NCBI GenBank assembly: GCA_964016885.1
Contig: OZ024746.1
Location: forward strand, 14,942,001-15,006,000
Direction: 5' to 3'
Length of the DNA: 64,000 bases
From: Eledone cirrhosa
Taxonomy: Eukaryota
The position numbers and the translations under genes are program-made. This document shows positions 1-64,000 of the stretch, piece after piece. Numbering within the stretch: the first letter of the stretch is position 1; the number at the start of each line of letters is the position of its first letter. Under the pieces are notes generated by a model. That model was not told the origin of the DNA. It did not search any database and saw nothing but the letters and a program-made list of their open reading frames with translations.

Positions 1-385
1 TGATGTGTGAAAGCTGGAGAGAAATCAAGTGTTTATCCTCCAATGGATGTGTGGTGTTAGTAATGAAATACAGATGAGCTGGGAGAAATAGTGAGCACAA
101 GGGGAGTCAGATGTAGTGTGCAAAAGAGAAGGGTGTGCTGGTATGGACATGTGAACCATATGCAGAATGATTGTTGAGTGAAGAAGTGCCAGGAAATGCT
201 AGTGGGAGGAAGTTGCAGTAGAGAAAGGTCGAGGATGACCTGGGAAGAAGTGGTGAGAGCTGATCTAAAAACACTGAACCCCAATGAGGATATGACTAAG
301 GAACCTTATGAGAAGAAGAAGGTTTTGCTGGAGAAGACCCGTCTAACCCAAGCAGGCAAGCATGGAAAAATGAATGTAAAATAAT
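1..385 (+). mobile_element. RTE-clade LINE 3' fragment (degenerate)
   Basis: Translates to WYGHV...VKKCQEM...SRMTWEEVVRADL...EKTR, the RTE ORF C-terminus, followed by the family 3' tail (caagcatggaaaa...aatgat). Confidence 0.8.
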
Positions 386-387
386 GA

Positions 388-600
388 TTGGCAGTAGAAT
401 TGTTAGAGCGTTGGACACCATGCTTTGCAGTATAGAGTTATGTCCCTTTATGTTCTGAGTTCAAATGTCGCTGAAGTTAGTTTTGCCTTTCATCCTGACA
501 GGGTTGATAAAATAAAGTACCAGTAATGAACTGGGGGAAGATTTAATCGACTTTAACTTCCCCCAAAATTGTTGATCTTGTGTCTAAATCAGAAACCATT
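388..600 (+). mobile_element. tRNA-headed SINE family A copy
   Basis: A-box-like TGGCAGTAG, B-box GAGTTCAAAT and core tttgcctttcatcc...gataaaataaagtaccag; more than 15 copies in the window. Confidence 0.8.
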
Positions 601-1617
601 ATCATCATCATCCACTTTTCCTTGACTTTCATGGGTTGACTGGAGCTTTATGTGGCAATATTTTACAGCCCGATGCTATTCTTCATACCAACCCTTTTAG
701 TTGCATCATATGACAAACACAGATAAACTGTGTAATTGTTCTAGAAACACTTTATTTCACAGTGCTCCAGTTCACACAGCTGGTAAATGATGAGTTGTAC
801 CTGTAATTGAAAGAGCCAGCCTTGTCACACACTGTCATGCTGAATCTCCCTGAGAACTACATTAAAAGTGTGTGTGTCTGTGGAATGTTCAGCCACTTGC
901 ATGTCAATTTAATGAGCAGACTGTTCCATTGATTGAACAGCAGGAACACTTGTCAAAACCAACAATAACAACATCAAAAAACATCTACATTAAGAACAAC
1001 ATCTTCATCAACACCAACAACAACAACACAATCTTATTTTTCTTTGATTGCAGCTGACAGACTGTTTAACAACAGTGAAACAAATTAACAAGACTGACTG
1101 TGTTAACCTCATCTCCAAATTTATGGTGACTATGGCTTTTTATTTATTTTGGTTTTTTAGTTTAATGTTTTAAATTAACTTTTAACCTCCTGTACCACAT
1201 GAAACCACATCAGCAAGACATTCTTGTACAAAACAGTAGTCAGATAAGTTCCCATTTTCAGCTACTTTGTTATAAACATAATATACACTCACTATTCATC
1301 ATTGTCATTGTTATTTAATGTCTTTTTGGTTGTTTTCTCAGTTCTTGTTCCTTTACAAATAAAGGATAACAATGAACACACCATGTGCGTGTTTGTATAT
1401 ATATATCTGTCTGTAACTCTTTAAAATCTATCCACACATACATACACAAAATATATTTCCCATTTCAATCATGTTGCTACAATAAGTTCACTTTCCAACC
1501 ACAAGGTCCTGTTTAGCTTCTATCCCTACATTTGTCCCTGTAAATAGTTAATTCTCCAAAGATACACCTCCATTTAATCCTGTGTGTTAGTTACTCTCTA
1601 ATCCTGTTTATTTTCAG

Positions 1618-1686
1618 TCGTTAGATGCCATCATTCAAAGTGACAAAAAAGATTTTACCTTTTGTCCTGGTTTAGGGCCACGAAAA
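1618..1686 (+). CDS. ERCC1: ERCC1 excision repair protein, internal exon (HhH2 domain)
   Basis: ttttcag|...|gtgagt, phase 0/0; encodes SLDAIIQSDKKDFTFCPGLGPRK, matching human ERCC1 [23 protein letters not shown]. Confidence 0.92.
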
Positions 1687-1738
1687 GTGAGTAGAAGTTT
1701 GTTTTCGCTCTATTTGTCTAACTATCTCTATCTCTCTA

Positions 1739-1790
<52 letters not shown>

Positions 1791-2002
1791 TATATCTGTC
1801 TACCTATTTTTTTTTCTCTCTCTCTGTTGGTCAGGAGTTGTAAGGGCACCATTGTAGCAGGACTTCAGCATTTTAGGTTTCAGGTTTCAATACAACTGTT
1901 TTCTTCCAAAGAAAGAGGAAGAGAGAGAGAGGGAGACAGAATTGATCCCCAGTCCTAGGCTGGTATTTTACTTATTGATTTTGAAAGTTAGGTGTCATCG
2001 TC

Positions 2003-2184
2003 TTAACCCTTTAGCATTTACATTATTTTATATATACTATTATATTTTCATGGTAAAGGCATTACCTCACATAATTATCTCACATACTATCGAATCTATG
2101 AGATTTTGAAAGTATTTATTTTGGGAACAATACTTTAACATCAGTTTGAGCGACCAGTTACAGCCAGTTTCACTAAAGGGTTAA
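2003..2184. mobile_element. piggyBac-like MITE (single-unit form)
   Basis: TTAA-CCCTTTAG...CTAAAGGG-TTAA termini; the interior matches one copy of the 72-bp satellite unit at 50670-52676. Confidence 0.75.
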
Positions 2185-2536
2185 ATAGAGCTGTGCCAGT
2201 AGTAAGATATATGTACTTCTGGCTCTCCAGTTAATATCTGACACTGTGTCAACTAGTCAGATATTAACAAGTGCAACAGCCACCCCACCTCCTCAGGTTT
2301 CAAGACAAGCAGGCCACCTTTTTGGTTTAGCGGAGGAAATCAGCAATATGGAGACCAAGAACATCAGAGGTCTTGGTGGAGACCAGTACAAAGAGGAAGT
2401 AGTCAGTCAGGCCCCGGTATTTAACTATCTTCCTCAAGATTAATAAAGAATTAAATTGTAAATGTCTCTTCTTCCTGAAACTTTCCACACTTATTTACCA
2501 AAAATGGCCATTAAAAAAATCTTTTTTTATTTTCAG

Positions 2537-2606
2537 GCTGAACAGCTGTACAATGTCTTTCATGAACCATTTTTAAAACGAAAGAAAATTTCATCTGACA
2601 ATGAAG
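2537..2606 (+). CDS. ERCC1: ERCC1 exon (AEQLYNVFHEPFLKRKKISSDNE)
   Basis: tttcag acceptor, in frame with the previous exon; matches human ARRLFDVLHEPFLK; donor aag|gtgtgt. Confidence 0.9.
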
Positions 2607-2657
2607 GTGTGTTCTCTCTCTCACTCCTCTCTCGCGCTTTCTCTCTCATTCTCACTT

Positions 2658-2688
<31 letters not shown>

Positions 2689-3106
2689 ACTTCCCTCTTG
2701 CTCTTTCTCTCTTACTCCCCTCTCTTCTCTCTCTCTCTCTCTCTTACTCCCCTCTCCTCTCTCTCTCATACACACTCGGCAGTGCTGTTATCGTTATTGT
2801 CATCATCACAGGACAATGGATTGGCAGAATCAGTAGAGCGTCAGACAAAATGCTTCTGGATATTTATGTTCTGAGTTCAAATACTGTCAAGTTCAACTTT
2901 GCCTTTTATCGTTCTGGATTCAATAAAGTAAAATACTAGTTATGTATTGCAATTGATACAATCAACTTTCCCCTTTCCTTCAAACTGTTGGCCTTGTGCC
3001 TAAATTAGTAGCCATCATCATCATCATAAGAAGTAATTTGTCTAAAATCCATTTATTCTGTGTCTGACCATTTTCTGTCTAACTGTTGCTGCCCTTTCTC
3101 TTTCAG

Positions 3107-3132
3107 TTGGTGAAACTAGCGTCCAGAAGTAA
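3107..3132 (+). CDS. ERCC1: ERCC1 probable terminal coding exon (VGETSVQK*)
   Basis: Polypyrimidine tract plus ttcag acceptor, phase 1 compatible with the donor at 2606; TAA at 3130-3132; AATAAA at 3190-3195. Confidence 0.65.
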
Positions 3133-3221
3133 AATTATTGCTGACAATTCTGATTGACTGATTCCAGAAGAAACACACATCAGTTGTGGAATAAAACAGT
3201 AAAGTTGTTATGTTTATTGTC

Positions 3222-3575
3222 AACAACAGACACCTTGTCTGTTGTAGATCTGAACAGACACCTTGTCTATTGTAGATCTGTTAACAACAGACACCTTGTC
3301 TCTTGTAGATCTGTTAACAACAGACACCTTGTCTATTGTAGATCTGTTAACAACAGACACCTTGTCTCTTGCAGATCTGTTAACAACAGACACCTTGTCT
3401 ATTGTAGATCTGTTAACAACAGACACCTTGTCTATTGTAGATCTGTTAACAACAGACACCTTGTCTATTGTAGATCTGTTAACAACAGACACCTTGTCTA
3501 TTGTAAATCTGTTAACAACAGACACCTTGTTTATTGTAGATCTGTTAACAACAGACATCTTGTCTCTTGCAGAAG
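3222..3575. repeat. 33-bp minisatellite, about 11 copies
   Basis: Unit aacaacagacaccttgtctattgtagatctgtt. Confidence 0.95.
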
Positions 3576-4444
3576 ATCTGTTGAGTTAACATCACATTTC
3601 TAATTGTCATCAGCATCAAGTGTTTTAAAACCAGCTAAAGAAGAGTTTATCATTGCCAGCTGCATTACAAACGAAGGTGCATGGCTTAGTGGTTAGGGTG
3701 TTGGATGGACAATCATAAGGTCATGGGTTAAATTCCTTGACTACATGATGCATTGTCTTCTTAAGCAAGATCCTTCATTTCATATTGATTTTCATGATAG
3801 GATTGGGGCTCTTAACTTTAAAACCTCCTATGAAATACAGCCTTGTAGGTCAGCTAAAGTTACATAGGTGTCAACTGTAATTACAAGAAGATAGAACTGG
3901 GAGCCCCTATCATGAAAACACCCAAGAACCCTTCTATGAGATACAACCTTTATGAGGCCAACTAAACTCACAGGTATGAACTGCAAATTTTATTTAATTT
4001 TCATTTTTCATACTTAGCATCTTAGGGTCCATTAGGGTCCATTTTGAGGCATTGTCTTATGACCAGACGGCCTCCCTGGCACCAATCCTTTTAGTTACCT
4101 CTTATGTTATGTAGGGTAACAATATCTATTCTAAACTGGATACACACAGCCCTCAACTGTTTTTAATAAGCAATATACAATATAAATGAACTTCAATTGG
4201 GAATTTCTCCTTGACAATAAATCCCTAAAGCTACTTGTAATTCTGTTTACCTATGCCTATAGATGTTATATATATATGTATATATAGATATCCATATATG
4301 TTCATTTTATGTAAGATGGTTTAAATTATGAGTTATTCCAGTCATTCTGATTAGCAGACTGATGCAATAAGCCAAAGCACGTGACATTATGTGTGTCATC
4401 CATCAAAAATGTATCTCATGGTTGCTGCAGGAATGGATATATGT

Positions 4445-4612
4445 GTGTGGGTGGTTGGCGTTAGGAAGAACATCCAGCTGTAGAAACCAAGCCCAAATCT
4501 GTTCTGAATGAGCAAGACATGGTCATCTGACCTTGATTTACCTCAATTAAGACAACCTATCTAACCCATGCTAGCATAGAAAATGGACGTTAAACGGTGA
4601 TGATGATGATGA
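4445..4612 (+). mobile_element. RTE-tail SINE/LINE 3'UTR fragment ending in (GAT)n
   Basis: ggttggcgttaggaagaacatccagctgtagaaacc...acccatgctagcatagaaaatggacgttaaacggtgatgatgat. Confidence 0.75.
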
Positions 4613-6327
4613 TATACACATACACACACATATATATCAACATCACCATCATTTAAAACCTGTCATCCCTGCTAGAAAGGGTTGGACTGATTGCCACAGA
4701 CCAAGTTATATAATTGGAGCTACTGACCCATGAGACGTGCTGGGAGTTCACATCTTGCTTACATAATGGATGTTAAGTGATGATGATGTTTGCAATTTTG
4801 ACCCAACTCAGTTACTTACACTCTTTAAATTCACTGCTTTGTGACTCAAGTTATTTGGTATGTGACCTATATCTGACAGTGGTATGTTGAAACTAAAACA
4901 ATTATGTTGTGGAAGACTAATTTTAGCCAGTTAAAAAAAAAAACCCATGCAGAAACTGTTATAATCACATTTTATATATTTTGTGAGGTGACAACTCACA
5001 AATCATTTCCATCATCATCATCATCATCATTTAATGTCCATTTATCTATGCTGGCATGGATTAGACAGGTCACTGATCAAATCAGTACTTAATAGAAACT
5101 ATTGACCTCTCAGACAGGCATGGATGCTTGCATCTTGTTTACATACATTCTAGCATTTGACAGAGTGTACTGGGTACATTTTATTATATCATCAGCACTA
5201 GAGACGTTGCTATGCCCTTATGGAAAATGAATGTAATAGTTTTTGTGTGTTTTTAGATGAAAAAAATATAATTCTTCTATGATGTAATTGCTTCATTTCT
5301 CTTATAGCAATAATACTCTTGAAAAGGAGCTTCATTATTTCAAACCTGTTCCCTTTAAATATTTAGCCTACACCTGTGTAAGAAACCAATATTATTGTCT
5401 CAATGACGATGATAACAATGACAACAATTATTACTTATGAGAACAACATAGTGTTTGATAGGCAGTAATCATTAGAGTATCAGACAAAGTGATTTGTGGC
5501 ATATAGTTACGTCTATTTACATTCTGAGTTCAAATCTCGCCAAAGTCAGCCTTGCCTTTCATCCTTCTGGGGCTCGATAGTACCCAGTTAAATACTGGAG
5601 TCAATATAATTGACTTTCCTCTCCCCACATATTGCTGGCCTTGTGCCAATGTTAGAAAGAATTATTTAGAACAAGAAAATAACAATGGTAGGGGAAAATG
5701 TTTTATATTTGTTCTCATCTTGTTGAATTTCTAAACTAATGTCTTCAGTTGTATTAATTAAGTATATTTTAATCTAAAAGATATTAACAAAGTATATTTT
5801 AATCTGTAAGATAATTGAACAAAAACTTCCCTCTCATTTATACACCTAATAAATACATTTCGAGCAACTGAAAAAACAAATATAATGGAAATAAATGGAC
5901 GATATATTTTTTTATAATTTTGTGTTCAGCTTTTTATTATATTTATTTCATAAATCAATTGATTAATTAATTAATGATTTTATTTGTCAGGCTTTCAGTG
6001 TCATCATCATCATCATCGTTTAACGTCCATTTTCCAGCTAGCATGAGTTAGCTTTATATTGCAGTTTCAGTGAATCTATGGGCAATATTAAATTTCATTC
6101 CATTAGACAATAAAATGAAATATTTGATTCAATTTTAACAAATTAAATAAAGAACTGAATAACAAAAAAAATATTCTTCACTCAGGCATCCAGCCATAGA
6201 GAGCTTGCTAAACAAAGGGTTGGGAGGACCCTTCCTTTAGTTGTATCAAGGATATGACAGCCTCCCTAGTGTTGGTGATCTACATGATAATTGCACTCAG
6301 TATACACTGTAAATTGATTTTCTCTGT

Positions 6328-6575
6328 AAAGCCAGAATGACAGCAGCCCATTTGGAGAGGGATCCCTGTGAGGTGGGATGGCTGTTGCAGCAGGTGTCTC
6401 AAGCCATTCTCTGTGGTAATGTCTTTGCCATTTTGTCCACGAGGCGCAGCTTAGACTGGGGTGTAGTATCTGTCCCTCTCTTTCGCCCTTTTTTTCGTTG
6501 CTTGATTCTTTTTTCTTTTCTTTTCATTTCCTTTGTTTTGTTCCCTGTAATAGTGTGTTTTGTTTTTGTATAAAC
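6328..6575 (+). mobile_element. CRE-like (RLE) non-LTR retrotransposon 3' fragment
   Basis: RDPCEVGWLLQQVSQAILCGNVFAIL resembles the CRE-clade C-terminal L.QRxSxAxQRGNA motif; followed by a T-rich 3'UTR. Confidence 0.55.
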
Positions 6576-7789
6576 AGCTTAGTTATGCAATAAACTGATC
6601 TAAGTGTGAAAAATTAAAAAAATATGAATTACAATATTTATAAAGCTTTGGAATAATTTCAAGAAAATAGACAATAAAGAAAGTTTGAATTTAAATATAT
6701 TATGCCAATCCCGCCAGTCACTGAAACTGTAAACTTGAAGGAGGCTGTCTTTGTTTTTTGTATTTTTGTATCAACAGGAAACATCTTTAAACACACTTAA
6801 TGTAATAAGCCTTAAACCTTATTTTACATTGCACTAATAATTTATACTTGAAATATATCTCTACCCCTATATAATCCTTTGTTCAGCATTTATAGCAGTA
6901 GTTACCAACCTTTTCACTTCTACTTACTGCTATCATTTTTCATGCTGGTATGGGTTGGACAGGACTTTTTGATGCAATGTTTGAACAACCAGATAACCTG
7001 CCTGGCACTTTTTAGTTGATTCTTACAACATGTAGAGATACAGTGTATCTATTGTAAAGCAGATACACACAGGGATATGGTGTACTTATTCTTAACTAGA
7101 TACACATAGGGAAACAGTGTACCTATTGTAAATCAGTTTTACAGAGGGAATCAGTACCTATTGTAAACCATATACACAGGGATACTGGGTACTTATTGTA
7201 AACCTGATACAGTGTACCTATTTTAAAGGTACATGCAAATTAATTTTTCAATGGACTCCTTACTACAATTACTCCCCCACCCAGATTGTTATACAGGGAG
7301 AATATTTATATTTAAAGAAGAATAGATACCGAATAGTGTGTGTAGATTATATTTTCAACCAAGTACTTAAAAATTACTTAGCTCCTGGAGTCCCAATTTG
7401 AGAACTTTTTTTTTATAAAGTAGCTATAGGAGAAATTACTGTTGTGTAAATCAAGTGGGGACTTTCTCTATAATTTTCAGAACAATAGGTTATGCAGTAA
7501 AATTACAAGTGGCCTACTCAAACATTTCGACAAACTAACTATTGTTTTCATGCAGATGGCATTCCCAAGAAATTAACCTTTTTTTTAATATATTAAATGT
7601 TAATGCCTACATATGTACAATATTGTTATAGACTTAGTAATTGCCTTATCACTACTTTGTCCATTACAGTTGAGTCTATGTTTGCTGAGGAGGTTGAATG
7701 AGACCTAAACATGTCTGGAGTTGTCTACAGTGATTAAAATAATATTAGTCATTGAACTCATCTTTTCCTCTTCTTTTTTTGCATCCACT

Positions 7790-8240
7790 TATTCCTGGGA
7801 GGATCATGGGAGCAGTGTACTCAGGTATGCCTTCCAGCAGGTCCTGCCAGAATCAACCATCTCCAATTGATCCTGCTGAACCCCCAAGCAAGACCAACTA
7901 AGCTCATCAATATTATCCAAACATCTTGCTCGAGATCTACCTTTGGGTCTCCTGCCAGTTTTTTGCTCATAAAATCTGTCCACGGATCCTTTCCTGAGAT
8001 ATTTTAACCGCATGTCCGTAATATCAGAGCTGTGGTCTTCCAATTTGGAGAAGTAGTAGCTCTATTGGGAGTGACACTCTGATCGTCAACTATACACTCT
8101 ATCAAGTAACATTACTCCAAAGACCCTTCAGGAACCCCATTTCGGCTGCTTGTATTTGCATTACTGCACCAGCTCCTGCTATTTTTGCACTTAATTTAGC
8201 CTCCTGCTTTCCATCACTCATGAACACGGTCCCAAAATAC
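7790..8240 (-). mobile_element. RTE (Rex3/Expander-like) LINE 3' fragment
   Basis: TGRRPKGRSRARCLDNIDELSWSCLGV...W...LLP resembles RPRGRPRTRW.D....LAWERLG; degenerate upstream sequence. Confidence 0.7.
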
Positions 8241-9399
8241 CAGCACTACCATGTTACAGAGTGTATTGGGTGCATTTTATAGTGACACCAGCATTAAATA
8301 CCTATATGTTAATCTGGAGAGGACAGAGAATGCTAATAGGTGTTTGAAGCCTTTATTGACCGAGAAATAGAATTAATGAGATGTAATTAATACAGTAAAT
8401 ATTTAATTGAAGCTGGTCTGTGTCAGATATATGTCCTGTTATATAGAAATTTGGAAGGGAAGGATGGGTTAGATAACACATTTAGCATGCTGGATTAGAG
8501 ATATTGATGTTGGTACAGTGAGAGGGGTGACGGTAAGAGTGTGTGTATATAGAGAAAAGGATATATAATGATGATTATATATATATATAACTTATACACA
8601 CACATATATATATATACACGTGTGTGTGTGCATCTATGCATATTCTATTATATATACACCTACATGCAGATAAAAACTAAGCTACTCCGAATAAAATAAG
8701 ATTTCATATATACATTCATATCTATATCTGTACAATATATATGTATATATATATATATATAAAACTCTGTATATATTCACAAGCAGTTAGACACTGAGTC
8801 AAGCAAAGCATAAAAGAAATAACTAGAGTGATAAATGGTAAACAGAAATTGGTCACATGTTAATTTTTCCAGCTTTGATTGGTCAGAGGATTAAAAAGAA
8901 GATAGCAGAAACATTGACATTAAAAGAAAATAGCAGTTTCCTGCGAAGGGAAGCTTGAACAATAGAACATATTGTTGTAATTGTGCAAACATCATGCTGT
9001 CACATGTTTACAAATATCTCTCAGATTGACTACAAAATCTGTAAGGTATGGGGGATGATAACTGGTCTATAGAGAAATGATTAAACACTGAACCTCCAAA
9101 ATGAAATATTAAGGTAAGATTTCTTTCTCAATTCATATAATTTTTTAAAGTAAATTAAAACAACAGAAAATAGATTGACCTTTTCATTACTATATTTCTG
9201 AAGAAATACACTGCCTAAAGTTTTCAAATATTTTTTTGAATAATTAAGAAATTTGGGGGATTTAGTAATGTAACTAACTTTCTCATTACTAATCCTTTCA
9301 TTATTATATTTCTGAAGAAATACACTGCAAGCCATTGAGCCCCACCAAGGTTTTTTTATACTTAGGAATTACTTGTATTTCCTCAGAATTAGTCCCTCT

Positions 9400-9570
9400 T
9401 ACAAATTCTCGTCTCTCCAAAATGCTGTGATGACTTAATATTCAGTGAGCTCGAGAGTCAGGTCAATGCCTGACTCTCCAGAGTCCCGCGACCAAGCTGT
9501 CTTGCCTAAACGGTTTGGAGGTCTCAGTCTGCGTAAATGCTCGTCTTTCTCCCTGCCTTGCTTTCTTACC
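9400..9570 (+). mobile_element. CRE-like retrotransposon internal fragment
   Basis: Translates DQAVLPKRFGGLSLRKCSSFSLPCFL, resembling QAxLPxRxGGLGIR...ALPAFL downstream of the RT in RLE elements. Confidence 0.55.
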
Positions 9571-11158
9571 AAGGTATCAGGTGCCTGGTTGTTTCAGTGC
9601 CTTAGCCTCACCATCACTTGTTGACCCTTGTGATGTGGTATGTGACCAATTGTTGCACTTGGTGGTGAATTGATGGTAGTTTTTGTTTGTGTTTCCCCCT
9701 ATTTTCTATTTCTCTCGCTCTAGTCATATTTTGGTGTGTTGTATTTGTGAGGTTCCTAGCAATAGTTAGTTGTATTTAGTATTTGTGTTTATATTTTCAT
9801 TTAAAAAGAATTATGAACAGTTTGTAATGTTATTTATATATATATTTAAAACAAATAAATTCCTCTTTTCAATTAATTTTTAAAATAAAAAAAGAAAGAG
9901 ATTTAATATTATAACTAAAATTCTCACTATCACATTGGTATTCAGGGTCAGTGAAGCATTTCTGAACTAGTGGGGTCAAATTTGGTCAATTTAGTTGTGA
10001 TTAGTTTAGCTGTTATTATCAACCAAGATATAAAAAACTTCAATATGTGATAAACATAACATGTACTTAAATTGTAGCGGATATACAAATAGATGTGTGT
10101 TTTGGTAGTTTAGGGAGAAATATGTTATTGGCGGGGTCACCTATTACAACACACAGGGACTCAGTGTACCTATTCTAAATCATATATACACAGGGATACA
10201 GTGTACCTATTGCCAAACAAAGGGTTGGGAGGACCCTTCAGCCATGTCAAGGACATGACAGCCTCCCTAGTATTTGGTGATGTTCAATAAATGCACCCAG
10301 TACATACTATAAAGTGGTTGGAAGGGCATACAGCCATAGAAAGCTTGCCAAACAAGGGGCTGGGAGGACCCTCTGTTGTGTCAAAAGTATGACAACCTCC
10401 CCTGTGCCCAACTGTACATAAGTGAGATGACAGATCCCTAGCTGCTCTGGGAGATTAGTGGCCACCACTTCAATACTGACTTGGTCTATGTAGATCTATC
10501 CAGCCTTTGCTAGCAGGGAAAGCAGATGTTAAAATGATGATGATGATGATGATGATGACGTGTATATATATATATATATATACACCCACACACACATATA
10601 TCAGTATGGCAGTAAACTAATACAATTAAATATAAGTATGTATACGTACATACATATATGTATACAGACGTACAGTAGTATGTATATATATATACATACA
10701 TGCACACATATATATATGTACGTATGGATTCACCGAACATTTATTATAATGCTCGGTGTGTTTGTAAACAAACATCCCGAATTAAGCCGTACAGTGTCTA
10801 GCAACCATCGTTGCTCATTTGTTCAACACTGACAAAGGAACGCTGTACTAGTTTCAAGCTTATTATAATAAATGTTCGGTGAATCCATACGTACATATAT
10901 ATATGTGTACATGTATGTATATATATATACATACTACTGTACGTCTGTATACATATATGTATGTACGTGTACATACTTATATTTAAGTAACAGCCGTACC
11001 AAGAGTGGGAAATGAAATTTTGTTTCATTTTTTCCGTTTATCATTTTCGCTACCCCGGGCAATTAACTCACTCGATATGCAAATTAGGCTGCTCAGCCGT
11101 TAATATGCATAAGGAAAGTATATACTTTCAGACGTTCAATCATCTGGCAGGAAGGTAT

Positions 11159-11201
11159 ACGTTGCTGACGATAGCTAATAAGGTTGAAACTAGTACAGCG
11201 T
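11159..11201 (+). ncRNA. Minimal type I hammerhead ribozyme motif
   Basis: ACGTTG-CTGACGA-tagctaataaggtt-GAAAC-ta-GTA-CAGCGT: 6-bp stem I, intact core, palindromic stem III (ACTAGT); stem II has one mismatch that is absent in the inverted copy. Confidence 0.8.
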
Positions 11202-11404
11202 TCCTTTGTCAGTGTTGAACAAAAGAGCAACGATGGTTGCTAGACACTGTACGGCTTAGTTCGGGATGTTTGTTTACAAACACACCGAGCATTATAATAA
11301 ATGTTCAGTGAATCCATACGTACATATATATATGTGTGCATGTATGTATATATATATATACATACTACTGTACGTCTGTATACATATATGTATGTACGTA
11401 TACA

Positions 11405-11630
11405 TAGCCCACACTGTAAAGTGGACGTGTAGGCGCCACGAAAAAGCACCCAGCACTCACTGTAAATGAGGTTGGTGTTAGGAAGGGCATCCAGCTGTAG
11501 AAATCAAGCCAAATCAGTTCCTGTATGAGCAAGGCATGGTCAGCCGACCAGACACTGCCCACACCAGAACAACCCGTCTAACCCATGCTAGCGTGGAAGA
11601 ACGGACGTAAAACGGTGATGATGATGATGA
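11405..11630 (+). mobile_element. RTE-tail SINE fragment nested in the PLE-like element
   Basis: gttaggaagggcatccagctgtagaaa...acccatgctagcgtggaagaacggacgtaaaacgg(tga)n; interrupts the 429-bp unit. Confidence 0.8.
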
Positions 11631-12349
11631 CATACTTATATTTAAGTAACAGCCGTACTAAGAGTGAGAAATGAAATTTCGTTTCATTTTTTCCGTTAAT
11701 ACAATTAAGTTATAAATATAATTAAGGATTTTTCATTGAGCAATGATCTTTCATTTAAAAAAAAGAGTTAAACCTGGTTCTATGATATGAAATTGGTTGT
11801 TTTAAATTGGTTTATATCTATTTAAAGACCTTCAATCATAATTTTATGTGAGAACTAAATCTCTCCAACTTTTTGTTAATTTTCAAAATTATTTGAATAC
11901 CATAATCAGTGTCATTCATTAGAAATATGGTAATGTTAATGAGATTGAAACAGAAACAAATACAAATATTTAAAACCCTTTTCATACCATCTTGGCTCTG
12001 GTCCTATGAAATAAAACCACTAATTTTAAAGAGTTCCTATTTAAATCTTCCAGCATAATTTTATATATGAACCACATGTTAAGTTGCTATCTTAGTAATT
12101 AAATGATTAACAATTTTGGAGAATCCCTCAAAAGTCTAGATTATTTGACAATGTGCTAATTATGCACCATTAATTAATATATGCTAGAAATAAGATATGT
12201 ATTCAGCAAAATAAACAATTTCAGCCATCATTTGCAATCAAGTGGTAGTATGTACTATGCTTTCTCTAAAGGTTTTAGATATCCATGCTGTCATGAGCAG
12301 ACACAGACATCTTTCTCACCCTCTTACCTCTTATCTAGCAGAACACCTA

Positions 12350-12700
12350 GGATGTGACAGTTTGAAGGAGAGAGAGCTGCACTAGCTGTGGGTTGGTACT
12401 TCCTTTATCTGCTAGCTGTGGCTTGGTACTCTCTTTATTGGTAAAAGTGGACTGGCAGCTTAAAGGAGAGAGAGCTGCACTAGCTGTGGGTTGGTACTTT
12501 ATCTGCAGAGTGGACTGAGAGCTTGGAGGAGAGAGGGCTGTACTAGCTGTGGGTTGGTACTTTATCTGCAAAGTGGACTGAGAGCTTGGAGGAGAGAGGG
12601 CTGTACTAGCTGTGGGTTGGTACTTTATCTGCAAAGTGGACCGACAACTTGAATGAGAGAGGGCTACACTAGTTGTGGGCTGGTACTTTCTTTATCTGTA
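12350..12700. repeat. About 60-bp tandem repeat, 5-6 copies
   Basis: Unit ...ggagagagggctgtactagctgtgggttggtactttatctgcaaagtggactgagagctt. Confidence 0.9.
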
Positions 12701-12895
12701 ATGTGGACCTTGGCAGGAATTGAACTCAGAATGCAGAGAAGTGAAACAATCTCTAACCACTCTCTCAAATTAACTGTTTTTTATGTAGTTATCTAATATA
12801 CTTCATATACTATATAGACTATAAATACTATCTATACTATAAATGCTTCATATATACTGTATATATCATATACTTCATTTGCTATATATACTATA

Positions 12896-13093
12896 CAAGG
12901 GTCAGCTGAAAAGTTCATAGGCTGACCAAGAAACTCTCATGGAATGACCAAATGAATTTTAATTTTCAACATAGTTCCTGGAAAGAAACAATGCAATTAT
13001 TAATAAGAAGAGTTGAAATTAATGCATGCAAAATTTCACAGCTCTAACATCACTCCTTCATAGTCAGCTAATGAACTTTTCAGCTGACTCTCG
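12896..13093. mobile_element. Tc1/mariner-type MITE
   Basis: TA-caagggtcagctgaaaagttcataggctgac ... gtcagctaatgaacttttcagctgactctcg-TA (about 30-bp imperfect TIRs, TA TSD). Confidence 0.8.
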
Positions 13094-13484
13094 TATATAC
13101 TATAAATACTTCATATATACTATATCATATACTATATGTGCTATATATAATATAAATACTATATATATCATATACTTTATCTACTATATATACTTTATAT
13201 ATATTTTATTTTTATAACTAAACTCACAAAGTAAAAATTAAAATCAAATGTTTTTAAATGAATATACAAGAATGTGGTTTTAAATATATTTAATTTACTT
13301 TTCCAGCAACATCACAGCGAATTAATATTGGAACGTACTAATTGGTCTACAAAATTCTCACTGGAATGCAAAAACTGGATTACCAAGAGTATTGGTATTG
13401 ATCTTGTGAGAGCTTATTTGTGTGGGCTGACTGACCACAAAGGTCTTACGACATTGTATTGGCCAGAATTAAAACATTCCAAAA

Positions 13485-13705
13485 CTACCTCTGGTTCTAT
13501 GAAGTAAACCCACCCCTGGTTCTATGTAACAAAACCACCCCTGGTTCTATGAAATAAACCTGTCTGTGGTTCTAAGAAACAATATCACTCCTGGTTCTAT
13601 GAAACAAAACCAACCCTGGTTCTATGAAATAAAACAAGCTCTGGTTCTATGAAATAAAACCAGCTCTGGTTCTATGAAACAAAACCACATCTGGTTCTAG
13701 GAAAC
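13485..13705. repeat. About 25-bp tandem repeat inside a MITE-like element
   Basis: Unit ctggttctatgaaataaaaccagct, about 9 copies; flanks resemble 11970-12170 and the reverse complement of 59297-59500. Confidence 0.8.
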
Positions 13706-14312
13706 AAACCCTTCCATTTTAAAGGGTTCCTATTTAAATTAAAATCTGCCAACATTATTTAAAATAAAAACCTTTTGTTAATTTAAGGTAAAAATGCCAT
13801 CTTAAGAATGAAATAATCAATGATTTTAGTAAATCCATCCAAATCCTTTCAAATACAGAGTATTTTGTAGGAAATATGGTAAGGAAGTGTTAATGGAATG
13901 TATTAAGACAGCTACAACAAAACTGTTGGGTTCATTGATATTTCTTTAATGAAATTATAGAACCAGAAATATTATACATGACCAGCAAAATCTTAACAGG
14001 AAATGACACAGAAATATACAAAAATGTCCTATCAGTTATGAAAACATCATTTGGATCAATTGGAATAAATTACTTTTAATGTTCTGTACCACATGACACC
14101 ACATTAGCAAGGCATTCTTGAAAAGTAGAAAACAGCTCTATGATTGCATCACATTAAAAATGAAAGTCTTTATTTTAATGCCGTAATCTTATAATAAAGA
14201 TACTATAAAACATTCGAATTAACAAACCTGTTTTTAGATATTTTCTGCTGAATAACTACAGAGTGTTAAGAGTTAAACAAGATAATCACAATAATAAATA
14301 TATTAATTGGTA

Positions 14313-16937
14313 ATGAAACGTTTTAAAAATAACATGTCTACTCTATCATTTGTATATTTTCTGATATTTTGGGGGTTTTGCTCAACAATAGAGTTTGAGT
14401 TTCATGTGTTTGAAGAAGAACCAATAAATACGTTTATTGGTTCTGTTAGCAACCCCAACACATCTAGTCAGTCTACCAGATATCTGATCATTGAATCAAA
14501 GAAAAATCTGTTCAGTATTAACAAAGATTCTGGAGAGATCTATACTGCAAAGCATATCGATCGGGAAGATTTATGTGCATCTGAACCTGTTTGTATCTTT
14601 GTTGTGAAAGTTCGAATAGATTCAAAAACATTTGAAATAGTCAAAGTGAATATTTGGATTGATGACATCAATGATAATGCACCAGTATTTGAAGAAAACG
14701 AAGTTTCATTAAAGATTACAGAAAATAATCCACTTGAAACGTTATATCCCATCGTAGATGCTTGGGATAGTGATTCAGGAATTAATAATTCTATGATATG
14801 TTATACACTGTTAAAAAATGACAATAATAGATTTAGTTTGATGCAAAATAATAAACAAGTGGTTAGGTTGAAAATTAACAAGGCTTTGGATTATGAAGAA
14901 CAAAAGTTTTACCAATTGACCATTGTAGCAAAAGACCAAGGTATTCCACAGAGGAGTGGAAGTATGTTAATAAATATTACTGTGTTAGATGAAAATGATA
15001 ATACACCAAAATTTGAAAAAGTTGTCTACAATGAAACAATTTTTGAAAACGTACCCATATTTTCTACAATTCTTAGGTTGCGGGCAACTGACAAAGATTC
15101 CGATATAAATGGTAAAGTGAGATATAAATTGAGTCATAAAACATCTGCTAAGATTAAAGAAATCTTTGAAGTGAAAGAATCTTCTGGAGAAATTATTTTG
15201 AAAGGTAGTCTTAGTGACAGATATCAATATTCCTTCACTGTAATAGGTTATGACGAAGGTTTGAGGAGTCGGTCATCTTCTGCCTCTGTTTTTATTAATA
15301 TTGTTGATGTTAATGACAACCCCCCTCATATTGTTTTTCATCCTTCCTTAGTCAATATATCAGAATTACAACAGCCAGGATTTCATGTTGCTTTTGTTTC
15401 TGTTAGTGATAAAGATAAAGGTGACAATGGTAAAGTGTACTGTTCAATAGCTGATGTCGATCAATATTTCAAACTTAAACGTGATTCGAACACCTATCAA
15501 ATACTCATTCGTAATAAATTGGATTTTGAGAATATAACCACTCACAATATCACCATTAAATGTGAAGATAATGGCACACCTAAACTAAACAGTGAAAAAA
15601 CTATTATAGTAAATGTTATTGATTATAACGATAACCCCCCAATTTTTAACAGTGAAATAAAAATTGTTAATATCACAGAAAATAATCCAGCGCCTAAAGT
15701 TATAGCTGAAATGACAGCGACAGACAAAGATAATGGAGTTAACTCTGAAATATATTATTATCTTGAACCTCACATCACATCAGATTTTACTATAAATAAT
15801 AGAACTGCTATGATAACAACAAACAAAATATTTGATAGAGAAAATATTTCAGTGATTCAGTTTAAAGTTTTTGCAGTGGACTCTGGAGTTCCATCCCTGA
15901 CTGGCACTGCAACAGTACGGTTACAAATACTTGATATTAACGATAATATACCTCAGTTTCAAAAACAATATTATAAGTTCCAAGTATTGGAGGCTCAGTC
16001 TGCGGAGACCATTATTGGAACTGTAAAAGCAAAAGACTTAGATACTCAGGAAAATGGAACTGTTTCGTATATAATAGAAAAAAAAAATATAGCTTCACAA
16101 GTTTTTATTGTAACTGATGGTACTTTGAAGACTAAAGCTATATTAAACCGCACAGAAGCTCAGAAATATAATTTTGTTGTTGTAGCAATTGATCATGGAA
16201 AAACACCATTGAATTCATCATGTAATGTCATAGTAGTTGTTGAGGATACCAATAACAACAGTCCTTATATCATATACCCAAGTGATGCAAACAACAGTAT
16301 TTCGGTCAGTTATGAAATGACCCCAGCTGACCAACCTATTTCACAAGTCATAGCTTATGATAATGATGAAGGAGAAAATGCTAGGTTATCTTATTTCTTT
16401 AAAAATACTCCTGAAATAAGAAATCTCTTCAGAATTAATGAGACATCTGGTGAAATAATGTTGGTAAAAGACAGTAAAGTCGAGAATCTGAAACAAACAT
16501 ATAAACTGTTGATTTCTGTTAAAGACCATGGCAAACCCCACCATAATACTCACGCAGTTTTATTTGTCTATATGACGGATGGTAAGAAACTGTTGATGAG
16601 TAGGGCTAAGGAAACTGGCATTATTTTAGGAGCTTGTGCAGCATTTGTATTACTGTTTGTTGCAATAACTGCATACATAGTATCAAGAACAGAAAAACAG
16701 AAAAGACGTTATTCAGCCAAGAAATATGAAGATGCTTCACTTAGAAGGAAACGCTACAATTTTCCTAAAAAGAATGAATTTAATAATAATGGAGGCAAAT
16801 CATCTTCTGAAGTAAATGAATCTCAGTTTTCTCAAGAAAATGGAAACAGTTTTGAAACAGTCGATATTCCACCTACAGAGATACCCACACCAAGAATACG
16901 GACTGCAACTACAAAAGTCAAAGAACCATTATTTCAG
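14313..16937 (+). CDS. Protocadherin, large coding exon: signal peptide, 7 cadherin repeats, TM helix, start of cytoplasmic tail
   Basis: Six DxNDN-type linkers (DINDNAP, DENDNTP, DVNDNPP, DYNDNPP, DINDNIP, DTNNNSP), DRE/DYE and AxDxG motifs, EC1 DREDLC-x5-C, TM GIILGACAAFVLLFVAITAYIV; ATG at 14313 or 14334; donor cag|gtgaga at 16937. Confidence 0.97.
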
Positions 16938-17111
16938 GTGAGATTTTTATGGAAATATAGTTTATGAGTCAGTTTTTTCCCTATAATGTATATATATATA
17001 TATAAACATTTTAGCTCCGACATATCTGTATACATACAGGTATGTGACTTTTGTATATCAAAAGATATGCGAAATTCACACACACACGCATATATATATA
17101 CATACCCCCCC

Positions 17112-17179
<68 letters not shown>

Positions 17180-17656
17180 TTTTATTAAGGCTAAATAGTG
17201 AGTTTTGTTACTCTGGAGTTTTACCTGTTTATCACAAGGTCATCAGACAAGAACTAACGTTTCAATAGCAGATGCAGTATAAATAAAGGAAGACTTGAGG
17301 TTGGGGAGGGGGAATTAATTGTGGAGAAGTAATCAACATAAGGTGGTAGTGGCAGTGGAGGAGGATAGGGACGAGTTACCTTGCAGTTAATGGGGCTTAG
17401 GGGGTGGCTGTAGTTGCTGAGATAGAGTCTTGCATGGGTTGAACTCAAAACATATAGGGCTGTAACTATGTGCTGCAAAGTATGTTGTCTGAAGCTCTAC
17501 CTCTACTGCCAATCCACCACCCTATAAAACTATATTATTGAAAGTAAATTATTCTAAATATATCTTTAAATTTGACCACTTCATTTGTACAAACATTGAT
17601 CATCACTTTAACCAATAGAAATCAATAATTTTCCTTTTTTTCCATTGTGAATTTAG

Positions 17657-17789
17657 TACAGCAACCTTTTGTGTAAAGATGAAGCTAACAGTGGTCCAAC
17701 AGAAGATATTGAAGAATCTGTTATTACGGAAGAGTTTGATGAAATAGGTGGACCTTTGGATCGGGCTTCTATTAAAGGAAGCTGTGCTG
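17657..17789 (+). CDS. Protocadherin cytoplasmic exon 2 (YSNLLCKDEANSG...IKGSCA)
   Basis: atttag acceptor in phase 0 with the upstream exon, open acidic frame, donor ctg|gtaagg. Confidence 0.7.
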
Positions 17790-17834
17790 GTAAGGAATTT
17801 TTAGCAGAAGACAAGTTTGGTTTGATGGGAGTTT

Positions 17835-18090
17835 GTCATTTTGGTGGTTATATAGTTGGTCATTGTGAGTGTTTGGTAGGTGGTTATATAGTTGGTCATT
17901 GTGAGTGTTTGGTAGGTGGTTATATAGTTGGTCATTATCAGTGTTTGGTAGGTGGTTATATAGTTTGTCAGTGTTTGGTAGGTGGTTATATAGTTGGTCA
18001 TTATCAGTGTTTGGTAGGTGGTTATATAGTTTGTCAGTGTTTGGTAGGTGGTTATATAGTTGGTCATTATCAGTGTTTGGTAGGTGGTTA
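17835..18090. repeat. 36-bp minisatellite, left part (about 7 copies, two shortened)
   Basis: Unit tatagttggtcattgtgagtgtttggtaggtggtta, the same as at 20217-22828. Confidence 0.95.
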
Positions 18091-20216
18091 TCATCATCAT
18101 CATCATCATCATCATCATCGTTTAACGTCCGTGTTCCATGCTTGCATGGGTTTGGACGGGAGTTTTCCTACTTGAGGCAAGAGTGGTTGTCTTGCTCGCA
18201 TAGGACTGTCTGGCGGGTTTTCTACAGTTGGATGCCCTTCCTAACACCAACCACATTTACAGTGTGGGGCTGGGAGGTTTTTACCGTGTTGCCTACACGG
18301 CCACATTACAGCGTGGACTGTCTGGCAGGTTTTCTACAGTTGGATGCCCTTCCTAACACCAACCACATTTACAGTGTGGGGCTGGGAGGTTTTTACCGTG
18401 TTGCCTACACAGCCACATTACAGCGTGGACTGTCTGGCAGGTTTTCTACAGCTGGATGCCCTTCCTAACACCAACCACATTTACAGTGTGGGACTGGGAC
18501 GTTTTTACCGTGTTGCCTACACGGTCACATTTACAGCGTGGACTGTGTGTGTTTTTTTTTCGTGACACCTACACGGTCTCATTTGTTTCGGCCTGGATTT
18601 TGTGGCACCAACATAACTTTACATTGAAAGGGGCGGTGTGGATGGGGTGGGGGTGGTGGGGCGGGGGTGTATTTTGTTAGAGATGCCTACTGACTGTAGT
18701 AGGTTTTACTTTGTATTTAGGTAACGCGGGTCTTCTCTGTTACTGAGTACCACCAAAGGTCTCGGTCCAGTGACATTGTCTTGGAGAGGTGTAAGTGTGT
18801 GAGGTCGGAATTTATCAGCTCGTCCCAGGATTTTCTGGGTCTGCCTACTCCGTGGCTACCATCTATCTTTATTGCCCTGCACTTTGTTATACAGCTGTCG
18901 TCTTTCATGCACATCACGTGACCATACCAACATAGCCTTCACTCGAGTAAACATCTGATCCCTCTTATTTCTAATTTTTTCCTTAGTTCGTTTATGCTTT
19001 GCCGTTCGCGTATATTACTATTACACATCCAGCGGAGCATGCAAGCTTCGTTCCTCTCTACTCTGCGTATATCCTCTGCACACAATGCCCAGGTCTCACT
19101 GCCATGCAACATTGCTGTTCGTATGCAGGCATCATACAACCTGCCTTTCACTTTTAGGGAGAACCCTTTAGCGGCTAATAGTGGTATAAGCTCTCTGAAC
19201 TTTTCCATCCAGTTCTGACTCTAGCTACTGTACTTTCGGAGCACCCTCCCCCACTGCTGATTTTGTCACCCAGGTAACGGAAGCTGTCCACTATTTCTAT
19301 AGAACCCTCTGCGCAGTTGAAAGAGCTAGTATTTTGTGGGCACTTGCTGCTACTTATTGCACCAGAGCACCGGCCACATGTAAAATCTGTGTTCTTAGTT
19401 AGCTTACCTGTGATCCCACTACATCTTTTATGCACCCATACTTTGCATTTGGGACATAAAATGGAGTTTCTACCTACGCCTTTCCTACACACTGAGCATG
19501 GCCATTTCCCGGAAGGGACCGGCGCCTTATTTTCTTTCCTACAAACTAGAACTTTAGTCTTAGCCATGTTAATTTTAAGGCCTTTTGATTCTAGGCCGTG
19601 CTTCCATGTTTGGAATTTCTTCTCTAGCTCGGCCATTGATTCAGCTATGAGCGTTAGGTCATCTGCGTATAGGAGTTCCCATGGGCAGCCGGTCTTGAAC
19701 TCCTCTGTTATAGCCTGAAGAGCAATAATGAATAGTAGGGGGCTAAGAACAGAGCCCTGATGGACACCAACTTTTACGCTAAACTCTTCACTATATTCGT
19801 TGTTAATTCTAACCTTGCTCACTGTTTCTTTATATATGGCTTGTATAGCTCTCACAAGCCATTCGTCAACACCTAGTTTTCTAAGAGCCCACCACATAAT
19901 GGAACGGGGGACTCTGTCGAAGGCTTTCTCCAAGTCGACGAAGGCTACGTATAGGGGTTTACTTTTAGCTAGGTACTTCTCCTGTAGTTGTCGTACAATG
20001 AAAAGAGCGTCTGTGGTACTTTTGCCCGACACAAACCCGAACTGCATTTCATCTAGATCGATTCTCTCTCTGATTAGTTGCACTATTACTTTTTCCGTGA
20101 CCTTCATGACCTGGTCGATTAATTTAATCCCTCTATAGTTACTCCTATCTAGGGCGTCTCCTTTACCCTTGTAACAGTTAATGATGATGCTGCTACGCCA
20201 GTCCTTCGGAACAACA
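18091..20216 (-). mobile_element. 5'-truncated RTE-clade LINE (RT plus PHD-like finger, long 3'UTR, (GAT)n tail)
   Basis: VPKDW...NYRGIKL, QFGF, FVDLEKAFDRV, GVHQGSVLSPLLF, YADD, FRYLG, HGSETW, WYGHV, GRPRKSW; frameshift near 19200 and stop near 18939; splits the 36-bp array. Confidence 0.93.
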
Positions 20217-22828
20217 TATAGTTGGTAATTGTGAGTGTTTGGTAGGTGGTTATATAGTTGGTCATTGTGAGTGTTTGGTAGGTGGTTATATAGTTGGTCA
20301 TTGTGAGTGTTTGGTAGGTGGTTATATAGTTGGTCATTGTGAGTGTTTGGTAGGTGGTTATATAGTTGGTTATTGTGAGTGTTTGGTAGGTGGTTATATA
20401 GTTGGTTATTGTGAGTGTTTGGTAGGTGGTTATATAGTTGGTTATTGTGAGTGTTTGGTAGGTGGTTATATAGTTGGTCATTGTGAGTGTTTGGTAGGTG
20501 GTTATATAGTTGGTCATTATCAGTGTTTGGTAGGTGGTTATATAGTTGGTCATTGTGAGTGTTTGGTAGGTGGTTATATAGTTGGTAATTGTCAGTGTTT
20601 GGTAGGTGGTTATATAGTTGGTCATTGTGAGTGTTTGGTAGGTGGTTATATAGTTGGTTATTGTCAGTGTTTGGTAAGTGGTTATATAGTTGGTCATTGT
20701 CAGTGTTTGGTAGGTGGTTATATAGTTGGTTATTGTCAGTGTTTGGTAGGTGGTTATATAGTTGGTCATTGTGAGTGTTTGGTAGGTGGTTATATAGTTG
20801 GTTATTGTGAGTGTTTGGTAGGTGGTTATATAGTTGGTTATTGTCAGTGTTTGGTAGGTGGTTATATAGTTGGTTATTGTGAGTGTTTGGTAGGTGGTTA
20901 TATAGTTGGTCATTGTGAGTGTTTGGTAGGTGGTTATATAGTTGGTTATTGTGAGTGTTTAGTAGGTGGTTATATAGTTGGTCATTGTCAGTGTTTGGTA
21001 GGTGGTTATATAGTTGGTCATTGTGAGTGTTTGGTAGGTGGTTATATAGTTGGTCATTGTGAGTGTTTGGTAGGTGGTTATATAGTTGGTTATTATCAGT
21101 GTTTGGTAGGTGGTTATATAGTTGGTCATTGTGAGTGTTTGGTAGGTGGTTATATAGTTGGTCATTGTCAGTGTTTGGTAGGTGGTTATATAGTTGGTTA
21201 TTGTGAGTGTTTGGTAGGTGGTTATATAGTTGGTTATTGTGAGTGTTTGGTAGGTGGTTATATAGTTGGTCATTGTGAGTGTTTGGTAGGTGGTTATATA
21301 GTTGGTTATTGTCAGTGTTTGGTAGGTGGTTATATAGTTGGTTATTGTGAGTGTTTGGTAGGTGGTTATATAGTTGGTCATTGTGAGTGTTTGGTAGGTG
21401 GTTATATAGTTGGTTATTGTCAGTGTTTGGTAGGTGGTTATATAGTTGGTTATTGTGAGTGTTTGGTAGGTGGTTATATAGTTGGTCATTGTGAGTGTTT
21501 GGTAGGTGGTTATATAGTTGGTTATTGTCAGTGTTTAGTAGGTGGTTATATAGTTGGTTATTGTCAGTGTTTGGTAGGTGGTTATATAGTTGGTCATTGT
21601 GAGTGTTTGGTAGGTGGTTATATAGTTGGTTATTGTCAGTGTTTGGTAGGTGGTTATATAGTTGGTTATTGTCAGTGTTTGGTAGGTGGTTATATAGTTG
21701 GTCATTGTGAGTGTTTGGTAGGTGGTTATATAGTTGGTTATTGTCAGTGTTTGGTAGGTGGTTATATAGTTGGTTATTGTCAGTGTTTGGTAGGTGGTTA
21801 TATAGTTGGTCATTGTGAGTGTTTGGTAGGTGGTTATATAGTTGGTTATTGTCAGTGTTTGGTAGGTGGTTATATAGTTGGTTATTGTCAGTGTTTGGTA
21901 GGTGGTTATATAGTTGGTTATTGTCAGTGTTTGGTAGGTGGTTATATAGTTGGTTATTGTCAGTGTTTGGTAGGTGGTTATATAGTTGGTTATTGTCAGT
22001 GTTTGGTAGGTGGTTATATAGTTGGTTATTGTCAGTGTTTGGTAGGTGGTTATATAGTTGGTTATTGTGAGTGTTTGGTAGGTGATTATATAGTTGGTTA
22101 TTGTCAGTGTTTGGTAGGTGGTTATATAGTTGGTTATTGTCAGTGTTTGGTAGGTGGTTATATAGTTGGTTATTGTCAGTGTTTGGTAGGTGGTTATATA
22201 GTTGGTTATTGTGAGTGTTTGGTAGGTGGTTATATAGTTGGTTATTGTGAGTGTTTGGTAGGTGGTTATATAGTTGGTTATTGTCAGTGTTTGGTAGGTG
22301 GTTATATAGTTGGTTATTGTCAGTGTTTGGTAGGTGGTTATATAGTTGGTTATTGTGAGTGTTTGGTAGGTGGTTATATAGTTGGTCATTGTGAGTGTTT
22401 GGTAGGTGGTTATATAGTTGGTTATTGTGAGTGTTTGGTAGGTGGTTATATAGTTGGTTATTGTCAGTGTTTGGTAGGTGGTTATATAGTTGGTTATTGT
22501 CAGTGTTTGGTAGGTGGTTATATAGTTGGTTATTGTGAGTGTTTGGTAGGTGGTTATATAGTTGGTTATTGTCAGTGTTTGGTAGGTGGTTATATAGTTG
22601 GTTATTGTCAGTGTTTGGTAGGTGGTTATATAGTTGGTTATTGTCAGTGTTTGGTAGGTGGTTATATAGTTGGTTATTGTCAGTGTTTGGTAGGTGGTTA
22701 TATAGTTGGTTATTGTCAGTGTTTGGTAGGTGGTTATATAGTTGGTTATTGTCAGTGTTTGGTAGGTGGTTATATAGTTGGTCATTGTGAGTGTTTGGTA
22801 GGTGGTTATATAGTTGGTCATTGTGACT
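20217..22828. repeat. 36-bp minisatellite, about 72 copies, in the protocadherin intron
   Basis: Highly homogeneous unit tatagttggt(c/t)attgt(g/c)agtgtttggtaggtggtta; no spacers. Confidence 0.98.
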
Positions 22829-22894
22829 GAAGTGTTAGTGAAATGTTGTCATGTGTTGTTGAAGTTGTTAAAAACCGACTAGGACCATTATTAT

Positions 22895-23322
22895 AATCGC
22901 CCTTCCATATGCAAGAGCTGAGGCATACATCTAGTATGCACCACCTTCCCACCCCATTGACCTCCCTCGCTGTAATCACCCCACCCTAATTCCCCATGTA
23001 TCTCCCCCACCCAAGCCCCCAATCCACACCATAAAGTGGTCATCCTGAGCCACAACAAAAGCGCCCAATCCACACTGTAAAGTGGTCATGTTGGCAACAC
23101 TACAAAAAGCACCCAGTCCACACTGTAAAGTGCTCGTGTAGGTGTCACAACAAAAAGCACCCAGTAGACTCTGTAAATGTGGTTAGCGTTAGGAAGGGCA
23201 TCCAGCTGTAGAAACCAAGCCAAAATCAGTTTTGTGTGAGTAAAAAAACGGTCAAACCTGGATCTCTCATCCCACCCATGCTAGTGTGGAATAAGATGTT
23301 AAACGATGATGATGATGATGAT
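22895..23322 (+). mobile_element. RTE long-3'UTR fragment with (GAT)n tail
   Basis: Same module as 18091-18716 (opposite strand) and 40435-40850. Confidence 0.75.
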
Positions 23323-23365
23323 ATACTATATACATATATATGTTTGTAGATTGATAGATAGATGC

Positions 23366-23401
<36 letters not shown>

Positions 23402-23631
23402 GGCGGGGGGGAAGAATCAACCTCAGTACTGGACTGGTACTCTATTTATCAACCTCGAAAGGATTAAAGGCAAAGTTAACTTTATCTAATATTAATTCAA
23501 GTTAATATCCAATGCTAACATTAATATATCTAATATCAACTTTACATAACTATTTAAACTGTTATAAAATAATCAATATTTTGTAGAATACAATTTTAAT
23601 TTCATTGTTTGAATTTCTGTTGTCTTTTTAG

Positions 23632-23648
23632 CTCTTCTTGATGGTTAA
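23632..23648 (+). CDS. Protocadherin probable terminal coding exon (ALLDG*)
   Basis: tgttgtctttttag acceptor, phase 1 compatible with the donor at 17789; TAA follows, then unique UTR-like sequence. Confidence 0.5.
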
Positions 23649-23944
23649 CAGCTTCATCTGTGAAATATTGGAAGAATTCAAATATATGCTGAAACTCTGG
23701 AAACAATCAGAAACTTTTCAAGGATAAAAGAAAAAAGTCAGTCCTAAATAGAGATCAGTGACTTGGTTAGTTTAAAGAACTTTTGAACTCTCTAGATTTG
23801 AAGAAAAAGATTTCATCTGAAGCTGCTGAACTTTGTGAAAATTTCATGAAAAAGAAAAAAAAAAGATGTAATAAGTCTTCATTTTGGGGTTAAAATGGAA
23901 CATTCCAGAATGTTAAAATTCTTGAAGTAAGAAAACCAGTACCC

Positions 23945-24790
23945 CTCTTCTTTAGCTCTACATTAACTCTTAAGGACCTGTGTAGGCCACTAAATGAATA
24001 GGGACAGAATGAGGAGAAAAGAATTTGTCATTGTGATCCTTTAAAATTATGCTCACCTTAAACCCCTTAATTGCAAATGGTACTTCAGCACATAAGTAAA
24101 TATACTTATCTGTATTCATTATGTTGCAGCCAGACAATCCAATGTCATATCGTGTACCAACTAAAACAAACGCAATGTCTATATCTTTATATTTAATATT
24201 TGCAACATATCTCATTCTTTCCATCCTCATCCTCATCAAGAGAACTGTTTCTCTCACTTTTCCTAACATCTGATGACTTCAGTTCAGGTGTGCAACCTTT
24301 ACTGAATCACCTTTAATGACGTTAACATTACTGGCCAAATAAAACCTTTAAAATGACCTTTGCTCCCACATCCATAACATACTTTCCAAAACACTGGACA
24401 TTTCTTCCACGAATATTTTGCCTTTCAGTTTTCGATTATAGTGACTAGTTTGTTTCTTTCTGAGGCTTAGCTGTAATTGTCTGAGACTGTTTCTTCTCGG
24501 CAATGTCTAAATTAAACTGTTGTTGTAAGGAAATATTTGATATAAGACTTGGCACTTCTGTCACAGATGCATCATTCTTTACTTTCATGTGATCCAGCAG
24601 CTTTACTTTAACATCAAATGGCATCACTCCTGCCACAAAAACTAGCAAAACAAGCTCCTGTCCTCAACCATTTTTTCAATTTGTACAAATCTCAATAAGG
24701 AGCTTGAGTATTTATCCTCATCAGAAGATCCCTTCGTAATTCTGATGGCAGCTAGTGATATTTCAAGAAACTTCTGCCATACAGTTATTA
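23945..24790 (-). mobile_element. Degenerate Ty3/Gypsy gag-protease remnant
   Basis: Minus strand near 24345-24405 reads KCPVFWKVCYGCGSKGHFK (gag zinc-knuckle pattern CPAxGKxCxxCxxxGHF); upstream WQKFLEISLAA...SDEDK is gag-like; multiple frameshifts. Confidence 0.55.
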
Positions 24791-26752
24791 ATATAATAAA
24801 CAGTAAAATGTTTAATATAACGTAGGAAAAACTTAATTTAACCACTAAGGTAATTTATTTTTTCCGTTGATCCCATTTGTGTAATGTTTTGAAACAATGG
24901 TGGGACATGGGAGGTAAATCATACAAAATATTTGTAATTCATGGGAGATAACTCATTATCCATGAGTCGAATGACCATCAATTTATTTTTCTACGAGTAC
25001 CAAATTTTCGTAGGACTGGGTTGATACTTGCGACCTACTCAGTCTGGATGAGCTCCACATTTCCATTGCCCTTGGAGTAAGTGCCGATGTCTTTGTGGCA
25101 GACCCTTTGACTCCACGGGTCATCATAGGTTGTCTTGTTACCTGAACACTGGTCACTTCGTTCATCATGCCGAGCTAAACCTAATTATGAAGACAGCCCT
25201 GTCTCAAGTCAACACCCGCTCAATTCTGGAGCCAAACAGGTTGTCTAGGTTCGAGAGAAGAGGTCAGAGGGCCTTACCCTTTGTCTCTGGGTGAGGAGTA
25301 GATGTCTTATTTGAGGAAACCACAGTTACCGACTCCTTTGCTCCTTCCCACATCCTGGATGTTGCTGTAAAAGTGAGGGTCACAGCAATTGTAGCTGAAT
25401 GGAATAAAATTATGAAGTACGAGGAATTATAGGCAAATTATTTTTTTTCTTCAGCCTGTGGTGTTTGAGAAGTTTGGGGGAGCTGTGCGGCTCCAGACTA
25501 CATAATCGAATGTGTCAACGTGTATTTTGAGGGACATTTAACCGGCTTGGCTTATTAAATATGTAATCAGATAAATATTTAATAAAATAAAATAACACTA
25601 ACCAGTAAACAAACTGTCATTAGCGACCACTTGTCAAACATTTTTCATTTAGTATCAGCTCTATTATTAACTACACACACACATTTATATATACGTACAC
25701 GTCTTTATAAACTCATATATGCATATATATGTACATACACGTCTGTATACACACACACATATGTATTTGTATACATACGCATCTTTACATGCATATATAT
25801 AATATATATACAGACATCTTTATACACACACGCACATATATACATACATGTCTATGCACACACATACACCACACACACACCGTCGACTTACGGGGTATAT
25901 ATTCTGTATTATCATGTATGTATGTATATTTTCTGTATTTATTATTTTTATTTACTGCTTTCAGTCATTGCACCGCGGTCATGCTGGGGCACTGCCTTTA
26001 AGGACTTTAAATATAATGGCCTCAGTATTTAGTTTGCTGCTAATTTTTCATCGATTAAAAAAATATTATCGAATGAACCAGTTTATATTGAGTTAGTACG
26101 TTTATTGTTTTACAAAAAAAAAAAAAAGTTATTGGTGTTGTCTTAAGCTCCAGGTTAAGATACTTGCTCAAGGCGTCATGCAGTGGGACTGAATCTGAGA
26201 GCAGATGGTTGCCAAGCGAACTCCTTAACTACACAGCCATTCCTACGTAAGATATAGTATACACGTAGGTCCTGGACCCCCCCCCCCCCCCCTCTAAAAA
26301 AAATATGGTGCCTTCCAAACAGTTGTTGATCCCGGGGTTTAGAATAACATCTAGATTCTGAGTTCAAATTCCCCAAGAATTGACTTTACCCCCCTCCACC
26401 CCTCGCACCAGAATTGAAATTTATGATATAAGAGAAATTACTCCTTAGTGGAGGATTTCACGATCCATAAAAAAAAAGGAGAACAAGTGTTTTGAGGTCA
26501 AGAAATTCTTTATCAAAAACACATAAAAAGAAGATGATGTAGGACAGAACAAAGGAGAGACACAAAATAAAAACTCAGTCACTGATAGGTCAGAGACTGG
26601 GTTTTTACAATATATAAACAACCATCCAGTTATCGAACCAACCAACTGGAAATTTATAATAAATTGAAGTGAAAACTAACAGGTGCGTGTGTTTTTATTG
26701 GCAGCATGACCCTCCCAAAGTATAACACATTCTTTATCGTTATTTGTATTTT

Positions 26753-27150
26753 GGCGGTGGATTGGCAGTATCGGTAGAGGATCGGACGCCATGCTTTCCA
26801 GCATAGTTACGTCCCTTTACGATTTGAGTTCAAATCCCGCCGAGGTTGACTTTGCCTTTCATCCTTACGGGGTCGATAAAATAAAGTACCAGTAATGCAC
26901 TGGGTAATTGCTGGCCTTGTGCCTAAAGTAGAAACAGTTATTTGTATTTTGGCGGTGGATTGGCAGAATCGGACAAAATGCTTTGTGGTTTTTAGTTACG
27001 TTCTGAGTTTAAATCTCGCCGAGGTTAACTTTGCCTTTCATTCTTACGGAGGGGTGATAAAATAAAGTACCAGTAACGCACTGGGTTGATTTAATCGACT
27101 TTCCCCTCCTCCCAAAATTGTTGGCATGGTTCCTAAATCAGAAACCATTA
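26753..27150 (+). mobile_element. Two tandem SINE family A copies
   Basis: ggcggtggattggcag...gagttcaaatcccgccgaggttgactttgcctttcatccttacggggtcgataaaataaagtaccag twice; gttatttgtatttt is repeated on both sides of the first copy (TSD-like). Confidence 0.85.
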
Positions 27151-28199
27151 TTTGCAGTTTTTTTTGTCGATAAGTAGGAATCCAGGATGTTTTCAGGTAT
27201 CTGACCTGAATCTGTATGTTTTAAGTTCAAATTCTGCTTCTATCAACATAGTATCAGCAATGGAAACATCATTTCCTTGGTCTGATCTGATAATCTCGTC
27301 CCCTTTCTTTTGGTTGATAATTTCTCTAGTTTATTTTGTTACTTAACTTCCGTGATTTGATCACTTTGTGTGGTTGTATTTAAAAACCAATCTAAACTGC
27401 ACGAAAACAACACCAAGAAATGACAACAAACATTGATAGAACACAAACTAAACGTATATCCCTGGGAAATGAAGTGTTGGCAATAAATAAACACATTATG
27501 TAATAAGTTGTCAAAAAATGCCATGTGATAGTTTAAATATAACAAATGTCTTGAGTTTGTGTTTACGGGACTATCCTTCAACACCAATAATCTTGGTTTT
27601 ATTTTCTTTAATCGTCTGGGGTTGAATTTCTTTCAACCCTACGCTTCTCCAATGTCCGAAACATTTATTACTAATCTTCCCCGCAGTCATCAAAACAAAA
27701 ATATCGATCTTCTGTCTAAGAAATAGTTGTTGTTCAACCCAATGTGAACTTTGTTTGAAAAGAGCCACACTTAAAATACCAGCAACCCATTTTAAAGATC
27801 CATGCTTAAAATACTAGCGATTCTGCTTTTTAGGGATACATCCTATGTAGAGACCCATTGTTAAAATACGGGTGATCCTCCTGCCCTTTTAGGGATATAA
27901 ACCACGTTAAAGACCCACACATAAAATGCGGGCGATTTCGTTTTTTTTTTAAAACGGATATTTAGGACTAAGTGCTATGCAATTGGAAGGGCATTTGATT
28001 GATATTTCCACCAGGACGTGTTATTACATACAAAACTTACTTAAATTGTGTCTGGTTTACAATTTTGTCCAACCGCACAAAGCAATGGAAAAACGGACAT
28101 AGAAGTTGAACTAACTCTTAAAATTGTATTGTGTCGTATGTCGGGGGAGTGGAAAGGATTGAATAACTTGAAATGAGAAAATGAGCTGATGTTAGAGGA

Positions 28200-29220
28200 T
28201 AAAATATATTGAGGTAAATATAAGGAAGAAAGAATAGATTTTAGAGAGAGAGAAAGAGGGGGGTAGATAGGGATAGGCTAGAATAAGTGAGAGTTAGCTA
28301 GATGGAGAGAGAAAGAAATAGAGATAGATAAAGAGAAATAGAAACAGATAGATAGAGAGGAATAGAGATAGATAGAGAAATAAAGAGGGAGAGAAGGACA
28401 TATAATGAGAAGTAAGAGAGAATGGGAAATAGAGAAAGAGTGAGAAGAGAATGATGAAATTAGGACTAAAAGGAACTTGAGGGATGGAGAGAGAAGGGGA
28501 AGGAGGGAAAGTCAGAGAGAGAGAAAGAGAGCAAAAGAATGTCAGAGTGAAGAAAACTATAGAAGAAAGTCGAGAGAGAGAAACAGAGTTTTGGAGTTTT
28601 AGGTGAGGGATAATATAATAATTGTTTCTACTTTTGGCACAAGGCCAGCAATTACCCAGTGCATTACTGGTACTTTATTTTATCGACCCCGTAAGGATGA
28701 AAGGCAAAGTTAACCTCGGCGGGATATAATAATTGTTTCTACTTTAGGCACAAGGCCAGTAAAGGAGAGCGAGACAAAGAGGGAGATAATGGAAATAGAT
28801 GCCATGGAGTGAGACAGAAAAGAAAGACAATATATAGAGAGGGGAAAAGAAAGAACGAGAGGAAGGAGGTAAAAGAAATCACGTGCAATAGATAGATATA
28901 GAGAGGAAAAGAGAAAGAGGATGGTACAAGCGAGAGAGAAAGATATTATAAAGTTAGTGAGGGGGAAAGAAAAGAAAGTGTGTGCGATAGGTAGACAGAT
29001 AGATAAATAGATGAAGTGGAGTGGTAATAAGAGAGAGAAAGAGAAATAGGAGGGTAAGGAAATGTACGCGCAACAGATAGATACATAATGACACAGTAAG
29101 AGAGGGAAATTGATAGATACAGAGAGAGTGTGTGTATTTGAAAACGAGTGAGAAAGACAGAATAAAGTTAATGAAGGGAGAAAAATAGAGAGATAAAGGG
29201 GATATATAGTGAGTGAGGGT
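28200..29220. repeat. Purine-rich (GA/GATA) low-complexity tract with an inverted SINE A fragment (28620-28760)
   Basis: Strong A/G strand bias. Confidence 0.8.
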
Positions 29221-29579
29221 GTGAGCGAAAGTTCTCCTCTTACTTCAATGGACTGTTACAGGACGTCAACAACCACTTACAACTTTTAATTCCTCTCCTT
29301 CCTTCACTTATCGTTTTTTGTTGATTATAGACGTGTCTTCTTCAAATAATTCATTATCATTGTTTCCCTTAATTAATATCGGACTGATAATTAAAAACAC
29401 AACGCAACAAAACAAAAACAAACTATCTGATCGCCTGCCTGGTAAGTCATTCTGTATTATATATATTGTATATTATATATATATTATAGTTCATTTTTGT
29501 AGTAAAGTTTTTAAACTTATTAGTTGGACAGCGGAATCATGTGTTAATGGAACGGTTTGGCTGCATTATTCTCTCTCTC

Positions 29580-29624
<45 letters not shown>

Positions 29625-29731
29625 GTTTCTACTTTAGGCACAAGGCCAGCAAAAACTCAGTGCATTACTGGTACTTTATTTTATCGACCCCGTAAGGATG
29701 AAAGGCAAAGTCAACCTCGGCGGATTTGAAC

Positions 29732-29769
<38 letters not shown>

Positions 29770-29935
29770 GTGTGAGTATATATATATGTGTGTGAGTATA
29801 TATATATATATATATATGAAAATGTATGACCCCGACGGCAGAGCTCAAACCGTTTCGACGGCTATTTCTGGACTCATTGTATTGAGTACTCTGGTGCGTT
29901 ATGGTCCATCTGGTTCCTTACCACAACTCCTTCGT

Positions 29936-29938
<3 letters not shown>

Positions 29939-29969
<31 letters not shown>

Positions 29970-30083
29970 TGTATGTATGTATGTATGTATGTATGTATGT
30001 ATGTATGTATGTATGTATGTATGTATGTATGTATGTATGTATGTATGTATGTATGTATGTATGTATGTATGTATGTATGTATG
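29939..30083. repeat. (TATG)n microsatellite
   Basis: Perfect tetranucleotide run. Confidence 0.98.
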
Positions 30084-30174
30084 TGTGTGTGTGTGTGTCC
30101 CAGGTTTAATCGGGGGAAACCACAGTAAGGTAATCAATACATAGCAGAGTATGTTTAATAAAGAAATGGCTTCT

Positions 30175-30224
30175 ACTCCCTGATGATTTCCTTCGAATGA
30201 AACAGTTCTAGTCCTGTAGAAGCC
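30175..30224 (+). ncRNA. Type I hammerhead ribozyme motif (PLE tail family also at 32340-32375, 32615-32650, 39399-39528)
   Basis: ctcc-CTGATGA-tTTCcttcGAAt-GAA-ACAG-ttctagtc-CTGT-A-gaag: intact core, 4-bp stem III, GUA site; weak stem I in this copy. Confidence 0.6.
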
Positions 30225-31797
30225 ATCTCTCTACCCCCCCTCTCTCTCTCTATATATAATATATATATATATAGTCTGTTTAGTCCCAGGTCAGTTCTCA
30301 AGTTAACCGATGATCAAAAGCCATTCCTATCGGGACCATCCCATCTAGGATCACATCAAATGTACCATATTTATTATAAACGATAGAGTGTGATTTGAGG
30401 CTGTTATTTCTAAGAATTTGTGTGACTAAGTTAAGGCTCCCACGTTTGACTAGTCTCTATTAATGTGTCTGTATTTGCTGGTTTCATGCATTGGATTGCG
30501 GCCACGCTGGAGCACCAACCTCAATGGTTTTAGTCGATCACATCACGACACCAAGACTTTATTTCAGCCAATTTTACGTATTATTTTATCGATCTTTGTT
30601 TTAAGTTATAAACACAACTCGATATTAGTTTACACCAATAACCATAAACGAACACATAATATATATGTATGTATGGTATATATATATATACATACATACA
30701 TACACGAGTGACTGGTTTCCAGGCAATCTCTATCTATCAAATTCCTCTCATTAATGTATCAATAAAAATGTTGGGATCGAAATCAACCACATGGTTGTGA
30801 AACAAACCTTTTAATCATACACACACAGTAGCGTAAAAGTTAGTGAAGTGAGATGGAAACTTGCCTCTTGCGGCACTTTATAGTTTTTTTTAGAAGACAG
30901 TGATGGGGGTGGGAGTTAAACTCGAGGTTAGGGCCATCGCCGGAGGGGGGGGGGGGTCAAACTCGAGTCGCGCCGTCACCAGGTGGGAAGGGGGCACCCG
31001 ATGGCCATTTCACATATTTTTCCAAGTTGCACCCTCAGATTTTGGAAAAAAATTTATAAAAAAAGCATGCTCAAATACGCTCCTTCAATTAAATTCAAGA
31101 ATGTTCTAAAGCCTCTCCTCCATAATATGAGAGCCTAATGGCGAGTTTGCCCACTGAGCGGCACAAACTCTACGTCACTCATCACAGTCATGCTCATGCT
31201 TATATATACACGGTGCCCCCCCCCCAAAAAAAAATGTATACACACTTCAACAGCATTCTAATAAATATGTGTATGCATTTTTGGGAGACACGCTGTATAT
31301 ATGTGTGTTTATCAATATTTGCATGTCAAGCGTGGATATGTTTATATGTAGAGGGGCGGTGGAAACCTTTCTGAATTGGGCGGGGCGATTTGGTCAATTT
31401 AGTTGCAGTAATTAGTTTAACTCTTTGCATCCTAAAATGGTCAGAAAATGCAATTTGAGTCCAAACAGGTCACATTACATTTACAACTTTCAATAATTAT
31501 AAAGTGATTATAGCAAAATGACCTATGAAATCTGTCTCTGAAACACATACTAGCAATTGGTAAATAGTGATATGTGGAGAAAACGTTATGCCATGACAAA
31601 AAAATTTACTATGAAGGTCAACATAATATATTGCACTGTTTTTATCAAATATCAACTAAGATATAAAAAAAAACTTCGATGTGCAATAAACATAACATGT
31701 ACATACATTGTAGCGCATATACAAATAGATCCGTGTTTTGGTAGTTTGGGGAGAAAAATATAATTATTGTGTCTATATATTTGTTTGCCAGGCGTAG

Positions 31798-31833
<36 letters not shown>

Positions 31834-32281
31834 ATCTATGTATGTGTATATCAAGCGTGGTATACACATCAAGTGCCCCACTCCACCCCACCCAATGTCC
31901 GGTATGGTCAAATATTCTCTTAGCTAATCCCGGGTTCAATTTCATTGATCCAAGTTTTGTGAATCAAATTGAGTGAAAGGAAATTGTGTGGAAATTCGTC
32001 GGATGATTTGTAGGGCTAGCCTTGTCGTGTGATTTAGTCTGTTAATGGTGCACCTATCTGTGGAATACTCAGCCACATACATGGCATTGCAATGGTTAGG
32101 TAGTTCAGTTGATTGAACAACTGGAAAAGTGGTCAAAATTGACGGAGGATTAATTTGTGTCAGTCATTATGTGTATGTATGTGTTTTTATGTGTGTGTAT
32201 GTATATAAATGTATGTATATTTGTGTGTGTCACTACCACTCCACTGCACCGACCAACACCATTCTCTATATCAACCACTCT

Positions 32282-32568
32282 TTTTATTTTATTTCATTTT
32301 AAAATTTCACAATTGTCATTATCACCAACAAATATATATATAGAATGAAACACTTCTAGTCCTGTAGAAGCTCTTATATATATATATATTGTTATATTTG
32401 GGGAAGGTCATATTTGCGTAATATTGCCAGAATTAATAACAGAACACACTCACTGTTTTATTATTAATTCTGGCAATATTACGCAAATATGACCCTCCCC
32501 AAATATAACAATATCTGTTTCGACACACGATTTCATATAAAAAACCTCGCAAAACTAATTCATCGCCG

Positions 32569-32618
<50 letters not shown>

Positions 32619-32708
32619 GCTTCTACAGGACTAGAAGTGTTTCATTCAATATATATATTTGCTGGTGATAATGACAATTGTGAAATTTTAAAATGAAATA
32701 AAATAAAA
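32282..32708. repeat. Nested inverted repeats (outer arms about 95 bp, inner arms about 55 bp)
   Basis: 32282-32375 is the reverse complement of 32616-32708; 32388-32439 is the reverse complement of 32462-32513; (TA)n between. Confidence 0.9.
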
Positions 32709-32724
32709 GTGTGTCTGCGTGTTT

Positions 32725-32756
<32 letters not shown>

Positions 32757-32791
32757 AATGAAAAGTATAGAAATTGTTGGAGCGAGAGGCT

Positions 32792-32832
<41 letters not shown>

Positions 32833-32916
32833 AAGTTTTATTTAAATTGTTGGGTTAACAACGAGTAAATATTTATAACTGATATAAAAGCACTCAACAA
32901 GTATTTGGAGTATATT

Positions 32917-33281
32917 TACGATATTAAATAAATGGAAACTATATTTATAAAACCATATTTATTTCATTATATATATTTCAGGGATATCATATTAAAAATA
33001 TGTTATGCCTTCTTCAGACAAAATACAATATAAACAGTCTTATAAATAGATAGATTCGACATACCTTTCAACTTCGACTTCTATTTGAAAAGTATACTAC
33101 CAAATCAACTTTTCAAATAGAAGTCGAAGTTGAAAGGTGTGTCGAATCTATCTATTTATAAGACTGTTTATATTGTATTTTGTCTAAAGAAGGCATAACA
33201 TATTTTTAATATGATATCCCTGAAATATATATAATGAAATAAATATGGTTTTATAAATATAGTTTCCATTTATTTAATATC

Positions 33282-33284
<3 letters not shown>
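32917..33284. repeat. Near-perfect palindrome, about 175-bp arms and 15-nt loop
   Basis: tacgatattaaataaatgg...gaaaagt / acttttc...ccatttatttaatatcgta; only a few mismatches; (TA)n adjacent. Confidence 0.95.
32961..33024 (-). ncRNA. Minimal type I hammerhead ribozyme motif in the left palindrome arm
   Basis: Reverse complement: ATTTTGT-CTGAAGA-AGG...CCT-GAAA-tatata-TA-ATGAAAT then aataaa; the right-arm copy has CTAAAGA (core mutated). Confidence 0.6.
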
Positions 33285-33318
<34 letters not shown>

Positions 33319-33573
33319 AAACATCTTTTTATAATTACGTTTAACTTTTATTGTTAGAATTACAAATGTTTATTTCGTATTTATTCATCCATCCATTTAT
33401 TCATATAAAATATACAGGTTAGGTTGCTTTTTTTCGTGTGCTAGTTCTCGGGAAAGTTTAACTTTATATTGTTAATCATGTTAAGACCGGAGCCCTTAAC
33501 TTTAAAACATCCAATGAACCTACTATGACATGCAACCCTTGTAGGAGGCCAACCAGGTGTGAGCTGTAAATTT

Positions 33574-33621
<48 letters not shown>

Positions 33622-34216
33622 CCAAGGAAGTGTGGTAAGGAACCAGATGGACCGTAACGCACCAGAGTACTCAATACTTAGGGTAGTAGAGTGGGTAATG
33701 GGAAAATGTTTAACCCCGACGGCAGAGGTTACACATTTCCCTACATATATATGTTTTAGGTAATTTTGGAGAAAAATCAAAGGAAAAAAGAGTGCTCTAT
33801 GTATAGAACAGCTATTTAATTAGAAAGTGAACACAATATATAAACTACTCCATTACCAAAGGTCTGATGAACGATCCAGACGTATATTGATATTGTCTAG
33901 AGTCCAGAAACTTTTAGTAATGGAATAGTTATATGTTGCTCACTTTCCGAAAGGATGAATATTTTTATAATTGTTACATTAAATGGATTTAAATTTTGTC
34001 AAATATATGTACTGTATGTATGTGTATAATTAAAATCGTCAACTGCCCCATATTTGAGCGTAAATATGACCGGATTAAACCAAAGTTAACTACGAATTCA
34101 AGCAAGCGTAAACTATACACCTGCAATCAACCTATTTCACCCGATCCTGGGCACACAAGGAAGAAACCATACACACATACTTTTCTCTCTCTCTCTCTCT
34201 CTGTCTCTCACTCACT

Positions 34217-34539
<323 letters not shown>

Positions 34540-34582
34540 CGCTTCCCTGAATTCTAGAAACATCTACATATATATATATATA

Positions 34583-35240
34583 TCACACAAGAAACGGAGA
34601 ATCAGTGGTGCGACGAATTCAAATTTATTAGACATATTACAATCGTTTCTCTCGCGACCAGATGGATGCACAATCAATGCAATGATCGAACCTGACTCTG
34701 AAATCGCAAGATCCTCAGATACGTCTCGATTCTTTGAAGCAGAGTTTCCAAATGTCCAGTTACTCCCGTGGCCTTCGCTGGCCAGCTTAAATCCTGTTGT
34801 TGTCTGTCGATGAGTGGTCAAGAATTGTACACTTCGTCGGTATTTTTGACCACTCATGGCCGTCATTTATCTGGTTCCTTTCATATGCCACCTGTTAATC
34901 AAAGTTGTTTCTTATATCGGAATTACTACTGTAGGAGGTAAGGGGTCGCCAGAGAAACGATTGTAATATGTCTAATAAATTTTAATTCGTCGCACCACTG
35001 ATTCTGTTTCTTATGTGATATTATACTCTGCTCTGTAAGAGCATCGAGTGCTCAAACGGCCTACCGCATATGGACGCTTTAAGCACCCCACACCAATTAT
35101 TTTGCTCCTTCCCAAGTTGAGCGCTTGCAGCGAATCACCATGGAGAAATTCCAGTACTCTTTCTCATCCAAAGACATCCCGATCCCTTCGGACAACACCT
35201 ACCTATGCCTACTCATCCACGCATTGGTATCAGAAGAGGT
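34583..35240 (+). mobile_element. Penelope-like element remnant with inverted pseudo-LTR and ORF start
   Basis: 34583-34660 is the reverse complement of 34943-35020; hammerhead on the minus arm; ATG near 35139 gives MEKFQYSFSSKDIPIPSDNTYLCLLI, recalling the YSxKxIPIPS..Y N-terminus of invertebrate PLE ORFs; related copy at 39028-39300. Confidence 0.65.
34631..34725 (-). ncRNA. Type I hammerhead ribozyme with extended stem II
   Basis: Reverse complement: GACGTAT-CTGAGGA-TCTTGCGA-[46 nt]-TCGCGAGA-GAAAC-gatt-GTA-ATATGTC-taataaa; 7-bp stem I, 8-bp stem II, intact core. Confidence 0.8.
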
Positions 35241-35268
35241 AATCCTTTAGTATTTAAAATACTAAAGG

Positions 35269-35453
35269 TAACCCTTTAGTATTCTCTCACCTCTTTCTGT
35301 TCAAACTGGCCATAACTGGCCGTTCATACTGTCTTTCTCAAAATAAATAACATCAAAATCTCATAGATTTGATATGTGAGATGATTATGTAAGATAAAGC
35401 CTTTACTACAAAAATACAATAGTATATAGAGAGTAATGTAAATACCGAGTTAA
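35269..35453. mobile_element. piggyBac-like MITE, reverse orientation to 2003-2184
   Basis: taaccctttagt...aaaatctcatagatt...gagtaatgtaaat...ttaa. Confidence 0.65.
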
Positions 35454-38261
35454 ACTCACATGAAACCCACTTCAGAATCTGGAACTAAAAATGAGAGCAC
35501 CTCTTGTGTTGCTACAGAATTGGGAGGAACCAAAACTCTGTAGCACCAACATTTAACTATTAAAACTCTAATAATTCATGTGACAGCTACCATTATGACT
35601 GATTATATCAAGATAAAAGATACTTCCATTTCCTATCAGATATGTGTGTGTGTACCTATAATTCCTGATGGAATTGTAGGGGTGGCATAGTGACATACAG
35701 GGACATTTTTTCAAGCCTGGTTGAACCCATCCCTCTCCAGGTTAGAATATAGCCAATTTCTTCTAGAGAAGGAGAAATAGTTATGAAGAGGAAGTGAGAA
35801 AGGGATATTGAGGAAGAATCAAAGCCAGTACTAGACTGGTACTTTTTTATCAACTCCAAAATGATGAAAGGCAAAGTTGACTTTGACAGGATTTGAACTT
35901 AGAGAGCCAGAAGAAATACTTGCAAAGTATTCTATCCAACGTTTTAATGACTCCCCTAATTCATTGCCATCTCATTGAATAGTTAGGGAAGAATATATCG
36001 ATTGTTTATTTTTGTTTTGAACCTTTATTTGTTTTGAACCTTCATTTGAAAAGAGGGTGATAACCCTGAAATATGTTGAAATATACTGGATAAAACATTA
36101 CTTTGTTTTATTTGTCCTCCTTTACCCTTTATATATTTCTACCACATTGTACTGGCTTTCTGAAACTTATCAGTCATTTATTATATATCTAACAATAAAT
36201 ACTTCATATTAACTATACTACTTTAAGCACATCCAGTTTCTTGTGACATTGTCATTTTTGTTATGACTATTATCAACAATCCTTATGAAGAGTCTGTTAA
36301 GGTTGCTGGTATTGAACTCACAGTGTCGGGTTTCTCTGGTGGTTAACTTTGTTGTGGTAAGCAGTGCATCATCAGGCCACCAAACCACAGAACAAGATAT
36401 ATCTCAGAGCTTCTGCTGATTATAAGCAGAAGAATTTCTCATACAATTGCTTCCGTTTTACATGTATATCAATGGAGACTTACAAGATAAGGAATAAATA
36501 TACGGTTTTCTTGTGTCACAAAAAATTAAGACTAACAATAATTACATTCTCTGAAATTCATACATCACAGAAGCCTGAAAAACTTCAACTTGTGACATGT
36601 GTCTGCTTCATAAGAAAAGATGGATGGATGCAGAAAGAAGTAGATAAAGTGTTGCTGTTATGTCATTTATGTTTAACAAAAACAAACATTTCGACATATA
36701 TGGTACATTGGCAGCGCCAGGTACTTCTGCTACTCTCTGTGTGTGTGTGTGTGGGAGGGGGAGTTGAAAAAAAGCTGACTAACTTTCCTTACTCTCATCT
36801 TTCTGTTTCTGCTCTCTCTTAGCCTATCTTTTAATGAAGGACAAAGGACTAACATTTGAAATGTTAATACTATTTTCCTACATCACACAAGCATTAAACC
36901 AATATACATCATCATTGTACTGAATTGTTTTCCTCTGTTGACTTTTCTCATATCACATCTGTATACTCTATATCTATATCACTTTTTGTATGTTTATCTG
37001 TTTATCTATTTCTCTCTCTCTCTCTGTCAGTCTGCCTATCTAAATGTCTGTCTGTGTGTCTCTCTCTCTCTATCTAATTGTCTGTCTGTCTGTCTCTCTA
37101 TCTATCTACTTGTCTGTCTGTCTATTTATCTATCTATTTCACTTCTGGTTGAGTATTCCACTGCTATGTATACTTTTAACATACTTCTCATGGGTTACAG
37201 TCTATCTGATAGACTTCCAATCAGTTTCTGTCTATCCAATTTCTCTCATAAGGCTTCAGTTGACCCAAGATGGCATACAATGGGACCTAATCTGGGACCT
37301 TATGACTGTTAAGTGAACTGCTAAACCATCCATCCAAGAGCTTCTTATAGGCTTGATCCATTGATCCATGTTGACCGGTATAGAGGGCCTTGTTATTAAG
37401 TTAGCATTTGATAATATTGAAATATCATCATCAACATCACCAGCACCACCATTGCCTAATGTCTATTTTACCATGCTTGCATGGGTTAGATGAGTTGTCA
37501 CGTTATGAGACAAGTCAGGTCCAGAGACCACGTCATGCTTATATGGTTCTGTATTTTGGATTGGTTTCTACGACTGGATGCCCTTCCTAACACCAACCAC
37601 ATTATAGGAATTATGTGGAGTGTAAATGAGAGAGGGTGGAGGTGGGGAGAGAGATAATGATTTTTAATTGAAGCTCAAGGCCAGCAAATTTGGGAGAAGG
37701 GCAAACTTAATTAAATTGACCTCTTTATTTGACTGGTACTTTATTTAATTGACCCTGAAAGGATGAAAGGCAAACTATTCTTCTGTAGGATTTGAATTCA
37801 GAATGTAAAGAGCCAGAACAAATACCACAATAGAATTTTATCGGACACTCTACCAATTCTGCCAATCCACCACACTAGACAGACAGACAGATACTATCAA
37901 AATATGTGAAGTGTGTGAGAGAGAGAGCAACTTTGCTTGACCTTTTGATTTAAAGATGATAAAGGGTGATTTATTCTGGGTGTGTGGGTGGAATGTTCAA
38001 CAAGAGTCCTGTGAGGGTGTTACTTATGTGTTGGTGTCAGTGTGGGGACAGTGAATGAGTCGGGTAGGGGTGGTGTGGCGGCTATTGGCGTGGGTGGGGC
38101 GATCAACAAAAGTGGGGTTGCGTGTGTGAAAATATAAAAGAGCTATTAATGGCAAGAACTACATGATCAGGGGTGAGGGCTCGGGTATCATTGAGGGTTC
38201 CAGATGCTTGAGTATCCTTTCTCATGTTATAGAGAAACAAATCTAGTTGTGGTAGTTGTTG

Positions 38262-38603
<342 letters not shown>

Positions 38604-38619
38604 CAGCATTTTTATTAAC

Positions 38620-38850
38620 CACTTTTATGTCAGTTTTTCCAGCCTTGCATGGTTGGGTGGGTCGTTTTCAGTAGTCCTCTGAGTCTCTGTTGTTTGAGGT
38701 CAGTCCTCACCACCTCTGACCAGGTCTTCCTTGGTCTACCTCTACTGTGGCTTCTTTCCATTGGCATTTCCTGGCACTTCTTCACCCAGCGTTCATCGTC
38801 AATCCACATCACATGTCCCTACCAATGCTGTCTTCTCTTTTGCACACCAT
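38620..38850 (-). mobile_element. RTE LINE 3' fragment
   Basis: WVKKCQEMPMERSHSRGRPRKTWSEVVRTDL. Confidence 0.8.
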
Positions 38851-39159
38851 CTCAGATTCCTGATTTGAAGCTGATGGTATGGAGTTACCTGCCATTGATC
38901 AGGCTACACAATGTTACTGTGTTCTTTGAAACGACTTTAAAATGACTTTGTTCTTTAAAACGGGGGATTAATTGTTCCCCCACTTTAGGTTTTCTTATTC
39001 TTTCATTGTTTAATATATATATATGCATTTGGTGTGGGATGCTTAAAGCGCCCGTATGCGGTAGGCCGTTTGAACACTCAATGCTCTTACAGAGCAGAAT
39101 ACATCTCAATCCCTTGAAGCAGAGTTTCCAAATTTGGAAACTCTGCTTCAAGGGATTGA

Positions 39160-39254
39160 GACGTGTCTGAAGAACTTGCGATTTCAGAGTCAGGTTCGAC
39201 CATCACATCGATCGTGCCTTGAGCTGGTTGCCAGAGAAATGATTGTAATATGTC
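39160..39254 (+). ncRNA. Diverged copy of the long-stem-II hammerhead
   Basis: GACGTGT-CTGAAGA-acttgcga...ttgccaga-GAAAT-gatt-GTA-ATATGTC-taataaa; preceded by a near-perfect hairpin at 39102-39163. Confidence 0.6.
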
Positions 39255-39301
39255 TAATAAATTCCAATTCGTCGCACCACTGATTCTCCGTTTCTTATGT
39301 A

Positions 39302-39335
<34 letters not shown>

Positions 39336-39398
39336 CCTGGTTTCAATTGAGAGTAACTGCAGTAAGTAAAGTACTCAATACATAAGTAAAGAGTAAAC

Positions 39399-39528
39399 AT
39401 CATGTTTAATACAGAAATGGCTTCTACAGGACTAGAACTGTTTCATTCAAAAGAAAGCACCAGGAAATGATTTCTTTTGAATGAAACAGTTCTAGTCTTG
39501 TGGAAGCCATTTCTATATTAAACATGAT
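39399..39528. repeat. Palindrome of a PLE hammerhead-tail sequence
   Basis: atggcttctacaggactagaactgtttcattcaaaagaaa / tttcttttgaatgaaacagttctagtcttgtggaagccat. Confidence 0.9.
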
Positions 39529-40434
39529 ATATATATATATATATATCATGTTTATATAGATCATGTTTATATATATATATATCATCATCATCATCGTTTA
39601 ACGTCTATCTTCCACGCTAGCATGGGTTTAGATATATATATATATATATGATATGTAGGATCCCAATGTAAATCAGGAGGCAACCACTGTCAAAAAAGGT
39701 ACTCAATACGTTAGTAGAGTATAGGTATATTCATTATTATAGAAACTAGCAGAAAAACCACTCTTTGGGTGGTTTTCTGCTAGCATGTGTAATGTGCATA
39801 TTGATATTATACGCAAGTAGATATGATACATCAAATAAAATCGTAATTGACAATATACACAGAAATTGAACGAAGACTGTGTTACACTGTCTTATGTAAT
39901 CAGTGACGTAATCCATGGTACATTAAAAAAAAGACGATATTATATATAAACTGCATTAGGAGAAAATTAGTGACGGAAATATATGAATGTTTATTTAAGC
40001 GATTGCTAACCGGAAGTGTTGACATTTGAAAATTTTAAAGAAGTGAATCTTTAAATAAACAATAAAATATCTTTAATCAATAGCTACGAAATTTAGTAGA
40101 TAAATTATGTAATATTCATTCATTGGTGGATTGGCAGTATCGGTAGAGGGTCGGACGCCATGCTTTGACGCATAGTTATGGCCCTTGCCATTCTGAGTTC
40201 AAATCCCGCCGAGGTTAACTTTGTCTTTCATCCTTATGGGGTCGATAAAATAAAGTACTAGTAATACACTGGGTTATTGCTGGCCTTGTGCCAAAAGTAG
40301 AAACAATTATTTATTCAAAGTAATCCAACTTATTTTACTAATGGGATAAAAAATTATAAACCGTACGCAGTCCCGCATTCTTTACTTTATTATAGTTTAG
40401 ATGACTTTTACAAGACTAGAACTGTTTCATTTAT

Positions 40435-40850
40435 GATCGTCATTTTTCCATGCTAGCATGGGTTAGACGAGTTGTCCTGTTGTGAGATAAGCTGGATCAG
40501 GTAATTGTGTCTTACTCAGAGCTGATTTTGGCTTGGTTTCTATGGCTGCATGCCCTTCCTAATGCCAACCACATTTTTGTGGTTGGCACATGGGTGCTTT
40601 TTGTCGTGACACCTACATGACCAATTTACAGTGTGGACTAGGCGCTTTTTGTTATGGCTCCAAACCCGTCTTTACAGTGTGAATTCGGGGCTGGATAGGG
40701 AACTTATCTGGTGAAAAGTAGTGTGTTAAGGTGTGGGTGGTGTATAGAATGGAATGGGAGGGAAGGGTAGTGCATACTAGATATATGCTTCAACCCTTGC
40801 CTATGGGAAGGCGGGTCTTCTGTATTACTGCATAACGCCAGAGATCTCGA
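40435..40850 (-). mobile_element. RTE 3' end with long 3'UTR
   Basis: RDLWRYAVIQKTRLPIGKG* followed by the ttaggaagggcat module and the catgctagcatggaaaa tail. Confidence 0.75.
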
Positions 40851-41294
40851 TATATATATATATGTATTTTACTCTCTCTCTTTGTCTGTTTTCTCTCTCT
40901 CTCACTCTCTTTCTTCAATACCATATTACCAAATGGGTGGGTACAGTAACATTTGAGAGGTTTGATAATTTTATCAGAAATGTTTGAATGGCGGCAAAGG
41001 AAAGTGACTGGTTGCAACCGAAAATTGGAAAATTGTTGTTTTTGTCTTGCAGAAGGAGGACAAAGAAGAGAGAGAGAGAGAGAGAGAGATAGAGAGAGAG
41101 AGTGGAAGGAGCAGAGTAAGAGAGATAGAGAGAGGTAGAGAAGGAGAAAGAACGACAGAGAGAAAATGTTATGTTTGTCGTCAGTTGAGAAGGATGGTAT
41201 CTGTGATTATAATAACAGAGGAGATGGGGGAGAGGAAGAAGTTATTCTGTGATAACTTTTAGCATTGCTCCTTTGTGGTTTTTCAATTGTGACT

Positions 41295-41652
41295 CAAGTG
41301 GTAGTGGTGGTGGTCGTTATGGTGTTGGTGACGATGGTGGTGGTGGTGGTGGTTGTGATGGTGGTGGTGGTAGTGGGGGTTGTGGTGTTGGCGGTGGAGG
41401 TGGTTGTGGTAGTTGTTGTGATGGTAGTGGGGTTGTGGTGTTGGCGGTGGTGATAGTTGTGGTGGTAGTTGTGGAGGTGGTAGTTGTGGTGGTTGTGATA
41501 GTGGTATGGTAGTTGTTGTGATGGGGTTGTGGTGTTGGCAGTGGTGATAGTGGAGGTGGTAGTTGTGGTGGTTGTGATAGTGGTGTGGTAGTGGTTGTGA
41601 TGGTAGTGTGGTTCTGGTGTTGGCGATGGTGACAGTGGAGGTGGTGGTGGTA
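41295..41652. repeat. (GGT/GTT)-rich low-complexity tract
   Basis: Seen directly; similar tracts at 54360-54525 and 55637-56222. Confidence 0.9.
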
Positions 41653-41938
41653 GACAGGGATAAATTAATAAGGAATATTAGCCACCACACCCTTCTATTA
41701 TCAAATTATTCATTGGTGTTTTTTATTTGACTCATTGACACCAACACCTCCATTAACTCTGTTATATCTTTTTTCTTTCCCATATTTTCCCTCCATGTTC
41801 TCCACCCACCCTCTCTCTCTCCCTCTCTCTCTCCCTCTGTATATATATTTATATATACACATATACACACTCACACATATATAGTCTGGCACACAAGCTG
41901 AAACCACTTGATTCTGCAGGTGTGATTTTATCTCTCTG

Positions 41939-41984
<46 letters not shown>

Positions 41985-43358
41985 CTTTCGTTCCTCACAC
42001 AAACATCATACCAACAGAAATATTTATTTCATGGTTACACGAGCTGTCTGTTTTACATGGTACTTTTTCAGTTAAATCGTCAAAACCACAAGTGGTCTAA
42101 AAGCTGATGAGTGTATTTAAATGTTTGTGTCATCTTCTCTCATCCATTTTCTTCTTTTTCTCCTTTATTCCTATCACTGCTGTGGGCCAACACACTTCTA
42201 ACTGCTTATGTCTATTCTTTGAGGTAAATTTTACCTGTCACTGTCATTGATGGCATTTTGTTGTTTTAACAGCTTCCTTGTGTTGAGTTCTTCCAATTAT
42301 TCTACAAATTTTAATACACTCACACTTCAAACTCGATATTTGAGATAACTTTGTTTATCTCTCTCTCTCTCTCTTATATATATATATATATATATTTTTT
42401 TTTTTTTTCTCTCTCTCGTCTATGATTTCACAGAACTTACGTTCACCGAATTCACAGACTAGATCCCTTCTTCCTCCCGTTAGACCTGTACGGAATTCCT
42501 TCCTTACTCACATTCCAACCAGGTTTGATGGTCTTTATTCTCTCTCGTTCACGATTTCACCGAATTTAAATTCATAGAAATTTGGGACTTGACTCCTTCT
42601 TCCTCACTTTTCGTTGCTTCACCATCTTTGTTTGTTTACACTCATGTCCCCTTTATTTACGTGTCCCAACGACTTTTTTTAGCCGTTGCTTGCACCAACC
42701 GGAGGTATATGGTCTTTAAAGCGATGAAATACCAATGATGGTTGGAAGATCACTGATGAAGGACTAACTTTATTCATATGTAACCCATTAGCAACCACGC
42801 AGCACGTTTATTCTCATATATATATATATATATAGTGGAGATTATGATGTAACGCTGCGAGGATGAACCGGTTTCAGCAATCTAAAAGCACTTCACGTCA
42901 GTAGTGTATCCCCAGTGGAATGTTGGTGATTAGGTGTGATGGAGTTTCCTTTTACGTTACTTTTACATAATTGTTTTATTGCATAATATATATTATGCAA
43001 TGGTTATATCATTGGCAGTCCCCATGTGACATCATCAGATGCTCATACAATTATGAGGTGTTGTTATGCAACTATGCTGATATGCTGCTTGGTGTGATGT
43101 GAACAAATATGAGATACTAAGCTTTGTTTCTTATTAAATCGTACCTTACTGGCTTATAATAAAAAGGAACTCTCTGAGAAAAGTTTGTTAATGCTATTGT
43201 TGACAAATTTATTCTTTCTAGCTCGGTATATTGTTCAGTCTCTCATTTACACATTGAATCAGCCGCCAAACGCTGCTGCTGCGCCAGCAAGAGTAACAGT
43301 GCATCCATCCCAGACAACAATAGCAACAACAATAAAGACATTGGGGTTTGCTTTGATG

Positions 43359-43390
<32 letters not shown>

Positions 43391-43554
43391 CAATTATTAA
43401 TTGTATTAATTTTTTTTCATTCTCATCTACCCCCCCCCCCCCCCGCCATCATTTTCCCTCTTCCCATTCCCTCCCTCCTATCTATAATTCCTGAAAACTT
43501 CATGATGACATAGCTTTAACAAAGATGGTAATTAACAATAGGGTATTTATGACT

Positions 43555-44820
43555 GGAGGCGGCAAATAGGCAGTCATAAGAACGTCAAATAGAATGCTTT
43601 ATGGCATTCATATTGGCTCTTTGAGTTCAAATCCTGCCGAGGTCAACTTTGCTTTTTATCCTTTTGAGGTCGATAACAAAAAAAGTACCAGTCTAAGTAC
43701 TGGTGTCGATTCTTCCTCTATATCTCTTTCTTATTTCTTCTCTCTCACTTTCTATCTTTCCCTGAAAGAAATCTGCTGTACTCAGACCTGGAGAGGAATG
43801 GGCTCCACCACGCTTAAAATGCCCAAGAAACGCTGTATGCCAATACACCGCCCCTACAACTCTCTCAGGAGTTACGGGATCATACATATATATGATGGGA
43901 AAAGATTTAGGGTCTTTCAGTCTCGGTTCACTTCATTTCACTTATTGGCAGTATCGGTAGAGGGTCGGACGCCATGCTTTGAAGCATAGTTACCTCCCTT
44001 TATGATCTGAGTTCAAATCCCGCCGAGGTTAACTTTGCCTTTCATCCTTACGAGGTCGATAAAATAAAGTACCAGTAATAGAAACAATTATGTTACATTC
44101 TTTTTCATTTAAACATTTAAAAAAATTATTTATTTATTTTGGTTCTGTTTTACTTTAGTCATTTTTATTCCGAATCTTTTAATTCTTTATATATATTTCT
44201 CTATTTCTTATTCATATATATATATATTTCTCTATTTCTTATTCATATATATATATTTTTCATCTTTAAGTTCTTATCTTTCATCTATTTTATATTTTTT
44301 ATTCTTTTCTTCCCTTATTTGTTTCTTATCTTTATGCAATACTAGTATTTATATTTTATCTTTTATTTAGTCTCTGTACCATACTATCATTAATAGCATT
44401 ATTATTATTAAGAGCAATGGATTGGCAGTATCGGTAGAGCATCAGGCACTATGCTTTGCAGCATAGAGTTATGGCTCTTTGTTCTGAGTTCAAATCCCAC
44501 TGAGGTTAACTTTGCCTTTCATCCTTACGGGGTCGATAAAATAAAGTACCAGTAAGGCACTGGGGTTGATTTGGTCGACTTTCCCCCCTTCCCTCAAAAT
44601 TACTGGCCTTGTGCCTTAATCAGAAACCAGCGATGGATTGGCAGTATCGGTAGAGGGTCGGACACTATGCTTTGTCGCATAGAGTTACGCCCCTTGCCAT
44701 TCTGAGTTCAAATCACGCCAAGGTTAACTTTACCTTTCATCCTAAAGGGGTCGATAAAATAAAGTACCAGTAATGTACTGGATAATTGCTGGCCTTGTGC
44801 CAAAAGTAGAAACAATTATT
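43555..44820 (+). mobile_element. Cluster of four SINE family A copies
   Basis: Copies at about 43555, 43943, 44418 and 44633 with the family A head and core. Confidence 0.85.
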
Positions 44821-45317
44821 ATTAACAGTAAATGTCTTTGCAAGGTTTTTAAATTGATAATTCCCTTCTCAGGGCAGTTCCCCTTTTTATCAGTCCAAGT
44901 GCACTGACCATCATTGGTTATGTACAGACATTAAGGTGCCACATTTTCTCAATTTCAGTTGATTGATCTTTATACTTACTGATCTGTTCAAACTCTTTCT
45001 AAATAATCTATAGGCCTCACATGATCGGTGATCTCATTTAAAAAAAAAAAAATTTATTTTATCTTTAGTTTTTATTCTTTAACACTAGATCATCAAAAAT
45101 TATATCATCATCATCATCATCATCACTGTTTTTCGTCCATTCTTCCACAATAGCATGGGTTAGACGAATTACCCTGTTGTTGGCAATGCCAGGTCAGGTG
45201 ACCATGTCTTGCTCATACAGAACTGTGTATGTCTTTAGCACATTCTCTGTCTACCCTTGTGTGTTTGTAGCACATAACAGTCTGTCTACCCCTGTGTCTT
45301 ATATATATATAAATATA

Positions 45318-45678
45318 TCATCATCATTTTACGTCTGCTTTTCCCTGTTTGCAAGGGTGGGACAGGAACTGATTCTGGCTTGATTTCTACAGCTGGATGC
45401 CCTTCCTAACACCAACCTCAGTTACAGTGAGTGCTGGGTGTTTTCTTCCGTGGTGCCTACACGTCCACTTTACAGTGTGGGTGCTTTTTTTGCCGTGGCA
45501 CCTCCACGACCACTTTGCAGTGGAATGATAGGGACTCCAGTCCTATCATCTCATTTCTACAGCTGAGTAAACTGGAGCAATGTGAAATAAAGTGTCTTGC
45601 TCAAGGAAACAACACATCACCCGGTCTGAGAATTGAACTGACAACTTTTCGATTGCAGGCCCAAGCCATGTGCCTCCA
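45318..45678 (-). mobile_element. Composite SINE family B (tRNA head, ccttgagcaagacacttta core, RTE tail)
   Basis: Near-identical reverse complement of 63411-63751. Confidence 0.85.
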
Positions 45679-46707
45679 TATATATATATATAAAAATAAA
45701 AGTTATTCTTTATCATTAACATTAATATAAAAAATATTAATCATGTGTAATTATTTAAAATTTTTTTATCTGAATGTTTTTACAGAAGGTCCTCAATTTT
45801 CATATAGCTTAAGGGGTCAGCTGCTGAAAGTCCAGTTTTGGTTGCAGTGTAATTTAATAATAAATCTATTGAACTAGTAGTGGCCTGGGGTTAAACCAAC
45901 AACATATATCATTACAATATTGAGCCAACGAAGGCACTTCTACATGGTCATTCTATCTGTTAGAAATAGCAGCCAAATATCCTTACTGTCTTAAATATAG
46001 AATGGACATATTGGATAATGCAGACCCCTAAAAAGATGGGATGATCATGATAAATGCCCCTGATTAAAGGTCTATTAGGTTGACCTAGGATTAAACAGCT
46101 ATCACTACATGATAAAGAAACCTCTAAGTGGTCGCTTGGAAAGCTAAAAATAGTGACTTAAATCATACGTTACTGGCTTAATAATACAAAGGAAGAACGT
46201 ATTGAATATAATGTAGTCCTAGGTATACTTATATGAGAATAAAAGACAGAATGAGTAGACCAGTCCAGACTGGAGCAAATTTCATCATAGATTTAGGCTA
46301 AACAACAAGAGCAACATCACCATTAACATCAACAATAACACCACCACCACCAACAATAATAGTAACATCAACAACAACAGCACCACCAATAGCAACAGCA
46401 ACATCAGCAGCAACAACATATACCACCAAGACTCAGACTCTAGTCTTTCAATCCCATTCTAATATTCACACACACACACACATGTACATATATATACACA
46501 CATGCATATATACACATACACACATATGCACTACATATACACTACATATACATACAGTATGGTAGTTGCTTTAACCACCACTCCCACCCTACAGGATCTT
46601 TGATAATGTCTGTCTACTGTAGATACACACACACACACACACACCCTCAAACACATGCACAGAGAATGAGCTACACACACACACGCACACGCACGCACGC
46701 GCACGCG

Positions 46708-46746
<39 letters not shown>

Positions 46747-47230
46747 ACACACACACACATACATACATACATACATACATACACATTCAACAGTACAGGC
46801 ACATACAGATACATGAGTACAAAGAAAGAGCTACCAACACACACACACACACAGAATTAACTACACACACAGACATGGGTACACAGAGAATGTGCTACAC
46901 ACGCACACAATGAACTACACGCATGCACAGGAGTAGACAGTGTGTTATGTGCTACAAACACACATACATCAAACACACACACACAGAGAATGAAGTACAG
47001 ACACACAGGGGTAGACAGTGTGTTATGTGTCCAGTGGTAAAGTAGGAAAGGAATCCACTTTATTATTTGGACATATCTTAGACTCCCTATGTGTTAGTCA
47101 GCAGTAAGTTTAGTGTACAGATAGACTTGGTCTTGGGAGGAGGAGGAGATGAAGAGTGCAAGGACTACAGCTTATTACAAGCTAACTCTTCTACCCACCT
47201 ACCTGTCATAAGTAAAATTATATGTGATGA

Positions 47231-47277
<47 letters not shown>

Positions 47278-47875
47278 ATCATCATCATCGGTTAATGGCC
47301 ATTTTTCCATGCTTGCATAGGTTAGATAGGTTGACCACGGCCCTTTATGGTCTGAGTTCAAATCCCGCTGAGGTTAACTTTGCCTTTCATCCTTACAGGG
47401 TCGATAAAATAAAGTACCAGTAATACACTGGGTAATTGCTGGGCTTGTGTCAAAAGTAGAAACAATTATGATAAAAGTCTGGCCAGTTTGCTCAAACAGA
47501 ACTATATTTTGGGTGGGACTTTTACAGGTGGATATATATATATATATATATATTGTAAAGAGTCGTGACCTGATTGCTGTTGAAACAGCAGGAGCTCAGC
47601 CGTCGGGTTCCGACTCTTTATAATAAAACCATACTTTACTACCCCAAGTATTGAGTACTCTGTTGAGTAATGCTCTAACTAGTTTCAAACTGAATCCATC
47701 CTGATTTATATATATATATATATCTATAAGGGTTAAAATACTGGAGCGTCTTGGAGTTAAACACCCTCTTCGTATTATAGAAATGACAGTAAAAGGTATA
47801 GCTCAATGTAGTTAAACAGAGCCGAAGAATTAAGAAAGTAAAACAAAGAAGCCTTCAACACATCAAAAGTCTTTA

Positions 47876-47918
47876 TTAGCCGACAATGTTTCGTCCTATT
47901 AAGGACTCATCAGGGCAA
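47876..47918 (-). ncRNA. Canonical-core minimal type I hammerhead ribozyme
   Basis: Reverse complement: ttGCC-CTGATGA-GTCCT-taat-AGGAC-GAAAC-att-GTC-GGCtaataaa; perfect core, 5-bp stem II, GUC site, AATAAA immediately downstream; (TA)n-flanked PLE-like segment. Confidence 0.88.
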
Positions 47919-48203
47919 TTAAAACAACAAGAAGTATTATCGGCCAATACAAGCCGGGAACTCCGAAGAATATATATATATATAGTATTTACGTATCGAG
48001 AAAGAGAGAAAAAGGAGGGATAGGTGATACATATAGTTATTTGCCAAGAAGCGTATGCCAAAGGTGCTCGGTACTAGTGCCGGCAGTATTAAATATTTGA
48101 AGTGTTAATATTTAGTGGGCTAGAGAGTTAGCAGAGCGTAAGCACCTGGGAAAGTAAATAAACATGTTTTAACGGTCTATTCTCCGATTATTTACTTTCC
48201 CAC

Positions 48204-48238
<35 letters not shown>

Positions 48239-48379
48239 CACATGGCTTAGTGGTTAGAGCATTGGCTTTGCAATCGAAAGGTTGTGAGTTCAATTCTCAG
48301 ACCGGGTGATGTGTTGTTTCCTTGAGCAAGACACTTTATTTCACATTGGCCCAGTTTACTCAGCTGTAGAAATGAGATT

Positions 48380-48530
48380 GTATAGGATTCTGGTAGTGCT
48401 AGTGACGGTAGAAATTTAGGTACTGCCTATGAAGTCAGGGTTCCCAAAGCTTTTGATGAAAGGCATAAGATGTTTAGGGACTGTGCCTAGCTCCCCAATG
48501 ACGACTGGCATGTCTTCTGGTCTACATGGT
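48380..48530 (-). mobile_element. R4/Dong-like (RLE) non-LTR 3' fragment
   Basis: Reverse complement translates MPVVIGELGTVPKHL...ISTVTSTTRIL, resembling PVVIGALGTVPK...GTARILR. Confidence 0.6.
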
Positions 48531-48611
48531 GATCAGTTCTAATAGTGTATGTGTGTGTGTGTTTATATATATATATACAAACATTTTAAAATACACAGGC
48601 ACTCTCTTGCT

Positions 48612-48843
<232 letters not shown>

Positions 48844-49517
48844 CATATGTTCAATAACCAGCTGATATTAGGAAAAAAATATTCCTAGAGAGAGAAAGGT
48901 GAAGGAATAGACTAGAGTAAGCTTAGCAGATAGGGGGGTGGGGGCAGCAAGCATGGCAGAGTATCAAAGCCAGAAGAGCTCCCTATGGAGCTGGGCTTTA
49001 GATCTTTTATTATTACCGGTGAATTGGCAGTATCGGTAGAGGGTTGGATGCCATGCTTTCTAGCATAGTTACGTCCCTTTACAGTCCGAGTTCAAATCCC
49101 ACCGAGGTTAACTTTACCTTTCAGCCTTACGAGGTCGATAAAATAAAGTACCAGTAATGTACTGGGTAATTGCTGGCCTTGTGCCTAAAGCAGAAACAAT
49201 TATTACCCGCAGCAATAATAGAAGTGTGAAGGAGCTCCTGAGATAAATAAATCTGGTAATATTAGCATTGCCTTGAGCTGTTATAGTAGTAGTGACAAGT
49301 CTTTATTGGTTTTAGCTATTTGACTGCTGCCATGCTGGGGCAGCTCCTTTCAAGAGGTTTTTGTCAGATCATATCAACTGCAGTAATTATTTTATTGACT
49401 TCATTTTATCAAATTAATAAGTTCCAGGATACACACATAGCACAGACATAAACACACTCACACACACAGTTCTAAGGCCGAGTCAAGGTCCTGTTACTTT
49501 GTAGTTTTGTCTGAGTG

Positions 49518-50011
49518 TTAGTCATTAGACATGACTAACATAGTGTAAGTTTAGCAGTCATTAGACATGACTAACATAAGGAAAACAGTGTAAGTTTAGC
49601 AGTCATTAGACATGACTAACATAAGGAAAGCAGTGTAAGTTTAGCAGTCATTAGACATGACTAACATAAGGAAAGCAGTGAAAGTTTAGCAGTCATTAGA
49701 CATGACTCATATAGGGAAAGCAGTGAAAGTTTAGCAGTCATTAGACATGACTCATATAGGGAAAGCAGTGAAAGTTTAGCAGTCATTAGACATGACTAAC
49801 ATAGGGAAAGCAGTGAACGTTTAGCAGTCATTAGACATGACTAACATAGGGAAAGCAGTGAAAGTTTAGCAGTCATTAGACATGACTAACATAGGGAAAG
49901 CAGTGAACGTTTAGCAGTCATTAGACATGACTAACATAGGGAAAGCAGTGAACGTTTAGCAGTCATTAGACATGACTAACATAGGAAAAGCAGTGAACGT
50001 TTAGCAGTCAT
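49518..50011. repeat. 45-bp minisatellite, about 11 copies
   Basis: Unit gtttagcagtcattagacatgactaacatagggaaagcagtgaaa, with internal hairpin AGTCAT-tagac-ATGACT. Confidence 0.95.
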
Positions 50012-50657
50012 GAGATGAGACTATCACAGGGCAAGCAGTCAAAAAGATGTTTTTGCAAAAAAGATGTTTTTTAATAGCAAAAAAAGATGGTTTTGCTATT
50101 AAAAAGGGAGCTGACATGAGTACACTTAATTATGAAGGCATGTGGCTTAGTGGTTAGAGAATTGAATTCACAATCATGGGGTTGTGAGTTTGATTCCTGG
50201 ACCAGACAATGTGTTGCATCCTGGCGCAAGACATTATATTTGTATACCAGGAGTTGTGACTGGTAATGGAAAGACCAATGGAAACATTGTTTCCTTAGTC
50301 TGATTTGACAAAGTTTCACCTTATTAGGTAATCAAATAAGGTCTGGGACCTTGTTGATCGTAGCAAAGGAAAAAAAAATTAATTATACATTACAACAGAT
50401 GGTTAACAATTTATAGGAAGAAATCAGACGAAGAAAAAAAAAGTAAATGAAAAGCAGAAAAAAAGCATGAGAAGATGCACATGCCATAACAAGAGACACT
50501 GGAATTTCTGAGGCAAACCAACATACACATGGCATTGGTGTAGGTGATGTGTAACTAAGACACTTGAATAACAAAGCACCTTCACCAGGAGCATCACCTG
50601 ATAAGTTGGTCAAGTGAGCTCTGGCAACATTGACAAGATAATTTTGTTACAAATATA

Positions 50658-52808
50658 TTAACCTTTTAGCATTCACATTACTCTATATTTACTATTGTAT
50701 TTTCATGGTAAAGGCTTTATCTCACATAATATCTCACATAACATTCACATTACTCTATATTTACTATTGTATTTTCATGGTAAAGGCTTTATCTCACATA
50801 ATATCTCACATAACATTCACATTACTCTATATTTACTATTGTATTTTCATGGTAAAGGCTTTATCTCACGTAATATCTCACATAACATTCACATTACTCT
50901 ATATTTACTATTATATTTTCATGGTAAAGGCTTTATCTCACGTAATATCTCACATAACATTCACATTACTCTATATTTACTATTATATTTTCATGGTAAA
51001 GGCTTTATCTCACATAATATCTCGCATAACATTCACATTACTCTATATTTACTATTATATTTTCATGGTAAAGGCTTTATCTCACATAATATCTCCCATA
51101 ACATTCACATTACTCTATATTTACTATTATATTTTCATGGTAAAGGCTTTATCTCACGTAATATCTCACATAACATTCACATTACTCTATATTTACTATT
51201 ATATTTTCATGGTGAAGGCTTTATCTCACGTAATATCTCACATAACATTCACATTACTCTATATTTACTATTATATTTTCATGGTAAAGGTTTTATCTCA
51301 CGTAATATCTCACATAACATTCACATTACTCTATATTTACTATTATATTTTCATGGTAAAGGCTTTACCTCACGTAATATCTCACATAACATTCACATTA
51401 CTCTATATTTACTATTATATTTTCATGGTAAAGGCTTTATCTCACATAATATCTCACATAACATTCACATTACTCTATATTTACTATTATATTTTCATGG
51501 TAAAGGCTTTATCTCACATAATATCTCACATAACATTCACATTACTCTATATTTACTATTATATTTTCATGGTAAAGGCTTTATCTCACGTAATATCTCA
51601 CATAACATTCACATTACTCTATATTTACTATTATATTTTCATGGTAAAGGCTTTATCTCACGTAATATCTCACATAACATTCACATTACTCTATATATAC
51701 TATTATATTTTCATGGTAAAGGTTTTATCTCACATAATATCTCACATAACATTCACATTACTCTATATTTACTATTATATTTTCATGCTAAAGGCTTTAT
51801 CTCACATAATATCTCACATAACATTCACATTACTCTATATTTACTATTATATTTTCATGGTAAAGGCTTTATCTCACATAATATCTCACATAACATTCAC
51901 ATTACTCTATATTTACTATTATATTTTCATGGTAAAGGCTTTACCTCACGTAATATCTCACATAACATTCACATTACTCTATATTTACTATTATATTTTC
52001 ATGGTAAAGGCTTTATCTCACATAATATCTCACATAACATTCACATTACTCTATATTTACTATTATATTTTCATGGTAAAGGCTTTATCTCACATAATAT
52101 CTCGCATAACATTCACATTACTCTATATTTACTATTATATTTTCATGGTAAAGGCTTTATGTCACGTAATATCTCACATAACATTCACATTACTCTATAT
52201 TTACTATTATATTTTCATGGTAAAGGCTTTATCTCACGTAATATCTCACATAACATTCACATTACTCTATATATACTATTATATTTTCATGGTAAAGGTT
52301 TTATCTCACATAATATCTCACATAACATTCACATTACTCTATATTTACTATTATATTTTCATGGTAAAGGCTTTATCTCACATAATATCTCACATAACAT
52401 TCACATTACTCTATATTTACTATTATATTTTCATGGTAAAGGCTTTATCTCACGTAATATCTCACATAACATTCACATTACTCTATATTTACTATTATAT
52501 TTTCATGGTAAAGGCTTTATCTCACGTAATATCTCACATAACATTCACATTACTCTATATTTACTATTATATTTTCATGGTAAAGGCTTTATCTCGCGTA
52601 ATATCTCACATAACATTCACATTACTCTATATTTACTATTATATTTTCACGGTAAAGGCTTTATCTCACGTAATATCGAATCTATGAGATTTTGATATTA
52701 TTTATTTTGAGAATAATACCTTAATAAATACCTCAAAATAGCTGGTTTGAACAGAAAGAGGTGATAGCGTTCTAGCCGGATATGGCCAGTTAAATGCTAA
52801 AGGGTTAA
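50658..52808. mobile_element. piggyBac-like MITE carrying an internal 72-bp tandem array (about 28 copies, 50670-52676)
   Basis: TTAA-cctttagcatt-like left end ... aatgctaaaggg-TTAA; the single-unit homologue is at 2003-2184. Confidence 0.88.
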
Positions 52809-53509
52809 ATTAGTTCACAAAATGCAAGGTTTAATTGAGAATGCTTATGACAACTTGCTAAAGTTCCAGTAAAAAGTGTGAAGGGGATGTTAGAATCTTC
52901 CCACAAGTCTGATAAGCTATTGATTTCAGTCAGGCCAGATCATTACCTTTAGCTGATTGACCGTGTGAATATTGATGTTATATTGATACTTCGTTCCTGC
53001 TCATTATTATTATTATTAACACATTGCGGTGGATTGGCAATATCGGTAGAGGGTCTGACGCCATGCTTTGCAGCAAAGAGTTACGGCCCTTTAAGGTCTG
53101 TGTTCAAATCCCGCCAAGGTTAACTTTGCCTCTCATCCTTACGGGGTCAATAAAATAAAGTACCAGTAATGTACTAGGTAATTGCTGGCCTTGTACCAAA
53201 AGTAGAAATAATTATTATTAACACATTGCTTCTTAAGGATACCAATAATGGTGAAGTACCAAACGTAGAATCCCACATTGGTAGCCAGACTCACATAGTA
53301 TTGAGTGTTGAAACTGGTGAACAATCAGTAACTAAACATTATGTACCAAATACACTCTGGATCGGACAGAATGTTTTAAAATGCCTTTTAGTCACCTCGT
53401 ATGACACACATATCTCCCCCTTCTCTCTCTCTCTATATATATTAACCCCCCCCCTCTCTCTCTCTCTCTGTATTATTATTGTCTTTAAGGGTCTTCATTG
53501 ATTCTCAGA

Positions 53510-54118
53510 ATGGTTTGTGTGATTTCAAGCACATATTAGGAAGGTTTTCCACGTCTTTATGGATGGGAAGGTCAGGCTTGGACTTGGTAAGAAGTGCTGT
53601 TTCGCGGATCATCTGATGCCACATGTGAGAAGGAGCTATATGAGAAAGGGTAGGCAGCCACTGAGTAGGTAGAATGGATCTGGCTATCGACTGAGTCCAT
53701 AGTGAAGATCGACCTGCCATTTTCTTTTGGTCGGGAATGACAGGAAATTTTTCTCTATCTGGTGACAGTAGCGAAAGGGGTTGTGCAGTGGACTAGGTTG
53801 AAAGGAATGAAGATGGACAATTTTCTCTTTGGCCAATCCCATATCAACCTTTTTGAGTTTCAATTGGAAAGAAGGGTGAGGGTGGAGAGAGAAGTGCTGT
53901 CCCCCAGTACATTTGCTAAAAGGTGGGTGAATGTGGCGAGAATGGTCCATGTGAATGGGCCTGCTCTGAGCATGCACCTGGGGAATTTTCATTGTTGTAT
54001 TTTTCTTGTTACTTTATTATTGTTATTCATATTTTTTATATGTTATATATGTAAACCCCCACTGTCCCTGTCTATTGTATTGTCCGCTATATGTAAGCCC
54101 TTGTGGCCAATAGAAAAA
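53510..54118 (+). mobile_element. Tx1/L1-like LINE 3' fragment (degenerate)
   Basis: AKGVVQWTRLKG...LERRVRVEREVLSPSTFAKRWVNVARM, homologous to 56465-57175. Confidence 0.7.
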
Positions 54119-54765
54119 TAATAATAATAATCAGTAGAACGCCAGACAACATGCTTTGAAGCATAGAGACCTTTACTTTCTGAGTTCTAATCCTGTCAAG
54201 GTTAGCTTTGCCTTTCATTCTTACGGGGGTCCATAAAATAAAGTACCAGTAATGTACTGGGGTCAATTTAATCGACTTTCCCTTCCCCTTCAAATTGCTA
54301 GCCTTGTGCCTAAATCAGAAACCATTATAATAATAATAATAACAATAATAATAATAATGTTAGTGGTGGTATTGGTGGGAGTGGTGGTGTTGGTGTTGGT
54401 GTTGGTGTTAGTGGTGGTGGTGGTGGTGCTGCTGCTGGTAGTGTTGGTGGTGGTGATATTGGTGTTAATGGTGTTGATGCTGGTATTAGTGGTATTGATG
54501 GTGTTAGTGGGGGGTGGTACTGGTGTTAAACTGGAAGGACAGATAAGATGGTTGGCCTACCTCCAACCTTATCTCTTCTGCAATGCTTCGGTGCCAATCT
54601 GATAAACAACAAAATATGTCAAACCTTTGCTAGCAGGGAAAACTGACTTTAAACGATGTTAATGATGTATGGTTTTAGCCCTCCACATTCTTACGGGGTC
54701 AACTTGACTTTCCATCCTAAGAACTTTGAGGGGTGGCAGTAAATGGTGGTAATACAATTAGTCTA

Positions 54766-55330
54766 AGTTGGTGTTAGGAAGGACGTCAGCCATAGACAGA
54801 CCAAACCCCCTGTACACACTGTAAAGTGTTTGGTGTTAGGAAGGACGTCAGCCATAGACCAAACACCCTGTACACACTGTAAAGTGTTTGGTGTTAGGAA
54901 GGACGTCAGCCATAGACCAAACCCCCTGTACACACTGTAAAGTGTTTGGTGTTAGGAAGGACGTCAGCCATAGAAACCATACACCCTGTACACTCCTTAA
55001 AGTGTTTGGTGTTAGGAAGGACGTCAGCCATAGAAACCATACACCCTGTACACACTGTAAAGTGTTTGGTGTTAGGAAGGACGTCAGCCATAGACCAAAC
55101 CCCCTGTACACACTGTAAAGTGTTTGGTGTTAGGAAGGACGTCAGCCATAGAAACCATACACCCTGTACACACTGTAAAGTGTTTGGTGTTAGGAAGGAC
55201 ATCAGCCATAGAAACCATACACCCTGTACACACTGTAAAGTGTTTGGTGTTAGGAAGGACGTCAGCCATAGAAACCATACACCCTGTACACTCCTTAAAG
55301 TGTTTGAAGGACATCAGCCATAGAAAACCA
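54766..55330. repeat. About 60-bp tandem repeat (about 9 copies) derived from the RTE-3'UTR/SINE module
   Basis: Unit gtgtttggtgttaggaaggacgtcagccatagaaaccatacaccctgtacacactgtaaa, followed by the family tail at 55330-55475. Confidence 0.9.
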
Positions 55331-56464
55331 GCCATAGAAACCATGTCAAATAGGAATGTATGAGCAAGATACAGTTGTCTAAGCTGCCTGTCGACAGGAT
55401 CTGACACCTGATCTAACTCATGCAAATATGGAAAATAGTTGTTAAATGGTGATTATGATAATGATGATGGTGATGATAGGATTTGTGTGTGTGTGTGTGT
55501 ACCAGTGTGTGAGTGTGTGTGGATGTATGTATATGTGTGCAATCATGTGTGGTAGTTGGACACCAGAGAGTCTGTCACACTCAGTGACATAAGTAAGATT
55601 AGAATGTTCTAGTATTTATAGCCAGAGATAGACTGTTATAGTAGTAGCAGTGGTAGTAGTGGTGGTAGTAGTGGGAGTGGTGGTGGTAGTAGCAGTAGTG
55701 GAAGTGGTAGTAGCAGTGGTGGTGGTGGTGGTAGTGGTTGGAGTGGTGGGAGCAGTGGTAGTAGTGGGAGTGGTATTAGTAGTAGCAGTGGTAGTAGTGG
55801 TGGTAGTAGTAGCAGTGATAGTAGTGGGAGTGGTATTAGTAGTAGCAGTGGGGGGTGGTGGTGGCAGTGGTAGTAGTGGGAGTGGTGGTGGCAGTGGTGG
55901 TGGTAGTAGTGGGAGTGGTGGTGGCAGTGGTATTAGTAGCAGTGGTGGGAGTGGTGGTGGCAGTGGTAGTAGTGGGAGTGGTATTAGTGGGAGTGGTATT
56001 ATTAGTGGTGGGAGTGGTATTAGTGCTAGTGGTGGTAGATGTGGTGGTGGCAGTGGTGTTGGTAGTAGTAGCAGTGGCGGTGGTAGTTAATGGTAGTAGT
56101 AGTAGTGGCAGTGGTGGTGGCGGTGGTAGTAGCAGTGGTAGTAGTAGCAGAGGCGGTGGTAGTAGTAGTAGTAGTGGCAGTGGTGGTAGTAGTAGCAGTG
56201 TAGTGGTGGTGGTTGGAGTGGTGAGGAAGGACCATTATTTGGCAGTATCGGTAGAGGGTCGGATGCCATGCTTTCCAGCATAGTTACGTCCCTTTACAAT
56301 CTGAGTTCAAATCCCGCCGAGGTTGACTTTGCCTTTCATCCTTACGGGGTCGATAAAATAAAGTACCAGTAATGCACTGGATAATTGCTGGCCTTGTGCC
56401 TAAAGTAGAAACAATTATTAAATGTGACTTACTGTCTTATATAAATGAAACAAGCTCTACAGAC

Positions 56465-57175
56465 ATGGGCGCCCGGGTAGGGACCCTGCAAAAAAGATCT
56501 GTCCGAAGTACGTGCGAGACGAAGAAACCGTCGCGCACGCATTCATACACTGCCCGGGCGTCACCGACCTGTGGGGCTATGTAGAACGACTATTGTCGCG
56601 GGTGGGACCAATCCGGTTGACCACCGAGTCCATTGTCATGATCAAACCGCCACCCTCCTTCAAAAACGAAGGAGAGGCAGTTTTCCTTTGTGTGATAGCT
56701 ATGGCGAAAGAGGTTGTATGGCGAAAGAGGTTGTATGGTGGACAAGGTTGAAAGGGCTGAGATCAGACACCTTTCTCTCCGGCCAACAACTGATTCTTTT
56801 TTTCAAATACCACTTTGGAAGAAGAGTCAGGATGGAGAGAGAGGTGCTGTATCCCAGCAAGTTTTATGAAAGGTGGGTGAAAGTGGCGAGAATGGCCCGA
56901 GTGAATGGGCCTTCTCTCTATATCAGCCTGTAGGTTGAGGAAAAAGAGGAGGAGAAGAAAGGAGTACAAACTCTTCGTACTCCTGGAGATGAGGGTTGCA
57001 CATTTTTTTTCGGGGGTATGTGTTACCCATATGAAATGTCTCCCCCCTATTGGGGAAAATCGACTAATTTTTAAATTACATTTGTGATAATATTTTACAC
57101 GTTTTTATTGTATGTAAACTTCCCCCTTTGTATTTGTCCCCTTCTTTTGTGCCCCTGTGGCTAATAAAGAAACGT
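56465..57175 (+). mobile_element. 5'-truncated Tx1/L1-like LINE (CCHC zinc finger, C-terminus, 3'UTR)
   Basis: CPKYVRDEETVAHAFIHCP...LW (zf-RVT-like), AMAKEVVW; a 17-bp tandem duplication near 56701-56734 causes a frameshift; ends gctaataaagaaa. Confidence 0.8.
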
Positions 57176-58202
57176 ATCTATCTCTCTGTCCATCTGTCTA
57201 TATATCTGTCTTTGTAAGGATGTTATTTGTGTAGTTGTGAGGTCAGACTTGATCCAACAGACTTATGATCAAAGGTGATCCAGCTATGATCTTCCTGTTT
57301 TGTTTTTTATTATTCAGGAATGATTTATCTGGGATTTCATTGTTCAATATCACCTTCCCTTTTTTAAAGACAGTAGCATCTGTTTTGAGGTAGATTTGGC
57401 TGCTATTTATAACAAGTCATGTGATAATGTAAACTCTCCCACATTAGGCTATTCTAGCTGTGTCTTATAACTGGGTGTGGGTTGAGTGGATGGGAGGGGG
57501 CATTTGAATGAAATTCTGTTAAATTCATGTAAAATTCTAATTATGTCTTGAAAAAATATTTTATTTCTTTAACATTCTAGTCAGTGAATTGACCGAGTAT
57601 TTGTTCTAGCTCACTGTGTTCAAATTCCACCTTCTTCTACCAGGAGTTGTGACTGACAGACAGTATCAGCAATAGAAAGATGAATAGAAACATTGTTTCC
57701 TTGGTCTGATCTCATGATCAGCTTCTTTATTCTGCCAGGAGTTGTGACCAACAGATAGTAGTGGGATGGAAAGATTAATGGAAACATTGTTTCTTTGGTC
57801 TGATCTCATGATCAGCTCCTTTATTCTGCCAGGAGTTGTGACTGACAAACAGTATCAGCAATAGAAAGACTAATAAAAACATTGTTTCCTTGGTCTGATC
57901 TGATGATTGGCTTCTCTCATTTCCTTATATCTCAAGGTTTCTAAACACTATTAAAAAAAAAAAAGATGTGTTGTTGTTACTGCCACTGCTGCTGCTGCCA
58001 TTGTTTATGGCGCTAGGGGATACATTTCATGTAATCTGTCAAGAATTTACACCAATTTTGTTCCCACAAGAATATAAAATTGAGAAAACCTGTGTATGAG
58101 AACAACTGATAAGTTGAAGCGTATTGGTTTGAAACTTTAGTCATCATTTTCCATTTTTGTTATCTTGGTCATGTGATATGGGTATCATTACATCATTTAC
58201 TG

Positions 58203-58218
<16 letters not shown>

Positions 58219-58240
<22 letters not shown>

Positions 58241-58590
58241 AAGGTGCATGGCTTAGTGGTTAGAGCGTTGGGCTTACAATTGCAAGGTTGTGCGTTTGAT
58301 TCACAGACTGGGCTTTGCATTGTGTTCTTGAGCAAGACGCTTTATTTCACATTGCTCTATTTCACTCAGCTGTAGAAATGAGTTGCGACATCACTGGTGT
58401 CAAGCTGTATCGGCCATTGCCTTTCTCTTGGACAACATTGGTGGCATGGAGAGGGGAGACTTGTATGCATGGACGTCTGTTGGTCTTCCACAAACAACCT
58501 TGCTTGAACTTGTGCCTCATAGGGGAACTTTCTAAGTGCCGATCTCATGGTCATTCGTAACCAAATGGGGTCTTTACTCTTTACCCTTTA
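58219..58590 (+). mobile_element. tRNA-headed SINE (family B-type head and core, different tail)
   Basis: TGGCTTAGTGG A-box, gtttgattc B-box-like, tgtgttcttgagcaagacgctttatttcac core. Confidence 0.75.
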
Positions 58591-58598
58591 TATATATT

Positions 58599-58823
58599 TA
58601 TTTATTAAAATAACAGATTAAAGTTTTAAGCAAAGAATCGCTGCTTTCACCTTTAACGGGATTTTCTGAAACTAAAAAAATCAATCTGTGAACGCAGAAG
58701 TAAATATTTCGAAATATTTACTTCTGCATTCACAGATTGATTTTTTTTAAGTTTCAGAAGATCCCGTTAAGGGTGAAAGCAGCAATTCTTTGCTTAAACT
58801 TTAATCTGTTATTTTAATAAATA
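58599..58823. repeat. Palindrome with about 112-bp arms and no spacer
   Basis: Centre gaagtaaatatttc|gaaatatttacttc at 58710/58711. Confidence 0.95.
58750..58800 (+). ncRNA. Hammerhead-like fold with U4A core variant
   Basis: AGTTT-CAGAAGA-tCCCgttaaGGGt-GAA-AGCA-gcaattctt-TGCT-T-AAACT: all three stems present, but CAGA instead of CTGA. Confidence 0.55.
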
Positions 58824-59080
58824 TTTGCTCTAGGGTTCTTATATATTTGATATATATTTATCCTTATCGATCCCTCTTTAGATTTTAGTCTTCACATTTA
58901 TTATTATTACTATTATTCGCCATGCTTTGACGCATAGAGTTACGGCCCTTGCCATTCTGAGTTCAAATCCAGCCGAGGTTAACTTTGCCTTTCATCCTTA
59001 CGGGGTTGATAAAATAAAGTACCAGTAATACACTGGGTAATTGCTGGCCTTGTGCCAAAAGTAGAAACAATTATTATTAT

Positions 59081-59116
<36 letters not shown>

Positions 59117-59507
59117 CCATCATCATTATTGTTTTTACATTCACTTTTCTATACTGGGATATTTTGGGGCAATGTTTTATAGCAAGTGCCATTTCTGACA
59201 CCAACTTTTTTATTATGGCACACAAATATACAGTGTACTTATTCTAAAAACTGGGATAGAATTGTTGTTTTATCTGCTTTATCCAGAGAAATGACTTTAA
59301 CCCTTTCCTTACCATATTTCTAAAGAAAGACATAAAGAAAGACATTACCTATGGTTTTCAAATAATTTTGAAAATCATCAAGTATCTGGAGAGATTTAGT
59401 AATATAATTAACTTTCTCATTAAGCTGCTGTTTGGAACACCACTTAACATTTAAATGTACACCAACACACACTTGGAAGTTTTATTTAGATAAATATAAA
59501 CATTTTC

Positions 59508-60153
59508 AAACACAATTGTGCTATAGATCTAGGTGGATTTGTATGAAACACAATTGTGCTATAGATCTAGGTGGATTTGTATCAAACACAATTGTGCTAT
59601 AGATCTAGGTGGATTTGTATCAAACACAATTGTGCTATAGATCTAGGTGGATTTGTATCAAACACAATTGTGCTATAGATCTAGGTGGATTTGTATGAAA
59701 CACAATTGTGCTATAGATCTAGGTGGATTTGTATCAAACACAATTGTGCTATAGATCTAGGTGGATTTGTATGAAACACAATTGTGCTATAGATCTAGGT
59801 GGATTTGTATGAAACACAATTGTGCTATAGATCTAGGTGGATTTGTATCAAACACAATTGTGCTATAGATCTAGGTGGATTTGTATGAAACACAATTGTG
59901 CTATAGATCTAGGTGGATTTGTATGAAACACAATTGTGCTATAGATCTAGGTGGATTTGTATCAAACACAATTGTGCTATAGATCTAGGTGGATTTGTAT
60001 CAAACACAATTGTGCTATAGATCTAGGTGGATTTGTATCAAACACAATTGTGCTATAGATCTAGGTGGATTTGTATCAAACACAATTGTGCTATAGATCT
60101 AGGTGGATTTGTATCAAACACAATTGTGCTATAGATCTAGGTGGATTTGTATC
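59508..60153. repeat. 38-bp minisatellite, 17 copies, within a TTAA-CCC MITE-like element starting at 59297
   Basis: Unit aaacacaattgtgctatagatctaggtggatttgtat(c/g). Confidence 0.97.
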
Positions 60154-60444
60154 AAAATGGCCTTGAACTATTGTTGTTGTCGTTTCATATCTTTGGATAT
60201 TAATGTCTGGGCGTGCGTCTTGTTATTGTTTCTCTATGTTGAGATTTCGTTATTCAAAACTCCATTCATAAGACATTGGTTAGTGCAGAGTCTGAGTAAG
60301 AATAAAGGGAGAGGGGAGCAGTGTTTGATGTAGTAGCTGTGTATGGTAGAGTAGTAACAATTCAAGTGTGCACCAATGTTTCATATGACTTATGACTTAT
60401 TTTCAAATTAAGTCAACAATGTTTTTGCACGCGCGCGTGTGCGT

Positions 60445-60850
60445 GTGTTCATCTGGTTTTATAATTTCACAAAGTTTTACCAATAGAGAGAGTCGGTTTC
60501 TAACATAGACGCAAGACTCTCTCATTGGAATTTACACAACATCAACTAGGTAGATATGTATGTATGTATGCATACATGTGTAGATATGGTTGTATGTGTG
60601 GATGTGGATGTTTTGAGTTGTATGTGTGCATGTGTATTATATGCTTTGTATCTGTACATGTGTATATGCAGTTATTAGATGCAACATTTTTGGAATGTTT
60701 TACATATTTTTACTGTTCCATTAATGGATTGTACTTGTAATTTCCTAACTAGTTGTGTTCTTTCTGTTTCTGTGAAGCCCAGCTTCTTAAGATTTGTATT
60801 GAGGCAGTTACTTACATACCCCAGTGCCCCAATAGTCACAGGCATAAATA
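60445..60850 (-). mobile_element. R4/Dong-like (RLE) non-LTR retrotransposon 3' end
   Basis: FMPVTIGALGYV...LKKLGF...RKLQVQSINGTVKICKTF, the RLE C-terminal pattern; flanked by microsatellites. Confidence 0.7.
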
Positions 60851-60983
60851 TGTATGTACATACACATATACATACATATATATATATAGAGAGATTTATA
60901 TGCATATATATATATACATACATGTATGTATGTATGTATGTATGTATGTATGTATGTATGTATGTATGTATGTATATATATGT

Positions 60984-61590
60984 CGGGTCACTCTTGTGCT
61001 ACTGGTAACATGTAACCCAGTACAACCTGTCGCATGGTCGGGTCGTCGGCGACTAAACCGGCAACCCCACCAAGTTTACTTGGTGAGGAGGGTGATTTTG
61101 GACACCCTGCAGGACAAAAAAACAAAACCTGACTAAGGGCAAAAGAACTCAAGAGTCAACGACCATCCAAAAGTGTGTCAATATGTATATACACATGTAC
61201 ATATGTATGTATATGTATATGTTCATGTGTATGTATATGTGTGGGGACATAGAAATAGTCGTGCTGAGACACCCGATCGCGCGGTTCAACCACTGGGAGT
61301 GAAGGACCTCTAGCCTTTGTCAGGGCTTTCTTCTAGGAGAAGGCAACTCAGGAAACTGGGATAACTCCGATATAAAACCTGCGGCTCAGTAGTTACCGAT
61401 GACGTTGATCTTTTCTTCTTTTCAGGTTATAGCTACTGTTGCTCAGAGAGGGGGATTGGCTCAGTGGACAGTCTTTCCTCACTTTAAAAAATATCTTCAC
61501 GCACAGGCATTGCACGATAGAATTAATTAATAATTATTAATAATGGTATATTGTGCAATGGCCATACTCGATAACAAGGGGGCAGCCATT
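60984..61590 (+). mobile_element. Two non-coding retroelement-UTR-like fragments in (TATG)n context
   Basis: GC-richer islands 60984-61180 and 61244-61590; ctaggagaaggcaactc recalls RTE-type 5'UTRs; each is bounded by TATG-type repeats. Confidence 0.4.
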
Positions 61591-61601
61591 ATGTATGTAT
61601 G

Positions 61602-62808
61602 TCATCATCATCATTTTACGTCTGCTTTTTCCTGCTTGCGAGGGTAGGACGGGTTCTATTCAGAACAGCATCTCTCCACTTCTCACGGTCCTTTGTCATC
61701 TCCGTTAGCTTCAGCAATCTGAGGTCTGCTCTCACCACTTCCGCCCATGTTTTTCGTGGTCTTCCTCTACTGCGTCTTCCTTCTACTGGCATTTCTTGGC
61801 ACTTCTTTACCCAGCCGTCATCCTCCATGCGCATCACATGTCCATACCATCACAGTCTTCTCTCCCACACACTAGAACTTATCCCTCTTATACATAGTTT
61901 CTCTCTCAACACATCCATGCTTAGTCGTTCACGCACATTGACATTACACATCCAACGGAGCATGCTTGCTACATTTCTCTTCAGCCGTTGCATATCCTCT
62001 GCAGTTTCTGCCTATGTCTCACTACCATGCAGCATCGCGCATATTACACAGGCATCATATAACCGGCCATTCGTACGCAGGGAGAACCCCTTCTTTGTCA
62101 GCAGGAGAAGCAGCTCCCTAAACTTTTTCCAACCCGTCCTTATTCTAGATACTATGGCCTCGGAACACCCCCTCCCATGCTAATCTGATCACCTAGGTAC
62201 CGGAAGCTATCAACCACTTCTATAGAACTTAGCTGCATTTGAAAAATATGTCTATCAATGTGACTTCTACATAGTTTTCCCTACCTGTTAGTTTGCCTGC
62301 TATCCCACTACATCTCTTGTGTACACAAGATCTGCATTGTGTACATTTTATAGAATTTATGCCATTTTATAGAATTTATGCCAGCATATTGAACATGGCC
62401 ATTTCCCTGATGGAATCAGAGTTTTGTCCTCTTTTCTACTCATCAACACTTTTGTCTTAGCTAGGTTCACTCTCGGTCCTCTTAATTCCAACTGCTGTTT
62501 CCATAGCCAGAATTTCTCTAGGTCCTCTACTGATTCTGCTATAAGAACCGGATCGTCAGCATAGAGAAGTTCCCATGGATAGCCATGGACTCCTCTATTA
62601 TAGCTTGGAGGACTATAATGAACAAGAGCGGGCTGAGGACCGAACCCTGATGTACTCCTACTTGCATCTGGAATTCCTCACTAAACTCCATCCCTACCCT
62701 CACTTTACTGACAGCACCTCATTAAAAAGCTTGCACTGTCCTCACAAGCCATTCTTCAACACTTAGTTTCCACCAGATAACAGATCGAGGTACCCTATTA
62801 AAGGCCTA
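61602..62808 (-). mobile_element. Degenerate 5'-truncated RTE LINE
   Basis: WELLYADD, GKWPCS (PHD-like), FRYLG, WYGHVMRMEDDGWVKKC...GRPRKTW; (GAT)n tail; frameshifts. Confidence 0.88.
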
Positions 62809-62860
62809 TCAATTTTTTTCCATCGTCTTTTTCCTGTGCACTCCCCATTTTGAATATATC

Positions 62861-62903
<43 letters not shown>

Positions 62904-62947
62904 TCAAAATGGGGAGTGCACAGGAAAAAGACAATGGAAAAAAATTG
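62809..62947. repeat. Inverted repeat (about 45-bp arms) centred on (TA)n
   Basis: caatttttttccatcgtctttttcctgtgcactccccattttgaat-(TA)n-attcaaaatggggagtgcacaggaaaaagacaatggaaaaaaattg. Confidence 0.92.
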
Positions 62948-63172
62948 CAACAGAAAGACAAACAGATAATCTCCTCAGTCAACCTCTGGAAATCACTATG
63001 GTTTCAGTTCATTATGACCTTATGACCTTATTCTAGTCATTCCAGTGCACATTGGGACACTATATCACTATATATATATATATATATTTATCCTTATCTT
63101 TATCGAGCCCTCTTTAGATTTTAGTCTTCACATTTATTATTATTACTATATATATATATATATATATATATA

Positions 63173-63365
63173 GCGAAGGAAAAGTGGTAAGGAACCAGGT
63201 GGACCATAACGCACCAAAGTACTCAATACTTAGGGTAGTAGAGTGGGTAATAGGAGTAAGTAAGACCCCGACGGCTGAGCTCAAGCCGTTTCGACGGCTA
63301 ATTCTGTACAGTACAGAATTAGCCGTCGAAACGGCTTGAGCTCAGCCGTCTGGGTCTTACTTACT

Positions 63366-63370
<5 letters not shown>
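63173..63370. mobile_element. PLE-like tail with fold-back (63250-63370) containing the 3' half of a hammerhead
   Basis: GAA-ACGGCT-tgagctc-AGCCGT-C-gggtc; related pieces at 29824-29937, 33621-33730 and 47558-47665; (TA)n on both sides. Confidence 0.65.
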
Positions 63371-63403
<33 letters not shown>

Positions 63404-63410
63404 TATATAT

Positions 63411-63751
63411 GGAGGCACATGGCTTAGTGGTTAGAGCATTGGCCTTGCAATCGAAAGGTTGTGAGTTCAATTCTGAGCCCGGGTGATGTGTTGTTTCCTT
63501 GAGCAAGACACTTTATTTCACATTGCTCCAGTTTACTCAGCTGTAGAAATGAGATGATAGGGACTGAGGTCCCTATCATTCCACTGCAAAGTGGTCGTGG
63601 AGGTGCCACGGCAAAAAAGCCCCCAGCACTCACTGTAAATGAGGTTGGTGTTAGGAAGGGCATCCAGCTGTAGAAATCAAGCCAGAATCAGTTCCCGTCC
63701 CACCCTTGCAAGCAGGGAAAAAGCGGACGTAAAATGAAATGATGATGATGA
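63411..63751 (+). mobile_element. Full-length composite SINE family B
   Basis: tRNA-like head (TGGCTTAGTGG...GAGTTCAATTC), core, gttaggaagggcatccagc module, (GAT)n tail. Confidence 0.88.
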
Positions 63752-64000
63752 TATATGTATATATAATATACATATGTATATTATATATATATATATATAT
63801 ATATAATATACATATGTATATTATATATATGTATAAATAAATATATATCATCTGCTGATGATCGATTTCAACCGTGACCATCCCCACTGAAAGTTTCGTG
63901 AAATAGTCTTTAAGGCTATACAGAGCATTGTAGCTTTTCCAAATTGAAGGATGAGTATTTTAAACTTTATTTTATTCTGAGTTAAGGCTCTATTGATTTT

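Follow-up and report, generated by a model that had tools for sequence, protein, structure and literature searches.

The window, by which we mean the whole 64-kb stretch of DNA analysed, contains a protocadherin ORF at 14307-16967 on the plus strand, and the hammerhead-bearing element that is the subject of this work lies 2.6 kb upstream of it on the same strand. The closest named relatives of the protocadherin come from Octopus bimaculoides and O. vulgaris (61-62% identity) and from Argonauta (54%), from which we infer that the host is an octopod. About 8 kb before the element are peptides at about 1087, 1663 and 2561 (plus strand) that fit C-terminal motifs of ERCC1 and that we take as putatively ERCC1-like on these motifs only; Pfam named no ERCC1-like gene among the 85 frames of at least 48 aa in 1-14400 or among 150 of the 207 shorter frames in 1-10600. 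A preliminary description made from the sequence had placed the element between ERCC1 and a protocadherin, probably in a 5' intron of the latter; the protocadherin side of this placement is confirmed, the ERCC1 side has the standing of those peptides, and the intron is a possibility. An RT fragment at 19175-22834, presumably of RTE type, carries a PHD-like finger and has no GIY-YIG match. No autonomous Penelope-like element (PLE) sharing the termini of the element was found among the window frames scanned with Pfam.

The element is bracketed by a 12-bp target-site duplication (TSD), TAATACAATTAA, at 10618-10629 and 11697-11708 (plus strand). These are exactly the two plus-strand occurrences of the 12-mer in the 64 kb, and the chance of such a repeat is about 5e-7 per placement. 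Three segments differing pairwise by about 2-3% lie between them. The first is an inverted, 5'-truncated copy of 240 nt (10626-10865, minus strand) that runs from loop II of the hammerhead to the equivalent of 10982-10986, where it stops, a point referred to as terminus 1; it is the reverse complement of unit positions 11176-11290 and 10862-10986 with five substitutions, and its start is also matched by the last 4 nt (TTAA) of the left TSD. The second is an upstream, 5'-truncated partial unit of 177 nt, similar to a pseudo-LTR (pLTR), at 10862-11038 (plus strand). The third is a complete natural unit at 11039-11697 (plus strand), made up of 11039-11406 and 11630-11697 and split by a SINE-like insert. 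Both direct copies end at the same point, terminus 2. With the insert removed, the direct run measures 429 + 179 = 608 nt, or 1.42 units. The direct repeat, the 240-bp inverted arm and the approximately 1.4 tandem copies of a 429-bp unit are thus all as the preliminary description had them.

The 177-nt overlap of the direct repeats holds 6 substitutions and one 2-nt indel. A tail of 52-55 nt (10987-11038, plus strand), with a predicted hairpin at about 11006-11035, is present in the direct copies and missing from the inverted arm; its length is given as a range because the TSD end and the element share the 4-nt match. At the inversion junction (10860-10871) a 4-nt overlap, ATTA (10862-10865), lies within a 12-bp palindrome. 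A simple fold-back at this palindrome was considered and rejected, because the first 115 nt of the arm correspond to the stretch of the unit that comes before, and show no complementarity to the sequence next to them. When the empty site is reconstructed, the target is AT-rich and both nicks, 12 bp of TSD apart, fall in the same context, ATTAA^GTTA on the top strand and ATTA^GTTT on the bottom strand. An excess of private changes in 10862-11290 (7/292 against 2/417, p 0.037) comes from a post hoc grouping and weakens when the units are cut at terminus 2, and it was left unused.

The insert, which the preliminary description had omitted, is a SINE-like sequence of 223 bp with a (GAT)n tail (11407-11629, plus strand), flanked by ACATA (11402-11406 and 11630-11634) and interrupting the second direct copy. 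Another 28 blastn pieces of it are found in the window, 10 of them with E<1e-17. The SINE label is given on the basis of length, tail, TSD and copy number, ARAGORN having reported zero tRNA genes across the 64-kb window. We read this repeat as a SINE that arrived after the hammerhead element.

The unit is far from confined to this locus. Part of 10976-11315 is contained in 20 sequencing runs, three of which, all under the same organism label, hold at least half of its words. Four runs (X1, X21, X6 and X4) were aligned to 376 bp of the element (10940-11315); X2 and X3 come from the same sample as X1. This segment is matched by 10,825 contigs of X1 and by 74,990 of the 12,467,656 reads of X21, which excludes the single-copy unit that had been named beforehand as one case against the retrozyme interpretation. 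Dividing a summed depth of about 1.5 million by 31, and again by 10-30 for single-copy depth, points to thousands of copies or more, depth itself being no copy number. Runs X6 and X4, which carry other organism labels, gave 16 and 11 contigs that reach a depth of about 60 over the hammerhead. As these could be either trace DNA or low-copy relatives, no horizontal transfer is claimed.

The junction between the tail and the next unit (11038/11039) is spanned by a diverged X1 contig (10965-11093, depth 36.7, 20 differences), tail-like letters stand before 11054 in 34 X1 contigs, and X21 depth is level over the junction (2,516 at 11021 and 2,496 at 11043). X21 reads also return from 11306 or 11315 to 10940 (509 and 498 reads, respectively). 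Because junctions are crossed in reads as well as in diverged contigs, the unit is closed and arranged head-to-tail; the recurrence of the junction in diverged copies means that it is not unique to this locus. The assembled pieces are too short to contain two hammerheads, and this locus has one. The expectation that copies would start at circularly permuted positions was not borne out: 34 X1 contigs exit at 11041 into (TA)n, the equivalent of the 3' end of this copy, and since that end is common to all of them the copies are not freely permuted. Outside this locus, terminus 1 is backed by no more than three single contigs under other organism labels, on TA-rich sequence of about 40 nt. Of the loose ends, the two largest (31,316 and 10,371 reads) read as diverged subfamilies of the unit and not as foreign sequence. 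The X21 library is a reduced-representation one, and its AATT cut 22 nt ahead of terminus 2 hides the terminal reads, so that ratios of terminal to internal reads are unusable from it. Piles and loose ends of X21 at 11016-11019, 11082-11085, 11108 and 10942 fall on AATT or CATG-like sites and were rejected as biological ends, being likely library cuts.

The 429-bp unit has a GC content of 36.6% and lacks an ORF, as claimed at the outset. In a unit dimer the longest stop-free frame is 85 aa and the longest from a methionine is 82 aa; frames over the element gave no Pfam match, and neither an RT nor a GIY-YIG ORF is present among them. A 68-codon frame through the hammerhead was considered as coding and rejected, being broken by indels within the family. 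Indels of one, two and eight bases are common (1,126 of 2,119, 4,253 of 8,393 and 2,892 of 16,070 reads, respectively), so coding is disfavoured. The unit folds better than its shuffled versions, with a z of -7.34 when a long predicted TA-rich hairpin (10874-10972, plus strand) is included and of -3.67 without it (0/100 shuffles). Terminus 1 is just 3' of this TA hairpin, and terminus 2 is at the foot of the predicted tail hairpin. A predicted 8-bp long-range helix joins 10992-10999 to its 3' arm at 11249-11256 (plus strand); loose ends of the runs include candidate compensatory variants for it.

The type I hammerhead lies at 11144-11212 (plus strand), with a predicted cut at 11195/11196, after GUA. 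Its core comprises CUGACGA (11165-11171) and GAAA (11186-11189), followed by the palindromic ACUAGU (11189-11194) and the GUA that ends at 11195, in accord with the single hammerhead with palindromic stem III reported for the unit. Stem I is bulged and consists of 5 bp extended across an internal loop by 4 + 6 bp, stem II has 4 bp over a U.U pair, and the palindromic stem III has 2 bp. A descriptor search of the window returned three matches, of which one, at 11144-11212, is compact. Rfam gave no hit at gathering in the 64-kb window; at E<=10 it gave 102 sub-threshold hits in the element, with no hammerhead among them. They are mostly miRNA models on the TA hairpin and were dismissed as low complexity. 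The minimum-energy fold of 11140-11215 is no better than that of shuffles (z -0.86) and mispairs stems II and III in the allele of this locus. Stem II of this copy contains a G.G mismatch (11174/11183), a second feature that the preliminary description had missed at 11183. The inverted arm keeps the pairing C, and 11183 is C in 18,670 of 19,053 X21 reads and in 121 X1 contigs.

Variation across the family suggests that its hammerhead changes mostly in structure-compatible ways. Among 40 of the 105 variant rows, ten fall within 11144-11212 and none in the catalytic core, for which variants could sit among the other rows. They comprise changes at N7 and in loop II, the internal loop and the bulge, the repair of stem II, a change on one side of a stem, and two double changes that keep pairing (U.G to G.U at 11162/11198 and A-U to U.G at 11152/11206). 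Judging from matching depths, the double changes are found together in a single contig of X6 and of X4. In X1 the covariation falls short: 11198-T is at 784k of 1.57M depth against 160k of 1.20M for 11162-G, and 11206-G at 325k against 0.3k for 11152-T; as the 3' partners far outnumber the 5' partners, mismatched copies or lost short contigs must be common. Hammerheads with a small palindromic stem III are inefficient as single molecules and cleave better as dimers (PMC4209133, PMC7229834). The hammerhead of this family is predicted to cut the family transcripts, probably as a dimer through the palindromic stem III. With its one, damaged hammerhead the locus itself could not form a dimer in cis or free a monomer or circle, and any circle would therefore come from other loci. 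With the stem II mutation and the SINE-like insert, this copy is likely dead.

In metagenomes the exact hammerhead pattern had no matches, and a relaxed pattern had at least 113 in at least 110 loci. Among the matches listed, 24 in 23 loci have a stem I of at least 4 and a stem II of at least 3, and L017 alone resembles the unit, over a 31-nt core. The 21 ORFs near related metagenome hammerheads gave no Pfam hits and no RT.

The description of the element as retrozyme-like is upheld by a closed, non-coding, multi-copy 429-bp unit whose hammerhead is conserved in the family. We propose, with a probability of roughly three in four, that the locus holds a decayed copy of this many-copy hammerhead repeat and that the copy was inserted in trans by a Penelope-like retrotransposon. 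At first, a tandem source locus would be transcribed. A PLE protein with RT and GIY-YIG domains would then bind the structured 3' part of the unit and nick the AT-rich target on both strands, 12 nt apart and both at ATTA(A)^GTT. The bottom-strand end would prime internally at terminus 2 and copy 608 nt, and the top-strand end would prime at terminus 1, 52-55 nt upstream, and copy 240 nt. Finally, joining of the two cDNAs at the 4-nt ATTA overlap would create the inversion and the TSD. The two-strand nicking, the internal priming at two termini and the joining at ATTA are proposed because published PLE insertions and the anole PLE protein behave in this way. The anole protein nicks the target at 5'-ATT-3' on both strands and extends both, and the tail is delimited by the two neighbouring internal sites at which its RT starts (PMC11167929). 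In the rotifer element Pen2a, two direct pLTRs stand next to an inverted one, the tail is one-sided and 31 bp long, and the TSD is 9 bp; pLTRs suffice to mobilise unrelated sequence in trans, and for the junction palindromes self-priming on the antisense template was proposed by Arkhipova et al. (PMC3846280). Endonuclease-bearing PLEs in general share this insertion anatomy and a (TA)n bias, hammerhead-less groups and non-autonomous members included (PMC8557442, PMC8969392). Thirty recently active Penelope families are described in O. vulgaris (PMC13282606).

Both cDNAs cross the predicted cut site, the inverted arm reaching 20 nt beyond it, which rules out a cut linear monomer as template, short of a template jump. 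The preliminary description had explained the more-than-unit-length copying by a circular or multimeric RNA; a template longer than the cut monomer is indeed indicated, and the anatomy alone does not point to a circle, because the PLE pattern requires no circle and not even a hammerhead (PMC8557442, PMC3846280, PMC11167929). Within the PLE-driven reading an uncut linear multimer and a re-ligated circle are each compatible with the sequence, and we slightly favour the multimer. That the element was copied from a hammerhead-cut, re-ligated 429-nt circle used as a rolled template is, taken on its own, a possible course that we would not expect. A circle accounts for the passage of both cDNAs over the cut site, and internal initiation needs no free 3' end. 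Circles are the abundant form of the coral, mussel and axolotl retrozymes (PMC7229834), and a compact fold is predicted for the circular unit (z -8.1 against 60 shuffles, a value inflated by the TA hairpin). A single circle should, however, give identical repeats, and the direct repeats differ over their 177-nt overlap, including at 11008; this is only a hint, as post-insertion decay of about 1% per copy fits as well. Each of the two letters at 11008 is frequent across the family (A in 3,522 of 4,922 X21 reads), which hints at a mixed multimer, weakly, as it is one site. Uncut RNA is, moreover, the dominant substrate of the anole PLE, whose hammerhead mutants insert normally (PMC11167929), and the non-autonomous elements of Chlamys insert head-to-tail, most Chlamys elements being without hammerheads (PMC8557442). 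The fuller proposal that this thousands-copy cephalopod family makes abundant 429-nt circles, which a Penelope protein reverse-transcribes from two fixed stem-loop sites after two-strand nicking, is accordingly put forward as tentative and open to doubt. If true, the insertion would be a direct genomic record of animal retrozyme movement, with the priming sites and the nick motif named.

A different origin, as debris of an autonomous PLE, would make the locus a set of two or three independently 5'-truncated pLTR cDNAs and 429 bp an accidental truncation length. PLEs often leave 5'-truncated copies of this sort, with one terminal repeat, and often show pairs of hammerheads on opposite strands (PMC4209133; preprint 10.64898/2026.07.22.740005), and three of the metagenome loci (L030, L048 and L068) have two hammerheads each in inverted arrangement. 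This origin, which had been foreseen as the unit being simply the pseudo-LTR of an autonomous element, is disfavoured by the tail-to-next-unit junction that recurs in diverged copies. Among 20 of the 607 loose-end rows, none runs from 11039-11150 into shared foreign sequence, a branch into an ORF being conceivable among the rest. The frame starting at the hammerhead closes after 16 codons, and the anole and rotifer pLTRs carry the ORF start (PMC11167929, PMC3846280). We consider debris of an autonomous PLE improbable.

The remaining explanation is a hammerhead satellite that was moved by a LINE (RTE, CR1, L1-Tx1 or Dong) via twin priming or rearranged at the DNA level. Twin priming by LINEs also yields inversions, TSDs and microhomology, and the inversion, the 12-bp TSD and the 4-nt microhomologies seen here could be its products. 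The window has the RT fragment at 19175-22834 and LINEs are plentiful in the octopus genome (PMC13282606), but we regard this as the least probable origin, since the 3' end has no poly(A) or simple-repeat tail, the inverted arm duplicates a near-3' part of the direct run and does not continue its 5' part, the two ends are no more than 55 nt apart, a spacing like that of PLE tails, and type I hammerheads with a small palindromic stem III are reported for PLEs (PMC4209133).

The PLE-driven insertion of a retrozyme-type unit is also the reading under which the element is best compared with known systems. The nearest comparators are the metazoan non-LTR retrozymes (Cervera and de la Pena 2020, PMC7229834; Li, Clavereau and Pollet 2026, 10.64898/2026.07.22.740005), with units of 350-390 bp in mussel and Rtz_353 of the axolotl as another example. 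Like these, the element has a short, non-coding, low-GC unit within about 150-450 bp and a type I hammerhead with palindromic stem III; at the family level it shares the many copies, the head-to-tail junction and the self-paired fold. Its 12-bp TSD exceeds the 4 bp of LTR retrozymes, as in metazoan non-LTR retrozymes, and the U.U at the base of stem II is shared with HHR_Amex2 of the axolotl. Unlike the metazoan retrozymes described so far, it resides in a cephalopod, bears an explicit PLE footprint (inverted arm, tail and common 3' end), carries one damaged hammerhead at this locus and has been characterised from sequence, with cleavage as a prediction and expression and circles as possibilities. 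The element fits metazoan non-LTR retrozymes on every family-level sequence feature tested and appears to behave like a non-autonomous PLE.

With endonuclease-bearing PLEs (Penelope/Poseidon and Neptune, including rotifer Pen2a_Av and anole PAc) the element shares a partial tandem, an adjacent inverted 5'-truncated copy, a one-sided tail, a TSD in the range of 8-12 bp, an AT-rich or (TA)n target, a hammerhead in the repeated part and termini beside predicted stem-loops. Unlike them, it has no RT/GIY-YIG ORF and no ORF start at the hammerhead; its tail is 52-55 nt against 30-40 in published PLEs, and its stem I is long and bulged as in canonical motifs, in contrast to the minimal PLE hammerhead. 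The element is not an autonomous PLE. In being a non-coding PLE passenger with pLTRs and head-to-tail insertion it resembles non-autonomous Chlamys elements such as MRC1; those, however, belong to green algae, most Chlamys elements have no canonical hammerhead, and the partner of the non-autonomous ones is known by 3' similarity (PMC8557442).

Mobilisation of animal retrozymes by PLEs has so far been argued from co-occurrence, shared hammerheads and pLTR similarity; vertebrate retrozymes, for example, were tied to PLEs by co-occurrence and pLTR similarity in a preprint (10.64898/2026.07.22.740005). This copy is the insertion footprint itself on an ORF-free unit, with two termini, a symmetric nick motif, an inversion and a TSD, and it makes the identity of the enzyme and the choice between circular and multimeric template specifically testable. 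The same preprint reports cleavage in one of nine tested dimers (10.64898/2026.07.22.740005), which calls for caution in predicting activity here. Mollusc retrozymes are already known from mussel (PMC7229834). Our literature search found no report of a cephalopod retrozyme, although subscription journals, Repbase/Dfam and the supplements of retrozyme papers (perhaps among mollusc units) may hold one; the main text of a paper on O. vulgaris repeats (PMC13282606) has no occurrence of 'ribozyme' or 'retrozyme'. The retrozyme is thus an already known kind of element, which this one extends to cephalopods with an unusually clear Penelope footprint.

The unit also contains the octamer ATGCAAAT (11077-11084, plus strand), 80 nt before the hammerhead, which may be an internal promoter element; 0.026 occurrences are expected per unit, and the octamer, picked out post hoc, is weak evidence by itself. 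An octamer has a role in the promoter of newt satellite 2. That satellite, too, is a hammerhead-bearing tandem unit, and it carries an internal promoter of the snRNA type (PMC2220036).

The 240-nt inverted arm of the element (10626-10865) shows 97-98% complementarity to the direct copies of the unit (10862-10986 and 11176-11406). If the region is co-transcribed with the protocadherin, the arm and the direct copies would, from their sequence, pair as long double-stranded RNA, a likely substrate for A-to-I editing in a cephalopod. Upstream of the protocadherin, a candidate splice acceptor (TTTTTAG, 14230-14239) lies about 75 nt 5' of the ATG, a position compatible with a putative upstream non-coding exon. 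An 8-bp long-range helix is also predicted in the unit, pairing 10992-10999 with 11249-11256; both arms are altered in the loose-end letters of a diverged subfamily, and these two-arm changes would be compensatory if they are in phase.

The region 5' of the hammerhead (11077-11136), judged by its sequence, is a possible internal promoter. It includes the octamer ATGCAAAT, and in a minor subfamily of X1, a sequencing run matched to the unit, 14 contigs carry the 5' splice-site-like AAGGTAAGT there. A second ATGCAT palindrome is located at 11105, and a TATA-like palindrome at about 11129-11136. The common variant 11169 C>T puts an ATG into the hammerhead core (11165-11172), which resembles the anole Penelope-like element (PLE), whose ORF begins at stem II (PMC11167929); unlike in the anole PLE, the frame from the core ATG of the unit is closed after 16 codons.

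Among the metagenome loci, L017 (753-783) is identical to the hammerhead core of the element at 29 of 31 positions; its core belongs to what looks like a tandem unit of 1,075 bp and is followed by TAACCC repeats, a layout reminiscent of telomere-associated PLEs. Three others (L030, L048 and L068) have paired hammerhead motifs with palindromic stem III on opposite strands inside 73-78-nt inverted repeats, and share the head-to-head layout of the element. In X6 and X4, runs labelled as other organisms, depth over 10940-10985 is roughly tenfold that of the hammerhead and falls to zero over the tail, which suggests a more abundant related repeat having only the TA-rich part in common with the unit.

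Elsewhere in the window, an open frame of 1,219 aa (19175-22834, minus strand) encodes a long tandem repeat and, after it, a reverse transcriptase domain (RVT_1 in Pfam, 2e-31) together with a PHD-like finger, with no match to GIY-YIG; it is a LINE fragment, presumably RTE-type. An abundant (GAT)n-tailed SINE-like family occupies 11407-11629 and many other sites (e.g. 4453, 18104-18541, 23070-23320, 40443, 45112-45481 and 63582); at 18104-18541 and 54808-55277, partial copies stand in tandem. A 63-bp minisatellite of about five copies (12356-12713) lies downstream of the element, before the protocadherin.
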